From Pseudomonadota bacterium (GTDB taxonomy: Bacteria; Pseudomonadota; Alphaproteobacteria; RF32; CAG-239): a stretch of DNA of 38,767 nt. The notes beneath the pieces are model-generated. The model did no database searches and was not told the origin of the DNA. It was given only the letters and a program-made list of their open reading frames with translations. Numbering within the stretch: the first letter of the stretch is position 1; each line of letters starts with the position of its first letter. The DNA lies in NCBI GenBank assembly GCA_030523245.1, contig JAUNIW010000006.1, positions 1-38,767 on the forward strand, in the 5' to 3' direction. Made by a program: the position numbers and the translations under genes. Positions 1-38,767 of this stretch are shown here, in pieces.

Positions 1-190
1 GAATCATTCCCAAACTAAAAAACTTCTTCTTCATAAAAAATAAAAATTAAATGACACAAAAATTTATATCTGTTTTTTTTATAGCCTGAAATTATATTTT
101 TGTCAATAATATTTGTGATACGGCCTTTTTCCGATAAAAGAACAAAAAACGATTTTTTAGACGAATGGGATATTTAAGGCGGTTTGTTTC

Positions 191-218
191 TTGACAAAAA
201 AAATAAAATGTGTAAAAA
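191..218 (+). promoter_or_regulatory. Putative sigma70 promoter for the 256..1086 gene
   Basis: TTGACA at 191-196, 16-nt spacer, weak -10 TAAAAA at 213-218 in AT-rich DNA. Confidence 0.45.
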
Positions 219-255
219 TAAAGCATATTCAAATTATTAACTAAAAATTACTATT

Positions 256-1086
256 ATGAGTTTTCCTAAATTTTTGGCTGATATCAACCGGACCATACCG
301 CTTGGTCAGCAAAGGGTTTTTATCGAAAGAGTTAACGGCAGAATGTTTATAAAGACAAATATTCTTGCCGGTGATTTTCTTTTGGCGGACGGCAGTTATT
401 CCGCTTCTTCCGTTTTTCATCAGGAACGTGGTATTTTTATCGGCAAGGACGATAAGTTTATCGAAATTTCTTCCATTTCGGGAGAAGTGTTCAGTCGTGA
501 AGATGCAAGGAACTGGTGCGAACAGAACCGGATAATTTTACCGTCAAAGGCAGATTTGCAGGCTATTGATATCAAGACTGCAGCCGCTATCAATAACAGT
601 TTGCGGTGTATCGGATTGGGTCATCTCGGCCTGTTAAATGGTGCAGTGACTGATTTTTGGTCACAGGAAAGTATTGCCGATGAAAGATGTGTCGTCCGGC
701 GCCGTATTATGGTTATAAAACAGGCGGTTCATCTGAATAAGCCCGATTTTTCAAAGCTGGACGGTCTTGTCGGCAAAATGAAAGTTCATGTGCCGGATGT
801 ATTTGCGGTTCATCGTTATGAAGAGGATTCCCGTCTTTACGATGAAGAAAGTTTTTGGGTACTGCAACGTGTATTCGGTGACTGCTGTCAGGTTTTACCC
901 GTCCGGTTGGAAAGCAGGGGCTCCATTTATCTGGAGTGTCCTTATCTGGTCATAGAGAATCCTGTCGGTGGTGTTTATTGCGATGGCGGTGTGAATTATG
1001 TGCCTACTCATAAGGATTATTTCCAGCGCCATTCTTTTGGTCTTTATGTCAAAGTGAGTGAAGATAACGGCCGACGTCCGGTTTAG
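256..1086 (+). CDS. Hypothetical protein; central segment weakly resembles a DUF1566/Lcl-type motif
   Basis: 276-aa ORF between a promoter-like site and a terminator; segment EDARNWC...LPSKADL...FWSQ. Confidence 0.7.
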   Translation: MSFPKFLADINRTIPLGQQRVFIERVNGRMFIKTNILAGDFLLADGSYSASSVFHQERGIFIGKDDKFIEISSISGEVFSREDARNWCEQNRIILPSKADLQAIDIKTAAAINNSLRCIGLGHLGLLNGAVTDFWSQESIADERCVVRRRIMVIKQAVHLNKPDFSKLDGLVGKMKVHVPDVFAVHRYEEDSRLYDEESFWVLQRVFGDCCQVLPVRLESRGSIYLECPYLVIENPVGGVYCDGGVNYVPTHKDYFQRHSFGLYVKVSEDNGRRPV

Positions 1087-1094
1087 GTTTAATT

Positions 1095-1130
1095 AAAAAA
1101 CAGCCTCCTTTTATCAGGGGCTGTTTTTTT
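1095..1130 (+). terminator. Intrinsic terminator, possibly bidirectional
   Basis: AAAAAACAGCCTCCT-tttatc-AGGGGGCTGTTTTTTT. Confidence 0.85.
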
Positions 1131-1232
1131 GTTACGGTTTTGAAATCAAACGTAAATGTATTGTATATAATAATATCTTTTTGGTTGCAAATAGTATTTA
1201 ATTAGTTTATATTATTCTTAAATACAACTTAA

Positions 1233-1535
1233 GTGGAGAAAATGATGACTATTTTGTTAAATCGGGTTATCTCAGTCTGTGAACGCAAAACGAGTATGCG
1301 TCTGGCAAAGTCAGAATGGTATATTCTGGATAGAATTTGTGTTCGTGAAAATTTAAGACGGAACCAATTATTACAGCTTATTGACCAGCACAGAGATAAA
1401 AATATCGGTTTAACACCGGCTGTCCGGCTTTTTTCATTGTTATACCTTCATGATTTGGCGCGGCGTAATCTTAATTATTCGTATGCACCGGATAACAGCA
1501 CAATCAGTGAAGCGCTTAAAGAAATGTCATTTTAA
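1233..1535 (+). CDS. Ribbon-helix-helix domain protein (alphaproteobacterial RHH_4-like)
   Basis: RKTSMRL..EW..L..IC.RE...LTPAVRLF.L.Y pattern; start may be an ATG at 1242 or 1245. Confidence 0.75.
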   Translation: MEKMMTILLNRVISVCERKTSMRLAKSEWYILDRICVRENLRRNQLLQLIDQHRDKNIGLTPAVRLFSLLYLHDLARRNLNYSYAPDNSTISEALKEMSF

Positions 1536-1538
1536 TTT

Positions 1539-2297
1539 TTATATTCTTTGATATTCAAAAAATACGGGTCTGCGCCCTTCTTTCACGGCTTTTCTCTGAT
1601 ATTTTGTTTCAAACCAGTCTGCCGGCGGATTACGCCAGTCATCAGAACATTTTGCCGTCCAGATAAAATCTTTATTCTGAGCCATTGTATGCAAAACCCA
1701 GCTTTTATATACGGGGTGGTCGGTTGCAATTTGCAAAATGCCGCCTTTTTTCAGCAGTCTTGCCAGCTCGGTCAGATTATGAGGGTTTACAAAACGTCTG
1801 TCGGCATGTTTTTTCTTTGGCCACGGGTCAGGGAATAACAGGTAAATTTTATCAAAACAGGCATCAGGTAAAGAGGCAAACAACAGTCTTACATCGTCAT
1901 CATAAATCCGGATATTGTCTGTCCGTCCCTTTTCCAGAACAATTTCCTGCGACAGATTTTCTGCATCACCGTCTTTAAGTCCGGTCATCAGAGAGAGCAG
2001 GTTTGCTACGCCGTTTTTGTAAACCTCGACACCGATAAAGCCCGTATCAGGACGGCTTTGGGCCAGAGCAGCCAAGTGTGCGCCGTCACCAAAGCCGATT
2101 TCCAGAGCATAGCGTCTTATCTCCGGTCGGGTAAAACAGGAAGGTAAAAAAAGTCCGGCGGTTGGTTCTATACGCACCTTGGGCAAAAAATTATCCAAAA
2201 GAAAACTTTTTGCCTTGCGGATTGTTCTGCCTTTGCGCCGGCCGAAAAACTTTGGTTTTTCGTCTTGGGCTGTCGGATTATTAGAATCTGGCGTCAT
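1539..2297 (-). CDS. trmB: tRNA (guanine-N7)-methyltransferase
   Basis: LEIGFGDG, GVEVY, FPDPWPKKKH, ATD and TKY motifs. Confidence 0.97.
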   Translation of the reverse strand: MTPDSNNPTAQDEKPKFFGRRKGRTIRKAKSFLLDNFLPKVRIEPTAGLFLPSCFTRPEIRRYALEIGFGDGAHLAALAQSRPDTGFIGVEVYKNGVANLLSLMTGLKDGDAENLSQEIVLEKGRTDNIRIYDDDVRLLFASLPDACFDKIYLLFPDPWPKKKHADRRFVNPHNLTELARLLKKGGILQIATDHPVYKSWVLHTMAQNKDFIWTAKCSDDWRNPPADWFETKYQRKAVKEGRRPVFFEYQRI

Positions 2298-2793
2298 CAG
2301 TATCTTTTTCCGCCACAGCCAGATTGCTGTTAGATTTGGACAGAGCCACCATCAGATTAAACAGATTTCTGGCAATGGAACGATTAGGGATTTTATAATA
2401 AGCGCGAACCAGTTCAAGCGTTTCTTTTCTTTTCATCGGGTCATCATCAAATGAGCGGTGTTCTTCTTCAAAGAAATAATTTTTCTCATCTTGATTTTTG
2501 TTGAGCATCCGCGGACTGTTTCTGACAACATTTTCATCCATGTCTTCAAAAAAGAAGCCCATCGGTACTTCCAGAACACGACTGATATCCCACAGTCTGC
2601 TTGCGCCGACACGGTTCATGCCTTTTTCATATTTTTGAATCTGTTGGAAGGTCAGTCCTAACATTTCAGCCATTTGCTGCTGGGTAATATGCAAAATTGT
2701 ACGGCGTAAGCGAATTCTGTTGCCGACATGCACATCAACCGGATTTGGCTCGTTATCATTAACTCTGCCTCTAAGAGATTTCGTTTCTTTCAT
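2281..2793 (-). CDS. XRE-family HTH transcriptional regulator (PhrR/PraR-like alphaproteobacterial family)
   Basis: DVHVGNRIRLRR...GLTFQQIQKYEKGMNRVGASRL...FF; overlaps the trmB start by 17 nt. Confidence 0.9.
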   Translation of the reverse strand: MKETKSLRGRVNDNEPNPVDVHVGNRIRLRRTILHITQQQMAEMLGLTFQQIQKYEKGMNRVGASRLWDISRVLEVPMGFFFEDMDENVVRNSPRMLNKNQDEKNYFFEEEHRSFDDDPMKRKETLELVRAYYKIPNRSIARNLFNLMVALSKSNSNLAVAEKDTDDARF

Positions 2794-3085
2794 TTTTATA
2801 CCTCAAAAATCAAACATACACTAATTCATATAGAATCAACAAGGAAGTTTGTCAAACATTAAATAACAAAATAGTGGGAAAACACAACTATTTATTTAAA
2901 TAACAGTATCATTCGTAATATAACGGAATGTATCGTAACGTCCCCTTTTTAGTGTAAAACTATGGTAAAAGAACAATAGATTTATAACATGATTCCGGAT
3001 AAATTTCAAACAGAATTTATTTCTTGAGTTTTTGATAAAATTGCTGTATCAGAAATATAGAACTCTATAGATTAAGGATAAAAAA

Positions 3086-3388
3086 ATGAAAAGAATCGGT
3101 TTGTTGGCAGTGTTGTTGTTTTTGGGTGCCTGTTCGGATGTGTCCCGATATACAACTGTTTCGCCCAATGCTTCGGTCAGACAGAAAATGCAGGCCTGTA
3201 TGATCAGCGAGGCCAACAGCCGTCTGCAGTCCGGAACTTTGTTTGCCAATACGGTCAGGGCAACTGCGGAAGATATCACCAATACCTGTCTTAAAAAGCT
3301 GGCACTTCAGGCGGCGGGTATCAGTGAAGAATCCCAATCGGCAGCCGAAAATATTATCAATAATCTTAGAGCGCTCAAAAATAACTGA
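3086..3388 (+). CDS. Hypothetical lipoprotein
   Basis: SD AAGGA; signal peptide MKRIGLLAVLLF-LGAC lipobox; two further Cys. Confidence 0.8.
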   Translation: MKRIGLLAVLLFLGACSDVSRYTTVSPNASVRQKMQACMISEANSRLQSGTLFANTVRATAEDITNTCLKKLALQAAGISEESQSAAENIINNLRALKNN

Positions 3389-3444
3389 ATAAATTATTAA
3401 ATATAAAAAAATTCAGAGGATTGCATTTTTCTGCAAATTAGGGT

Positions 3445-3472
3445 TTGACAACTGAAAAAATGTTGTTATGAT
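3445..3472 (+). promoter_or_regulatory. Sigma70 promoter of the tRNA pair
   Basis: TTGACA (3445-50), 16 nt, extended -10 TG-t-TATGAT (3467-72). Confidence 0.8.
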
Positions 3473-3485
3473 GCAACTGTATTTT

Positions 3486-3560
3486 AGTTCCGTGGTGAAA
3501 CGGTTATCACGTATCCTTGACATGGATGAGTCTGCAGTTCAACTCTGCGCGGAACTACCA
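3486..3560 (+). tRNA. tRNA-Val(GAC)
   Basis: Cloverleaf: AGTTCCG/CGGAACT acceptor, GTGA/TCAC D stem, TATCC-TTGACAT-GGATG anticodon arm, TGCAG-TTCAACT-CTGCG T arm, A73, encoded CCA. Confidence 0.93.
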
Positions 3561-3590
3561 CTTTTTAACCGGCCGCTATGGTATTTTTTC

Positions 3591-3665
3591 AGTTCTGTGG
3601 TGAAACGGTTATCACATATCCTTCACATGGATGGGTCGGCAGTTCAACTCTGCCCGGAACTACCA
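3591..3665 (+). tRNA. tRNA-Val(CAC)
   Basis: Same cloverleaf; anticodon loop TTCACAT; T arm GGCAG-TTCAACT-CTGCC; ACCA end. Confidence 0.93.
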
Positions 3666-3692
3666 TAACAAATATCGGATTCATGAAATAAG

Positions 3693-3728
3693 CGCCAGAT
3701 AAAGTCGTTATCGGCGATTTTGTTTTTT
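3693..3728 (+). terminator. Probable terminator of the tRNA operon
   Basis: CGCC(A)GATAA-agtcg-TTATCGGCG followed by ATTTTGTTTTTT. Confidence 0.65.
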
Positions 3729-3819
3729 AAATGGTTTCAGAATTATAAGTTTAATTTAGACTCGGAATAGACTCAATTCGGATTTCTGTCATTTTTTTTA
3801 AAAAATGTGTATTTTTTGC

Positions 3820-3848
3820 TTGCAATGCCGGATGTGTTGTGATATAAG
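3820..3848 (+). promoter_or_regulatory. Promoter of the S10 operon
   Basis: TTGCAA (3820-25), 17 nt, TATAAG (3843-48). Confidence 0.7.
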
Positions 3849-4009
3849 CACGCTACAACAATTGTTTTGAGGGGGTTGCCCCGCAGCGAAGCAAATATAA
3901 AATATAGCGCAAACCTTTGTTGCGAAAGCGTTTGCAAAATTTAACAAGTTTAGATGGCAGATAACCATAATGGTGTTTTTTGCCGTTTAGTTATAGGAAA
4001 AGTATTAAA

Positions 4010-4318
4010 ATGGATACACAAAACATTAGAATCCGCTTGAAAGCTTTTGACCACAGATTGCTTGATCTCTCTACAGCAGAAATCGTGCATACTGCCAAAA
4101 GAACAGGCGCAAGTGTCAGAGGACCTATTCCTCTGCCTAACAAAATCGAGAAGTTTACGGTAAACCGCTCTCCGCACGTTGATAAAAAATCTCGTGAACA
4201 GTTTGAGATACGTACCCATAAAAGACTTCTGGATATCGTAGATCCGACACCGCAAACAGTTGATGCTTTAATGAAGCTGGATTTGGCTGCCGGTGTTAAT
4301 GTTGAAATTAAGTTGTAA
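4010..4318 (+). CDS. rpsJ: 30S ribosomal protein S10
   Basis: [34 protein letters not shown]; ATG 4010 follows AGGA. Confidence 0.98.
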
Positions 4319-4378
4319 TTTAATGTTGGCGCTTTGAAATAAAAGTTGTCAACCTATTAAGAAAAGGAAAAAATAATA

Positions 4379-5098
4379 ATGCGTACGGGTCTAATCGCAA
4401 AAAAATTAGGAATGTCCCGCATTTTCGAAGCAGACGGAACACATGTTCCCGTAACTGTTTTGAGTGTAGACGGTCTTCAGGTTGTTAATGTAAAAACAGC
4501 CGAGAAAGACGGCTACAATGCCGTTCAGCTTGGTACAGGCGCTATCAAAGCCAAAAACGTAACCAAGCCAATGAAAGGATATTTTGCAAAAGCAAAAGTT
4601 GAACCGAAGAAAAAACTGGGCGAGTTCAGAGTTTCTGCTGAATGCCTGCTTTCCGTCGGTGATGAATTATCTGTAGAACATTTTGTTCCGGGGCAATATG
4701 TTGATGTTTGCGCAACATCTATCGGTAAAGGTTTTGCCGGTGTTATGAAACGTCATAATTTTGCCGGTTTGGAAGCATCTCACGGTGTGTCTATTTCTCA
4801 CCGTTCTCATGGTTCTACAGGACAAAGACAAGATCCGGGTAAAGTTTTCAAAGGTAAAAAAATGGCCGGCCATCTGGGTGCCGAACGCGTTACCGTTCAA
4901 AACCTGAAAGTTGTTGCCATTGATGCCGCAAAAGGCCTGATTATGGTTAAAGGTGGTGTTCCTGGTTGTGAAAACGCTTGGGTAAGAGTTACGGATGCCG
5001 TTAAAAAACCGGCTAATGCCTCTGTCCCGATGCCTGCAGGATTGAAAAAAGTTGATGAACCTGTTGCAGCGGCTGAAGCTCCAGCTGAAAATGCATAG
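4379..5098 (+). CDS. rplC: 50S ribosomal protein L3
   Basis: [38 protein letters not shown]. Confidence 0.98.
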
Positions 5099-5118
5099 TG
5101 AAGTGTAAGGAAAATAAA

Positions 5119-5742
5119 ATGAAACAGGACATCTTAAATTTAGAAAATAAAAATGTCGGCTCAATTGAACTGAATGATGCTATTTACGGTCTGGAAGTTC
5201 GCGCTGATATTTTACAACGCGTTGTAAACTGGCAGTTGGCCAGACTGCAAAGCGGTAATCACCAAACTAAGGGTCGTTCGGATGTTGCTTTGACAGCCGC
5301 CAAACCTTTTAAGCAAAAAGGTTCCGGCAATGCCCGTCAGGGTTCCCGTAAAGGCGCTCAGTTCAGAAAAGGTGGTGTTGTATTTGGTCCGGTTGTAAGA
5401 GATCATTCTTTTGACCTGACTAAAAAATTCAGAAAACTTGGTCTGAAAACTGCTTTGTCTGCAAAAGCAAAAGCAGGAAACCTTGTTGTTATTGACGAAG
5501 CAAAGCTGTCAGCTCCAAAGACAAAAGATTTACAAGCTAAATTGAATGCTTGCGGTCTGACAAACTGCCTCTTCATTGACGGCAAAGAAGTAGATGTTAA
5601 TTTTGCATTGGCCAGCCGTAATATCGCAGGTGTTGACATTCTGCCGACAATCGGTGCCAACGTTTATGACATCTTAAAAAAGGACAAATTGGTGTTAACA
5701 AAAGATGCAGTAAGTTGCTTAGAGGAGAGATTAAATGGTTAA
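5119..5742 (+). CDS. rplD: 50S ribosomal protein L4
   Basis: [22 protein letters not shown]; ATG 5119 after AAGGA. Confidence 0.97.
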
Positions 5743-6049
5743 GAGCAAATCAAACAATGTAACTGCAGCCATGTATGATACATTGGTTCGTCCGGTAATT
5801 ACCGAAAAATCTATGATTTCTTCGGAAGCTGGAAAAGTGGTATTTATTGTGCCTTTATCAGCTACGAAAGATGACGTTAAAGCCGCTGTTGAAGCCATCT
5901 TTAATGTTAAAGTTAATAAGGTAAATACAATTAAACAATTCGGTAAAGTAAAAACCTTTAGAGGACATCAGGGCGTTCGTTCTGATTTCAAAAAGGCCAT
6001 TGTTACGCTTGCCGACGGTCAAAACATTGATGTTACTACAGGAATTTAG
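5735..6049 (+). CDS. rplW: 50S ribosomal protein L23
   Basis: PVITEKS, KKAIVTL; operon position. Confidence 0.97.
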
Positions 6050-6051
6050 TC

Positions 6052-6885
6052 ATGGCTTTGAATACATTTAAGCCCACTTCTGCAGGTCGCCGCCAACTTG
6101 TACTCGTTGATAAAAGCGAGTTATATAAGGGCAAACCTGAGAAAAGTTTAACGAAAGGTCTGAATAAGACCGGTGGGCGTGATAACTTTGGTCACGTTAC
6201 TAGTCGTCGTATCGGTGGCGGTCACAAACGCAGCTATCGTATGATTGACTTCAAACGTAATAAATTTGATTGTGAGGCTGTTGTCGAGAGAATCGAATAT
6301 GATCCAAACCGCACTGCTTTTATCGCGTTGGTAAATTACAATGATGGTGAAAAGGCTTATATTCTGGCTCCGCAACGTTTGAAAGCCGGCGATAAAATCA
6401 TTTCTGCCGAAAAAGCAGATATTAAGCCGGGTAATGCTATGCCTCTGAAGAATATGCCGGTCGGTACAATCGTGCACAACGTTGAACTGCGTTCTGGCAA
6501 AGGCGGACAGCTTGTTCGTTCTGCCGGTTGCTATGCTCAGGTTGTCGGTAAAGATGCCGGTTATGTTCAATTGAAACTAAACTCTGGCGAATTAAGAATC
6601 GTTCGTGAAGAATGTTTGGCAACCGTTGGTGCGGTTTCCAATCCGGATAATCAGAACGTTTCCCTCAGTAAAGCCGGTCGCGCTCGCTGGATGGGTATGA
6701 GACCTGTTTCCCGCGGTGTTGCAATGAACCCGGTTGATCACCCGCTCGGTGGTGGTGAAGGCAGAACTTCAGGTGGCCGTCATCCGGTTACACCTTGGGG
6801 TAAACCGACTAAGGGCGCTAAGACTCGTTCTAACAAGAAGACGGATCGCTTTATTATGAGATCTCGTCATGATAACAAAAATTAA
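6052..6885 (+). CDS. rplB: 50S ribosomal protein L2
   Basis: [30 protein letters not shown]. Confidence 0.99.
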
Positions 6886-6900
6886 TAAGGAGAAATGCTA

Positions 6901-7185
6901 ATGACACGTTCCGTATGGAAAGGACCTTTTGTTGATGGCTATCTTCTGAAGAAAGCTGATGCAGCCAGAGCTTCCAGCCGTAATGAAGTAATTAAAATTT
7001 GGTCCCGCCGTTCTACTATGTTGCCGCAGTTTGTCGGTTTGACATTCGGCGTGCATAATGGCCACAAATTTATTCCGGTTCTGGTAACTGAAGATATGGT
7101 TGGTCACAAATTCGGTGAATTTGCGCCGACACGTACTTTCTATGGTCACACTAAAGCTGCTGATTCTACAGCGAAGAGAGGTTAA
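6901..7185 (+). CDS. rpsS: 30S ribosomal protein S19
   Basis: [23 protein letters not shown]; SD AAGGAG favours ATG 6901. Confidence 0.97.
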
Positions 7186-7187
7186 TT

Positions 7188-7544
7188 ATGGCTAAGTTGA
7201 ATGAAAAGAAAGCTATGGCTGTTTGCCGCTCTATTCGTACCAGTCCGCGTAAATTGAACTTGGTTGCTCAATCTATCCGTGGTTTGGGTGTTGAAAAAGC
7301 TGTTGCAGAATTAAGCTTTTCCAAGAAGAGAATCGCAAAAATTGCATTGGTTTTGCTGCAATCTGCAATTTCCAATGCCGAAAATAATCATAATTTAAAC
7401 ATCGACAAGCTCGTTGTCAGCGAAGCTTATGTCGGTAAAGGTATTGTAATGAAACGTATGAGTGCACGCGGTCGCGGCAGAGGCGCCAGAATTCTGAAGC
7501 CGTTCTCAAGCATGACCGTTGTTGTTGCAGAGCGTGGGGAGTAA
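7188..7544 (+). CDS. rplV: 50S ribosomal protein L22
   Basis: [29 protein letters not shown]. Confidence 0.97.
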
Positions 7545-7548
7545 ACAG

Positions 7549-8217
7549 ATGGGACAGAAAGTAAATCCTACAAGTCTTCGTTTGGGCGTTAACCGCACTT
7601 GGGACTCTCGTTGGTATGCTGATGAAAAGTTTACCGACTATCTCCACGAAGATCTGAAAATTCAAAAATTCCTGAGTGAAAAATTGGCTCAGGCCGGTAT
7701 CAGCCGTATTGTTATCGAACGTCCGGCTAAAAAGGCAAGAGTTACTATTCATTCAGCAAGACCGGGTGTTGTAATTGGCAAAAAGGGTCAGGATATTGAA
7801 AATTTGAGAAAAGATATTCAAAAATTGACTGATTCCGAAGTTCAGTTGAACATCATTGAAGTTAGAAAACCTGAGCTTGATGCGAAGTTGGTTGCCGACT
7901 CGGTTGCTCAGCAGTTGGAACGTCGTGTTTCCTTCCGCCGTGCTATGAAAAGAGTTATGCAGTCTGCTCTTCGTCTGGGTGCAGAAGGTATCAAAGTTTG
8001 CTGCAGTGGTCGTCTGGGCGGTGCCGAAATCGCCAGAACCGAACACTACCGTGAAGGTCGCGTGCCTTTGCACACACTTCGTGCGGACATTGATTATGCA
8101 ACCTCTACAGCTCATACCACTTATGGTGCTTGCGGCGTAAAAGTTTGGATTTATAAAGGCGAAATTATGAGCCACGATCCAATGGCGCAGGACAAAAAGC
8201 TGGCTGAACAAAAATAA
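7549..8217 (+). CDS. rpsC: 30S ribosomal protein S3
   Basis: [31 protein letters not shown]. Confidence 0.98.
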
Positions 8218-8237
8218 TAACATGAGGTTAGAATAAA

Positions 8238-8672
8238 ATGTTAAGTCCAAAACGTTTAAAGTTCCACAAACAGCATAAAGGCCGTATTCACGGTCTGGCC
8301 AAAGGTGGATCAGAATTAAGTTTCGGTTCATATGGATTGAAAGCTCTTACACCTGAACGTGTAACTGCCCGCCAGATTGAAGCTGCGCGTCGTGCTATTA
8401 CCCGTGAAATGAAAAGAGCAGGAAGAGTATGGATTAGAATTTTCCCAGATGTTCCGGTGTCTGACAAACCAGCCGAAGTTCGTATGGGTAAAGGTAAAGG
8501 TGCTATCGAATTTTGGGTAGCAAGAGTTAAACCGGGCCGTATTATGTTTGAAATCGGCGGCGTTCCTGAAGAAGTAGCCCGTAAGGCTTTTGAATTGGGT
8601 GCTGCAAAATTGCCGGTAAAGAGCAAATTCGTGAAGCGTTTGAACTCTGATGCTGTAGAAGGAGAAGCATAA
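8238..8672 (+). CDS. rplP: 50S ribosomal protein L16
   Basis: [22 protein letters not shown]. Confidence 0.98.
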
Positions 8673-8869
8673 TGGTTAAAACTAAAGATTTACGCGCTAT
8701 GACTAATGATCAGTTGGAAGAAAAATTGATTGCCGATAAAAAAGAACAGTTCAATTTGAGAATCCAACAGTCAACAGGCCAACTGAAAGATATTTCTAAT
8801 ATGAAGAAAGTTCGCCGTGAAGTAGCAAAAATCAACACGCTCCTTGCCGAGCGCAAGAAGAATAGTTAG
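8672..8869 (+). CDS. rpmC: 50S ribosomal protein L29
   Basis: [24 protein letters not shown]; position. Confidence 0.95.
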
Positions 8870-8879
8870 GAGAAAGAAT

Positions 8880-9116
8880 ATGCCTAAGAGAATTCTTCAA
8901 GGTGTTGTTGTAAGTGATAAACAGGACAAAACTGTCGTTGTCAGTGTTGAACGTCAGGTTATGCATCCGGTTTATAAGAAAATCGTGAAAAAAAGTAAAA
9001 AGTTTGCTGCTCACGATGAAAACAATCAGTGCAAGGTTGGTGATAGAGTGTCCATTCAAGAATGCCGCCCTATTTCCAAAAATAAATCTTGGACTGTCAT
9101 TTCTGATAACGCCTAA
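8880..9116 (+). CDS. rpsQ: 30S ribosomal protein S17
   Basis: [25 protein letters not shown]. Confidence 0.97.
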
Positions 9117-9135
9117 TAAATGAAGGAATAAAAAA

Positions 9136-9504
9136 ATGATACAAATGCAAACCAACCTAGATGTTGCTGATAATTCTGGAGCACGCCAGGTGCAGTGCAT
9201 AAAGGTTCTTGGTGGTTCCAAGAGAATGACTGCCTCTGTCGGTGATGTTATCGTTGTCGCAGTACAAGATGCTTTGCCGAAAGGGCACGTTAAAAAAGGT
9301 GATGTACATAAGGCCGTTATCGTAAGAACAGCCAGTGACATCAGACGTAAAGACGGTAGTGTTATCCGTTTTGACAGCAATGCAGCCGTTCTGATTAACA
9401 AAGACGGTGAACCAATCGGTACACGTATCTTTGGTCCTGTAACCAGAGAGCTGCGCGCTAAAAAATTTATGAAAATCATTTCATTAGCACCGGAGGTATT
9501 GTAG
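9136..9504 (+). CDS. rplN: 50S ribosomal protein L14
   Basis: [27 protein letters not shown]. Confidence 0.99.
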
Positions 9505-9505
9505 T

Positions 9506-9814
9506 ATGCCTAAAATGAAAATTAAGAAAAACGATACAGTTATTGTTCTGTCGGGTGACGATAAAGGCAAAATCGGTGTCGTAAAACAAGCAATGCCTAA
9601 GGAAAACAAGGTTATTGTCGAAGGCGTTAATTTAGTTAAACGTCACACAAAACCTTCTGATAAAAATCCGGGCGGGATTGTAACAAAAGAGGCTGCCATC
9701 AACGTATCTAACGTTGCTATTGCCAAAGACGGCAAAGCAACAAAAGTCGGATACAAAGTCGTTGACGGCAAAAAAGTACGTTTTGCACGTAAATCCGGTG
9801 ACGTAATCGATTAA
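9506..9814 (+). CDS. rplX: 50S ribosomal protein L24
   Basis: KOW motif [25 protein letters not shown]. Confidence 0.97.
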
Positions 9815-9828
9815 TAGGGGAAAATTTT

Positions 9829-10368
9829 ATGGCAAATTTTGAAACATTATATAACGACGTCATAAAGAAATCTCTTGTGGAAAAATTCGGTTACAAGAAC
9901 CCACATGAGATTCCAAAGCTGACAAAAATCGTTTTGAATATGGGTATCGGCGATGCCGTTACCGATAAGAAAAAAGTAACGACCGCTATGGAAGAGTTGG
10001 CTTTGATTGCCGGACAACAGCCGGTTATGACTAAAGCCCGCAAGTCTATTGCTACCTTCAAATTGCGTGAAGGTATGCCGATTGGCTGCAAAGTTACACT
10101 GCGTTCCGAAAAAATGTATGAATTTTTGGAAAGACTGGTTAATATGGCCTTGCCGCGAATCAGAGACTTCCACGGAATTACGGGTAAGAACTTCGATGGC
10201 AGAGGAAACTTCGCTTTCGGTATTAAAGAACAGATAATCTTTCCTGAAATCAACTATGAAAAAGTTGATGAAATCAGAGGATTGGATGTTGTTATTTGTA
10301 CAACAGCTAAGACAGATGAAGAAGCTAAATTTTTGCTGACTTCATTCAACCTGCCTTACAAGAAATAA
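9829..10368 (+). CDS. rplE: 50S ribosomal protein L5
   Basis: [31 protein letters not shown]. Confidence 0.98.
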
Positions 10369-10382
10369 GCGGAGATTTTACT

Positions 10383-10688
10383 ATGTCAAAAACAAGTTCG
10401 GTTTACAGAAACTTGAAAAGAGTAAAGATGGCTGAGAAGTATGCTAATCGCCGTCAAAAACAAAAAGCAATTGCGATGGATAAAAATGCTTCTCCGGAAG
10501 AAAGAATGCAGGCGCAGTTTGCTTTGCAAAAATTTCCTAAGAATTCTGCCAGATGCCGTATCAGAAATCGTTGCAGAATTACGGGACGTTCACGCAGTTA
10601 TTACAGAAAATTTGGCCTGAGCCGTGTTGAATTGAGAGATTTGGCAAGCTTTGGTAAAATTCCTGGTTTAGTAAAATCAAGTTGGTAA
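10383..10688 (+). CDS. rpsN: 30S ribosomal protein S14 (long form, no zinc ribbon)
   Basis: [19 protein letters not shown]; 101 aa. Confidence 0.97.
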
Positions 10689-10705
10689 GAAGGGAGAATG
10701 ATATC

Positions 10706-11104
10706 ATGTCTATGAGTGATCCTTTGGGCGATATGCTCGCACGCATTAAAAACGCACAAAGAGCTAAGAAGAGTGATGTTGTATCACCTGCTTCTCGCTT
10801 GCGTGAAAATGTGTTAGAAGTTTTGAAAAGAGAAGGCTACATTGCCGGTTATGAAAAAACCAATGTACGTCCGGGTATTGATGAACTTCATATTCAATTA
10901 AAGTACTACGAAGGTAGTGCCGTTATTACTGAAATTTACCGTGTATCTACGCCGGGTCGTCGCGTTTATTCCAGCGTTAAAGACCTGCCGAGAGTTTACA
11001 ACGGCCTTGGTATTTCCATTATTTCTACCCCGATGGGTGTTATGAGTGATAATGAAGCGCGTAAGGCCAATGTTGGCGGTGAAGTTTTGTGCCAAGTATT
11101 CTAA
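10706..11104 (+). CDS. rpsH: 30S ribosomal protein S8
   Basis: [27 protein letters not shown]. Confidence 0.97.
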
Positions 11105-11116
11105 GGAGAAAACAGT

Positions 11117-11653
11117 ATGTCAAGAGTTGGTAAATATCCTGTTGTTGTTCCTGCTGGCGTAGAATTAACCATCAATAACAACGTTGTAACCGCAAAAGGT
11201 AAATTAGGCGAACTTCATTTTGCCTTTGACGACAGCCATGTTTCAGCTAAGCTGGAAGACGGTAAAGTTGTTGTCACACCACATTCTCTGAGCCTGACAG
11301 CCAGAGCTTTGTGGGGCACAACCCGCGCTCAGATTCAAACCATTGTAAAAGGTGTGAGCGAAGGTTTTACAAAAGATATGGAACTTGTCGGCGTGGGTTA
11401 TAAAGCCCGTGTAGAAGGCAAAAATCTCGTTTTGTCTTTAGGCTTTTCGCATGATGTGGTTTTTCCGGCACCGGAAGGTGTGAAAATTACGTGCGAATCT
11501 CCGACACAAATTAAAATCTTTGGTGCCGACAAACAGCTGGTTGGTCAAGTTGCCGCTGAATTGCGCAAATACAGAAAACCTGAACCTTATAAAGGTAAAG
11601 GTGTGAAGTATGCCGGTGAAGCCGTTCGTCGTAAAGAAGGTAAGAAGAAATAA
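11117..11653 (+). CDS. rplF: 50S ribosomal protein L6
   Basis: [17 protein letters not shown]. Confidence 0.98.
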
Positions 11654-11664
11654 GGAATAATTCA

Positions 11665-12027
11665 ATGAATACACCAAGAAATTTGTTTGAGAGAAGAAAG
11701 GCTCGTGTTAGATCTGCAATTAAAGCAGCTGCAAACAGCAAATTGAGATTATCTGTTTTCCGCAGCGGCAAGCATATCTATGCACAAATCATTGACGATG
11801 TAAAAGGCTCAACAGTTGCTTCCGCTTCTACTCTGGATAAGGAAGTCAGAGCTAACATCAAAAAATCTTCTACAGTTGAAGCTGCCGGCTTCATTGGTAA
11901 ATTAATTGCTGAAAGAGCAACAAAATCCGGTATTTCCGAAGTGGTTTTTGACCGCGGCGGTTATATCTATCACGGTCGTGTTAAAGCTTTGGCCGATGCT
12001 GCTCGTGAAGCTGGTCTGAAATTCTAG
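11665..12027 (+). CDS. rplR: 50S ribosomal protein L18
   Basis: [31 protein letters not shown]. Confidence 0.98.
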
Positions 12028-12036
12028 GAGAGAAAG

Positions 12037-12603
12037 ATGGTACAATCTACAGATCGTCATAATTCTAAAAAAGAAGTAAAAGATGAATTGGTTGAAAAAC
12101 TGGTTCATGTAAACCGTGTTGCCAAAACAGTAAAAGGCGGCCGTACAATGTCATTTGCCGCGGTTGTTGTTGTCGGGGATCAGAAAGGCCGTATCGGATT
12201 TGGTTCCGGTAAAGCTGCCGAAGTTCCTGAAGCTATTGTTAAAGCAACCAATGAAGCCAAAAAGAATATGATTCGTATTCCGCTTCGTGAAGGCAGAACA
12301 TTGCATCATGACGTCGCTGGTCGTTTCGGGGCCGGAAAAGTTGTTCTGAGAACAGCTCCTGCCGGTACCGGTGTTATTGCCGGCGGTCCGATGCGTGCCG
12401 TGTTTGAAGTTTTGGGCGTACAGGATGTTGTTGCAAAATCTTTGGGCTCCAACAATCCTTACAATATGATTAAAGCTACTTTTGCTGCTTTACAGGCAAT
12501 CAATTCTCCGAGAATGGTTGCTACAAAACGCGGTAAAAAAGTAGGTGATATTGTGAGCCGCCGTGAAAACACAACCGGTAAAGAAGTGAAAGAGGAGGCA
12601 TAA
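12037..12603 (+). CDS. rpsE: 30S ribosomal protein S5
   Basis: [29 protein letters not shown]. Confidence 0.98.
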
Positions 12604-12606
12604 TCT

Positions 12607-12792
12607 ATGGCTGCTAATAAAACTATCAAAGTTACCAGAACTGGTAGCACAATCGGTCGTCCGGCTATTCAGGAAACTCACCTGAAAAGTCTGGGGTTAA
12701 CAAAAACAGGCCGCACAGTTGTTGTAGAAGATACACCGGCAATTCGCGGTTTGATTAAAAAAGTGGCTCATCTGGTTAAAGTTGAAGAATAA
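12607..12792 (+). CDS. rpmD: 50S ribosomal protein L30
   Basis: LGL.K.GRTV, TPAIRGLIKKVAHLV. Confidence 0.95.
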   Translation: MAANKTIKVTRTGSTIGRPAIQETHLKSLGLTKTGRTVVVEDTPAIRGLIKKVAHLVKVEE

Positions 12793-12884
12793 TTTTGTGA
12801 GCCTGTGTTTGTTAATTTGTAAATGAAGGCAGGCTCGCAGAAATTTCTTGATTGAATCAGACTAAACTATATAAGGTAAATAAA

Positions 12885-13346
12885 ATGAAACTGAATGAAT
12901 TAAAAGATAACGAAGGTGCGACAAAAAATCGTAAACGCGTTGGTCGTGGTATCGGTTCCGGTAAAGGCAAAACCTGCGGTTTAGGCCACAAGGGTCAGAA
13001 AGCCCGTTCCGGTGGTGCCAAAATGGGTTTTGAAGGCGGTCAAATGCCTTTATACCGTCAGTTGCCAAAGCATGGCTTTAAGAATCCGTTTGCAAAGACT
13101 TATGCCGTTGTAAATCTGGATACGATTCAAAAAGCTATTGATGCCGGTAAATTGGACGCCAAAGCTATTGATGTTGAGTCTTTGTTGAAGTCAAATGTTG
13201 TTTCCAAGCAATTGGACGGCATTCGTCTGCTGGCTCGCGGTGCTGTTACCAGCAGCATCAATATCACAGTCGACTCTGCTTCTAAATCAGCTGTTGAAGC
13301 TGTAGAAAAAGCAGGCGGCAAAGTTAATTTTGTTGCTGCAAAATAA
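12885..13346 (+). CDS. rplO: 50S ribosomal protein L15
   Basis: [29 protein letters not shown]. Confidence 0.97.
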
Positions 13347-13371
13347 TTAAAGTTATTTGCTAAAATTATTA

Positions 13372-13412
13372 AAAATCCCCGTTCAGATGAATGGGGATTT
13401 TCTATTTTTTTT
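13372..13412 (+). terminator. Intrinsic terminator after rplO
   Basis: AAAATCCCCGTTC-agat-GAATGGGGATTTT followed by a T run. Confidence 0.85.
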
Positions 13413-13413
13413 C

Positions 13414-13442
13414 TTTACTTTTGTTCTGTCTTTGTTTAATAT
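13414..13442 (+). promoter_or_regulatory. Promoter of pilin cassette 1
   Basis: TTTACT-17 nt-TAATAT; same motif and spacing at 18702-18730. Confidence 0.7.
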
Positions 13443-13449
13443 TTTAGGT

Positions 13450-13636
13450 GGATGACGGATAGTTTATCTGGGGTGTGACAACCTCTTGAAGATACGTCTT
13501 TATGCAAAGACGCTAAATAAGCATACCTTCTGGTCTATGGATCGGAAGGTAGCAAAATGTGCTATGTGCTAATATGCTACACTGCATTATCTTCAGCAGT
13601 TGTCAACTTCCGGTCGTCTTTTTAGACGGCTTTTTT
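13450..13636 (+). ncRNA. Unrecognised structured leader RNA/ncRNA, copy 1, ending in an intrinsic terminator
   Basis: 5' hairpin 13450-69; TGACAAC/GTTGTCA; TGAAGATA/TATCTTCA; inner hairpins 13495-512, 13524-551, 13557-587; terminator GGTCGTCT-tttt-AGACGGCT-T run; topology shared with copy 2. Confidence 0.7.
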
Positions 13637-13663
13637 ATTGTTAATCTTAAAAAGGAAGTTGTT

Positions 13664-14269
13664 ATGAATTTTAATCAATCGGGGCGTTCAATGATAGAAA
13701 TGCTTGGTGTGTTAGCCATTATTGCCGTGTTGTCTGTTGGTGGTATTGCGGGGTATTCAAAAGCAATGCAGCAATGGAAACTGAATAAATGGAAAGCGCA
13801 AATTACAGATATAATCTTTGCGCTTAAAGACGTTTATAAAAATGAAAAAAATTTTGGCAGCAATGGCATTAATCTTTTGCCTTTTTTGAAAGGAATAGGA
13901 GTGGTTCCGCAAGGTATGCTGGATGAGAACAATAAAGATTTATTTGGAAATACTGTATCAATAAATATTCGAGCCGATGGATTGGCAGATGGTTCAATAC
14001 TTCAGCGTTTTGCTGTATATTTTTCTACCCGGCCATCAGTAACGGCAGAGCAAAATTGCCGTGAGCTTTATTCTTTTGCGCAAACAGATCCTGATGTTCA
14101 TGCAGTGGTTAATTGGGCTAACGGATATCGTACTTGCGGTAAATATGTAGAAGATGCGTATAAACAAGTAATGCCTTGCCATGAATATAATATGCAGGAG
14201 GTCGCAAAAAAGTGTAAAGTTTGCCAAGAACGTTCTTGTACTTTGATTCTTTTGTACAGAAATAACTAA
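13664..14269 (+). CDS. Type IV pilin-like protein with non-canonical G|RSMIE N-terminus
   Basis: SD AAGGA; MNFNQSG|RSMIEMLGVLAIIAVLSVGGIAGY with Glu+5 and hydrophobic helix; 6 Cys in the C-terminal domain. Confidence 0.88.
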   Translation: MNFNQSGRSMIEMLGVLAIIAVLSVGGIAGYSKAMQQWKLNKWKAQITDIIFALKDVYKNEKNFGSNGINLLPFLKGIGVVPQGMLDENNKDLFGNTVSINIRADGLADGSILQRFAVYFSTRPSVTAEQNCRELYSFAQTDPDVHAVVNWANGYRTCGKYVEDAYKQVMPCHEYNMQEVAKKCKVCQERSCTLILLYRNN

Positions 14270-14413
14270 AATGTCTATCGAATCGAAAAAAGTGTAGAAA
14301 AACTGAGGATAAAGATAAATTAGTTGCAAAAAAAATATTTTTGTGTAATAGATTAAAGCCAAGTGGGTTTTTATAACCCTATGTTTTGTTTTTAAAATTT
14401 TAAGGATTAAAAA

Positions 14414-15763
14414 ATGGTATCATTAGCAGAAAAAATGGCGGCCAATATTGATATGTCTGCCTTTAGCAAAGCCGACGAATTAAAGAAAAGACTTTGGTTT
14501 ACGGTATGGGCTTTGATTATTTTCCGTTTAGGCACATATATTCCGCTTCCGGGCATCAACCCTGCGGTATTGGCTGAAATGTTCAGTCGGAATCAAGGCG
14601 GTATTTTGGGAATGTTTAATATGTTTTCCGGTGGTGCATTGGAACGTATGACGATTTTTGCCCTGAATATTATGCCGTACATTTCCGCTTCCATTATTAT
14701 CCAGCTCGGTCAGTCGGTTATTCCGTCTTTAATGGCTTTGAAAAAAGAAGGGGAAGCCGGTCATCGTAAAATTACGCATTATACAAAATGCCTGACGGTT
14801 TTGATTACGATAATTCAAGGTTATGGTATTGCCGTCGGTCTGGAAAGTGTTTCCGGTGCCAATGGCGCATCTGCCGTAATGATTGACAGTTTTGCCTTCA
14901 GATTTTCGACCATTGTTTCTCTGGTCGGCGGTACCATGTTTATTGTCTGGCTGGGAGACCAGATTACACAGCGTGGTGTCGGTAATGGTTCTTCCCTGAT
15001 TATTACCGTTGGTATTATCGCCAATATACCGAATGCTTTGGCTCAGACTTTTGAACTGGGGCGTGCCGGTCAGATGTCGGTTATGACGATTTTGATGCTG
15101 TTGGTAATGGCTTTGGCTTTGATTTATGTTATAGTGTTTGTTGAAAGAGCACAAAGAAAGATTATTATTCAATATCCGAAGCGTCAGATGGGTATGCGCA
15201 TGATGGCTGCGGAAAGTTCTCACCTGCCGTTGAAAATTAACCCGACAGGCGTTATTCCGCCTATCTTTGCCAGCTCTTTGCTGCTGCTGCCGATTACAAT
15301 TGCAAATTTATCTGCCGAAAAAGGTCCGTCATGGGTACAGAGTCTGAGTCAGATGCTGGGACATGGTCAGCCTGTTTATCTGGCCTTGTATGCCTTTTTG
15401 ATTCTGTTCTTTACCTTCTTTTATACCTCAGTGGTATTTAATCCTCAGGAGACGGCGGATAATCTGAAGAAACACGGCGGATTTATTGCCGGTATCCGTC
15501 CGGGTAAAAATACGGCCGAATATCTGGATTATGTGATTACGCGTTTAACGGTGATTGCGTCTATTTATCTGGTTTGTTTGTGTATTTTGCCTGAACTGCT
15601 TATCAGCAAAGTCGGTGTACCGTTTGTTCTGGGTGGCACAACACTGCTCATCGTTGTGCAGGTAACAATGGATTTTGTCGGACAAATTCAGTCGCATCTG
15701 ATTGCTTATCAGTATGAGGGACTTTTGAAAAAAGCGGCTTTGATTAAAAAGAAAGGGCGTTAA
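14414..15763 (+). CDS. secY: Preprotein translocase subunit SecY
   Basis: IFALNIMPYISASII, GVGNGSSL, GVIPPIFASS, GIRPG, GGTTLLIVV. Confidence 0.99.
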   Translation: MVSLAEKMAANIDMSAFSKADELKKRLWFTVWALIIFRLGTYIPLPGINPAVLAEMFSRNQGGILGMFNMFSGGALERMTIFALNIMPYISASIIIQLGQSVIPSLMALKKEGEAGHRKITHYTKCLTVLITIIQGYGIAVGLESVSGANGASAVMIDSFAFRFSTIVSLVGGTMFIVWLGDQITQRGVGNGSSLIITVGIIANIPNALAQTFELGRAGQMSVMTILMLLVMALALIYVIVFVERAQRKIIIQYPKRQMGMRMMAAESSHLPLKINPTGVIPPIFASSLLLLPITIANLSAEKGPSWVQSLSQMLGHGQPVYLALYAFLILFFTFFYTSVVFNPQETADNLKKHGGFIAGIRPGKNTAEYLDYVITRLTVIASIYLVCLCILPELLISKVGVPFVLGGTTLLIVVQVTMDFVGQIQSHLIAYQYEGLLKKAALIKKKGR

Positions 15764-16431
15764 TGTCTGAAACAAAGAAAGGCTTATATGTTGTTTTTAC
15801 CGGTGCTCCGGGGTGCGGTAAAGGAACACAGGCTCGAATTCTGAAAGAAAAAACTCATATCTGTCATTTATCGACAGGAGAAATGCTGAGGGAGTATGCA
15901 TCAAAGGATACTCCCTTGGGTCGTGATTTAAAAAAGCTTTTGGATAAAGGCGAGTTTGCTACCGATGAGATGATTATTGAAATGGTGCGTAACCGCATCG
16001 GTCAGCCGGATTGCGAACGAGGATTTATTCTGGACGGTTTTCCGCGGACACTTCCGCAGGCCGAAGTTTTGGAAGGTCTGTTAGCGGAAAAGGGAATTAA
16101 ATTAAATTGCGTTTTGGAGATTCAGGTTCCGGATGAAATCATTATGGAACGTATTCTGGGACGATATTCATGCTTAAAATGCGGTGCCGGTTATCATGAT
16201 AAATTCCAAAAACCTAAAGTTTACGGCGTCTGTGATGTTTGCGGCGGAACGGAATTCGGCCGCCGGAAAGATGACAATCGTGCGACGGTACAGAATCGTC
16301 TGGTTAACTATCGTCTGCTGACCTATCCGACAATCCAGTTTTTTGAAAAACGGGGGTTGCTGCGTACGGTTGACGGTACCGGAACGATTGAGGCGGTCAG
16401 TCACAAAATTGATGAGATTCTCGGTTTGTAA
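15763..16431 (+). CDS. adk: Adenylate kinase with zinc-binding LID
   Basis: GAPGCGKGTQA, LDGFPRT, CLKC...CDVC. Confidence 0.98.
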   Translation: MSETKKGLYVVFTGAPGCGKGTQARILKEKTHICHLSTGEMLREYASKDTPLGRDLKKLLDKGEFATDEMIIEMVRNRIGQPDCERGFILDGFPRTLPQAEVLEGLLAEKGIKLNCVLEIQVPDEIIMERILGRYSCLKCGAGYHDKFQKPKVYGVCDVCGGTEFGRRKDDNRATVQNRLVNYRLLTYPTIQFFEKRGLLRTVDGTGTIEAVSHKIDEILGL

Positions 16432-16435
16432 AATT

Positions 16436-16460
16436 GCCGGCCGTCAAAGGCCGGTTTTGT
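16436..16460 (+). terminator. Probable terminator after adk
   Basis: GCCGGCC-gtcaaa-GGCCGGT-TTTGT. Confidence 0.65.
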
Positions 16461-16586
16461 ATATATTCTAAAGTTTTGGTTTTAGATATTTTTCAGCATA
16501 AGTACCGTTTGAGGTTAAAAACATCATATACTTTGTTTTATTTGCAAAAATATGTAAAAAAATTTAAGTAATTTGCAGAAAAGGGG

Positions 16587-16615
16587 TTGACTCTGATAAA
16601 TATCGTGCCTATAAT
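16587..16615 (+). promoter_or_regulatory. Promoter of the alpha operon
   Basis: TTGACT-17 nt-TATAAT. Confidence 0.85.
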
Positions 16616-16686
16616 CCGCTTAATTTTGAAAAGTGGTGATCAACTTTTTGAATGTATTAATTAATTGAAAGTAATGGAGATTAAAT

Positions 16687-17055
16687 TTGGCTCGTATAGC
16701 TGGTGTAAATATTCCAAGTGCCAAGAGAATTGAAGTCGCACTGACTTATATCTTCGGTATTGGTAGAAAATCTGCTCAAGATATTTGTGCAAAGTCAGGA
16801 ATTGATATGAACCGTCGTGTCAGTCAGCTTTCTGATGAAGAAATCATGAAAATCCGCGAAGTAATCGATAACGGATACCTTGTAGAAGGTGAACTCCGTC
16901 GTGAAGTCGGTACCAACATTAAGAGATTGATGGATTTGGGTTGCTATCGTGGTTTAAGACATCGTAAAGGCTTGCCTGTTCGCGGTCAGAGTACAAAACA
17001 AAATGCTCGTACCCGTAAAGGTAAACGCAAAACCGTTGCAAATAAGAAGAAATAA
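16687..17055 (+). CDS. rpsM: 30S ribosomal protein S13 (TTG start)
   Basis: [24 protein letters not shown]; SD GGAG. Confidence 0.98.
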
Positions 17056-17070
17056 GTGAGGTAAGTGCAA

Positions 17071-17457
17071 ATGGCTAAAGCAGTTCTGAAAAAGAAAAAA
17101 GAAAAAAAGAATATCACTTCCGGTGTAGCTCACGTTGATTCTTCTTTTAACAACACAAGAGTTACAATTACGGATGCTCAGGGAAATACCGTGTCTTGGT
17201 CTACAGCCGGTGCGCAGGGTTTTAAAGGTTCTAGAAAATCTACGCCTTATGCCGCACAGATTGCCGCTGAAGAAGCTGGTAAAAAGGCTCAGGAAAATGG
17301 TATGAAAACTCTGGAAGTAGAAGTTAAAGGACCAGGGTCAGGCAGAGAGTCTGCAATTCGCGCATTGCAGGTAATCGGTTTTACAATCACAACAATTCGT
17401 GATGTAACCCCAATTCCGCATAATGGTTGTCGTCTGAGAAAAAGACGTCGCGTCTAG
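17071..17457 (+). CDS. rpsK: 30S ribosomal protein S11
   Basis: [24 protein letters not shown]. Confidence 0.98.
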
Positions 17458-17467
17458 TTATTATTTT

Positions 17468-17505
17468 GGCACAGGCCTTTTTCAAGGCCTGTTGCCGTGT
17501 TTTTT
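17468..17505 (+). terminator. Terminator-like hairpin between rpsK and rpoA
   Basis: GGCACAGGCCTT-tttc-AAGGCCTGT(T)GCC then GTGTTTTTT. Confidence 0.6.
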
Positions 17506-17543
17506 ATATGTACATGTAACTTTTCTAGAAAAGGACAAAACCG

Positions 17544-18554
17544 GTGATTCAAAAGAATTGGCAAGAACTTATTAAACCAACTAATTTGCAAGTTTCTCAA
17601 GATGAGGCTGCTCATAAAGCAAAGATAGTGGTTGAACCTTTAGAGAGAGGCTTTGGCCTTACTTTAGGTAATGCGTTGAGAAGAGTTTTACTGTCCTCTC
17701 TGCAGGGCGGAGCTGTTTCCGCTATTAAAATTGACGGTGTTTTGCATGAATTTTCCGTTATTCCTGGCGTACGCGAGGATGTGACGGATATTGTGCTGAA
17801 CATCAAAGAATTGGCGGTTGCCGTTCACTCGGAAAGCGCAAAAACAATGACATTGAAAGCTGAAGGTCCTTGTGTGGTCACGGCAGCTATGATTGAAACC
17901 GGTCACGATGTCGAAATTATGAATCCGGAGCATGTGATTTGCACATTGGATGCCGGTGCAAAAATCAATATGGAATTGACGGTTACAACAGGTAAAGGCT
18001 ATGTTCCGGCTTATAACAGCAAGTCGGCAGATGCTCCGATTGGTTTAATCGCCGTAGATGCTATTTATTCTCCGGTTACAAAAGTTTCATACAAAGTTGA
18101 AAATACCCGCGTTGGTCAGATTACCGATTATGATAAGCTGACAATGAACGTTGAAACCAACGGCGTTGTTTCTCCGGAAGATGCTGTTGCATTGGCTGCG
18201 CGTATTCTGCAAGACCAGCTCAAACCGTTTATCAACTTTGACGAACCGGAAAGCGAATCGGAAGATATTCATGAAGAATTGCCGTTTAACCGCAATCTGC
18301 TGCGTAAGGTTGATGAGCTTGAATTGTCTGTTCGTTCGGCAAATTGCCTGAAAAATGATAACATCATCTATATTGGTGATTTGGTTCAAAAGACTGAAGC
18401 AGAAATGCTGCGTACACCTAACTTTGGCCGTAAATCTTTGAATGAAATCAAAGAAGTGCTGGCTAAAATGGGAATTCATCTGGGTATGGAAACACCGGGA
18501 TGGCCGCCTGAAAATATTGAAGAATTGATAAAGCGGTGTGATGAGCATTTCTAA
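17544..18554 (+). CDS. rpoA: RNA polymerase alpha subunit (GTG start)
   Basis: [43 protein letters not shown]. Confidence 0.99.
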
Positions 18555-18591
18555 AATCTGAGTTAATGGCGTAATCAGCGCCGGACACTGT

Positions 18592-18647
18592 AAAAGAGAG
18601 AAAATTTATGTACTTTGTGTGCAGTTATTTTCTCTCTTTTTTGTTTT
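18592..18647 (+). terminator. Long hairpin/terminator after rpoA
   Basis: Perfect 14-bp inverted repeat AAAAGAGAGAAAAT/ATTTTCTCTCTTTT followed by TTGTTTT. Confidence 0.7.
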
Positions 18648-18701
18648 GGTACAATAAATGTCAGGCTGCTGAATAGTTTTGCCGGTAAATTGTATTTTTG
18701 C

Positions 18702-18730
18702 TTTACAATTTTAGTTTGTTTGGCTAATAT
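18702..18730 (+). promoter_or_regulatory. Promoter of pilin cassette 2
   Basis: TTTACA-17 nt-TAATAT; matches 13414-13442. Confidence 0.7.
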
Positions 18731-18737
18731 TATAAAT

Positions 18738-18922
18738 GGATAAACGATAGTTTATTCAGGGCGTGAGACCCCTTTGTTCTGTCGGTCGCAAAGGCGACCT
18801 AAAATATGTCGATGTCTGTTGGTCGGATGTCGGCTAAATACGGTTATATACCAAATAGGTCGAGCCGTAGACAGATACGGTGTCTCAACATCCGCCCGCT
18901 TTTATATGGCGGGTTTTTGTTT
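18738..18922 (+). ncRNA. Unrecognised structured leader RNA/ncRNA, copy 2, ending in an intrinsic terminator
   Basis: GGATAAAC-gata-GTTTATTC; TGAGAC/GTCTCA; TCTGTC/GACAGA; inner hairpins 18784-99, 18808-34, 18839-69; terminator GCCCGCT/GGCGGGT plus T run. Confidence 0.7.
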
Positions 18923-18946
18923 AGGTAAATAAGCGGGGTTGAGAAA

Positions 18947-19582
18947 ATGTATCAGGTGTTTAAAAGCGGCAGCAGTGCTGAACATACGGGCAGAACTGTT
19001 TCGTATGGCGGCCGCTCCATGATTGAAATGTTGGGCGTACTGGCCATTATCGGCGTTTTATCCGTCGGCGGAATTGCCGATTATTCAAAAGCCATGCAGC
19101 GGTTTAAGTTTAATAAGTGGCGGCAACAGATAGAAGATTTGATTTTTTCTGTTAAAGAAGCATACAGATTTGGCGGTCGGTATGGTACGGGAAACGAAAA
19201 TATTTTACCGGTTTTAAAGGATATCGGAGCCGTTCCGCAGGATATGCTGGATAAAAATAATAAGGATTTATTTGGCAATGACGTACGTTTGGTAATGAAA
19301 CCGCTTGATATCTATAACCGACTGAATTTGCAGTTTATTACAGAACCAAATGAAGATGCGGTGCAAGTTTGTCACGATTTATTTTATATGGCAATGATGT
19401 ACCCGAATGATATCTGGACGACGGTAGTTTGTAAAGGCTTTAATTGTAACGGGGCTTGGCTTTTCAGAATATGCGGAAAAGTTGCACCGAAAGGATATGG
19501 CGGCAATGAGTGTCAGGACTATAATCTTACTAAAGTTATGTCTGTTTGTAATATATGCGCAACAAATGTGTGTACTCTTTAG
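18947..19582 (+). CDS. Type IV pilin-like protein, paralogue of 13664..14269; probably truncated by a premature TAG
   Basis: G|RSMIEMLGVLAIIGVLSVGGIADYSKAM; shared block LP.LK.IG.VPQ.MLD.NNKDLFGN; 8 Cys; homologous frame continues to 19606. Confidence 0.85.
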   Translation: MYQVFKSGSSAEHTGRTVSYGGRSMIEMLGVLAIIGVLSVGGIADYSKAMQRFKFNKWRQQIEDLIFSVKEAYRFGGRYGTGNENILPVLKDIGAVPQDMLDKNNKDLFGNDVRLVMKPLDIYNRLNLQFITEPNEDAVQVCHDLFYMAMMYPNDIWTTVVCKGFNCNGAWLFRICGKVAPKGYGGNECQDYNLTKVMSVCNICATNVCTL

Positions 19583-19606
19583 GTTCTTTTTGACAACAAT
19601 ACTTAG

Positions 19607-20515
19607 TTATCTTTTGCGGCAGGAGGCGCTTTTGACCAATTTGTCACACAGGTCGGCATAAGAAAGGCCGATGTATTTTGCCTGTTCGGGAACAAGAGAT
19701 AAGGCTGTCATTCCGGGGTTGGTATTTATTTCCAGCAGTACGGCACCGTCTTGGGGATTATAGCGGAAATCGCAACGGGCAACCGAACGGCAGCCTAAAG
19801 TTTTATAAACCGTTTCGGTGTTTTCTTTGCATACGCGGGCAATTTCTTCCGGAATTTCTGCCGGCAAAATATGCCGCGTCTGTCCGGTGGTGTATTTGGC
19901 CGTATAGTCATAAAAATTGCAGTCGGTTTTAAGTTCGGTTACAACATAAGAATGTCCGTCCAAACACATAACAGTCAGTTCTTGTCCGGCAATATACTGT
20001 TCAATCAGAACAGGCATATCCGGATTGTCATAACTTACTTTTTGAGCTTCGGACGCATCATGAATGATAAATACGCCGACACTGGAGCCGTCACATAAAG
20101 GTTTGATAACATACGGGTAGGGAACGGTGGTGCCGTTTTGGAAATATTCGGCCGCTGTCTTCTTTTCTCCGGCGGCAACTTTTACGCCGGCTGCGGCAGC
20201 AAGAAGTTTGGTCAGATATTTATCCATGCCGAGTGCGGAAGCCTTTAAGCCGGAATGGGTATAAGGGATTTGCAATAAATCGAGTAATCCCTGAATTTCT
20301 CCGTCTTCGCCCCAGTTACCGTAAAGTCCGTTGTAGACGACATCCGGTTTTTCTGTTTTTAAGACTTCCAAAAACTGCCAGATGTCTGTCAAATCATGCT
20401 GAATCACCGTATAATTTTTGCTTTCAAGAGCAGCGGCTATATCATCTTTGGAAGATAAGCTGACTTCGCGTTCGGCCGAAAATCCGCCATAGAGCAGTAA
20501 AACTTTTTTAGACAT
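19607..20515 (-). CDS. ddl: D-alanine--D-alanine ligase
   Basis: GGFSAEREVSLSS, GEDGEIQG, GSSVGV, FYDYTAKY, EINTNPGMT; start chosen from SD AAGGA. Confidence 0.96.
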   Translation of the reverse strand: MSKKVLLLYGGFSAEREVSLSSKDDIAAALESKNYTVIQHDLTDIWQFLEVLKTEKPDVVYNGLYGNWGEDGEIQGLLDLLQIPYTHSGLKASALGMDKYLTKLLAAAAGVKVAAGEKKTAAEYFQNGTTVPYPYVIKPLCDGSSVGVFIIHDASEAQKVSYDNPDMPVLIEQYIAGQELTVMCLDGHSYVVTELKTDCNFYDYTAKYTTGQTRHILPAEIPEEIARVCKENTETVYKTLGCRSVARCDFRYNPQDGAVLLEINTNPGMTALSLVPEQAKYIGLSYADLCDKLVKSASCRKR

Positions 20516-20572
20516 CATTTTTTCCTTTATAATCTTAATTTTTCTGCTATTGTAAGGAAAATTGTTTAATGA

Positions 20573-21349
20573 ATGGCTAAAATGAAAAAAGGACTGATTA
20601 TATTTCTGCTGGGGTTGTGGCTGACAACGCCAAAGGTTTGGGCGTTGGAAGTCAAGCATACTATTAAAACAAAAATAGGCTTTTGGGATGCCTGTGAAGA
20701 AACACTGACCTATGCTTTTTACGGGGACAGGGATTATGACGTTAAAACCTCAATTCTGACCAGCGGCACCTTTGGGGTGTTGTATCCGTTTTCAGCCTCA
20801 TATCATACGGTTGGCACCTATAGTAAATTTGATTTTAAGCCGCAGGATTATTACTATGAAACGCAGTCGCGTTTCCGGCATCGTACCAAGGAAATTGTTT
20901 ATCAGGACGGTGTGCCTCAGTACCGGATAAGTACAAAAAATGAAAAAAAACGCAAGGATAAAATAGAAACAGATTCTAAATATCCGGTATCTGTCGATTT
21001 GTTATCAGTGTTTGCAGGGTTGGCACAGCGAATCCGGATGAAAGGGGATTGTGACTGGGAACAATATTCTTTTAATGGCAAAAAATATGCCAAATCTACA
21101 GTCAAGACGGTTAAAAAAGAAAAGATAAAAACGGATTATTTTTCGGGTAAGGCACTCAAATGCCGGTATAAACAGGAAATTTTGGAAGACACGGATGCCG
21201 GTTTTTTGCTTAATCCCGAAGAGCCGATTTATTTTTGGGTATTGAAAGATGAAAAAACAAAAGTCTGGTTTATTGCAAAAGTTTTAATAGAAAATACGCC
21301 ATTCGGTAAACTGGAGGCAGTTACAACAAAAATAGAGGTAAAACCATGA
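20573..21349 (+). CDS. Exported protein, DUF3108-like
   Basis: N-terminal signal peptide (start may be 20582); beta-rich body; DLLS, FNGKKY and TPFG motifs. Confidence 0.65.
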   Translation: MAKMKKGLIIFLLGLWLTTPKVWALEVKHTIKTKIGFWDACEETLTYAFYGDRDYDVKTSILTSGTFGVLYPFSASYHTVGTYSKFDFKPQDYYYETQSRFRHRTKEIVYQDGVPQYRISTKNEKKRKDKIETDSKYPVSVDLLSVFAGLAQRIRMKGDCDWEQYSFNGKKYAKSTVKTVKKEKIKTDYFSGKALKCRYKQEILEDTDAGFLLNPEEPIYFWVLKDEKTKVWFIAKVLIENTPFGKLEAVTTKIEVKP

Positions 21350-22752
21350 GAAAAGCAGAATTACTTTTGCCGGCCGGTTCGCTGGTTAAACTGAAAACGG
21401 CTTTATTGTACGGTGCTGATGCGGTTTATGCGGGCACGCCGGATATGAGCCTGAGAACCCAATCCAAATTTTCGCTGGAGGATTTGCGGGAAGGTATTGA
21501 TTTTGTACATGCGCAGGGTAAGAAAATTTATCTGACGCTTAATCTGTACATCCATAATGAAGAAGCAGCCAAATTGCCGCAATTTGTTAAAACTTTGCAG
21601 GATTTAAAACCGGACGGAGTTTTGGTTGCCGACCCCGGAGTGTTTTATTATCTGAAGGAAAATGCGCCGGAACTGAAGCGTTTTGTGTCGACACAGGCGA
21701 ATATTTGTTCGGGACAGACGGTCAAATTCTGGCAGTCTATGGGCGCCAGCCTGTGTGTGCTGGGGCGGGAAGTTACTTTTGCCGAAATGTCGGAAATTCG
21801 CGAACAATGTCCGGATGTTTTGCTGGAATGTTTTGTACACGGCGCTATGTGTATGTCTTATTCGGGCCGTTGTCTGATTTCTAATTTTATGGCGGACCGC
21901 AGTGCAAATAAAGGCAAATGTGCGCATTGCTGCCGTTGGCATTATAAAATGCATCTGCGTTTGAAAGACGGGACGATTAAGGAGCTGGAAATCAATGAAG
22001 ATAATGCTCGGGCTTTTGAGTTTTTACTGGAAGAGGAATTTCGTCCCGGAGAATATTATGAAATTGTTGAAGACGAACATGGCGGCTATTTGCTGAATTC
22101 CAAAGATATGTGTCTGATGCCGCGGCTTGACGATATCTTAAAAATCGGTATGGATTCTCTCAAAGTGGAAGGGCGCAATAAAACGGAGTACTATGCCGGA
22201 ACTGTGGCGAGAGCCTATCGGCAGGCGATAGATGATTATTATGCGAATCCGGAAAAATGGGACTATAAAAAATATATGGCCGATTTATATGCTTTGCAAA
22301 ACAGAGGGTATTGTCTGGGATTTCATGACGGTAAGCTGACAAATGTCAGCCAGAACTATGAATATACCCGTACACTCGGCGAATGGTTGTTTGCCGGTTC
22401 AATTGTCGAGTGGCAGGGCGATGATGCCGTTTTTGAGGTGAGAAATTATATCAACGGCGGGGAATTTATAGAATTTTTGCTGCCGCATACACTGGATAAT
22501 CTCCGCCTGACACTGACATCTTTCGAGGATGCCGACAGCGGGGAAATTACCCCGCGTGTTTCGGCCGGACAAGGCAAAAAAATCCGTATTCGTCCGGCAC
22601 AGTGGGGCTTGCCGGTAGAAAAAGTCAAAGCTATGTTGCCGCAATATGTGATTGCCCGGAAATTACAAGGCTTAAACGGCGAAAATGCTGAAATGTATAA
22701 TCGTAAACAAGCTGAATTTTCACAGTTGATTACTCAGAAAGAAGTTAAATAG
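21346..22752 (+). CDS. Peptidase U32-family Fe-S protein, likely TrhP/YegQ-type tRNA hydroxylase
   Basis: ELLLPAG, GADAVYAG, HGAMCMSYSGRC...CAHCCRW, SLKVEGR; next to miaA. Confidence 0.88.
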   Translation: MRKAELLLPAGSLVKLKTALLYGADAVYAGTPDMSLRTQSKFSLEDLREGIDFVHAQGKKIYLTLNLYIHNEEAAKLPQFVKTLQDLKPDGVLVADPGVFYYLKENAPELKRFVSTQANICSGQTVKFWQSMGASLCVLGREVTFAEMSEIREQCPDVLLECFVHGAMCMSYSGRCLISNFMADRSANKGKCAHCCRWHYKMHLRLKDGTIKELEINEDNARAFEFLLEEEFRPGEYYEIVEDEHGGYLLNSKDMCLMPRLDDILKIGMDSLKVEGRNKTEYYAGTVARAYRQAIDDYYANPEKWDYKKYMADLYALQNRGYCLGFHDGKLTNVSQNYEYTRTLGEWLFAGSIVEWQGDDAVFEVRNYINGGEFIEFLLPHTLDNLRLTLTSFEDADSGEITPRVSAGQGKKIRIRPAQWGLPVEKVKAMLPQYVIARKLQGLNGENAEMYNRKQAEFSQLITQKEVK

Positions 22753-22754
22753 AA

Positions 22755-24811
<2,057 letters not shown>

Positions 24812-24843
24812 GCCGTCAGAATTTGTGTTAGAAGGATAAAGAT

Positions 24844-25722
24844 ATGAAGCATCGGGGAACCTTGCTTATCAGATTGAGTGAATTAAAGGTTTTACTGCGG
24901 CGGGTTTTTATCTTTATCCTTTTTTTATGTGCTTTTCTTTTTATTTTGCTTAGTCATGTCGACAGTGTGGTGATAGACGCGGCCAATCGGGTTGTTATGA
25001 ATGTTACCGGACCGGTTATGCAGGTTGTCGAGTTGCCGTCGAGACTTATTCATCGGGTTTATACTTATTTTTATGACATTAGCCATATTTATGCCGATAA
25101 CAGGGCGTTGCGGCTGGAAAACAAGCAGATGCTGATGTTGCAAAATAAGGTGCGGACGCTGGAAGTGGAAAATCAATTACTGGAGCGTTTGCTGAATTAT
25201 GTGCCGCCGGAAGATGCAACTTTTATGAGCGCGAAAATTATTGCGGAATCCGGAGACAGTTTTACACATACGCTGTTGATTTATATCGGCCATGAAGCTG
25301 TGCGGAAAGGGCAGGTTGTTCTGGGAAATGAAAGTGTTATCGGCCGTGTGGACAAGGTCAGCGGCAGATATGCCAAAGTTATTCTGGTGACGGATATAAA
25401 TTCAAAAATTCCGGTTGTGGTAGAACGGACGCGGGTTCGCGGTATTTTGAGCGGAAATAATACGGCTATGCCGCAGCTTTTGTTTACGCGTTCTACTTCC
25501 GATATTCAGGAAGGTGACATTATTGTAACGTCCGGTGTGGGCGGAATGTTTCCGTCCGGATTGCCGGTCGGTTTTGTGAACTCTATTAAAAACGGGGTTA
25601 TTGAAGTTGAAACAATGGCGGATATCAGCCGTGTCGAATATGTACGTATTGTGGATTACGGTTTGTCGGAACAAAGTGATGAACTGAACGATCTTTTGGA
25701 AAATGACATCAATGCACGATAA
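24844..25722 (+). CDS. mreC: Rod shape-determining protein MreC
   Basis: TM helix, coiled coil, TDINSKIPV, TSGVGGMFPSGLPVG. Confidence 0.95.
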   Translation: MKHRGTLLIRLSELKVLLRRVFIFILFLCAFLFILLSHVDSVVIDAANRVVMNVTGPVMQVVELPSRLIHRVYTYFYDISHIYADNRALRLENKQMLMLQNKVRTLEVENQLLERLLNYVPPEDATFMSAKIIAESGDSFTHTLLIYIGHEAVRKGQVVLGNESVIGRVDKVSGRYAKVILVTDINSKIPVVVERTRVRGILSGNNTAMPQLLFTRSTSDIQEGDIIVTSGVGGMFPSGLPVGFVNSIKNGVIEVETMADISRVEYVRIVDYGLSEQSDELNDLLENDINAR

Positions 25723-26239
25723 TTTTAAAGATAAATTGTATGTGTTTTTTCGTCATCGGATACCTTTACTGGCAACACTTATTCTGATGTTTTTGTTTTA
25801 TGTGCCGATATATTCGCTGGAACTGAATTATTTCAGGCCGGCCGTCGGGTTTATCTGCGTTTATTATTGGACTTTGAAACGCTCTTATATGTTTAGTTAT
25901 ATTTCTGCTTTTATCATTGGTTTTTTTATGGATATTTACAGTTCGACGCCGTTGGGAATTAACTGCCTGATGATGTTGTTTTTGGTTTTTGTTACGGAAA
26001 TGCTGGCCCGCTATTTTAAGGCAGCGTCTTTTACGGGGAACTGGTTGGTTTTTTCTTTGGCCGGCTTGATTTTAACGCTGATAAAATGGTTACTGATTTC
26101 AGTTTATTTCAGCCGTTTTGTTTCCATATCCGAAGTTATAGTTAATTTGATATCAACCATAATGTTTTACCCTCTGGTTGTTTATTTTAATATATGGATT
26201 CAAAATAATCTTTTGCCGCAGGAGCGTATCAATGAATAG
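25703..26239 (+). CDS. mreD: Rod shape-determining protein MreD
   Basis: Multi-TM; VYYW, G..MD....PLG; lies between mreC and mrdA. Confidence 0.88.
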   Translation: MTSMHDNFKDKLYVFFRHRIPLLATLILMFLFYVPIYSLELNYFRPAVGFICVYYWTLKRSYMFSYISAFIIGFFMDIYSSTPLGINCLMMLFLVFVTEMLARYFKAASFTGNWLVFSLAGLILTLIKWLLISVYFSRFVSISEVIVNLISTIMFYPLVVYFNIWIQNNLLPQERINE

Positions 26240-28040
26240 AAACGGCGAAAAAAGCAGAATCTTGATGCGGCGTGTGCTTGCGGTTATCTTTTTTAATCTG
26301 CTGGCCTTTTCCGTGATTGTGGCCCGTTTATATTTTCTTCAGGTTAAAGAAGCCGACAAATATAAAATGTTGTCCGATGAAAACAGAATCTCTACGCGTT
26401 TTCTGATACCTCCCCGCGGCATGATTTATGACCGGAACGGTGTGGCTATTGCCAGAAATGAACAGGATTTTCAGGCTCTGCTGACGGCTGAGCAGTCGGG
26501 TGATATCGATGAAACACTGCGGACTTTTTCTCAAATTGTTCCCTTGTCGGCAGAAGAAGAACAAAAGATTTATAAAGAACTGAAAAACCGCCGCCGGTTT
26601 ATTCCGGTGAAATTAAAAGATAATCTCAGTTGGGACGAAGTTTCTAAGATATTGCTTCATGCACCGGATTTACCGGGGGTGGAAATAAACGAGGGTTTGA
26701 GCCGTTATTATCCGTATGCGGATATATATGCCCATGTTCTGGGGTATGTCGGACCGGTGTCGGATAAAGATAAAAAGGATAATCCTTTGTATATGGTCCC
26801 CGGTTTTAAAATCGGTAAATCCGGTTTGGAACGTTTTTTTGATTATAAGTTACAGGGTAAAGGCGGAACAATTAAGTTGGAAGTTAATGCCTATGGCCGT
26901 GTTATGAATGAAATTGAACGCAACAGCGGTGAAGAAGGTGAGAGCCTCAATCTGACCATTGATGCCGAATTGCAAAAAGCGGCCTATGAGGCCTTTGGCG
27001 AAGAAAGCGGTGCGGCGGTGGTTCTGAATGTGCGAACGGGAGAAATTCTGGCTTTGGTTTCTACGCCCTCCTTTGACCCGAATTTGTTTACAAACGGTAT
27101 AAGCTATAAGCACTGGAATGCTTTGTTGAATAATGAACGGACACCGTTGGTTAATAAGGCTGTGTCCGGACAATATTCTCCGGGATCGACCTTTAAGGTG
27201 GTGGTGGCACTGGCCGCATTGGAAGCCGGTGTTATTGATTTGAATACGCGGTTTAGTTGTTCCGGCGGACTGGATGTCGGCAATATTCGTTTTCACTGCT
27301 GGCGGCACTCGGGACACGGCAGTCTGAATGTGGTTGAAGCTTTGAAACATTCCTGCGATATTTTCTTTTATGAAACGGCGATGAAACTGGGAATTGATAA
27401 AATTCAGGCAATGGCAGTCAAGCTCGGAATGGGAAATGTGATAGAAGTTGGTCTGGATAATGAAAAAGGTGGTATTATTCCGACAAAAGCATGGAAAAAA
27501 GCCCGTTACGGTACTTCATGGACTTATGGTGATGCGGCAAATGCCGGTATCGGACAAGGATATGTTTTGGTGACGCCGCTGCAGCTGGCTACGATGCTGG
27601 CGAGAGTTGTTAACGGCGGTTACGCCATACAGCCGACTTTCGTCAAACCGACAGAGAAAGAATTATCTAAAGTTAAAAGACTGGATATTTCAACAAAAAA
27701 TATAGAGATTGTTAAACGGGGAATGTTTGAAGTTGTTAATGGTGCCGGCGGAACGGCCGGTCGCGCCCGTTTTGATATAGACGGTGCTTTGATGGGCGGA
27801 AAAACCGGTACGACACAAGTCCGGCGGATTTCCATGAAGGAAAGAAGCAGTGGTATTCTGAGGGATGAACAGCTGCCGTGGCGGTTGCGCAATCATGCTT
27901 TGTTTATCGGATTTACGCCGGTAGATAATCCGCGTTTTGCCGTGGCGGTGGTGGTGGAACATGGTTCGTCCGGCTCCGGTGTGGCGGCGCCGATTGCCAG
28001 TAAAATTCTGCAAAAAGCGTTACAGCTGGATATTAAATAG
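26232..28040 (+). CDS. mrdA: Penicillin-binding protein 2
   Basis: PPRGMIYDRNG, PGSTFK (SxxK), SCD, GKTGT. Confidence 0.97.
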   Translation: MNRNGEKSRILMRRVLAVIFFNLLAFSVIVARLYFLQVKEADKYKMLSDENRISTRFLIPPRGMIYDRNGVAIARNEQDFQALLTAEQSGDIDETLRTFSQIVPLSAEEEQKIYKELKNRRRFIPVKLKDNLSWDEVSKILLHAPDLPGVEINEGLSRYYPYADIYAHVLGYVGPVSDKDKKDNPLYMVPGFKIGKSGLERFFDYKLQGKGGTIKLEVNAYGRVMNEIERNSGEEGESLNLTIDAELQKAAYEAFGEESGAAVVLNVRTGEILALVSTPSFDPNLFTNGISYKHWNALLNNERTPLVNKAVSGQYSPGSTFKVVVALAALEAGVIDLNTRFSCSGGLDVGNIRFHCWRHSGHGSLNVVEALKHSCDIFFYETAMKLGIDKIQAMAVKLGMGNVIEVGLDNEKGGIIPTKAWKKARYGTSWTYGDAANAGIGQGYVLVTPLQLATMLARVVNGGYAIQPTFVKPTEKELSKVKRLDISTKNIEIVKRGMFEVVNGAGGTAGRARFDIDGALMGGKTGTTQVRRISMKERSSGILRDEQLPWRLRNHALFIGFTPVDNPRFAVAVVVEHGSSGSGVAAPIASKILQKALQLDIK

Positions 28041-28048
28041 GTGGCAAT

Positions 28049-29188
28049 ATGTATGATTTAGATTATAACAGCAGAAATATGGGATTGAAAGACAAACTGT
28101 GCAAACTCAGTTTTTGGTATATTCTGTTGATTGTGATACTGGCAGGTGTGGGAACGCTGACTCTTTACTCGGCGGCTAACGGCAATTGGAATCCATGGGC
28201 AATGCGTCATATTACCCGTTTTGGTGTGGCTATGCTGCTGATGATCGGATTGGCCATGGTTGATATTCGCTACTATTATAACGGTGCCTATATTTTCTAT
28301 TTTGCGACTTTATTTTTGTTGGTTGTGGTTGAAATTACGGGGCATATAGGAATGGGCGCTCAGCGCTGGATAAATCTGGGATTGTTTAAAATTCAGCCGT
28401 CTGAACTGATGAAGGTTGGTATGGTTTTATTTTTGGCACGTTATTTCAGCACAACAACATTACAAAGCATTCGTTCTGTCCGAGGTATTATTATTCCGGT
28501 AATTATGACCGTTATTCCGGTTGCTTTGATTTGTCTGCAGCCGGATTTGGGAACGGCACTTATGCTGTTATTTACGGCAACGATTATTTTGTTTGTGGTC
28601 GGGGTTCAATGGTGGAAGTTTGCCTTGGTTGGTGTTATCGGTGCGGCTTTGCTGCCGGTGGCATGGAACTTTTTGCATGAATATCAGCAAAACCGCGTGT
28701 TGACATTTTTGGATCCGGAGCGGGATCCGTTGGGGGCCGGATACCACATTATTCAGTCAAAAATTGCTTTTGGTTCGGGAGGTATCTTCGGCAAAGGATT
28801 TCTGAACGGAACGCAGACACATCTGAATTTTTTGCCGGAAAAACATACAGATTTTATTTTTACCATGTTTTCTGAAGAATTTGGTATGGTTGGCGGGTTA
28901 TCCCTGATTTTTCTGAATATGCTGGTTATTGCAATGGGATATATTTTTGCTTCCCGAATTTCCAACTATTTTGCCAAACTAGTGGTTATCGGCTTAAATA
29001 CCAACTATTTTCTTTATGTTTTTATTAACATAGCCATGGTTATGGGGGTTTTGCCCGTTGTGGGTATTCCGCTGCCGCTTATTTCTTATGGCGGGACGGT
29101 TATGTTCTCCATTATGTCAAGTTTCGGTATTATCCTTTGTATGAAAGTCAATCAGGATAATGATATCAATTTTAGTGAAGAAGACTGA
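28049..29188 (+). CDS. rodA: Rod shape-determining protein RodA
   Basis: GAQRWI, QPSELMK, QPDLGT, LPEKHTDFIF, PLISYGGT. Confidence 0.97.
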   Translation: MYDLDYNSRNMGLKDKLCKLSFWYILLIVILAGVGTLTLYSAANGNWNPWAMRHITRFGVAMLLMIGLAMVDIRYYYNGAYIFYFATLFLLVVVEITGHIGMGAQRWINLGLFKIQPSELMKVGMVLFLARYFSTTTLQSIRSVRGIIIPVIMTVIPVALICLQPDLGTALMLLFTATIILFVVGVQWWKFALVGVIGAALLPVAWNFLHEYQQNRVLTFLDPERDPLGAGYHIIQSKIAFGSGGIFGKGFLNGTQTHLNFLPEKHTDFIFTMFSEEFGMVGGLSLIFLNMLVIAMGYIFASRISNYFAKLVVIGLNTNYFLYVFINIAMVMGVLPVVGIPLPLISYGGTVMFSIMSSFGIILCMKVNQDNDINFSEED

Positions 29189-29235
29189 TTGAATTTTAGC
29201 GCAAGGGGATTATCTCTTTTGCAAAGGAGAGATAA

Positions 29236-29631
29236 ATGAAAAAGCTTTTGATTATTACTTTGCTGTGGATTGCATCTGCCTGCGCTACCACCGAAAAATA
29301 TAATACCGAACTGAACGGCTGGATTGGCAAAAAAGAAGTTGCCTTGCTGGAAACATGGGGTAAACCAAGCAGCATTTTTAAGCTGGGACAGCAGGAGCAG
29401 ATTGTGACTTATGTCCATCAGGATAATGAAATTATTCCGGCAGAAAGTATGATGTATACGCCGGATTTTAATAATGGTTATACTTTATACGCTCCGTTCA
29501 GTTATGCAGAAGATTTTGCAGACTGGCCGCCGGCTTTTGTTGTTAAAAATATCTGCCAGACATCATTCCATATCAAAAATGGTATTATTCAGTCATGGCA
29601 ATGGCGGGGTAATGCCTGTCAGGCTGATTAA
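29236..29631 (+). CDS. Hypothetical lipoprotein
   Basis: SD AAGGAG; signal peptide ending ASAC; WIG...WGKP...C..GNAC pattern. Confidence 0.8.
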   Translation: MKKLLIITLLWIASACATTEKYNTELNGWIGKKEVALLETWGKPSSIFKLGQQEQIVTYVHQDNEIIPAESMMYTPDFNNGYTLYAPFSYAEDFADWPPAFVVKNICQTSFHIKNGIIQSWQWRGNACQAD

Positions 29632-29632
29632 A

Positions 29633-30838
29633 TCAGGCGACCTGTCTGGATTTTTGTTTGAGTAAAACCGAAGGCATTGTCCGTGACATAATACATTTGC
29701 GTTCCCGTTCGTCAGTCAGTCCTATCATTGTTTCTTTGGCCAGATGCATATCGCGGGAAATAACCAGTGCCTGAATATCTGTCGGCAGTTGTTTAATCAT
29801 CTCGGAATTCGGATTGATACGTTCTCCGTCCGGACTGCGGTAAGGCACGTCATGAATGCAGCAGGCAATCATAAACATCTGTCTGAGTTCGGCCGACATC
29901 GGATGGTGCGAATCGGCGGTATAGTTGCTGAAATCAAGTCCGATGTCACTTTTTTCGGCCTGTTCGACAATATTGTTTACGGTCTGGGCCAGATTTCTGT
30001 TGTGGCCGGCATTGTTTTTTTCAATCAACTGATGTATTTGTATTTTCAGCGGAATGCTCTGCCGCAGATAATTTCTGCGTTCAGATGGCGGAATGTCATG
30101 AAGAACCGTCTGGGACAGCATATCTAAAACATCTTCCCTGAAGTGTGCCAATTTGGCCTGAAGCGGCTTGGTCTTCAAATAGGCCAATAAATGTTCACGG
30201 CGGTCTGATGTTTCTATTTTTTGCATTAAATCCGTTATTTGCGGCAAGAACTCATCTTTATTGATTTTACCCCTGTTGTATTTGCTGAATAAATGAATCA
30301 ACAATTTTTCAGGACAAGTATGATTCCAGTCTTTTTTAATGGTCAGGATATCCTCACGGCGGGATTGACGCCAGGCTTCTCTTTCCAGATGATTCATCGT
30401 ACCGGTCAAAGCCTTTTCCTTCAGGGCATCACGCAACAACCGGTGAGCCGAAAGCTCATAGGCGGCTTGTCTGCTGTAACCGGCAATCATGGCTTCCATA
30501 AACAAGGCACCGGCCATAACCTCTTCAGGAGATGGCGGAGGCGGAAGCAGGCGTGCTTTTTCTTCTTCCGGTTTTGGTGGTTTACGGCCGCTGGCTATCT
30601 CCCGCAGAACCTGTTCTTTGCCGGTAGCTGCCAGATACATAATTTCTTGCGGAACTTTTCCGCCAAAAGCCGCACGAATCGCATACGGCACTTTTATCCA
30701 TATATGAAAAGTATCTTTATGCTCATCAAAAATACGGCTGAGTTTTTCGGGTTTAACATCGTCGGAGCAAGCCAAAATGTAATCCGTGGGGTGATTTGTC
30801 CGCAAGAATTCTAAGAAATCATCATCAAATCCATTCAT
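29633..30838 (-). CDS. Hypothetical protein (401 aa)
   Basis: Long ORF with SD AAGGAGG; Pro-rich stretch; no family recognised. Confidence 0.8.
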   Translation of the reverse strand: MNGFDDDFLEFLRTNHPTDYILACSDDVKPEKLSRIFDEHKDTFHIWIKVPYAIRAAFGGKVPQEIMYLAATGKEQVLREIASGRKPPKPEEEKARLLPPPPSPEEVMAGALFMEAMIAGYSRQAAYELSAHRLLRDALKEKALTGTMNHLEREAWRQSRREDILTIKKDWNHTCPEKLLIHLFSKYNRGKINKDEFLPQITDLMQKIETSDRREHLLAYLKTKPLQAKLAHFREDVLDMLSQTVLHDIPPSERRNYLRQSIPLKIQIHQLIEKNNAGHNRNLAQTVNNIVEQAEKSDIGLDFSNYTADSHHPMSAELRQMFMIACCIHDVPYRSPDGERINPNSEMIKQLPTDIQALVISRDMHLAKETMIGLTDERERKCIMSRTMPSVLLKQKSRQVA

Positions 30839-30872
30839 GGCTTACCTCCTTTAATTTTGCAGCGAAAGAAGT

Positions 30873-32855
30873 CTATTCTCTTCTTTGGCCGAATTTTTGC
30901 TGCAGCATTCTGATTTTATCCTGTCCGACGCGTTCTTGCAGATTTTGCAGTCTTTCGCCGGTTTCTGCCTTTACTTCTTTTCCGCTCAGGTTATTGACTT
31001 TTGCGTCTTCGGGTGTAATTCCCAGACGGGCAGCCATAATTCTGTCACGTATTTCTTGTTTTTCATCATGAGCTTGTCTTTTTTCATCGGTCATTGTGGT
31101 GCGCATTGTTTCAATCTGTTCCTGCTGATAAGTTTCCTGAACTTCTTTTTGTTCGGCCGACAGATTCTTATTCGGAAGGTTCACTTTTCCGGCTTTAACC
31201 AGCAATGAGGCTTGTTTCATAATTTCCTTGGCGGTTTTAACATCTTCTTCAGTACCTTTTTCTCCGGCAACGATTTGCGGTTTACCATCAATTTCTTTAA
31301 TTGCAATTTTACCGTCTTTTTTCATATTGTTAAAATCACCACGTATTTTTCGCAGTTGTTCTATGTTTTCATCGACGTAAGCAGTTTTTTCACCGGTTTC
31401 CTGTTCCTGAGACTGTGTTTGTTCCTGAGCCTGAGCGTTGTTGTGAGCTTTGTAATAGTCGGTAACCTGTTTCATCTGTTCGGCCGACAAACCGCATTTG
31501 GCAAGTTCTTCCATATCAATTTCCTGCGGAACGGCACCCTGCATCGGATTACCGTTTAAGACACAGGCAGCGTACATACGGGTTGCTACTTCTTTGGAAG
31601 CATTTTCCGGAAATTCAATCGGGCGTCCCTGATTGTCTGGTTCTTTGAACATACTGTCAAAAACTTTGAAACCGGCATCGGGAGATACGGTTACATTATC
31701 CGGAGAACTGTAATGAATTTCACTGTTTTCAAGTTTGGCGGCAAAACCTTGTTTGGTTGTATCACGTTCATAACCGGCAATTTGTTTATCTTCGGACAGT
31801 TTTGAATAATATTCGGCTTTGCGTTTTACCCATTCCGGTTCTTGCTGATCTGTATTTTCTTCCGGCTGCGGTTGTGTTGTTTCAACATGCAGAGGTACAT
31901 TGTTGTTATTTTTATCATTTTTCTTATCTTTATCATCTTCTGTATTTTCATGTCCTTCGTCAGAAAGGGTATTATTTTCTTCATTCGGCTGATTAGATGA
32001 GCTGGCTTTTTCTACAGCTGCGGTATAGTCATCAACAGAGTTGATGCCGTTCGGATCAATTCCTAATCTCTCACATACTTCTTTTTGTTCGGGATTGAGT
32101 TCAAATTTCGGATTTTGTTCGTTGGTATCACTCATAGTTGTATTCCTTTCGGTATTTTTAGATTTTCTCTGGGTATTCTGCTTTCTTTTTGTGTCGGGAA
32201 TCTGATAATTTTCCCGTTGGGCAATTTTTTGAAAAGCATTTGATAATTGTTTGCGGAATTTATCGATTCCGCTCTCATCTTTAGGGTTGCGGATAAATAA
32301 TCCGTAATTTCTCAAGGCGCGTAAAACATTTTTCTCGGCGCGTGACGGGACATACCGTCCGTCAACCATTTTTCCTTTTTCAATGGTATTTAACTGCTCT
32401 TGAATTTTTTGCAGAATAGCAGCAGCGCTTTCTTCCTTATAAGGTTCATCTATCTGCAGCGGATTTTTATGGGTGCCGAATTGTGCGCAATTATATAAAT
32501 GTGCTGCCTGAATTTTTGCCCACAGCTCTTTATTTTGACGAATCTCTTTTTCGACTTTATCAATTTCTCCAATAGGAGAATTTTCTCCGGTCAGAGCAAC
32601 ACAGGCATTGTGTCGGGCAATATCCCATCTGTTCGTTTTAATGTTTTTAACAGTCTGTTCTATATCCTGATTTTCAGCTACAATTTTAATGTCTTTAACG
32701 ATTATATTCTGATTTTCAGCTACGATTTTATCGAAATCGTCTTTACTTTCGTAATAGCGCCATGGTAGTCCCAGCACTTTGAGAGCTTGCGCTTCCAACG
32801 GGTTCGGAATGTAGGGCGTTTTTTTGTTTGGGCTATTTTCTGCTGCTTCTACCAT
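30873..32855 (-). CDS. Hypothetical hydrophilic protein (660 aa); possible second start at 32135
   Basis: SD AAGGAG; low-complexity E/N/Q/K linkers; internal AAGGA-8 nt-ATG. Confidence 0.8.
   Translation of the reverse strand: MVEAAENSPNKKTPYIPNPLEAQALKVLGLPWRYYESKDDFDKIVAENQNIIVKDIKIVAENQDIEQTVKNIKTNRWDIARHNACVALTGENSPIGEIDKVEKEIRQNKELWAKIQAAHLYNCAQFGTHKNPLQIDEPYKEESAAAILQKIQEQLNTIEKGKMVDGRYVPSRAEKNVLRALRNYGLFIRNPKDESGIDKFRKQLSNAFQKIAQRENYQIPDTKRKQNTQRKSKNTERNTTMSDTNEQNPKFELNPEQKEVCERLGIDPNGINSVDDYTAAVEKASSSNQPNEENNTLSDEGHENTEDDKDKKNDKNNNNVPLHVETTQPQPEENTDQQEPEWVKRKAEYYSKLSEDKQIAGYERDTTKQGFAAKLENSEIHYSSPDNVTVSPDAGFKVFDSMFKEPDNQGRPIEFPENASKEVATRMYAACVLNGNPMQGAVPQEIDMEELAKCGLSAEQMKQVTDYYKAHNNAQAQEQTQSQEQETGEKTAYVDENIEQLRKIRGDFNNMKKDGKIAIKEIDGKPQIVAGEKGTEEDVKTAKEIMKQASLLVKAGKVNLPNKNLSAEQKEVQETYQQEQIETMRTTMTDEKRQAHDEKQEIRDRIMAARLGITPEDAKVNNLSGKEVKAETGERLQNLQERVGQDKIRMLQQKFGQRRE
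32661..32730. repeat. In-frame 28-bp direct repeat with 42-bp period
   Basis: TATATcCTGATTTTCAGCTACaATTTTA (32661-88) and TATATtCTGATTTTCAGCTACgATTTTA (32703-30), encoding KIVAENQ(N/D)I twice. Confidence 0.85.
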
Positions 32856-32923
32856 GATTTTCTCCTTTATTACCTGTAGTTTAACACAATTTTTGTATTT
32901 TGTCTATAAATTTGTGTAAAAAA

Positions 32924-34117
32924 TCAGGCAATATCTTTTTCGACTTTTGCATTGGGAATACCAATATAATCCGTCAGGATTTTATCAATCCGGTTGCGGG
33001 CATTCTGGTAGTTTTGTATAGAATTAAAATAAAAGCGTCCGGTTTTGGTTTTCTGGCAGTCAAGCTGACGGCAGGATTCTACAATATTGCGAATTTTTCC
33101 GATTTCTTCATCGGGCGCAACGGATGGCAGCCGCGGATTTTGGGTTGCCGGACAGGTATCCAGAAATTTGACTTCAAGGGCTTTGCGTACGCCTTCGAGA
33201 TAACAAAGTCTGGTGAATTCGTCAAACATTATCTGGGCGGCTTTTTTTATGGCCAGAATATCATCCAGATTCGGGGCGCGGCGCTGATTGCAAAAGTCTT
33301 TGAAAGCCGTTTTATATTGACGGGGAGATGTCAAAAATAAGCGGGCAAGCTCCAAAAGACTGCTGTTTCCGGCCATGGCTTTCAGTTTATCTATCAGAAC
33401 AAACATATCGCTGCGGTATTTGTCGGCGTAGGATTTACTCCATTTACGGCCGGCTCCCGAAAAAGTATGGTACAATTCGAAAGCAGGCGCGACATTACCG
33501 TCTTCCGTAATAATATCCAAAGCGTCAAGCAAATAACGGCGCAGTCTTTTTTTGTTGTAAAAATAAAGGATGTCCGGCCAGCGGAGAGTACGGATAATAC
33601 GACGGTAGCTTTCCGTAAAATCGGTTATGCGGGCAATTTCTACCGCGTCGAGATTTTCTTCTTCACAAATTTGGATTTTTTTAAGGGCTTTCCGGTAACC
33701 TTTTTCCATTTCGGCCAGTGTTTCTTTGAAACGCGGCGGCATAAGCGTCGCTATGACACGTTTTTTCTGAGCGGCCTGCCGGCTGACCGAGGTTAAATCC
33801 AGCCATAACCGTAAAGACTGGATTGTCGGCGAATTTTCAGGAATAAAACTGTTTTCTTCAAAATAATGGCGGAATGTCTTGTATTCCTCATTCAATTCAC
33901 GGGAACGGCGGATATCGTACCAGGAAGTGTTGATATAGTTTTTAATTTCTACTGCCGATATCTGGCAGGGGGCAAAATGACAACTGCTTTTGTCGCCCAT
34001 GATAAAGCTGCCGTTTGAATCCCGACAGAAAACAAAATCAATATTGTTGTAATCCGTCATTAACGGCTTTTGAAAAGATTGTTCCAGTGCTTTTTGTAAA
34101 AAGGTCTGTCCGTTCAT
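32924..34117 (-). CDS. Hypothetical protein (397 aa)
   Basis: Long ORF, SD AAGGA, divergent from leuS. Confidence 0.75.
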   Translation of the reverse strand: MNGQTFLQKALEQSFQKPLMTDYNNIDFVFCRDSNGSFIMGDKSSCHFAPCQISAVEIKNYINTSWYDIRRSRELNEEYKTFRHYFEENSFIPENSPTIQSLRLWLDLTSVSRQAAQKKRVIATLMPPRFKETLAEMEKGYRKALKKIQICEEENLDAVEIARITDFTESYRRIIRTLRWPDILYFYNKKRLRRYLLDALDIITEDGNVAPAFELYHTFSGAGRKWSKSYADKYRSDMFVLIDKLKAMAGNSSLLELARLFLTSPRQYKTAFKDFCNQRRAPNLDDILAIKKAAQIMFDEFTRLCYLEGVRKALEVKFLDTCPATQNPRLPSVAPDEEIGKIRNIVESCRQLDCQKTKTGRFYFNSIQNYQNARNRIDKILTDYIGIPNAKVEKDIA

Positions 34118-34279
34118 TTTTTATCGTCCTTTTGCTCAAGATTAACAAGCAAGCGTTATCATTTGGTTAATTTTTGGCAAGAGTATTGCGTATAAGCTTA
34201 AAAAATCTTTGAAATTTCAAAAACAGTGTGGTAATTTGAACGCAGTTTGTAAAGAGTTTTATTACGGAGAAAATTAACA

Positions 34280-36757
34280 ATGTCAGGCAATTCCAGATAT
34301 AATGGAAAAGAAACGTTTGCCGAATGGCAAAAAGAATGGCAGCTGGAAGAAAGATATAACTTCCGCTCAATAGAAGCAAAATGGCAAAAAATTTGGGATG
34401 AAGAAAAAGCATATAAAGTAGAAATTGACCGCTCAAAGCCAAAATTTTATGCCTTGGTGGAATTCCCTTATCCGTCCGGTGCCGGACTGCATGTAGGACA
34501 TCCTCGTTCTTATACGGCGCTTGATGTTGTTTCCCGCAAAAAAAGAATGCAGGGGTTCAATGTTTTGTATCCGATGGGATTTGATGCTTTTGGTCTGCCG
34601 GCAGAAAATTATGCCATTAAGACAGGTGTTCATCCGGCTGTTTCAACCAAGCAGAACATAGAAAATTTCACTCGTCAGCTTAAGTCTATCGGTTTTAGTT
34701 TTGACTGGGACAGAAGCTTTGCTACCTGTGACCCTGAATATTATAAATGGACGCAGTGGATGTTTATTCAGCTGTGGAAACACGGACTGGCTTATAAATC
34801 AAAAATGGCGATTAACTGGTGTCCTTCGTGCAAAGTCGGACTGGCAAATGAAGAAGTGGTCAACGGCTGTTGTGAACGCTGCGGTGCGCCGGTTGTGCGT
34901 CGTGATAAAGAACAGTGGATGGTGGCTATTACCAAATATGCCGACCGCCTGATTGATGATTTAAAAGAAGTTGATTTTATTGACCGCGTCCGCTCGACTC
35001 AGATTAACTGGATCGGCCGGTCGGAAGGTGCCGAGCTGAGTTTTGAACTGACAGATAATTCTGGAACACCGCTGGGTAAAAAAATGGTTGTTTATACAAC
35101 GCGTCCGGATACGACTTTCGGTGTTACCTATACGGTTATGGCTCCGGAACACGCTTTTGTCGGAGAGCTGATGAACCGTCTGGAAAATAGTGCCGAAGTT
35201 CAAAATTATGTTGAAGCCGCGGCCAAAAAATCAGAATTGCAACGAACGGCCGATACGACCAAAACCGGTGTCGAACTCAAGGGTATAAAAGCAAAGAACC
35301 CGTTCACGGGTAATTTGATTCCGGTATTTATTTCGGATTATGTCCTGACCGGTTACGGCACGGGAGCGATTATGGCCGTGCCGGCACATGACCAGCGCGA
35401 CTATGATTTTGCCAAAGTTTTCAATTTGCCGATTGTGCAGGTTCTGGCCGGCGGTGATATCAGTGAAAAAGCATGGGAAGAGGATGGCGTACATATCAAC
35501 TCCGGCTTTATGGACGGAATGGATAAAAAAGAAGCTATGGCCGCGGCAATCAAATATGCCGAAGAACATGGTTTCGGTAAATCAAAAGTTAATTTCAAGC
35601 TGCGTGACTGGGTATTTTCCCGCCAGCGTTATTGGGGTGAACCGATACCGATGGTCTACTGTGAACACTGCGGCTGGCAGCCGATACCGGAAGACCAGCT
35701 GCCTTTGAAACTGCCGGAAGTTCCGGATTACCGGCCGAATGATAACGGGGATTCCCCGTTGGCAAATGCAACGGAATGGGTACACACAACCTGTCCGAAA
35801 TGCGGTGGTCCTGCCCGTCGGGAAACCGATGTTATGCCGAACTGGGCCGGTTCTTCGTGGTATTTCCTGCGTTATTGCGACCCGCATAATGATAAGGAAT
35901 TCGCTTCCAAGGAAGCTTTGGAATATTGGATGAATGTGGATTGGTATAACGGCGGAATGGAACATACAACGCTGCACTTGCTGTATTCCCGTTTCTGGCA
36001 TAAGTTTTTGTATGACTGCGGTTATGTACCGATGCCTGAACCGTATCACAAACGTACTTCACATGGTATGATTCTGGCAGCTAACGGCGAAAAAATGTCC
36101 AAATCCCGCGGTAATGTTGTCAATCCGGACGATATTATTGCAACTTACGGTGCAGATACTTTCCGTTTGTATGAAATGTTTATCGGGCCGTTTGATCAGG
36201 TGGCTATGTGGTCTGAAGAAAGTCTGAACGGTGTGTATCGTTTTATCGGTAAAATTTATGCTTTGTTTAAAAAGGTTTACAAAATACCGGCATCGGCCGA
36301 TGATTTGAGAGCTATGCACAAATGTATTCTTGAAGTTACCGATCGTGTGGATACCATGAAATTTAATACAGCCGTTTCCTCTCTGATGGTTTATGTGAAC
36401 TATATGGCGGATATGGAAAAAATTCCGGCGGAAATGTATGAAACTTTAATCAAACTCTTAAGCCCGTTTACACCGCATCTGGCGGAAGAAATGTGGGCGC
36501 GGCTGGGACACAATACACTGGTTATCATGGAAAGCTGGCCGCAGGGTGATGCCAGACTGGCCGAAGATAATGTGGTTACGCTGGGTGTGCAGATGAACGG
36601 AAAAATGCGCGGTACGATTACCGTTTCCAAAAATGCTTCACGCGAAGAAACCGAAAAAGCTGCTTTGGCACTGGAAAATGTAGCACGGCAACTTGACGGA
36701 AAAGCCGTTAAAAAAATCATTGTTGTACCAAATAGGATTGTAAACATTGTTGTGTAG
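34280..36757 (+). CDS. leuS: Leucine--tRNA ligase
   Basis: FPYPSG.GLHVGH (HIGH), TTRPDT editing domain, KMSKS, C-terminal VQMNGKMRG. Confidence 0.98.
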   Translation: MSGNSRYNGKETFAEWQKEWQLEERYNFRSIEAKWQKIWDEEKAYKVEIDRSKPKFYALVEFPYPSGAGLHVGHPRSYTALDVVSRKKRMQGFNVLYPMGFDAFGLPAENYAIKTGVHPAVSTKQNIENFTRQLKSIGFSFDWDRSFATCDPEYYKWTQWMFIQLWKHGLAYKSKMAINWCPSCKVGLANEEVVNGCCERCGAPVVRRDKEQWMVAITKYADRLIDDLKEVDFIDRVRSTQINWIGRSEGAELSFELTDNSGTPLGKKMVVYTTRPDTTFGVTYTVMAPEHAFVGELMNRLENSAEVQNYVEAAAKKSELQRTADTTKTGVELKGIKAKNPFTGNLIPVFISDYVLTGYGTGAIMAVPAHDQRDYDFAKVFNLPIVQVLAGGDISEKAWEEDGVHINSGFMDGMDKKEAMAAAIKYAEEHGFGKSKVNFKLRDWVFSRQRYWGEPIPMVYCEHCGWQPIPEDQLPLKLPEVPDYRPNDNGDSPLANATEWVHTTCPKCGGPARRETDVMPNWAGSSWYFLRYCDPHNDKEFASKEALEYWMNVDWYNGGMEHTTLHLLYSRFWHKFLYDCGYVPMPEPYHKRTSHGMILAANGEKMSKSRGNVVNPDDIIATYGADTFRLYEMFIGPFDQVAMWSEESLNGVYRFIGKIYALFKKVYKIPASADDLRAMHKCILEVTDRVDTMKFNTAVSSLMVYVNYMADMEKIPAEMYETLIKLLSPFTPHLAEEMWARLGHNTLVIMESWPQGDARLAEDNVVTLGVQMNGKMRGTITVSKNASREETEKAALALENVARQLDGKAVKKIIVVPNRIVNIVV

Positions 36758-37313
36758 ATTGAAATCAGGAATAATGCTGGCGGTGGTCTGCGGACTGGCC
36801 GCCTGCGGTTTTGAGCCTCTTTATGTGGAAAAAACAACAGGGGATGACTTGTGGTATTATAACAACAAGTTTGATACGGATATCGTGCGTGAAATGGCCC
36901 AGATTAAAATCGAAACCGTAACGGATCGTCTGGGGCAGATGATTAAAAACGAATTGATGGATACGTTTAATCCTTACGGAACGCCGGTATGTGCCAAGTA
37001 TTTCCTGAAAATTCAGCCGGCTTCCGCGCAAACGGTGCAGCAGGCTTTGCGTGATGATATTACGGCAACACGTGAAAAGATAAAATATACGGTACAATAT
37101 TCTTTGTGGAGTAAGGAAAGCGGACAACTGGTTGACGGTCGCAGCTGGGTTTATCTGAGCTACGATTTGCTGGATAACCCGTATTCTACGACGATGGATA
37201 AAAAGAAAGTGGAAAAAGACGGTGCGAAAATTATTGCCAATGATATTGCCTTAAGAATCGGTGCTTATTTCCATTCGGTAAAAACAAAACGCGGTAATCC
37301 AAATGAATTTTAA
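36747..37313 (+). CDS. lptE: LPS assembly lipoprotein LptE
   Basis: Lipobox LAACGFEPLY; lies between leuS and holA; start uncertain (TTG 36747 or ATG 36774). Confidence 0.8.
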   Translation: MLCRLKSGIMLAVVCGLAACGFEPLYVEKTTGDDLWYYNNKFDTDIVREMAQIKIETVTDRLGQMIKNELMDTFNPYGTPVCAKYFLKIQPASAQTVQQALRDDITATREKIKYTVQYSLWSKESGQLVDGRSWVYLSYDLLDNPYSTTMDKKKVEKDGAKIIANDIALRIGAYFHSVKTKRGNPNEF

Positions 37314-38346
37314 ACAGGCTCAACTGGAAAGCTTTTGCCGGAATCCGAATCCGGATATAAAATGCGTTATTCTTTTTGGCAGCAATGAAGGGACAATGGC
37401 TTTATTGCAGAAAAAATGCGCTGAAGCCGTGTGCGGAGATGTTCGGGATGCTTTTCGTTTTGCCTTGTTGGATATGAGCGATATTTCTAAAGGCGGTCAG
37501 GAAATTTATGCCGAATATTATGCCCAGTCACTGATGGGCGGTCGTCGTGTCATTGTGGTCAAAAATGGTGATAATAATCTGGCATCTGTTTTGAAAAATA
37601 TGATACCGGATACCAAGTCGGACAATCTTTTACTGGTTGTTTCATCTACACTCAATACAAGGTCTTCATTGATAACGTGGGCAAAAGACAGAGATGATGT
37701 AATTATTGTCGGTTGTTATGAAGACCGTGAAGAGAATATTTCCGAATCTGCAGCAGCTTTGCTGCGGGCGCAGGGATTGAGTTTTGATACATCGGTTTTG
37801 CAAGTTTTGTGTTCCCGATTGTCGCCGGACAGAAAAGTTAATCAAAGCGAAATTGAAAAACTGGCAATGTATCTGGGTGAGCGGAAGACGGTAACAATTG
37901 CAGATGTTAAGGCTGTTGTCAGCGATGTGGCCGGTGCCAATTATGAGGATTTCTGCTATTATGTGGCCGGCGGCGAAGTTCTAAAAGCCTGCGCCATGTA
38001 TGACCGTTTGTTGAAAGAGGGGGAAGAACCGGCTGCTGTAATTCGTCAGCTTTCTTATCATTTCAGTAAGCTTTTGTCTTGTGCGGCACAGGCAGAAAAC
38101 GGAAAATCTTTGGAAGAAACAGTGAAATCTCTTCGGCCTCCGTTGATGTTTTATCGTAAAAATGCTTTTATGCAGCAGCTTCGTATTTGGAATCGTGACC
38201 GTTTACTGGGTGCTTTATCTATGTTATATGACTGTGAGCGCAGTTGTAAGATAACCAATCTTCCGGCAGAGCAAGTAGCCGGATACTGTGGGATGAGGGT
38301 TGCGGCTGCAGCTTTTAAGTTGAGGAGTAGCAGGAACCTCGTCTAA
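37303..38346 (+). CDS. holA: DNA polymerase III delta subunit
   Basis: ILFGSNEG, SLMGGRRVI, EIEKLAMY, PPLMF; leuS-lptE-holA synteny. Confidence 0.93.
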   Translation: MNFKQAQLESFCRNPNPDIKCVILFGSNEGTMALLQKKCAEAVCGDVRDAFRFALLDMSDISKGGQEIYAEYYAQSLMGGRRVIVVKNGDNNLASVLKNMIPDTKSDNLLLVVSSTLNTRSSLITWAKDRDDVIIVGCYEDREENISESAAALLRAQGLSFDTSVLQVLCSRLSPDRKVNQSEIEKLAMYLGERKTVTIADVKAVVSDVAGANYEDFCYYVAGGEVLKACAMYDRLLKEGEEPAAVIRQLSYHFSKLLSCAAQAENGKSLEETVKSLRPPLMFYRKNAFMQQLRIWNRDRLLGALSMLYDCERSCKITNLPAEQVAGYCGMRVAAAAFKLRSSRNLV

Positions 38347-38691
38347 TTAAAGGAACCTCGTCTAATGGTCTATTACTTCTAACTTTTTGTGCTCGTGTAC
38401 CGTTTTGTACACGTCGCAAAAAAGTTAATGCGTACCAGCCTCATTATCCGAGGTTCTGCGAGTCTGTACCGGTTGCCGGCAGTCTTCTTCCTTGTTACCG
38501 TTTTGTACACGAGCACAAAAGTTAATACGTACCAGCCTCATTATCCGAGGTTTTGCGAGCTTGTGCCGGTTGCTAGCTGGTAACTACTTGTGCTTTTTTC
38601 ACTCGTGTACTACTATGTACACGTCGTTCAAAAAGTACGGCGTATTTACACACGCTATCCGAGGTTCTGCGAGTCTGTGCCGGTTGCCGGC
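38332..38691. repeat. Array of three imperfect palindromic units, preceded by a 16-bp direct repeat
   Basis: 36-bp motif TATCCGAGGTTcTGCGAGtcTGTrCCGGTTGCcgGC at 38445, 38542, 38656; CTCGTGTAC-N6-GTACACG hairpins; AGGAACCTCGTCTAAT at 38332 and 38351. Confidence 0.9.
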
Positions 38692-38767
38692 GTAAGTAAT
38701 TTTCGTATTAAAATACAGGAAAACAAACGTTTTCGGCGTATAAAAAAAGTCCGTTTTAAACGACCGT

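Follow-up and report, generated by a model that had tools for sequence, protein, structure and literature searches.

In the window (the whole 38,767-nt stretch of DNA that was analysed) rplO ends at 13346 and secY begins at 14414, leaving 1,067 nt between two genes whose adjacency is one of the most stable in bacterial genomes. The spacer holds, in order, the terminator of rplO, a promoter, a leader RNA of ~190 nt with its own terminator, a gene for a pilin-like protein of 201 aa (pilin1) and the promoter of secY (Table 1). Each element that the original prediction had claimed for this spacer of about 1.07 kb was located at its predicted position, and the unit is self-contained, as it had proposed, in that its own promoter, leader and terminator precede the gene and the whole parts rplO from secY. 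The promoter of the pilin1 unit is absent from the list of the promoter scan because it matches the consensus at only 8 of 12 positions; its -35 and -10 boxes and their spacing recur in paralogous units. The 5' UTR of secY contains a covarying hairpin (14365-14379). The stretch of ~110 nt that carries the TTGCAA box accompanied secY in 9/9 genus relatives examined, whatever adjoined it upstream, and the motif GTTGCA upstream of secY was invariant in 10/10 genus sequences.

Table 1. Features of the rplO-secY spacer, the second pilin unit and the adjoining synteny blocks (window coordinates)
Feature	Position	Strand	Basis and remarks
rplO (ribosomal protein L15)	12885-13346	+	Pfam Ribosomal_L27A, E 9.9e-21; closes synteny block A
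rplO intrinsic terminator	13372-13412	+	Terminator scan; 13-bp stem 13372-13401, then T-run; right limit of block A
Pilin-unit promoter	13414-13442	+	TTTACT 13414-13419, 17-nt spacer, TAATAT 13437-13442; read from sequence
Leader RNA, type A	13440-13638	+	Covariance model R1, 184.7 bits, E 1.5e-48
Leader-RNA intrinsic terminator, unit 1	13612-13631 + T-run	+	Terminator scan
pilin1	13664-14269	+	201 aa; type IV (IVb-like) prepilin-like; Shine-Dalgarno AGGAAG
secY promoter and 5' UTR	14304-14413	+	-35 TTGCAA 14324-14329, -10 TAATAG 14346-14351, Shine-Dalgarno AAGGAT
Block A, ending in rplO	3755-13401	+	Collinear in 5 close relatives, 91-92% identity
Block B: secY, adk, adk terminator (16436-16455)	14414-16455	+	Pfam and terminator scan
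Block C: promoter, rpsM, rpsK, rpoA, hairpin 18589-18643	16551-18646	+	Pfam, scans, synteny
Second unit	18702-19582	+	Promoter 18702-18730: TTTACA, 17-nt spacer, TAATAT
Leader RNA, type B, second unit	18728-18922	+	R1, 148.2 bits; terminator 18894-18914
pilin2	18947-19582	+	211 aa; 49% identical to pilin1

The second cassette predicted downstream of rpoA is present with its promoter, RNA and pilin gene, and both units of the window lie directly after terminators. Comparison with five relatives placed the limits of block B at 14286/14298 and 16419/16436, and the block has a different location in each of them; blocks A, B, C and D are separate in all five closest relatives. The promoter of block C (16587-16615) matches the consensus at 11 of 12 positions. 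The gene rplQ was found on contig C92 and not 3' of rpoA.

An assembly chimera joined via a repeat, in which rplO and pilin1 would not truly be linked to secY, could be suspected from the repeat-rich assembly of 97 contigs and from the pilin1-secY junction, which is seen only in the present genome when set beside its five closest relatives. Against this, two Logan contigs, 19.4 kb and 24.9 kb long, each span positions 12900-14700 whole, with 3 and 5 differing letters, the junction stretch 14270-14304 is not repeated, and five other members of the genus also keep secY 3' of rplO in the same orientation. The two contigs come from runs of two studies, and one of these contigs may derive from the very sample that yielded the window. 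As contigs from two public studies bridge the whole junction misassembly is unlikely, and we regard an artefact as highly improbable.

The leader RNA folds into a 5' hairpin, the long-range helices P1 and P2, which enclose three inner hairpins, and lastly the intrinsic terminator. A covariance model (R1) was made from 9 leader copies. In an alignment of 28 distinct sequences that was fitted to the model, 92.8% of cells paired as compared to 35-47% with slid partners, and compensatory changes were observed at 34 of the 44 pairs, the observed values being reached by 0 of 500 shuffles. In a competing, mutually exclusive helix the 3' strand of hairpin P4 pairs with sequence at the terminator's 5' foot; in nine sequences this helix is 96% paired and 5 of its 9 pairs show compensatory changes. 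The label of antiterminator is not secure for the alternative helix because its overlap with the terminator stem amounts to only ~2 nt. A 465-nt contig of RNA-library run X8 covers 13435-13899, roughly from the predicted start through the leader terminator into the pilin ORF. It is only a weak hint because contigs show no starts, strand or level and the library may contain DNA, and the gap of the same run over 13083-13387 was given no evidential weight.

The structure of the leader suggests attenuation as the mode of control of the pilin unit. Riboswitches and protein- or tRNA-dependent attenuators, the known terminator/antiterminator leaders, have in common with the leader described here a structured 5' region with covarying helices and competing pairing, an intrinsic terminator right before the ribosome-binding site and a position in front of genes for pilins and other surface proteins. 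The present RNA differs from them in its size of ~190 nt, the lack of an Rfam match, a long-range closing helix of copy-specific sequence and its number, which rises to at least 49 copies per 1.5-Mb genome. Scanning Rfam 15 against the window gave no gathering-level match except for two tRNAs, and the leader of unit 1 drew only chance-level matches. Membership in sRNA-Xcc1 (RF02221) was rejected at 21.2 bits, against a threshold of 53 (E 0.29), for a hit confined to unit 2. In Clostridioides difficile a c-di-GMP-II riboswitch precedes pilA1; c-di-GMP as the trigger of the present leader would be speculation, the genome having two GGDEF proteins of which none is linked to the RNA.

Throughout the genome R1 found 19 leader matches, 11 of them ahead of pilins and 8 ahead of other ORFs or of no clear ORF. 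The non-pilin ORFs headed by a leader were read by us as autotransporter-like (850 aa), MBOAT-like and capsule-export-like on the strength of their translations. The notion that the RNA is part of a pilin-specific mobile unit is contradicted by these 8 matches. The leader was found in 49/50 genomes of the genus at 1 to at least 49 copies per genome, in 79/81 genomes of the order covering 18/18 genera, and in 14/121 genomes of a sample of the class with the present genome counted. It is a widespread structured RNA outside Rfam, heading what appears to be a large and variable pilus repertoire in a common uncultured gut lineage.

The N-terminus of pilin1, MNFNQSG/RSMIEMLGVLAIIAVLSVGG..., follows the class III signal peptide pattern (MNFNQSG/RSMIEMLGVLAIIAVLSVGGIAGY), with a short leader of positive charge ending in Gly, Glu at +5 and ~20 hydrophobic residues. 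G7, E12 and the helix vary little or not at all in 43 homologues, and the homologue alignment has invariant Cys at 132, 184, 187 and 192; the Arg at residue +1 is unusual. Profile matches stayed below the cut-offs for N_methyl (PF07963; 16.9 bits for pilin1 and 12.9 bits for pilin2, cut-off 21.2), Bundlin (pilin1, 16.3 bits) and TIGR02532 (pilin1, 15.6 bits, cut-off 16.3), and pilin1 falls into an Atlas cluster with Bundlin/PilS at a score of 0.95. A PDB profile search returned weak matches to pilin N-termini in 6 of 10 hits (E 0.02-0.76) while a PDB sequence search with pilin1 alone gave no relevant match. Machinery for a pilus is encoded in the genome, namely a prepilin peptidase (Peptidase_A24 on C60), a PilB-type ATPase (T2SSE on C42 at 222.6 bits, with three further matches above cut-off) and a Secretin on C42. 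A pilin function of the family is suggested by these sub-threshold matches at the N-terminus. The type IVb major pilins (BfpA/bundlin, PilS, TcpA) share with the present family a short leader with a terminal Gly, a Glu at +5, an N-terminal helix that is hydrophobic and a C-terminal part rich in Cys; the resemblance to Bundlin, N_methyl, PilS_N and TcpA is weak, all matches lying under the curated cut-offs. The present family differs in having Arg at +1 in place of Phe, Met or Leu and in comprising 19 to at least 40 paralogues, which are dispersed and individually equipped with promoter and leader.

The 1.45-Mb genome holds 19 pilin-like paralogues, 8 of which lack an R1 leader match, one of these being cut off by a contig end. 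In the closest relative at least 18 of 20 sampled leaders precede a pilin. The dispersed repertoire that the original prediction had proposed is borne out by these counts.

The site itself varies across the relatives. A secY within 700 nt of rplO was seen in 0 of 20 resolvable genus relatives; it lies downstream on the same strand at 757-4,463 nt in 5 of the 20, is inverted in 3, and is absent from the stretch examined 3' of rplO in the remainder. Among 26 loci from other genera of the family the rplO-secY gap is at most 375 nt in 12 and 854-1,360 nt in 4, and no secY lies within 1.5 kb in 10, one of these last being shortened by a contig end. The two genes are adjacent in 6/6 more distant members of the class. 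Across the genus the S10-spc-alpha cluster falls into the units S10 to rplO, secY-adk, rpsM-rpsK-rpoA, and rplQ, with pilin units often at the junctions between them. Neither a pilin nor an R1 leader follows rplO in 11 of the 20 resolvable genus relatives, which carry unrelated genes there. The break between rplO and secY needs no pilin unit because of these 11, and the claim that this single insertion splits the operon does not hold, the break being common to the whole genus and found again in further genera of the family. The pilin being fixed at this site across the lineage had been named as an argument against a mobile unit; the junctions of the relatives reveal no such fixation in the genus.

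The available part of a published operon comparison (PMC8046335), which covers Gammaproteobacteria and Bacilli, places secY outside the spc operon in a single species, Bacillus selenitireducens. Insertions between operons and lost concatenation, as described in that part, are common to both data sets. The present genus differs from that account in that the break lies inside spc at rplO/secY, genus-wide and recurring in the family, and in that there are more cuts at adk/rpsM and rpoA/rplQ with surface-gene units at the cuts.

Homology to the window extends to 14300 in relative G012 (~30 nt past the pilin stop) and to 13768-13812 in G019, where the conserved N-terminus of the pilin ends; in G014, G004 and G058 it stops at 13401, the rplO terminator. 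The gene order is trx, two pilins, secY, adk, leader and pilin in G012 and nusG, two pilins, secY in both G014 and G004; in G019 recR is the immediate upstream neighbour of secY, and no pilin separates them. The reciprocal product of a single crossover was sought and none was found. Breakpoints at these three places favour recombinational shuffling over transposition.

Terminal inverted repeats, target-site duplication and attC were all lacking at the unit ends, where just short A/T-rich repeats of up to 15 nt were seen. These include a 15-nt imperfect inverted repeat (13408-13422/14288-14302) and a 10-nt direct repeat (13301/14293), which were treated as chance because both are A/T-rich, 32 pairs of this kind occur in 1.15 kb and unit 2 lacks them. 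None of the 28 ORFs of the window gave a transposase or integrase domain, and the statement that no transposase, integrase or obvious target duplication is visible stands confirmed. Four tyrosine recombinases (Phage_integrase) are encoded in the genome, all on other contigs (C92, C43, C26 and C15), and two of the four are ~310 aa long, a XerC/D-like size. A NusG-paralogue antiterminator of the RfaH/LoaP type was discarded as a candidate, the genome giving a single NusG match.

Paralogous units are alike only from the promoter to about codon 35 of the pilin (65-88% identity, 11 units), the similarity being confined to -40 to +86 nt around leader and N-terminus and never reaching the 3' end or the flanks. 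Near-identical copies are absent from the genome, the best pair of the 11 units having 88.5% identity over 87 nt and most pairs 65-80%. Since promoter, leader and N-terminal coding segment are shared as one block, the family has expanded with its regulatory region attached. Exact-match tracts among the 11 leader-pilin units have a median of 14 nt and a maximum of 31 nt, with 20 nt or more in 9 of 55 pairs; such short tracts are poor substrates for RecA-type recombination today. The proposal that promoter, RNA and pilin duplicate or move as a unit stood in part: the shared block points to joint expansion, but repeats, duplication, recombinase and near-identical copies are all missing for self-mobility.

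An autonomous or trans-mobilised cassette, with promoter, RNA and pilin inserting after terminators through an RNA-based mechanism or a dedicated recombinase whose genes lie elsewhere, would account for the position of both window units and for the turnover at the rplO-proximal site. Different pilin paralogues occupy that site (for example in G012, G019, G014, G004, G021 and G006), as do other leader-headed genes in either orientation (a reversed leader with a 107-aa ORF in G017, two ORFs in G020). The bare unit ends, the lack of a recombinase in the window, the restricted similarity of paralogous units, the breakpoint inside a gene in G019 and the leaders ahead of non-pilin genes all argue against it, and we consider such a cassette improbable.

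Pilin variation is known from gene conversion between pilE and pilS in Neisseria and from the R64 PilV shufflon. In both, as in the present family, the coding segment for the N-terminus is constant and the C-terminal parts joined to it vary, and an interspecies breakpoint exactly at the constant/variable border is a further likeness. The present copies differ in that all of them possess a promoter, a leader, a start codon and a full ORF, so that silent cassettes are lacking, and in that they are dispersed and not clustered or inverted around sfx-type sites, with no adjoining Rci-type recombinase. An integron or a shufflon was rejected for units that are dispersed, have promoters of their own and lack an adjoining recombinase.

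Accretion at a permissive site is a further alternative, in which the repeats have no role and pilin units are merely the most numerous accessory genes. The gap would have turned into a neutral landing place, open to any DNA gained horizontally or by rearrangement, after rplO had its own terminator and secY its own promoter. The unrelated genes after rplO in 11/20 relatives are what it would predict, as are the short exact-match tracts and the limits of blocks at terminators or promoters and not at repeats in 3/5 close relatives (block A ending at 13401). It does not explain why the breakpoint in G019 falls precisely where the conserved N-terminal coding segment of the pilin ends, or why pilins lie on both sides of the secY block in G000 and G012 and upstream of it in G014 and G004. 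By a non-statistical judgement, pilin flanking also exceeds chance for ~20-45 units per 1.5 Mb and three or four junctions. Accretion alone was judged to be unlikely.

The best account, to which we assign a probability of roughly 60%, is that of an independent, attenuator-led pilin unit that belongs to a dispersed family and sits in a fragmented ribosomal cluster subject to recombinational exchange, and that is not an autonomous mobile element. The promoter of the unit would drive a structured attenuator leader of ~190 nt ending in an intrinsic terminator, and only read-through transcripts would reach the type IV pilin-like gene. The unit is one member of a large dispersed family of leader-headed surface proteins, mostly pilins, with a near-invariant N-terminal helix and variable bodies. 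The S10-spc-alpha cluster of this uncultured Alphaproteobacteria genus has been divided into units that each have a promoter and a terminator, and the gaps between these units may act as permissive, fast-changing sites that gather surface-gene units. Units and flanks would then be exchanged and reordered by recombination, probably within the shared sequence that runs from promoter through leader to pilin N-terminus, and at transcription-unit boundaries. Recombination as the means by which the units spread is suggested by the breakpoints and the shared block.

A whole uncultured Alphaproteobacteria genus accordingly has this cluster cut at three places with variable surface genes at the cuts. 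As each piece has gained its own promoter and terminator, the cluster offers a tractable case for studying the tolerance of essential operons to fragmentation. Whether genome rearrangement is driven by a large, repeat-like family of surface genes is a second question on which this case bears. As far as listings and abstracts show, the literature contains nothing on the leader RNA, the pilin family or the pilin insertion between rplO and secY.

A bolder reading treats the leader-pilin units as a shufflon distributed over the genome, in which crossovers in the shared promoter, leader and N-terminus would trade variable pilin domains among loci and both break up and reorder S10-spc-alpha, universally conserved as it is, and an RNA of a new riboswitch-like class would gate the choice of members expressed; we hold this to be possible but doubtful. 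The same reading calls leader-pilin units the most abundant dispersed repeat of these small genomes, at 20 to at least 49 copies per 1.5 Mb.

The original prediction had described a gap of about 1.07 kb between rplO and secY that holds a terminator, a promoter-RNA-terminator unit and a pilin-like gene. All of these were located in a spacer of 1,067 nt between the end of rplO (13346) and the start of secY (14414), the last ~110 nt of which are secY's own. The promoter boxes of the pilin unit (pilin1) and their spacing were found again in paralogous units, and the second unit noted after rpoA was present with the same layout. Misassembly of the rplO-pilin1-secY junction is very unlikely, as two Logan contigs measuring 19.4 and 24.9 kb, which come from sequencing runs in two studies and one of which may stem from the source sample, each span 12900-14700 unbroken with 3 and 5 differences, respectively.

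Units and collinear blocks in the first 20 kb (window coordinates)
Feature	Position	Description
Block A	3755-13401	S10 cluster to rplO terminator
rplO terminator	13372-13401	13-bp stem, then T-run
pilin1 unit promoter	13414-13442	TTTACT, 17-nt spacer, TAATAT
pilin1 leader RNA	~13447-13638	structured; own terminator 13612-13631 and T-run
pilin1 ORF	13664-14269	201 aa, Shine-Dalgarno sequence ahead
Block B	14286/14298-16419/16436	secY-adk
Block C	16551-18556/18646	rpsM-rpsK-rpoA
Second unit	18702-19582	promoter 18702-18730; RNA 18728-18922; pilin 18947-19582
Block D	from 19603	ddl

The rplO gene was located in 23 of 24 relatives of the genus, and 20 of the loci were resolvable. In none of these 20 was secY within 700 nt of rplO. 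A same-strand secY lay 757, ~851, 1,566, 2,752 and 4,463 nt downstream in the related genomes G017, G024, G002, G016 and G008, respectively, secY was inverted relative to rplO in G011, G001 and G018, and in the remainder the stretch examined after rplO showed no secY. In the other genera of the family (26 loci) the gap was ≤375 nt in 12 and 854-1,360 nt in 4, and in 10, one of them truncated by a contig end, secY was absent from the first 1.5 kb; rplO and secY were adjacent in all six more distant members of the class. The split thus goes back to the ancestor of the genus and has recurred within the family, and this one pilin insertion did not cause it, contrary to what had been proposed. In the study PMC8046335, secY lay outside the spc operon in only one species, which underlines how unusual the genus-wide break is.

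Comparison of the junction in relatives revealed varying content next to rplO. Downstream of it, G012 and G019 have a leader and pilin. Pilins with no match to R1 (the covariance model of the structured leader, built from 9 copies) stand there in G014, G004, G021 and G006, G017 has a reversed leader with a 107-aa ORF, G020 has two ORFs headed by leaders, and in 11 relatives the genes are unrelated. Four blocks, which lie apart from one another in all five closest relatives, make up the first 20 kb of the window, and pilins border blocks in G012, G014 and G004 as well. Homology to block A runs to 14300 at 91% identity in G012, so that the whole pilin1 unit is common to G012 and the window. In G019 it extends to 13768-13812, that is, over the leader and the conserved pilin N-terminus, with a different pilin type beyond. 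The order is thioredoxin gene (trx), two pilins, secY, adk, leader and pilin in G012, and nusG, two pilins and secY in G014 and G004. The same thioredoxin gene adjoins rplQ (L17) in the window's own genome, where rplQ is parted from rpoA and found on contig C92 (59568-59858). A further breakpoint in G012, G014 and G004 is the adk-rpsM gap (16432-16686, 255 nt), with a terminator at 16436-16455 and a near-consensus promoter at 16587-16615 (11/12 matches); rpmJ or infA is often located at this position. The secY block always started at 14286-14304 in comparison with relatives. The conserved elements upstream of secY comprise a UP-like element, a -10 box and a -35 box whose GTTGCA is the same in 10/10 sequences, along with a 5'-UTR hairpin that covaries, and the promoter tentatively placed at TTGCAA is therefore well supported.

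Just 5' of the S10 cluster lie two near-identical tandem 72-nt tRNA genes (3486-3557 and 3591-3662, 34 nt apart), and the surrounding stretch 3086-3666 has differing map positions in relatives. The segment 1169-2871, with an RHH-domain, a Methyltransf_4 and an HTH_3 ORF, adjoins block A in the opposite orientation in five relatives at only 73-75% identity, which suggests a local inversion. Three consecutive large minus-strand ORFs of 401, 660 and 397 aa among core genes (29636-34117) matched no Pfam family at E ≤ 1e-5.

The N-terminus of pilin1, MNFNQSG/RSMIEMLGVLAIIAVLSVGGIAGY, has class III signal peptide features (Gly, Glu at +5 and a hydrophobic helix). Matches to N_methyl (16.9 bits, cut-off 21.2), TIGR02532 (15.6, cut-off 16.3) and Bundlin (16.3 bits) all fell below the curated cut-offs. 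A profile of 43 homologues matched solved structures only in the N-terminal helices of pilins, which made up 6 of its 10 weak matches (geopilin, PilA, TcpA and PpdD included). An Atlas cluster (score 0.95) bears Bundlin and PilS domains, PilS_N was present in 3/120 of the homologues listed, and genes for a prepilin peptidase, a PilB-type ATPase and a secretin are present in the genome. Because of these N-terminal features, weak family matches, the Atlas cluster and the machinery genes, pilin1 is read as a putative type IV, IVb-like, pilin.

Nine leader copies of the window's genome, of two sequence types, A and B, were aligned. RNAalifold predicted a 5' hairpin, a long-range helix P1 (GGGG-TGT-N7 paired with N7'-AACTTCC, N7 varying between copies), a second long-range helix P2, three inner hairpins and the terminator. 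Across 28 distinct sequences, drawn from this genome and others, in an alignment fitted to the model, 92.8% of cells were paired vs 35-47% in slid controls, with compensatory changes in 34/44 pairs and the observed values reached in 0/500 shuffles. On nine sequences, a competing helix between the 3' strand of the P4 hairpin and a segment at the terminator's 5' foot was 96% paired (5/9 pairs compensatory), and a small local hairpin rivalling P1 was 94% paired. These pairings give the leader two conserved, mutually exclusive folds around the terminator, with an overlap of only ~2 nt with its stem. The leader matched no Rfam family; membership in sRNA-Xcc1 was not supported, with 21.2 bits against a threshold of 53 and on the second unit only. 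The literature search found nothing on the leader RNA, the pilin family or a pilin insertion between rplO and secY.

R1 matched 19 times in the genome, 11 times ahead of pilins and 8 ahead of other things. As read from sequence, the non-pilin ORFs include an 850-aa autotransporter-like, an MBOAT-like, a capsule-export-like and a repeat-rich small ORF; two tandem leaders on contig C48 (5957-6160 and 6261-6469, separated by ~100 nt and both preceded by an upstream repeat of their own) stand ahead of a 161-aa non-pilin ORF. The dispersed repertoire that had been proposed was supported, with 19 pilin paralogues in 1.45 Mb, 11 with a leader and 8 without an R1 leader (one of these cut by a contig end). 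In G012, the closest relative, 18/20 high-scoring leaders, a sample biased towards the model's own type, were followed by a pilin-motif ORF. Pilins are the main but not the sole cargo of the leader.

Between the 11 leader-pilin units of the genome, nucleotide similarity (65-88% identity) starts at about -40 relative to the leader, stops +86 nt beyond the conserved Gly codon and never extends into the 3' end or flanks. Of the proposal that promoter, RNA and pilin move as a unit, this shared promoter-to-N-terminus block is what stood; against it, no terminal repeats or target duplication were found at the unit, the window holds no recombinase and 8/19 leaders are non-pilin. The suggested search for a trans-acting recombinase or antiterminator gave four tyrosine recombinases outside the window and a single NusG. 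The non-pilin targets and the pilins that have no R1 leader, together with the lack of repeats, duplication and a window recombinase, speak against a pilin-specific mobile cassette, and any dedicated mobility mechanism is improbable. We favour, at a probability of roughly 0.6, a joint reading in which the pilin1 unit would belong to a dispersed surface-gene regulon as an attenuator-controlled pilin gene, the ribosomal cluster would have been cut into autonomous transcription units, and recombination at the common leader/N-terminus segment and at unit boundaries would swap and reorder both. If that recombination were of a simple RecA kind, two observations would count against it: exact-match tracts between the present units are short (median 14 nt, ≥20 nt in 9/55 pairs, maximum 31), and no reciprocal crossover product was found. 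A neutral "permissive gap" model is a serious rival, if a distinctly less probable one.

The leader RNA was found in 49/50 genomes of the genus (1 to at least 49 copies each), 79/81 of the order and 14/121 of a class-wide sample that included the present genome. The pilin family is very large, with at least 7,634 cluster representatives at E ≤ 1e-5 and more than 627 matching stretches in species-representative genomes, and its record titles are mostly "uncultured Alphaproteobacteria bacterium" MAG. Some public bins with the family (L165, L168, L176 and L220) bear Lachnospiraceae, Bacteroidaceae, Eubacteriales or [Ruminococcus] gnavus in their titles; the probable reason is mislabelling or mixing of bins, and not an occurrence outside Alphaproteobacteria.

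What the first reader, a model, noticed from the sequence alone, without database searches (positions are those of the whole stretch)
13414..13636. Unrecognised ~185-nt structured RNA with its own promoter and terminator in front of both pilin-like genes
Seen: 13414-13636 and 18702-18922 share an ordered architecture despite low sequence identity. Both have TTTAC(T/A)-17 nt-TAATAT, then exactly 7 nt, then GGAT opening a 5' hairpin that contains GATAGTTTAT, then GGG(T/C)GTGA. The outer helix is TGACAAC/GTTGTCA in copy 1 and TGAGAC/GTCTCA in copy 2. The next helix is TGAAGATA/TATCTTCA versus TCTGTC/GACAGA. It closes a four-way junction with three hairpins: CGTCTTT/AAAGACG vs GGTCGC/GCGACC; a 12-bp vs 11-bp stem; and a stem with an internal loop, joined by A-rich linkers. 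An intrinsic terminator follows about 25-30 nt before the pilin ATG. Stem sequences are almost wholly replaced while pairing is kept, which indicates selection on RNA structure. Each copy also has a possible pairing that sequesters the terminator's 5' arm (13450-59 with 13609-19; 18759-63 with 18893-97), though from different segments. Inference: a riboswitch or protein-controlled attenuator that keeps pilin paralogues off by default, or a stand-alone ncRNA travelling with them. I cannot match it to c-di-GMP, T-box, lysine, cobalamin or yybP consensus.
Basis: partly seen in the sequence, partly recalled or inferred. Interest (0 to 1): 0.9.

Follow-up and report, generated by a model that had tools for sequence, protein, structure and literature searches.

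The report
New attenuator RNA before surface genes
The two regions are copies of a previously uncatalogued, highly repeated ~190-nt leader RNA of uncultured gut Alphaproteobacteria that appears to stop transcription by default in front of pilin, envelope and DNA-methylase genes and carries a conserved alternative pairing that could let transcription through.

Summary
Both regions fold into the same architecture: 5' hairpin, long outer helix, four-way junction, intrinsic terminator (MFE z -7.1 and -6.8). A covariance model built from 9 own-genome copies finds 17 copies in this 1.45-Mb genome, 46 in a relative, and matches in 147 of 151 genomes of the order and 14 of 151 families sampled across the class. 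On 40 distinct sequences 94.4% of cells pair and 44 of 50 pairs show compensatory changes. Rfam 15 has no match.

New here is a 9-bp antiterminator helix: the 3' arm of hairpin P4 pairs with the terminator's 5' arm. It was not in the model, yet 94.6% of cells pair and 6 of 9 pairs are compensatory. The terminator fold is about 16 kcal/mol more stable, so the default is OFF and an unknown ligand or factor is needed. No leader peptide, NusG paralogue or CsrA was found, and one carrier genome has no GGDEF protein.

Downstream genes are pilins, OMPs, lipoproteins, glycosyltransferases and DNA methylases. Verdict: a new family of terminator/antiterminator leader RNA and a riboswitch candidate. The effector is unknown and there is no experimental evidence.

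The parts
13414..13442 (+). Copy 1 promoter: -35 TTTACT (13414-13419), 17-nt spacer, -10 TAATAT (13437-13442)
   Evidence: Read directly from the sequence. The same CTTTAC(T/A)TTT-17-TAAAAT arrangement sits at a fixed distance in front of most copies. 84 of 132 distinct leaders match, against 1.3 expected.
13449..13637 (+). Copy 1 leader RNA, from the predicted start to the terminator U-run
   Evidence: MFE -69.3 kcal/mol, z -7.11. R1 match at 13446-13639, 185.8 bits.
13450..13470 (+). P0, the 5' hairpin with a GAUA-type loop
   Evidence: All 9 modelled pairs covary (helix 1).
13470..13485 (+). Segment a (GGGG, 13470-13473), P1 5' strand (13475-13481), segment c (CCUC, 13482-13485). a can pair with c, or with UCC at 13609-13611.
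   Evidence: a:c is paired in 90.7% of cells, 3 of 4 pairs have compensatory changes, and covariation is weak to moderate. P1 is helix 2.
13487..13512 (+). P2 5' strand (13487-13494) and P3 hairpin (13495-13512)
   Evidence: All 8 P2 pairs are compensatory and 97.4% of cells are paired (helix 3). P3 is helix 4.
13521..13553 (+). P4 hairpin: 5' arm b (13521-13535), loop, 3' arm b' (13540-13553) containing the conserved GGAAGG
   Evidence: Helix 5 is 89.7% paired with many G-U pairs.
13540..13548 (+). Antiterminator strand 1 (GAUCGGAAG); pairs with 13607-13615
   Evidence: 94.6% of 794 cells paired, 6 of 9 pairs compensatory, 110 compensatory cells, slid controls 27-48%. The column mapping was checked.
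13549..13580 (+). P5 hairpin: outer stem GUAGCA (13549-13554) with UGCUAC (13575-13580), and a conserved A-rich internal loop (AAAUA / AAUA)
   Evidence: Helix 6: 6 of 6 pairs compensatory, 97% paired. Consensus.
13581..13600 (+). H6 alternative hairpin: ACUGC (13581-13585) pairs with GCAGU (13596-13600), leaving the P2 3' strand (13588-13595) in its loop
   Evidence: 78 of 87 leaders can form at least 4 bp, against 38 +/- 3.8 for non-cognate pairings. At least 8 stem sequence types occur. It is present in the antiterminator-forced fold.
13600..13615 (+). P1 3' strand (13600-13607), a' (UCC, 13609-11), and antiterminator strand 2 (CUUCCGGUC, 13607-13615), which overlaps the terminator 5' arm
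13612..13637 (+). Copy 1 intrinsic terminator (stem 13612-13631, then a U-run)
   Evidence: All 7 modelled terminator pairs are compensatory and 98.2% paired (helix 7).
13664..14269 (+). Pilin-like gene 1 (201 aa; N-terminal G|RSMIE class III signal). Its RBS GGAAGUU is at 13654-13660.
   Evidence: Searches give weak N_methyl / prepilin-peptidase-dependent protein matches. tblastn finds about 19 paralogous loci.
18702..18730 (+). Copy 2 promoter: -35 TTTACA, 17-nt spacer, -10 TAATAT
18737..18920 (+). Copy 2 leader RNA (subtype B)
   Evidence: MFE -76.9 kcal/mol, z -6.84. R1 match at 18734-18922, 150 bits.
18824..18830 (+). Copy 2 antiterminator strand 1 (CGGAUGU); pairs with ACAUCCG at 18888-18894
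18888..18920 (+). Copy 2 antiterminator strand 2 (18888-18894) and the intrinsic terminator (stem 18894-18914, then a U-run)
18947..19582 (+). Pilin-like gene 2 (211 aa), 46% identical to gene 1

Best explanation
Each region is one copy of a family of about 190-nt cis-acting 5' leader RNAs that act as transcription attenuators.

A sigma-70-type promoter starts the transcript a few bases before a 5' hairpin (P0). The RNA then folds into a long helix (P1, P2) that closes a four-way junction carrying hairpins P3, P4 and P5. A Rho-independent terminator follows immediately, about 25-35 nt before the start codon. In this fold RNA polymerase terminates and the gene stays off.

A second fold is encoded and conserved. 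The 3' arm of P4 (GGAAGG or GGAUGU plus 4 copy-specific bases) pairs over 9 bp with the last bases of P1 and the 5' arm of the terminator. This destroys the terminator and allows read-through. Two small helices accompany this fold: a:c, and H6, which loops out strands of P1 and P2.

What is shown: the conserved structure, promoter and terminator; covariation of the antiterminator; and the gene association. What is inferred: that the default is termination, from energies and order of synthesis; and that an effector binds the nascent leader and decides between the folds. The effector could be a small-molecule ligand of the junction (a riboswitch) or a protein or RNA that keeps the P4 5' arm from pairing. 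Its identity is unknown. Within this explanation I put about 35-40% on a small-molecule riboswitch and about 40% on a protein or RNA factor.
For: Structure
- Both window copies give the same fold, z about -7.
- RNAalifold on 9 own-genome copies gives 50 pairs, 31 with compensatory changes.
- On 40 distinct sequences from 30 or more genomes, 94.4% of cells are paired. 44 of 50 pairs are compensatory. 0 of 500 shuffles reach this. Slid controls give 35-48%.
- Many conserved G-U pairs fix the strand as that of the downstream gene.

Antiterminator
- The helix was not part of the model. It is paired in 94.6% of 794 cells, 6 of 9 pairs are compensatory (110 cells), and slid controls give 27-48%.
- Copy-specific matches occur across 12 further families, for example GAUCGGAAG/CUUCCGGUC, GGCUGGAAG/CUUCCAGCC, GGUUGGAGGG/CCUCCAACC and GCCAGAAGG/CUUCUGGC.
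- H6 forms in 78 of 87 leaders against 38 +/- 3.8 for non-cognate pairings.

Promoter
- A promoter in register occurs in 84 of 132 distinct leaders, against 1.3 in shuffles.

Position
- 102 of 109 leaders that have an ORF of at least 50 aa downstream have its start within 36 nt of the model end, on the same strand.
- Tandem copies exist: two in own contig C48, three in L045.

Default OFF
- The antiterminator-forced fold is on average 15.9 kcal/mol less stable (86 leaders).
- It is absent from the MFE of 85 of 86 RNAs truncated before the terminator's 3' arm.

Distribution
- 17 copies in the own genome, 46 in G012, 147 of 151 genomes of the order, 14 of 151 genomes drawn one per family across the class.

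Weak support
- One contig of an RNA-seq library spans 13435-13899, from leader into pilin ORF. Contigs cannot show starts or expression levels, and DNA carry-over is not excluded.
Against: - There is no experimental evidence for transcription start, termination, read-through or any ligand.
- The antiterminator fold is predicted to be far less stable than the terminator fold and needs P1, P2 and P4 to open. A strong effector must therefore be postulated, and none was identified.
- The alignments were fitted to the model and are dominated by related sequences from one genus. Cell counts overstate the number of independent events.
- The a:a' pairing (GGG:UCC) never varies, so it is untested.
- a:c has only modest covariation, and slid controls also pair well in this G/C-U-rich stretch.
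- a:c and H6 could be tertiary pseudoknots of the terminator fold rather than parts of the alternative fold.
Confidence: 0.78

Rival explanations
1. It is a stand-alone small RNA gene (promoter, structured RNA, terminator) that acts in trans and merely lies next to pilin and other genes.
For: Each copy has its own promoter and an efficient-looking terminator. The terminator fold is strongly favoured, so most transcripts would be short RNAs. Some copies are followed by another copy or by no ORF of at least 50 aa within 300 nt (4 of 113).
Against: 102 of 109 leaders that have an ORF lie within 36 nt of a co-oriented start codon, with no room for another promoter. The gene can therefore only be transcribed through the element. 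A covarying antiterminator has no purpose in a pure sRNA. Helix sequences differ freely between copies, so there is no common seed for trans pairing beyond the short conserved motifs. CsrA, the usual partner of GGA-rich decoy RNAs, was not found (0 hits; genome 98% complete).
Confidence: 0.08
2. It is a c-di-GMP (or other cyclic dinucleotide) riboswitch of a new class. Like the c-di-GMP-II riboswitch before Clostridioides difficile pilA1, it turns on pili and surface genes when the messenger is bound.
For: The high copy number and a regulon of pili, adhesin-like, OMP and polysaccharide genes resemble c-di-GMP riboswitch regulons (recalled knowledge; the review PMC6366702 was seen only as a listing and abstract start). 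The own genome has 2 GGDEF matches and type IV pilus ATPases.
Against: There is no match to the Rfam c-di-GMP-I/II or any other model, even at E up to 10. G250 is one of 5 leader-bearing genomes tested. It is 0.9 Mb in 5 contigs, 100% complete, and carries 5 leader copies, yet has no GGDEF domain. DNA methylases and a resolvase-like gene are also in the regulon.
Confidence: 0.05
3. It is a trp-type, ribosome-mediated attenuator. A leader peptide is translated over the P4 5' arm, and ribosome stalling frees the P4 3' arm to form the antiterminator.
For: The four segments have exactly the 1:2, 2:3, 3:4 topology: P4 5' arm, P4 3' arm, terminator 5' arm, terminator 3' arm.
Against: No reading frame across the P4 5' arm is consistently open with a start codon. 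The three frames give 33, 25 and 18 of 87 leaders, with ORF lengths scattered from 11 to 69 codons. The upstream helices vary freely in sequence.
Confidence: 0.03
4. It is a selfish or neutral dispersed repeat (MITE- or Correia-like element carrying an outward promoter) with no dedicated regulatory role.
For: There are up to 46 copies in 1.5 Mb, found before unrelated genes and even inside the ribosomal-protein/secY/rpoA cluster.
Against: Orientation and distance to the start codon are fixed. Copies within one genome have diverged so far that whole helices are replaced with compensation, which indicates long purifying selection on structure rather than recent transposition. No terminal inverted repeats or target duplications were noticed, though I did not search for them systematically. 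The element is conserved across 20 of 20 genera of the order.
Confidence: 0.03
5. The leader mainly controls translation or mRNA stability. The conserved AACUUCC (a') pairs with the GGAAGUU ribosome-binding site of the downstream gene.
For: In copy 1, AACUUCC (13605-13611) is perfectly complementary to GGAAGUU at 13654-13660. A GGAAG-type RBS was seen in 30 of 70 CUUCC-type leaders and 0 of 26 CAUCC-type leaders.
Against: The association is confounded by subfamily relatedness. Many leaders have no such RBS (21 of 70 and 8 of 26 scored 'none'). The copy-specific 4 bases of the antiterminator have no counterpart at the RBS. This could be an added safety lock rather than the main mechanism.
Confidence: 0.06

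Closest known systems
Terminator/antiterminator riboswitches with an intrinsic-terminator expression platform (for example SAM-I, or c-di-GMP-II before C. difficile pilA1)
   Same: A 5' leader with a multi-helix junction domain followed by an intrinsic terminator. A mutually exclusive antiterminator uses a strand of the structured domain. Many copies occur per genome before functionally related genes. In the c-di-GMP-II case, the riboswitch also controls a type IV pilin gene.
   Different: There is no sequence or structure match to any of 4227 Rfam models. The ligand is unknown. The antiterminator strand is the 3' arm of an internal hairpin (P4), not the closing helix. The alternative fold is predicted to be much less stable. 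Copy density reaches 46 per 1.5 Mb.
Classical trp/his-type leader-peptide attenuators
   Same: Four-segment logic: 1:2, 2:3 (antiterminator), 3:4 (terminator).
   Different: There is no conserved leader ORF. A large, conserved junction domain surrounds segments 1 and 2.
Protein-dependent antitermination leaders (BglG/SacY RAT, ANTAR targets, PyrR, TRAP, HutP)
   Same: Default termination is relieved, or enforced, by a factor that stabilises one of two RNA folds. These leaders can occur at several operons.
   Different: Those targets are short (one or two small hairpins). Here a ~150-nt conserved multi-helix RNA is kept. No cognate protein was identified, and the ANTAR search was uninformative.
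Leader elements for surface-structure operons that recruit NusG paralogues (ops/JUMPstart-RfaH, LoaP, Bacteroides UpxY) and the EAR RNA
   Same: Control after initiation of pili, polysaccharide and other surface or accessory genes through the 5' leader.
   Different: Those act by processive antitermination over long operons. Here a local terminator/antiterminator pair sits before mostly single genes. Only one NusG-family gene is present, and there is no JUMPstart match in Rfam.
Contingency (phase-variable) loci of host-adapted bacteria (Neisseria, Haemophilus, Helicobacter, Bacteroides)
   Same: The same gene classes are involved: pilins, opacity-like OMPs, lipoproteins, LPS/capsule glycosyltransferases including a sialyltransferase-family protein, and DNA methyltransferases.
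   Different: Those switch by DNA changes (repeat slippage, invertible promoters). Here the shared element is an RNA leader, and no repeat tract or invertible DNA was examined or seen. The comparison rests on recalled knowledge of those systems.

Membership tests
Any Rfam 15 family (including c-di-GMP-I/II, T-box, lysine, cobalamin, yybP-ykoY, JUMPstart, cow-rumen, Gut-1) | A match to the family's covariance model at or near its gathering score | tested here: not met
   The whole window at gathering thresholds gives only two tRNAs. Both regions at E up to 10 give only weak terminator-like or unrelated hits, the best being 25 bits against a gathering score of 44, outside the leader body. 20 further leader-bearing loci give only tRNAs.
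Intrinsic-terminator attenuator / riboswitch expression platform | A G+C-rich hairpin followed by a U-run directly upstream of the gene | tested here: met
   All 7 terminator pairs are compensatory and 98.2% paired.
Intrinsic-terminator attenuator / riboswitch expression platform | A conserved, mutually exclusive antiterminator pairing | tested here: met
   94.6% paired, 6 of 9 pairs compensatory, slid controls 27-48%. It also holds in distant families.
Riboswitch (sensu stricto) | Direct, specific binding of a small-molecule ligand that shifts the fold | not testable with these tools
   Only indirect hints exist: conserved unpaired nucleotides in the junction and the P5 internal loop.
c-di-GMP riboswitch (functional class) | The host makes c-di-GMP (GGDEF cyclase present in every carrier) | tested here: not met
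   GGDEF was found in 4 of 5 leader-bearing genomes searched and also in the own genome. None was found in G250 (100% complete, 5 leader copies).
trp-type leader-peptide attenuator | A short ORF translated across segment 1 | tested here: not met
   The three frames are open with a start codon in 33, 25 and 18 of 87 leaders, and ORF lengths are not conserved.
RfaH/LoaP/UpxY-type processive antitermination | A specialised NusG paralogue encoded in the genome | tested here: not met
   There is one NusG N-terminal domain hit in the own genome.
ANTAR-regulated leader | An ANTAR-domain protein, and a dual hexaloop hairpin overlapping the terminator | tested here: inconclusive
   There was no ANTAR hit, but the control search rang in 0 of 14 control genomes, so the search is uninformative. 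No dual-hexaloop motif is evident in the alignments, but I did not test this formally.
CsrB/RsmY-type protein-sequestering sRNA | A CsrA/RsmA protein in the genome | tested here: not met
   There are 0 CsrA hits; the genome is 98% complete.
MITE / Correia-like dispersed repeat | Near-identical copies inserted in either orientation and at variable distance from genes | tested here: not met
   Copies are co-oriented, with the ORF start within 36 nt in 102 of 109. They are highly diverged, with compensated helices.
Type IV pilin (downstream genes) | An N-terminal class III signal (G at -1, E at +5, hydrophobic helix) | tested here: met
   The motif G|RSMIEMLGVLAII is present. There are weak N_methyl and prepilin-peptidase-dependent protein matches, and one paralogue passes TIGR02532 (16.8 against a cut-off of 16.3). 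PilB/PilT-like ATPases are present. The pilin fold of the C-terminal domain was not tested.

The most novel reading that the evidence does not exclude
This is a new riboswitch class, or a new RNA-protein switch, that serves as the common gate for the contingency-type gene set of a whole radiation of small-genome, host-associated Alphaproteobacteria. That set comprises dozens of alternative pilins, opacity-like OMPs, lipoproteins, surface glycosyltransferases and DNA methylases. Every copy is OFF by default and depends on a limiting effector. The system could therefore produce condition-dependent or even stochastic, mutually exclusive expression of surface variants. That would be an RNA-based counterpart to DNA-based phase variation.
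Probability: 0.3. Interest if true: 0.92.

Novelty: new variant of a known kind. Interest (0 to 1): 0.8.

Why it matters
If this holds, it is one of the most abundant uncatalogued structured leader RNAs found in a single bacterial lineage. It occurs in nearly every genome searched of an order of uncultured gut and rumen Alphaproteobacteria, with up to about one copy per 33 kb. Its two-state architecture is clearly encoded.

It offers a well-populated orphan riboswitch candidate: hundreds of diverse sequences are available for covariation analysis, ligand screening and structure work.

It also points to how these unstudied, reduced-genome gut bacteria control large families of alternative pilins and other surface and restriction-modification genes. 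That bears on host colonisation, immune evasion and phage defence.

Finally, it gives annotators a marker that explains many 'empty' 250-bp intergenic regions in these MAGs.

Tried and rejected
**Ideas tested and set aside**
- Leader-peptide attenuation: there is no conserved ORF. The 236-aa GTG-started ORF at 13559, which runs in frame through leader 1 into the pilin, has no counterpart in copy 2 or in other copies. I judged it to be chance.
- c-di-GMP as a universal ligand is weakened by G250 lacking GGDEF.
- CsrA decoy: no CsrA was found.
- NusG paralogue: none was found.
- ANTAR: the search was uninformative because the control rang nowhere.
- I noticed a possible pairing of the 5' GGG(U/C)GU with the base of the P4 5' arm (AU(A/G)CC). 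Only the two major subtypes support it, so I did not pursue it or count it as evidence.
- RBS:a' pairing is confounded by subfamily relatedness and is kept only as a lead.

**RNA-seq**
- Only assembled contigs were available.
- Run X10 laid nothing. X11 laid only short, 90-95% identical pieces.
- In X1 the bin 18575-18805 (leader 2) has no cover and the stretch upstream of 13435 has little. Holes in contigs prove nothing, and no start, end or level can be read from them.
- Habitat inferences from the runs were not used.

**Literature**
- Five full-text searches found no description of this RNA. Terms combined RF32, CAG-239, pilin, riboswitch, antitermination, leader RNA, candidate structured RNAs and gut metagenome.
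- In PMC8040213 (Fremin & Bhatt 2021) I ran only a term search of the main text. It gave 0 occurrences of Alphaproteobacteria, Azospirillum, prepilin, pili, Proteobacteria and methylation.
- That paper's supplementary tables list thousands of candidates. They could not be opened and may contain this motif.
- All other papers were seen only as search listings and abstract starts.
- 'Not in print' therefore means not found by these searches.

**Tool availability**
- No protein-database, structure-prediction or complex-prediction jobs were run, because the finding is an RNA.
Full report
**What is in the window.** The two regions lie in a ribosomal-protein/secY/adk/rpoA cluster of contig C40 of a 1.45-Mb, 41.5% G+C genome.
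- Region 1 sits between rplO (L15) and secY, in front of a 201-aa pilin-like gene (13664-14269).
- Region 2 follows rpoA, in front of a 211-aa paralogue (18947-19582; 46% identity).
Both copies have TTTAC(T/A), 17 nt, TAATAT, 7 nt, then GGAT.
- RNAfold gives the same architecture for both: 5' hairpin P0, outer helix P1, P2, a four-way junction with P3, P4 and P5, and a terminator. Energies are -69.3 and -76.9 kcal/mol, z -7.1 and -6.8, with 0 of 200 shuffles as stable.
- Terminator-like sites are called at 13612-13631 and 18894-18914.

**It is a family, not a pair.** tblastn found about 19 pilin-like loci in the genome, and I could read the same leader before at least 9 more of them.
- A MAFFT alignment of 9 copies gave an RNAalifold consensus of 50 pairs, 31 with compensatory changes.
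- The covariance model R1 built from it finds 17 matches with E below 1e-6 in the own genome.
- It finds 46 in relative G012, a 1.5-Mb genome.
- It finds matches in 36 of 36 sampled genomes of the genus and in 147 of 151 genomes and 20 of 20 genera of the order.
- Across the class, sampled one genome per family, 14 of 151 genomes match. All positives have 0.9-2.0-Mb genomes.
- Record titles of SecY relatives identify the lineage as uncultured gut and rumen Alphaproteobacteria. They are labelled variously as Alphaproteobacteria, 'Azospirillum sp.', Rhodospirillaceae and Candidatus Scatocola MAGs.

**Structure is under selection.** On 40 distinct sequences from about 30 genomes, 94.4% of 1943 cells form standard pairs.
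- 44 of 50 pairs have changes on both sides, and none of 500 shuffles reaches any measure.
- Sliding the partners by 1-3 columns drops pairing to 35-48%.
- P2, P5's outer stem and the terminator are compensated at every pair.
- Frequent conserved G-U pairs show that the folded strand is the strand of the downstream gene.
- Caveats: the alignment is fitted to the model, and the sequences are related.
- The same fold, with new compensations, is seen in 28 copies from other genera and 23 copies from 12 or so other families.

**Not a known family.** cmscan against Rfam 15 gives only two tRNAs in the window.
- Nothing meaningful appears in either region at E up to 10.
- Only tRNAs appear in 20 other leader-bearing loci.
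- Five full-text literature searches and a term search in the main text of PMC8040213 found no description. That paper's supplements could not be read.

**Own promoter, fixed position.** Upstream of the model start, most copies carry CTTTAC(T/A)TTT-17-TAAAAT (CTTGAC in other genera) in the same register.
- A TT[TG]AC-N17-19-TAnnnT match in register is present in 84 of 132 distinct leaders, against a mean of 1.3 (maximum 6) in shuffles.
- I examined 113 distinct leaders. This is a biased sample: all hits of the own genome and G012, plus the best hits of other genomes.
- 109 of them have an ORF of at least 50 aa downstream, and in 102 it starts within 36 nt of the model end on the same strand.
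- The gene can therefore only be reached through the terminator.
- Tandem copies occur: two in own contig C48, three in L045, and two in G012 contig C1.

**A conserved antiterminator.** Listing the P4 hairpin beside the 3' end of each leader shows a consistent match. The 3' arm of P4 is complementary over 9 bases to the sequence that spans the end of P1 and the 5' arm of the terminator.
- The two vary together: GAUCGGAAG/CUUCCGGUC, GGCUGGAAG/CUUCCAGCC, GGCAGGAAG/CUUCCUGCC, CGGAUGU/ACAUCCG.
- In distant families: GGUUGGAGGG/CCUCCAACC, GCCAGAAGG/CUUCUGGC, GUCGGGGAGG/CUCCCCGGC.
- These pairs were not in model R1. On the 94 distinct sequences of alignment A3, 94.6% of 794 cells are paired.
- 6 of 9 pairs have compensatory changes (110 cells), 0 of 500 shuffles reach the score, and slid controls give 27-48%.
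- In the window the helix is 13540-13548 with 13607-13615, and 18824-18830 with 18888-18894.
- It is mutually exclusive with P4, the base of P1 and the terminator.
- The antiterminator is mostly Watson-Crick. The competing upper part of P4 has many G-U pairs and mismatches (89.7% paired), and in some lineages it has an internal loop opposite GGAAG.

**Two further candidate elements of the alternative fold.**
- H6: ACUAU...AUAGU flank the P2 3' strand and can form a small hairpin. This is possible in 78 of 87 leaders, against 38 +/- 3.8 (maximum 47) when 5' and 3' ends are paired between different leaders. Several compensated variants occur: ACUGC/GCAGU, ACCAU/AUGGU, GCCGU/ACGGU, AUCAU/AUGAU.
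- a:c: the 5' GGGG can pair with CCUC just after the P1 5' strand. 90.7% of cells are paired and G-C changes to A-U in 19 sequences. Controls are weak here because the stretch is G/CU-rich.
- Both helices appear spontaneously in the antiterminator-forced fold of copy 1.
- They could alternatively be pseudoknot contacts of the terminator fold. I cannot tell which.

**Default state.** Forcing the antiterminator costs on average 15.9 kcal/mol (86 leaders).
- Even without the terminator's 3' arm, the antiterminator is absent from the MFE of 85 of 86 leaders.
- P4 is also transcribed long before the terminator.
- My inference is that the element terminates by default, and that something must prevent or undo P4 to switch it on.

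**What the effector is not.**
- There is no conserved leader ORF, no CsrA and only one NusG.
- The ANTAR search was uninformative.
- GGDEF proteins exist in the own genome and in 4 of 5 other carriers tested. They are absent from the complete 0.9-Mb genome G250, which has 5 leaders. This argues against c-di-GMP as the general ligand.

**Hints that favour a riboswitch.** Conserved unpaired nucleotides remain as such hints: GGGNGU, AACC, the AAAUA/AAUA internal loop of P5, CACUA, UAGUU and AAC-UUCC.

**Regulon.**
- In the own genome, 11 of 17 leaders precede pilin-like genes. The others precede a DUF6150 protein, an MBOAT acyltransferase, a 492-aa signal-peptide protein and a 161-aa protein behind the tandem pair. 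One is unclear.
- In G012, 39 of 46 precede pilin-like genes by my reading of the listing. One precedes a GT2 glycosyltransferase.
- Elsewhere the leaders precede the following:
  - a GT29 (sialyltransferase-family) protein and RgpF;
  - OMP beta-barrels with a weak opacity-family hit;
  - lipoproteins, including PEGA and TRL-like types;
  - four different DNA N6-methylase families, including the EcoRI-methylase family;
  - a resolvase-like protein and small membrane proteins.
- Overall, 61 of the 113 distinct leaders precede pilin-like genes, 48 precede other ORFs and 4 precede none.
- These are the gene classes that are phase-variable in other host-adapted bacteria. That comparison is from recalled knowledge.

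**Expression.** The only RNA-library evidence is one assembled contig spanning 13435-13899, which joins leader 1 to its pilin ORF. It is compatible with read-through transcripts but cannot show start, end, strand or level, and DNA carry-over is not excluded.

**Verdict.** The finding is real. It is a new, very widespread family of terminator/antiterminator leader RNAs and a strong orphan riboswitch or attenuator candidate.
- The mechanism class is known.
- The RNA family, its copy density and its contingency-like regulon are new.
- The effector and all functional steps remain to be shown experimentally.

Noticed in passing
window 13664-14269 and 18947-19582, with context 9136-18554: Two pilin-like genes, each with its own promoter, leader and terminator, are inserted inside the otherwise conserved ribosomal-protein / secY / adk / S13-S11-rpoA cluster. 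In some relatives the leader next to secY lies on the opposite strand (L074, L092, L100, L102).
   Followed up: partly
G000:C48:5964-6160 and 6267-6470; L045:66-256, 333-527, 603-795; G012:C1:61138-61330 and 61777-61977: There are tandem arrays of two or three complete leaders, each with its own promoter and terminator, before a single gene.
   Followed up: partly
window 13605-13611 and 13654-13660: The conserved AACUUCC at the end of P1 is perfectly complementary to the GGAAGUU ribosome-binding site of the pilin gene. GGAAG-type RBSs were seen only with CUUCC-type leaders (30 of 70 against 0 of 26). This could be a second, translational lock, but it is confounded by relatedness.
   Followed up: partly
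window 13559-14269: A GTG-started 236-aa ORF runs in frame from inside leader 1, just after the SD-like GGAAGG, through the terminator into the pilin gene. It is not seen for copy 2 and is probably chance.
   Followed up: partly
window 13630 and 13405: A run of unrecorded type (X4), whose contig spans nearly the whole stretch, carries one extra T in the U-run of terminator 1 and one base fewer in the T-run after the rplO terminator. These are homopolymer length differences between strains at terminator tails.
   Followed up: no
window 3486-3557 and 3591-3662: Two adjacent tRNA genes were found (Rfam tRNA, 53.7 and 54 bits). I did not determine their anticodons.
   Followed up: no
L148 and L158 (G012:C9:28209-29894, G012:C4:12279-13960): Two leaders in G012 are followed by ORFs that look like frameshifted or fused pilin genes: a 63-aa ORF, and a 287-aa ORF that starts with the MYKNFE motif but lacks the GRSMIEML signal. 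They may be pseudogenes or assembly errors.
   Followed up: no
G000:C93:20019, C65:27318, C74:4617, C74:5255, C53:2166, C53:2741: Six pilin-like paralogues of the own genome have no leader. Several lie directly behind another gene and look operonic, so two modes of pilin expression may coexist.
   Followed up: no
G250 (0.9 Mb, 5 contigs, 100% complete): This very small alphaproteobacterial genome carries 5 leader copies but has no detectable GGDEF domain. Its leaders use a GGAGGG/CCUCC variant of the antiterminator.
   Followed up: partly
G000:C74:18447-18872: A weak GGDEF-like match (29.8 bits) lies about 4 kb upstream of a cluster of leaders and pilin genes on contig C74.
   Followed up: no
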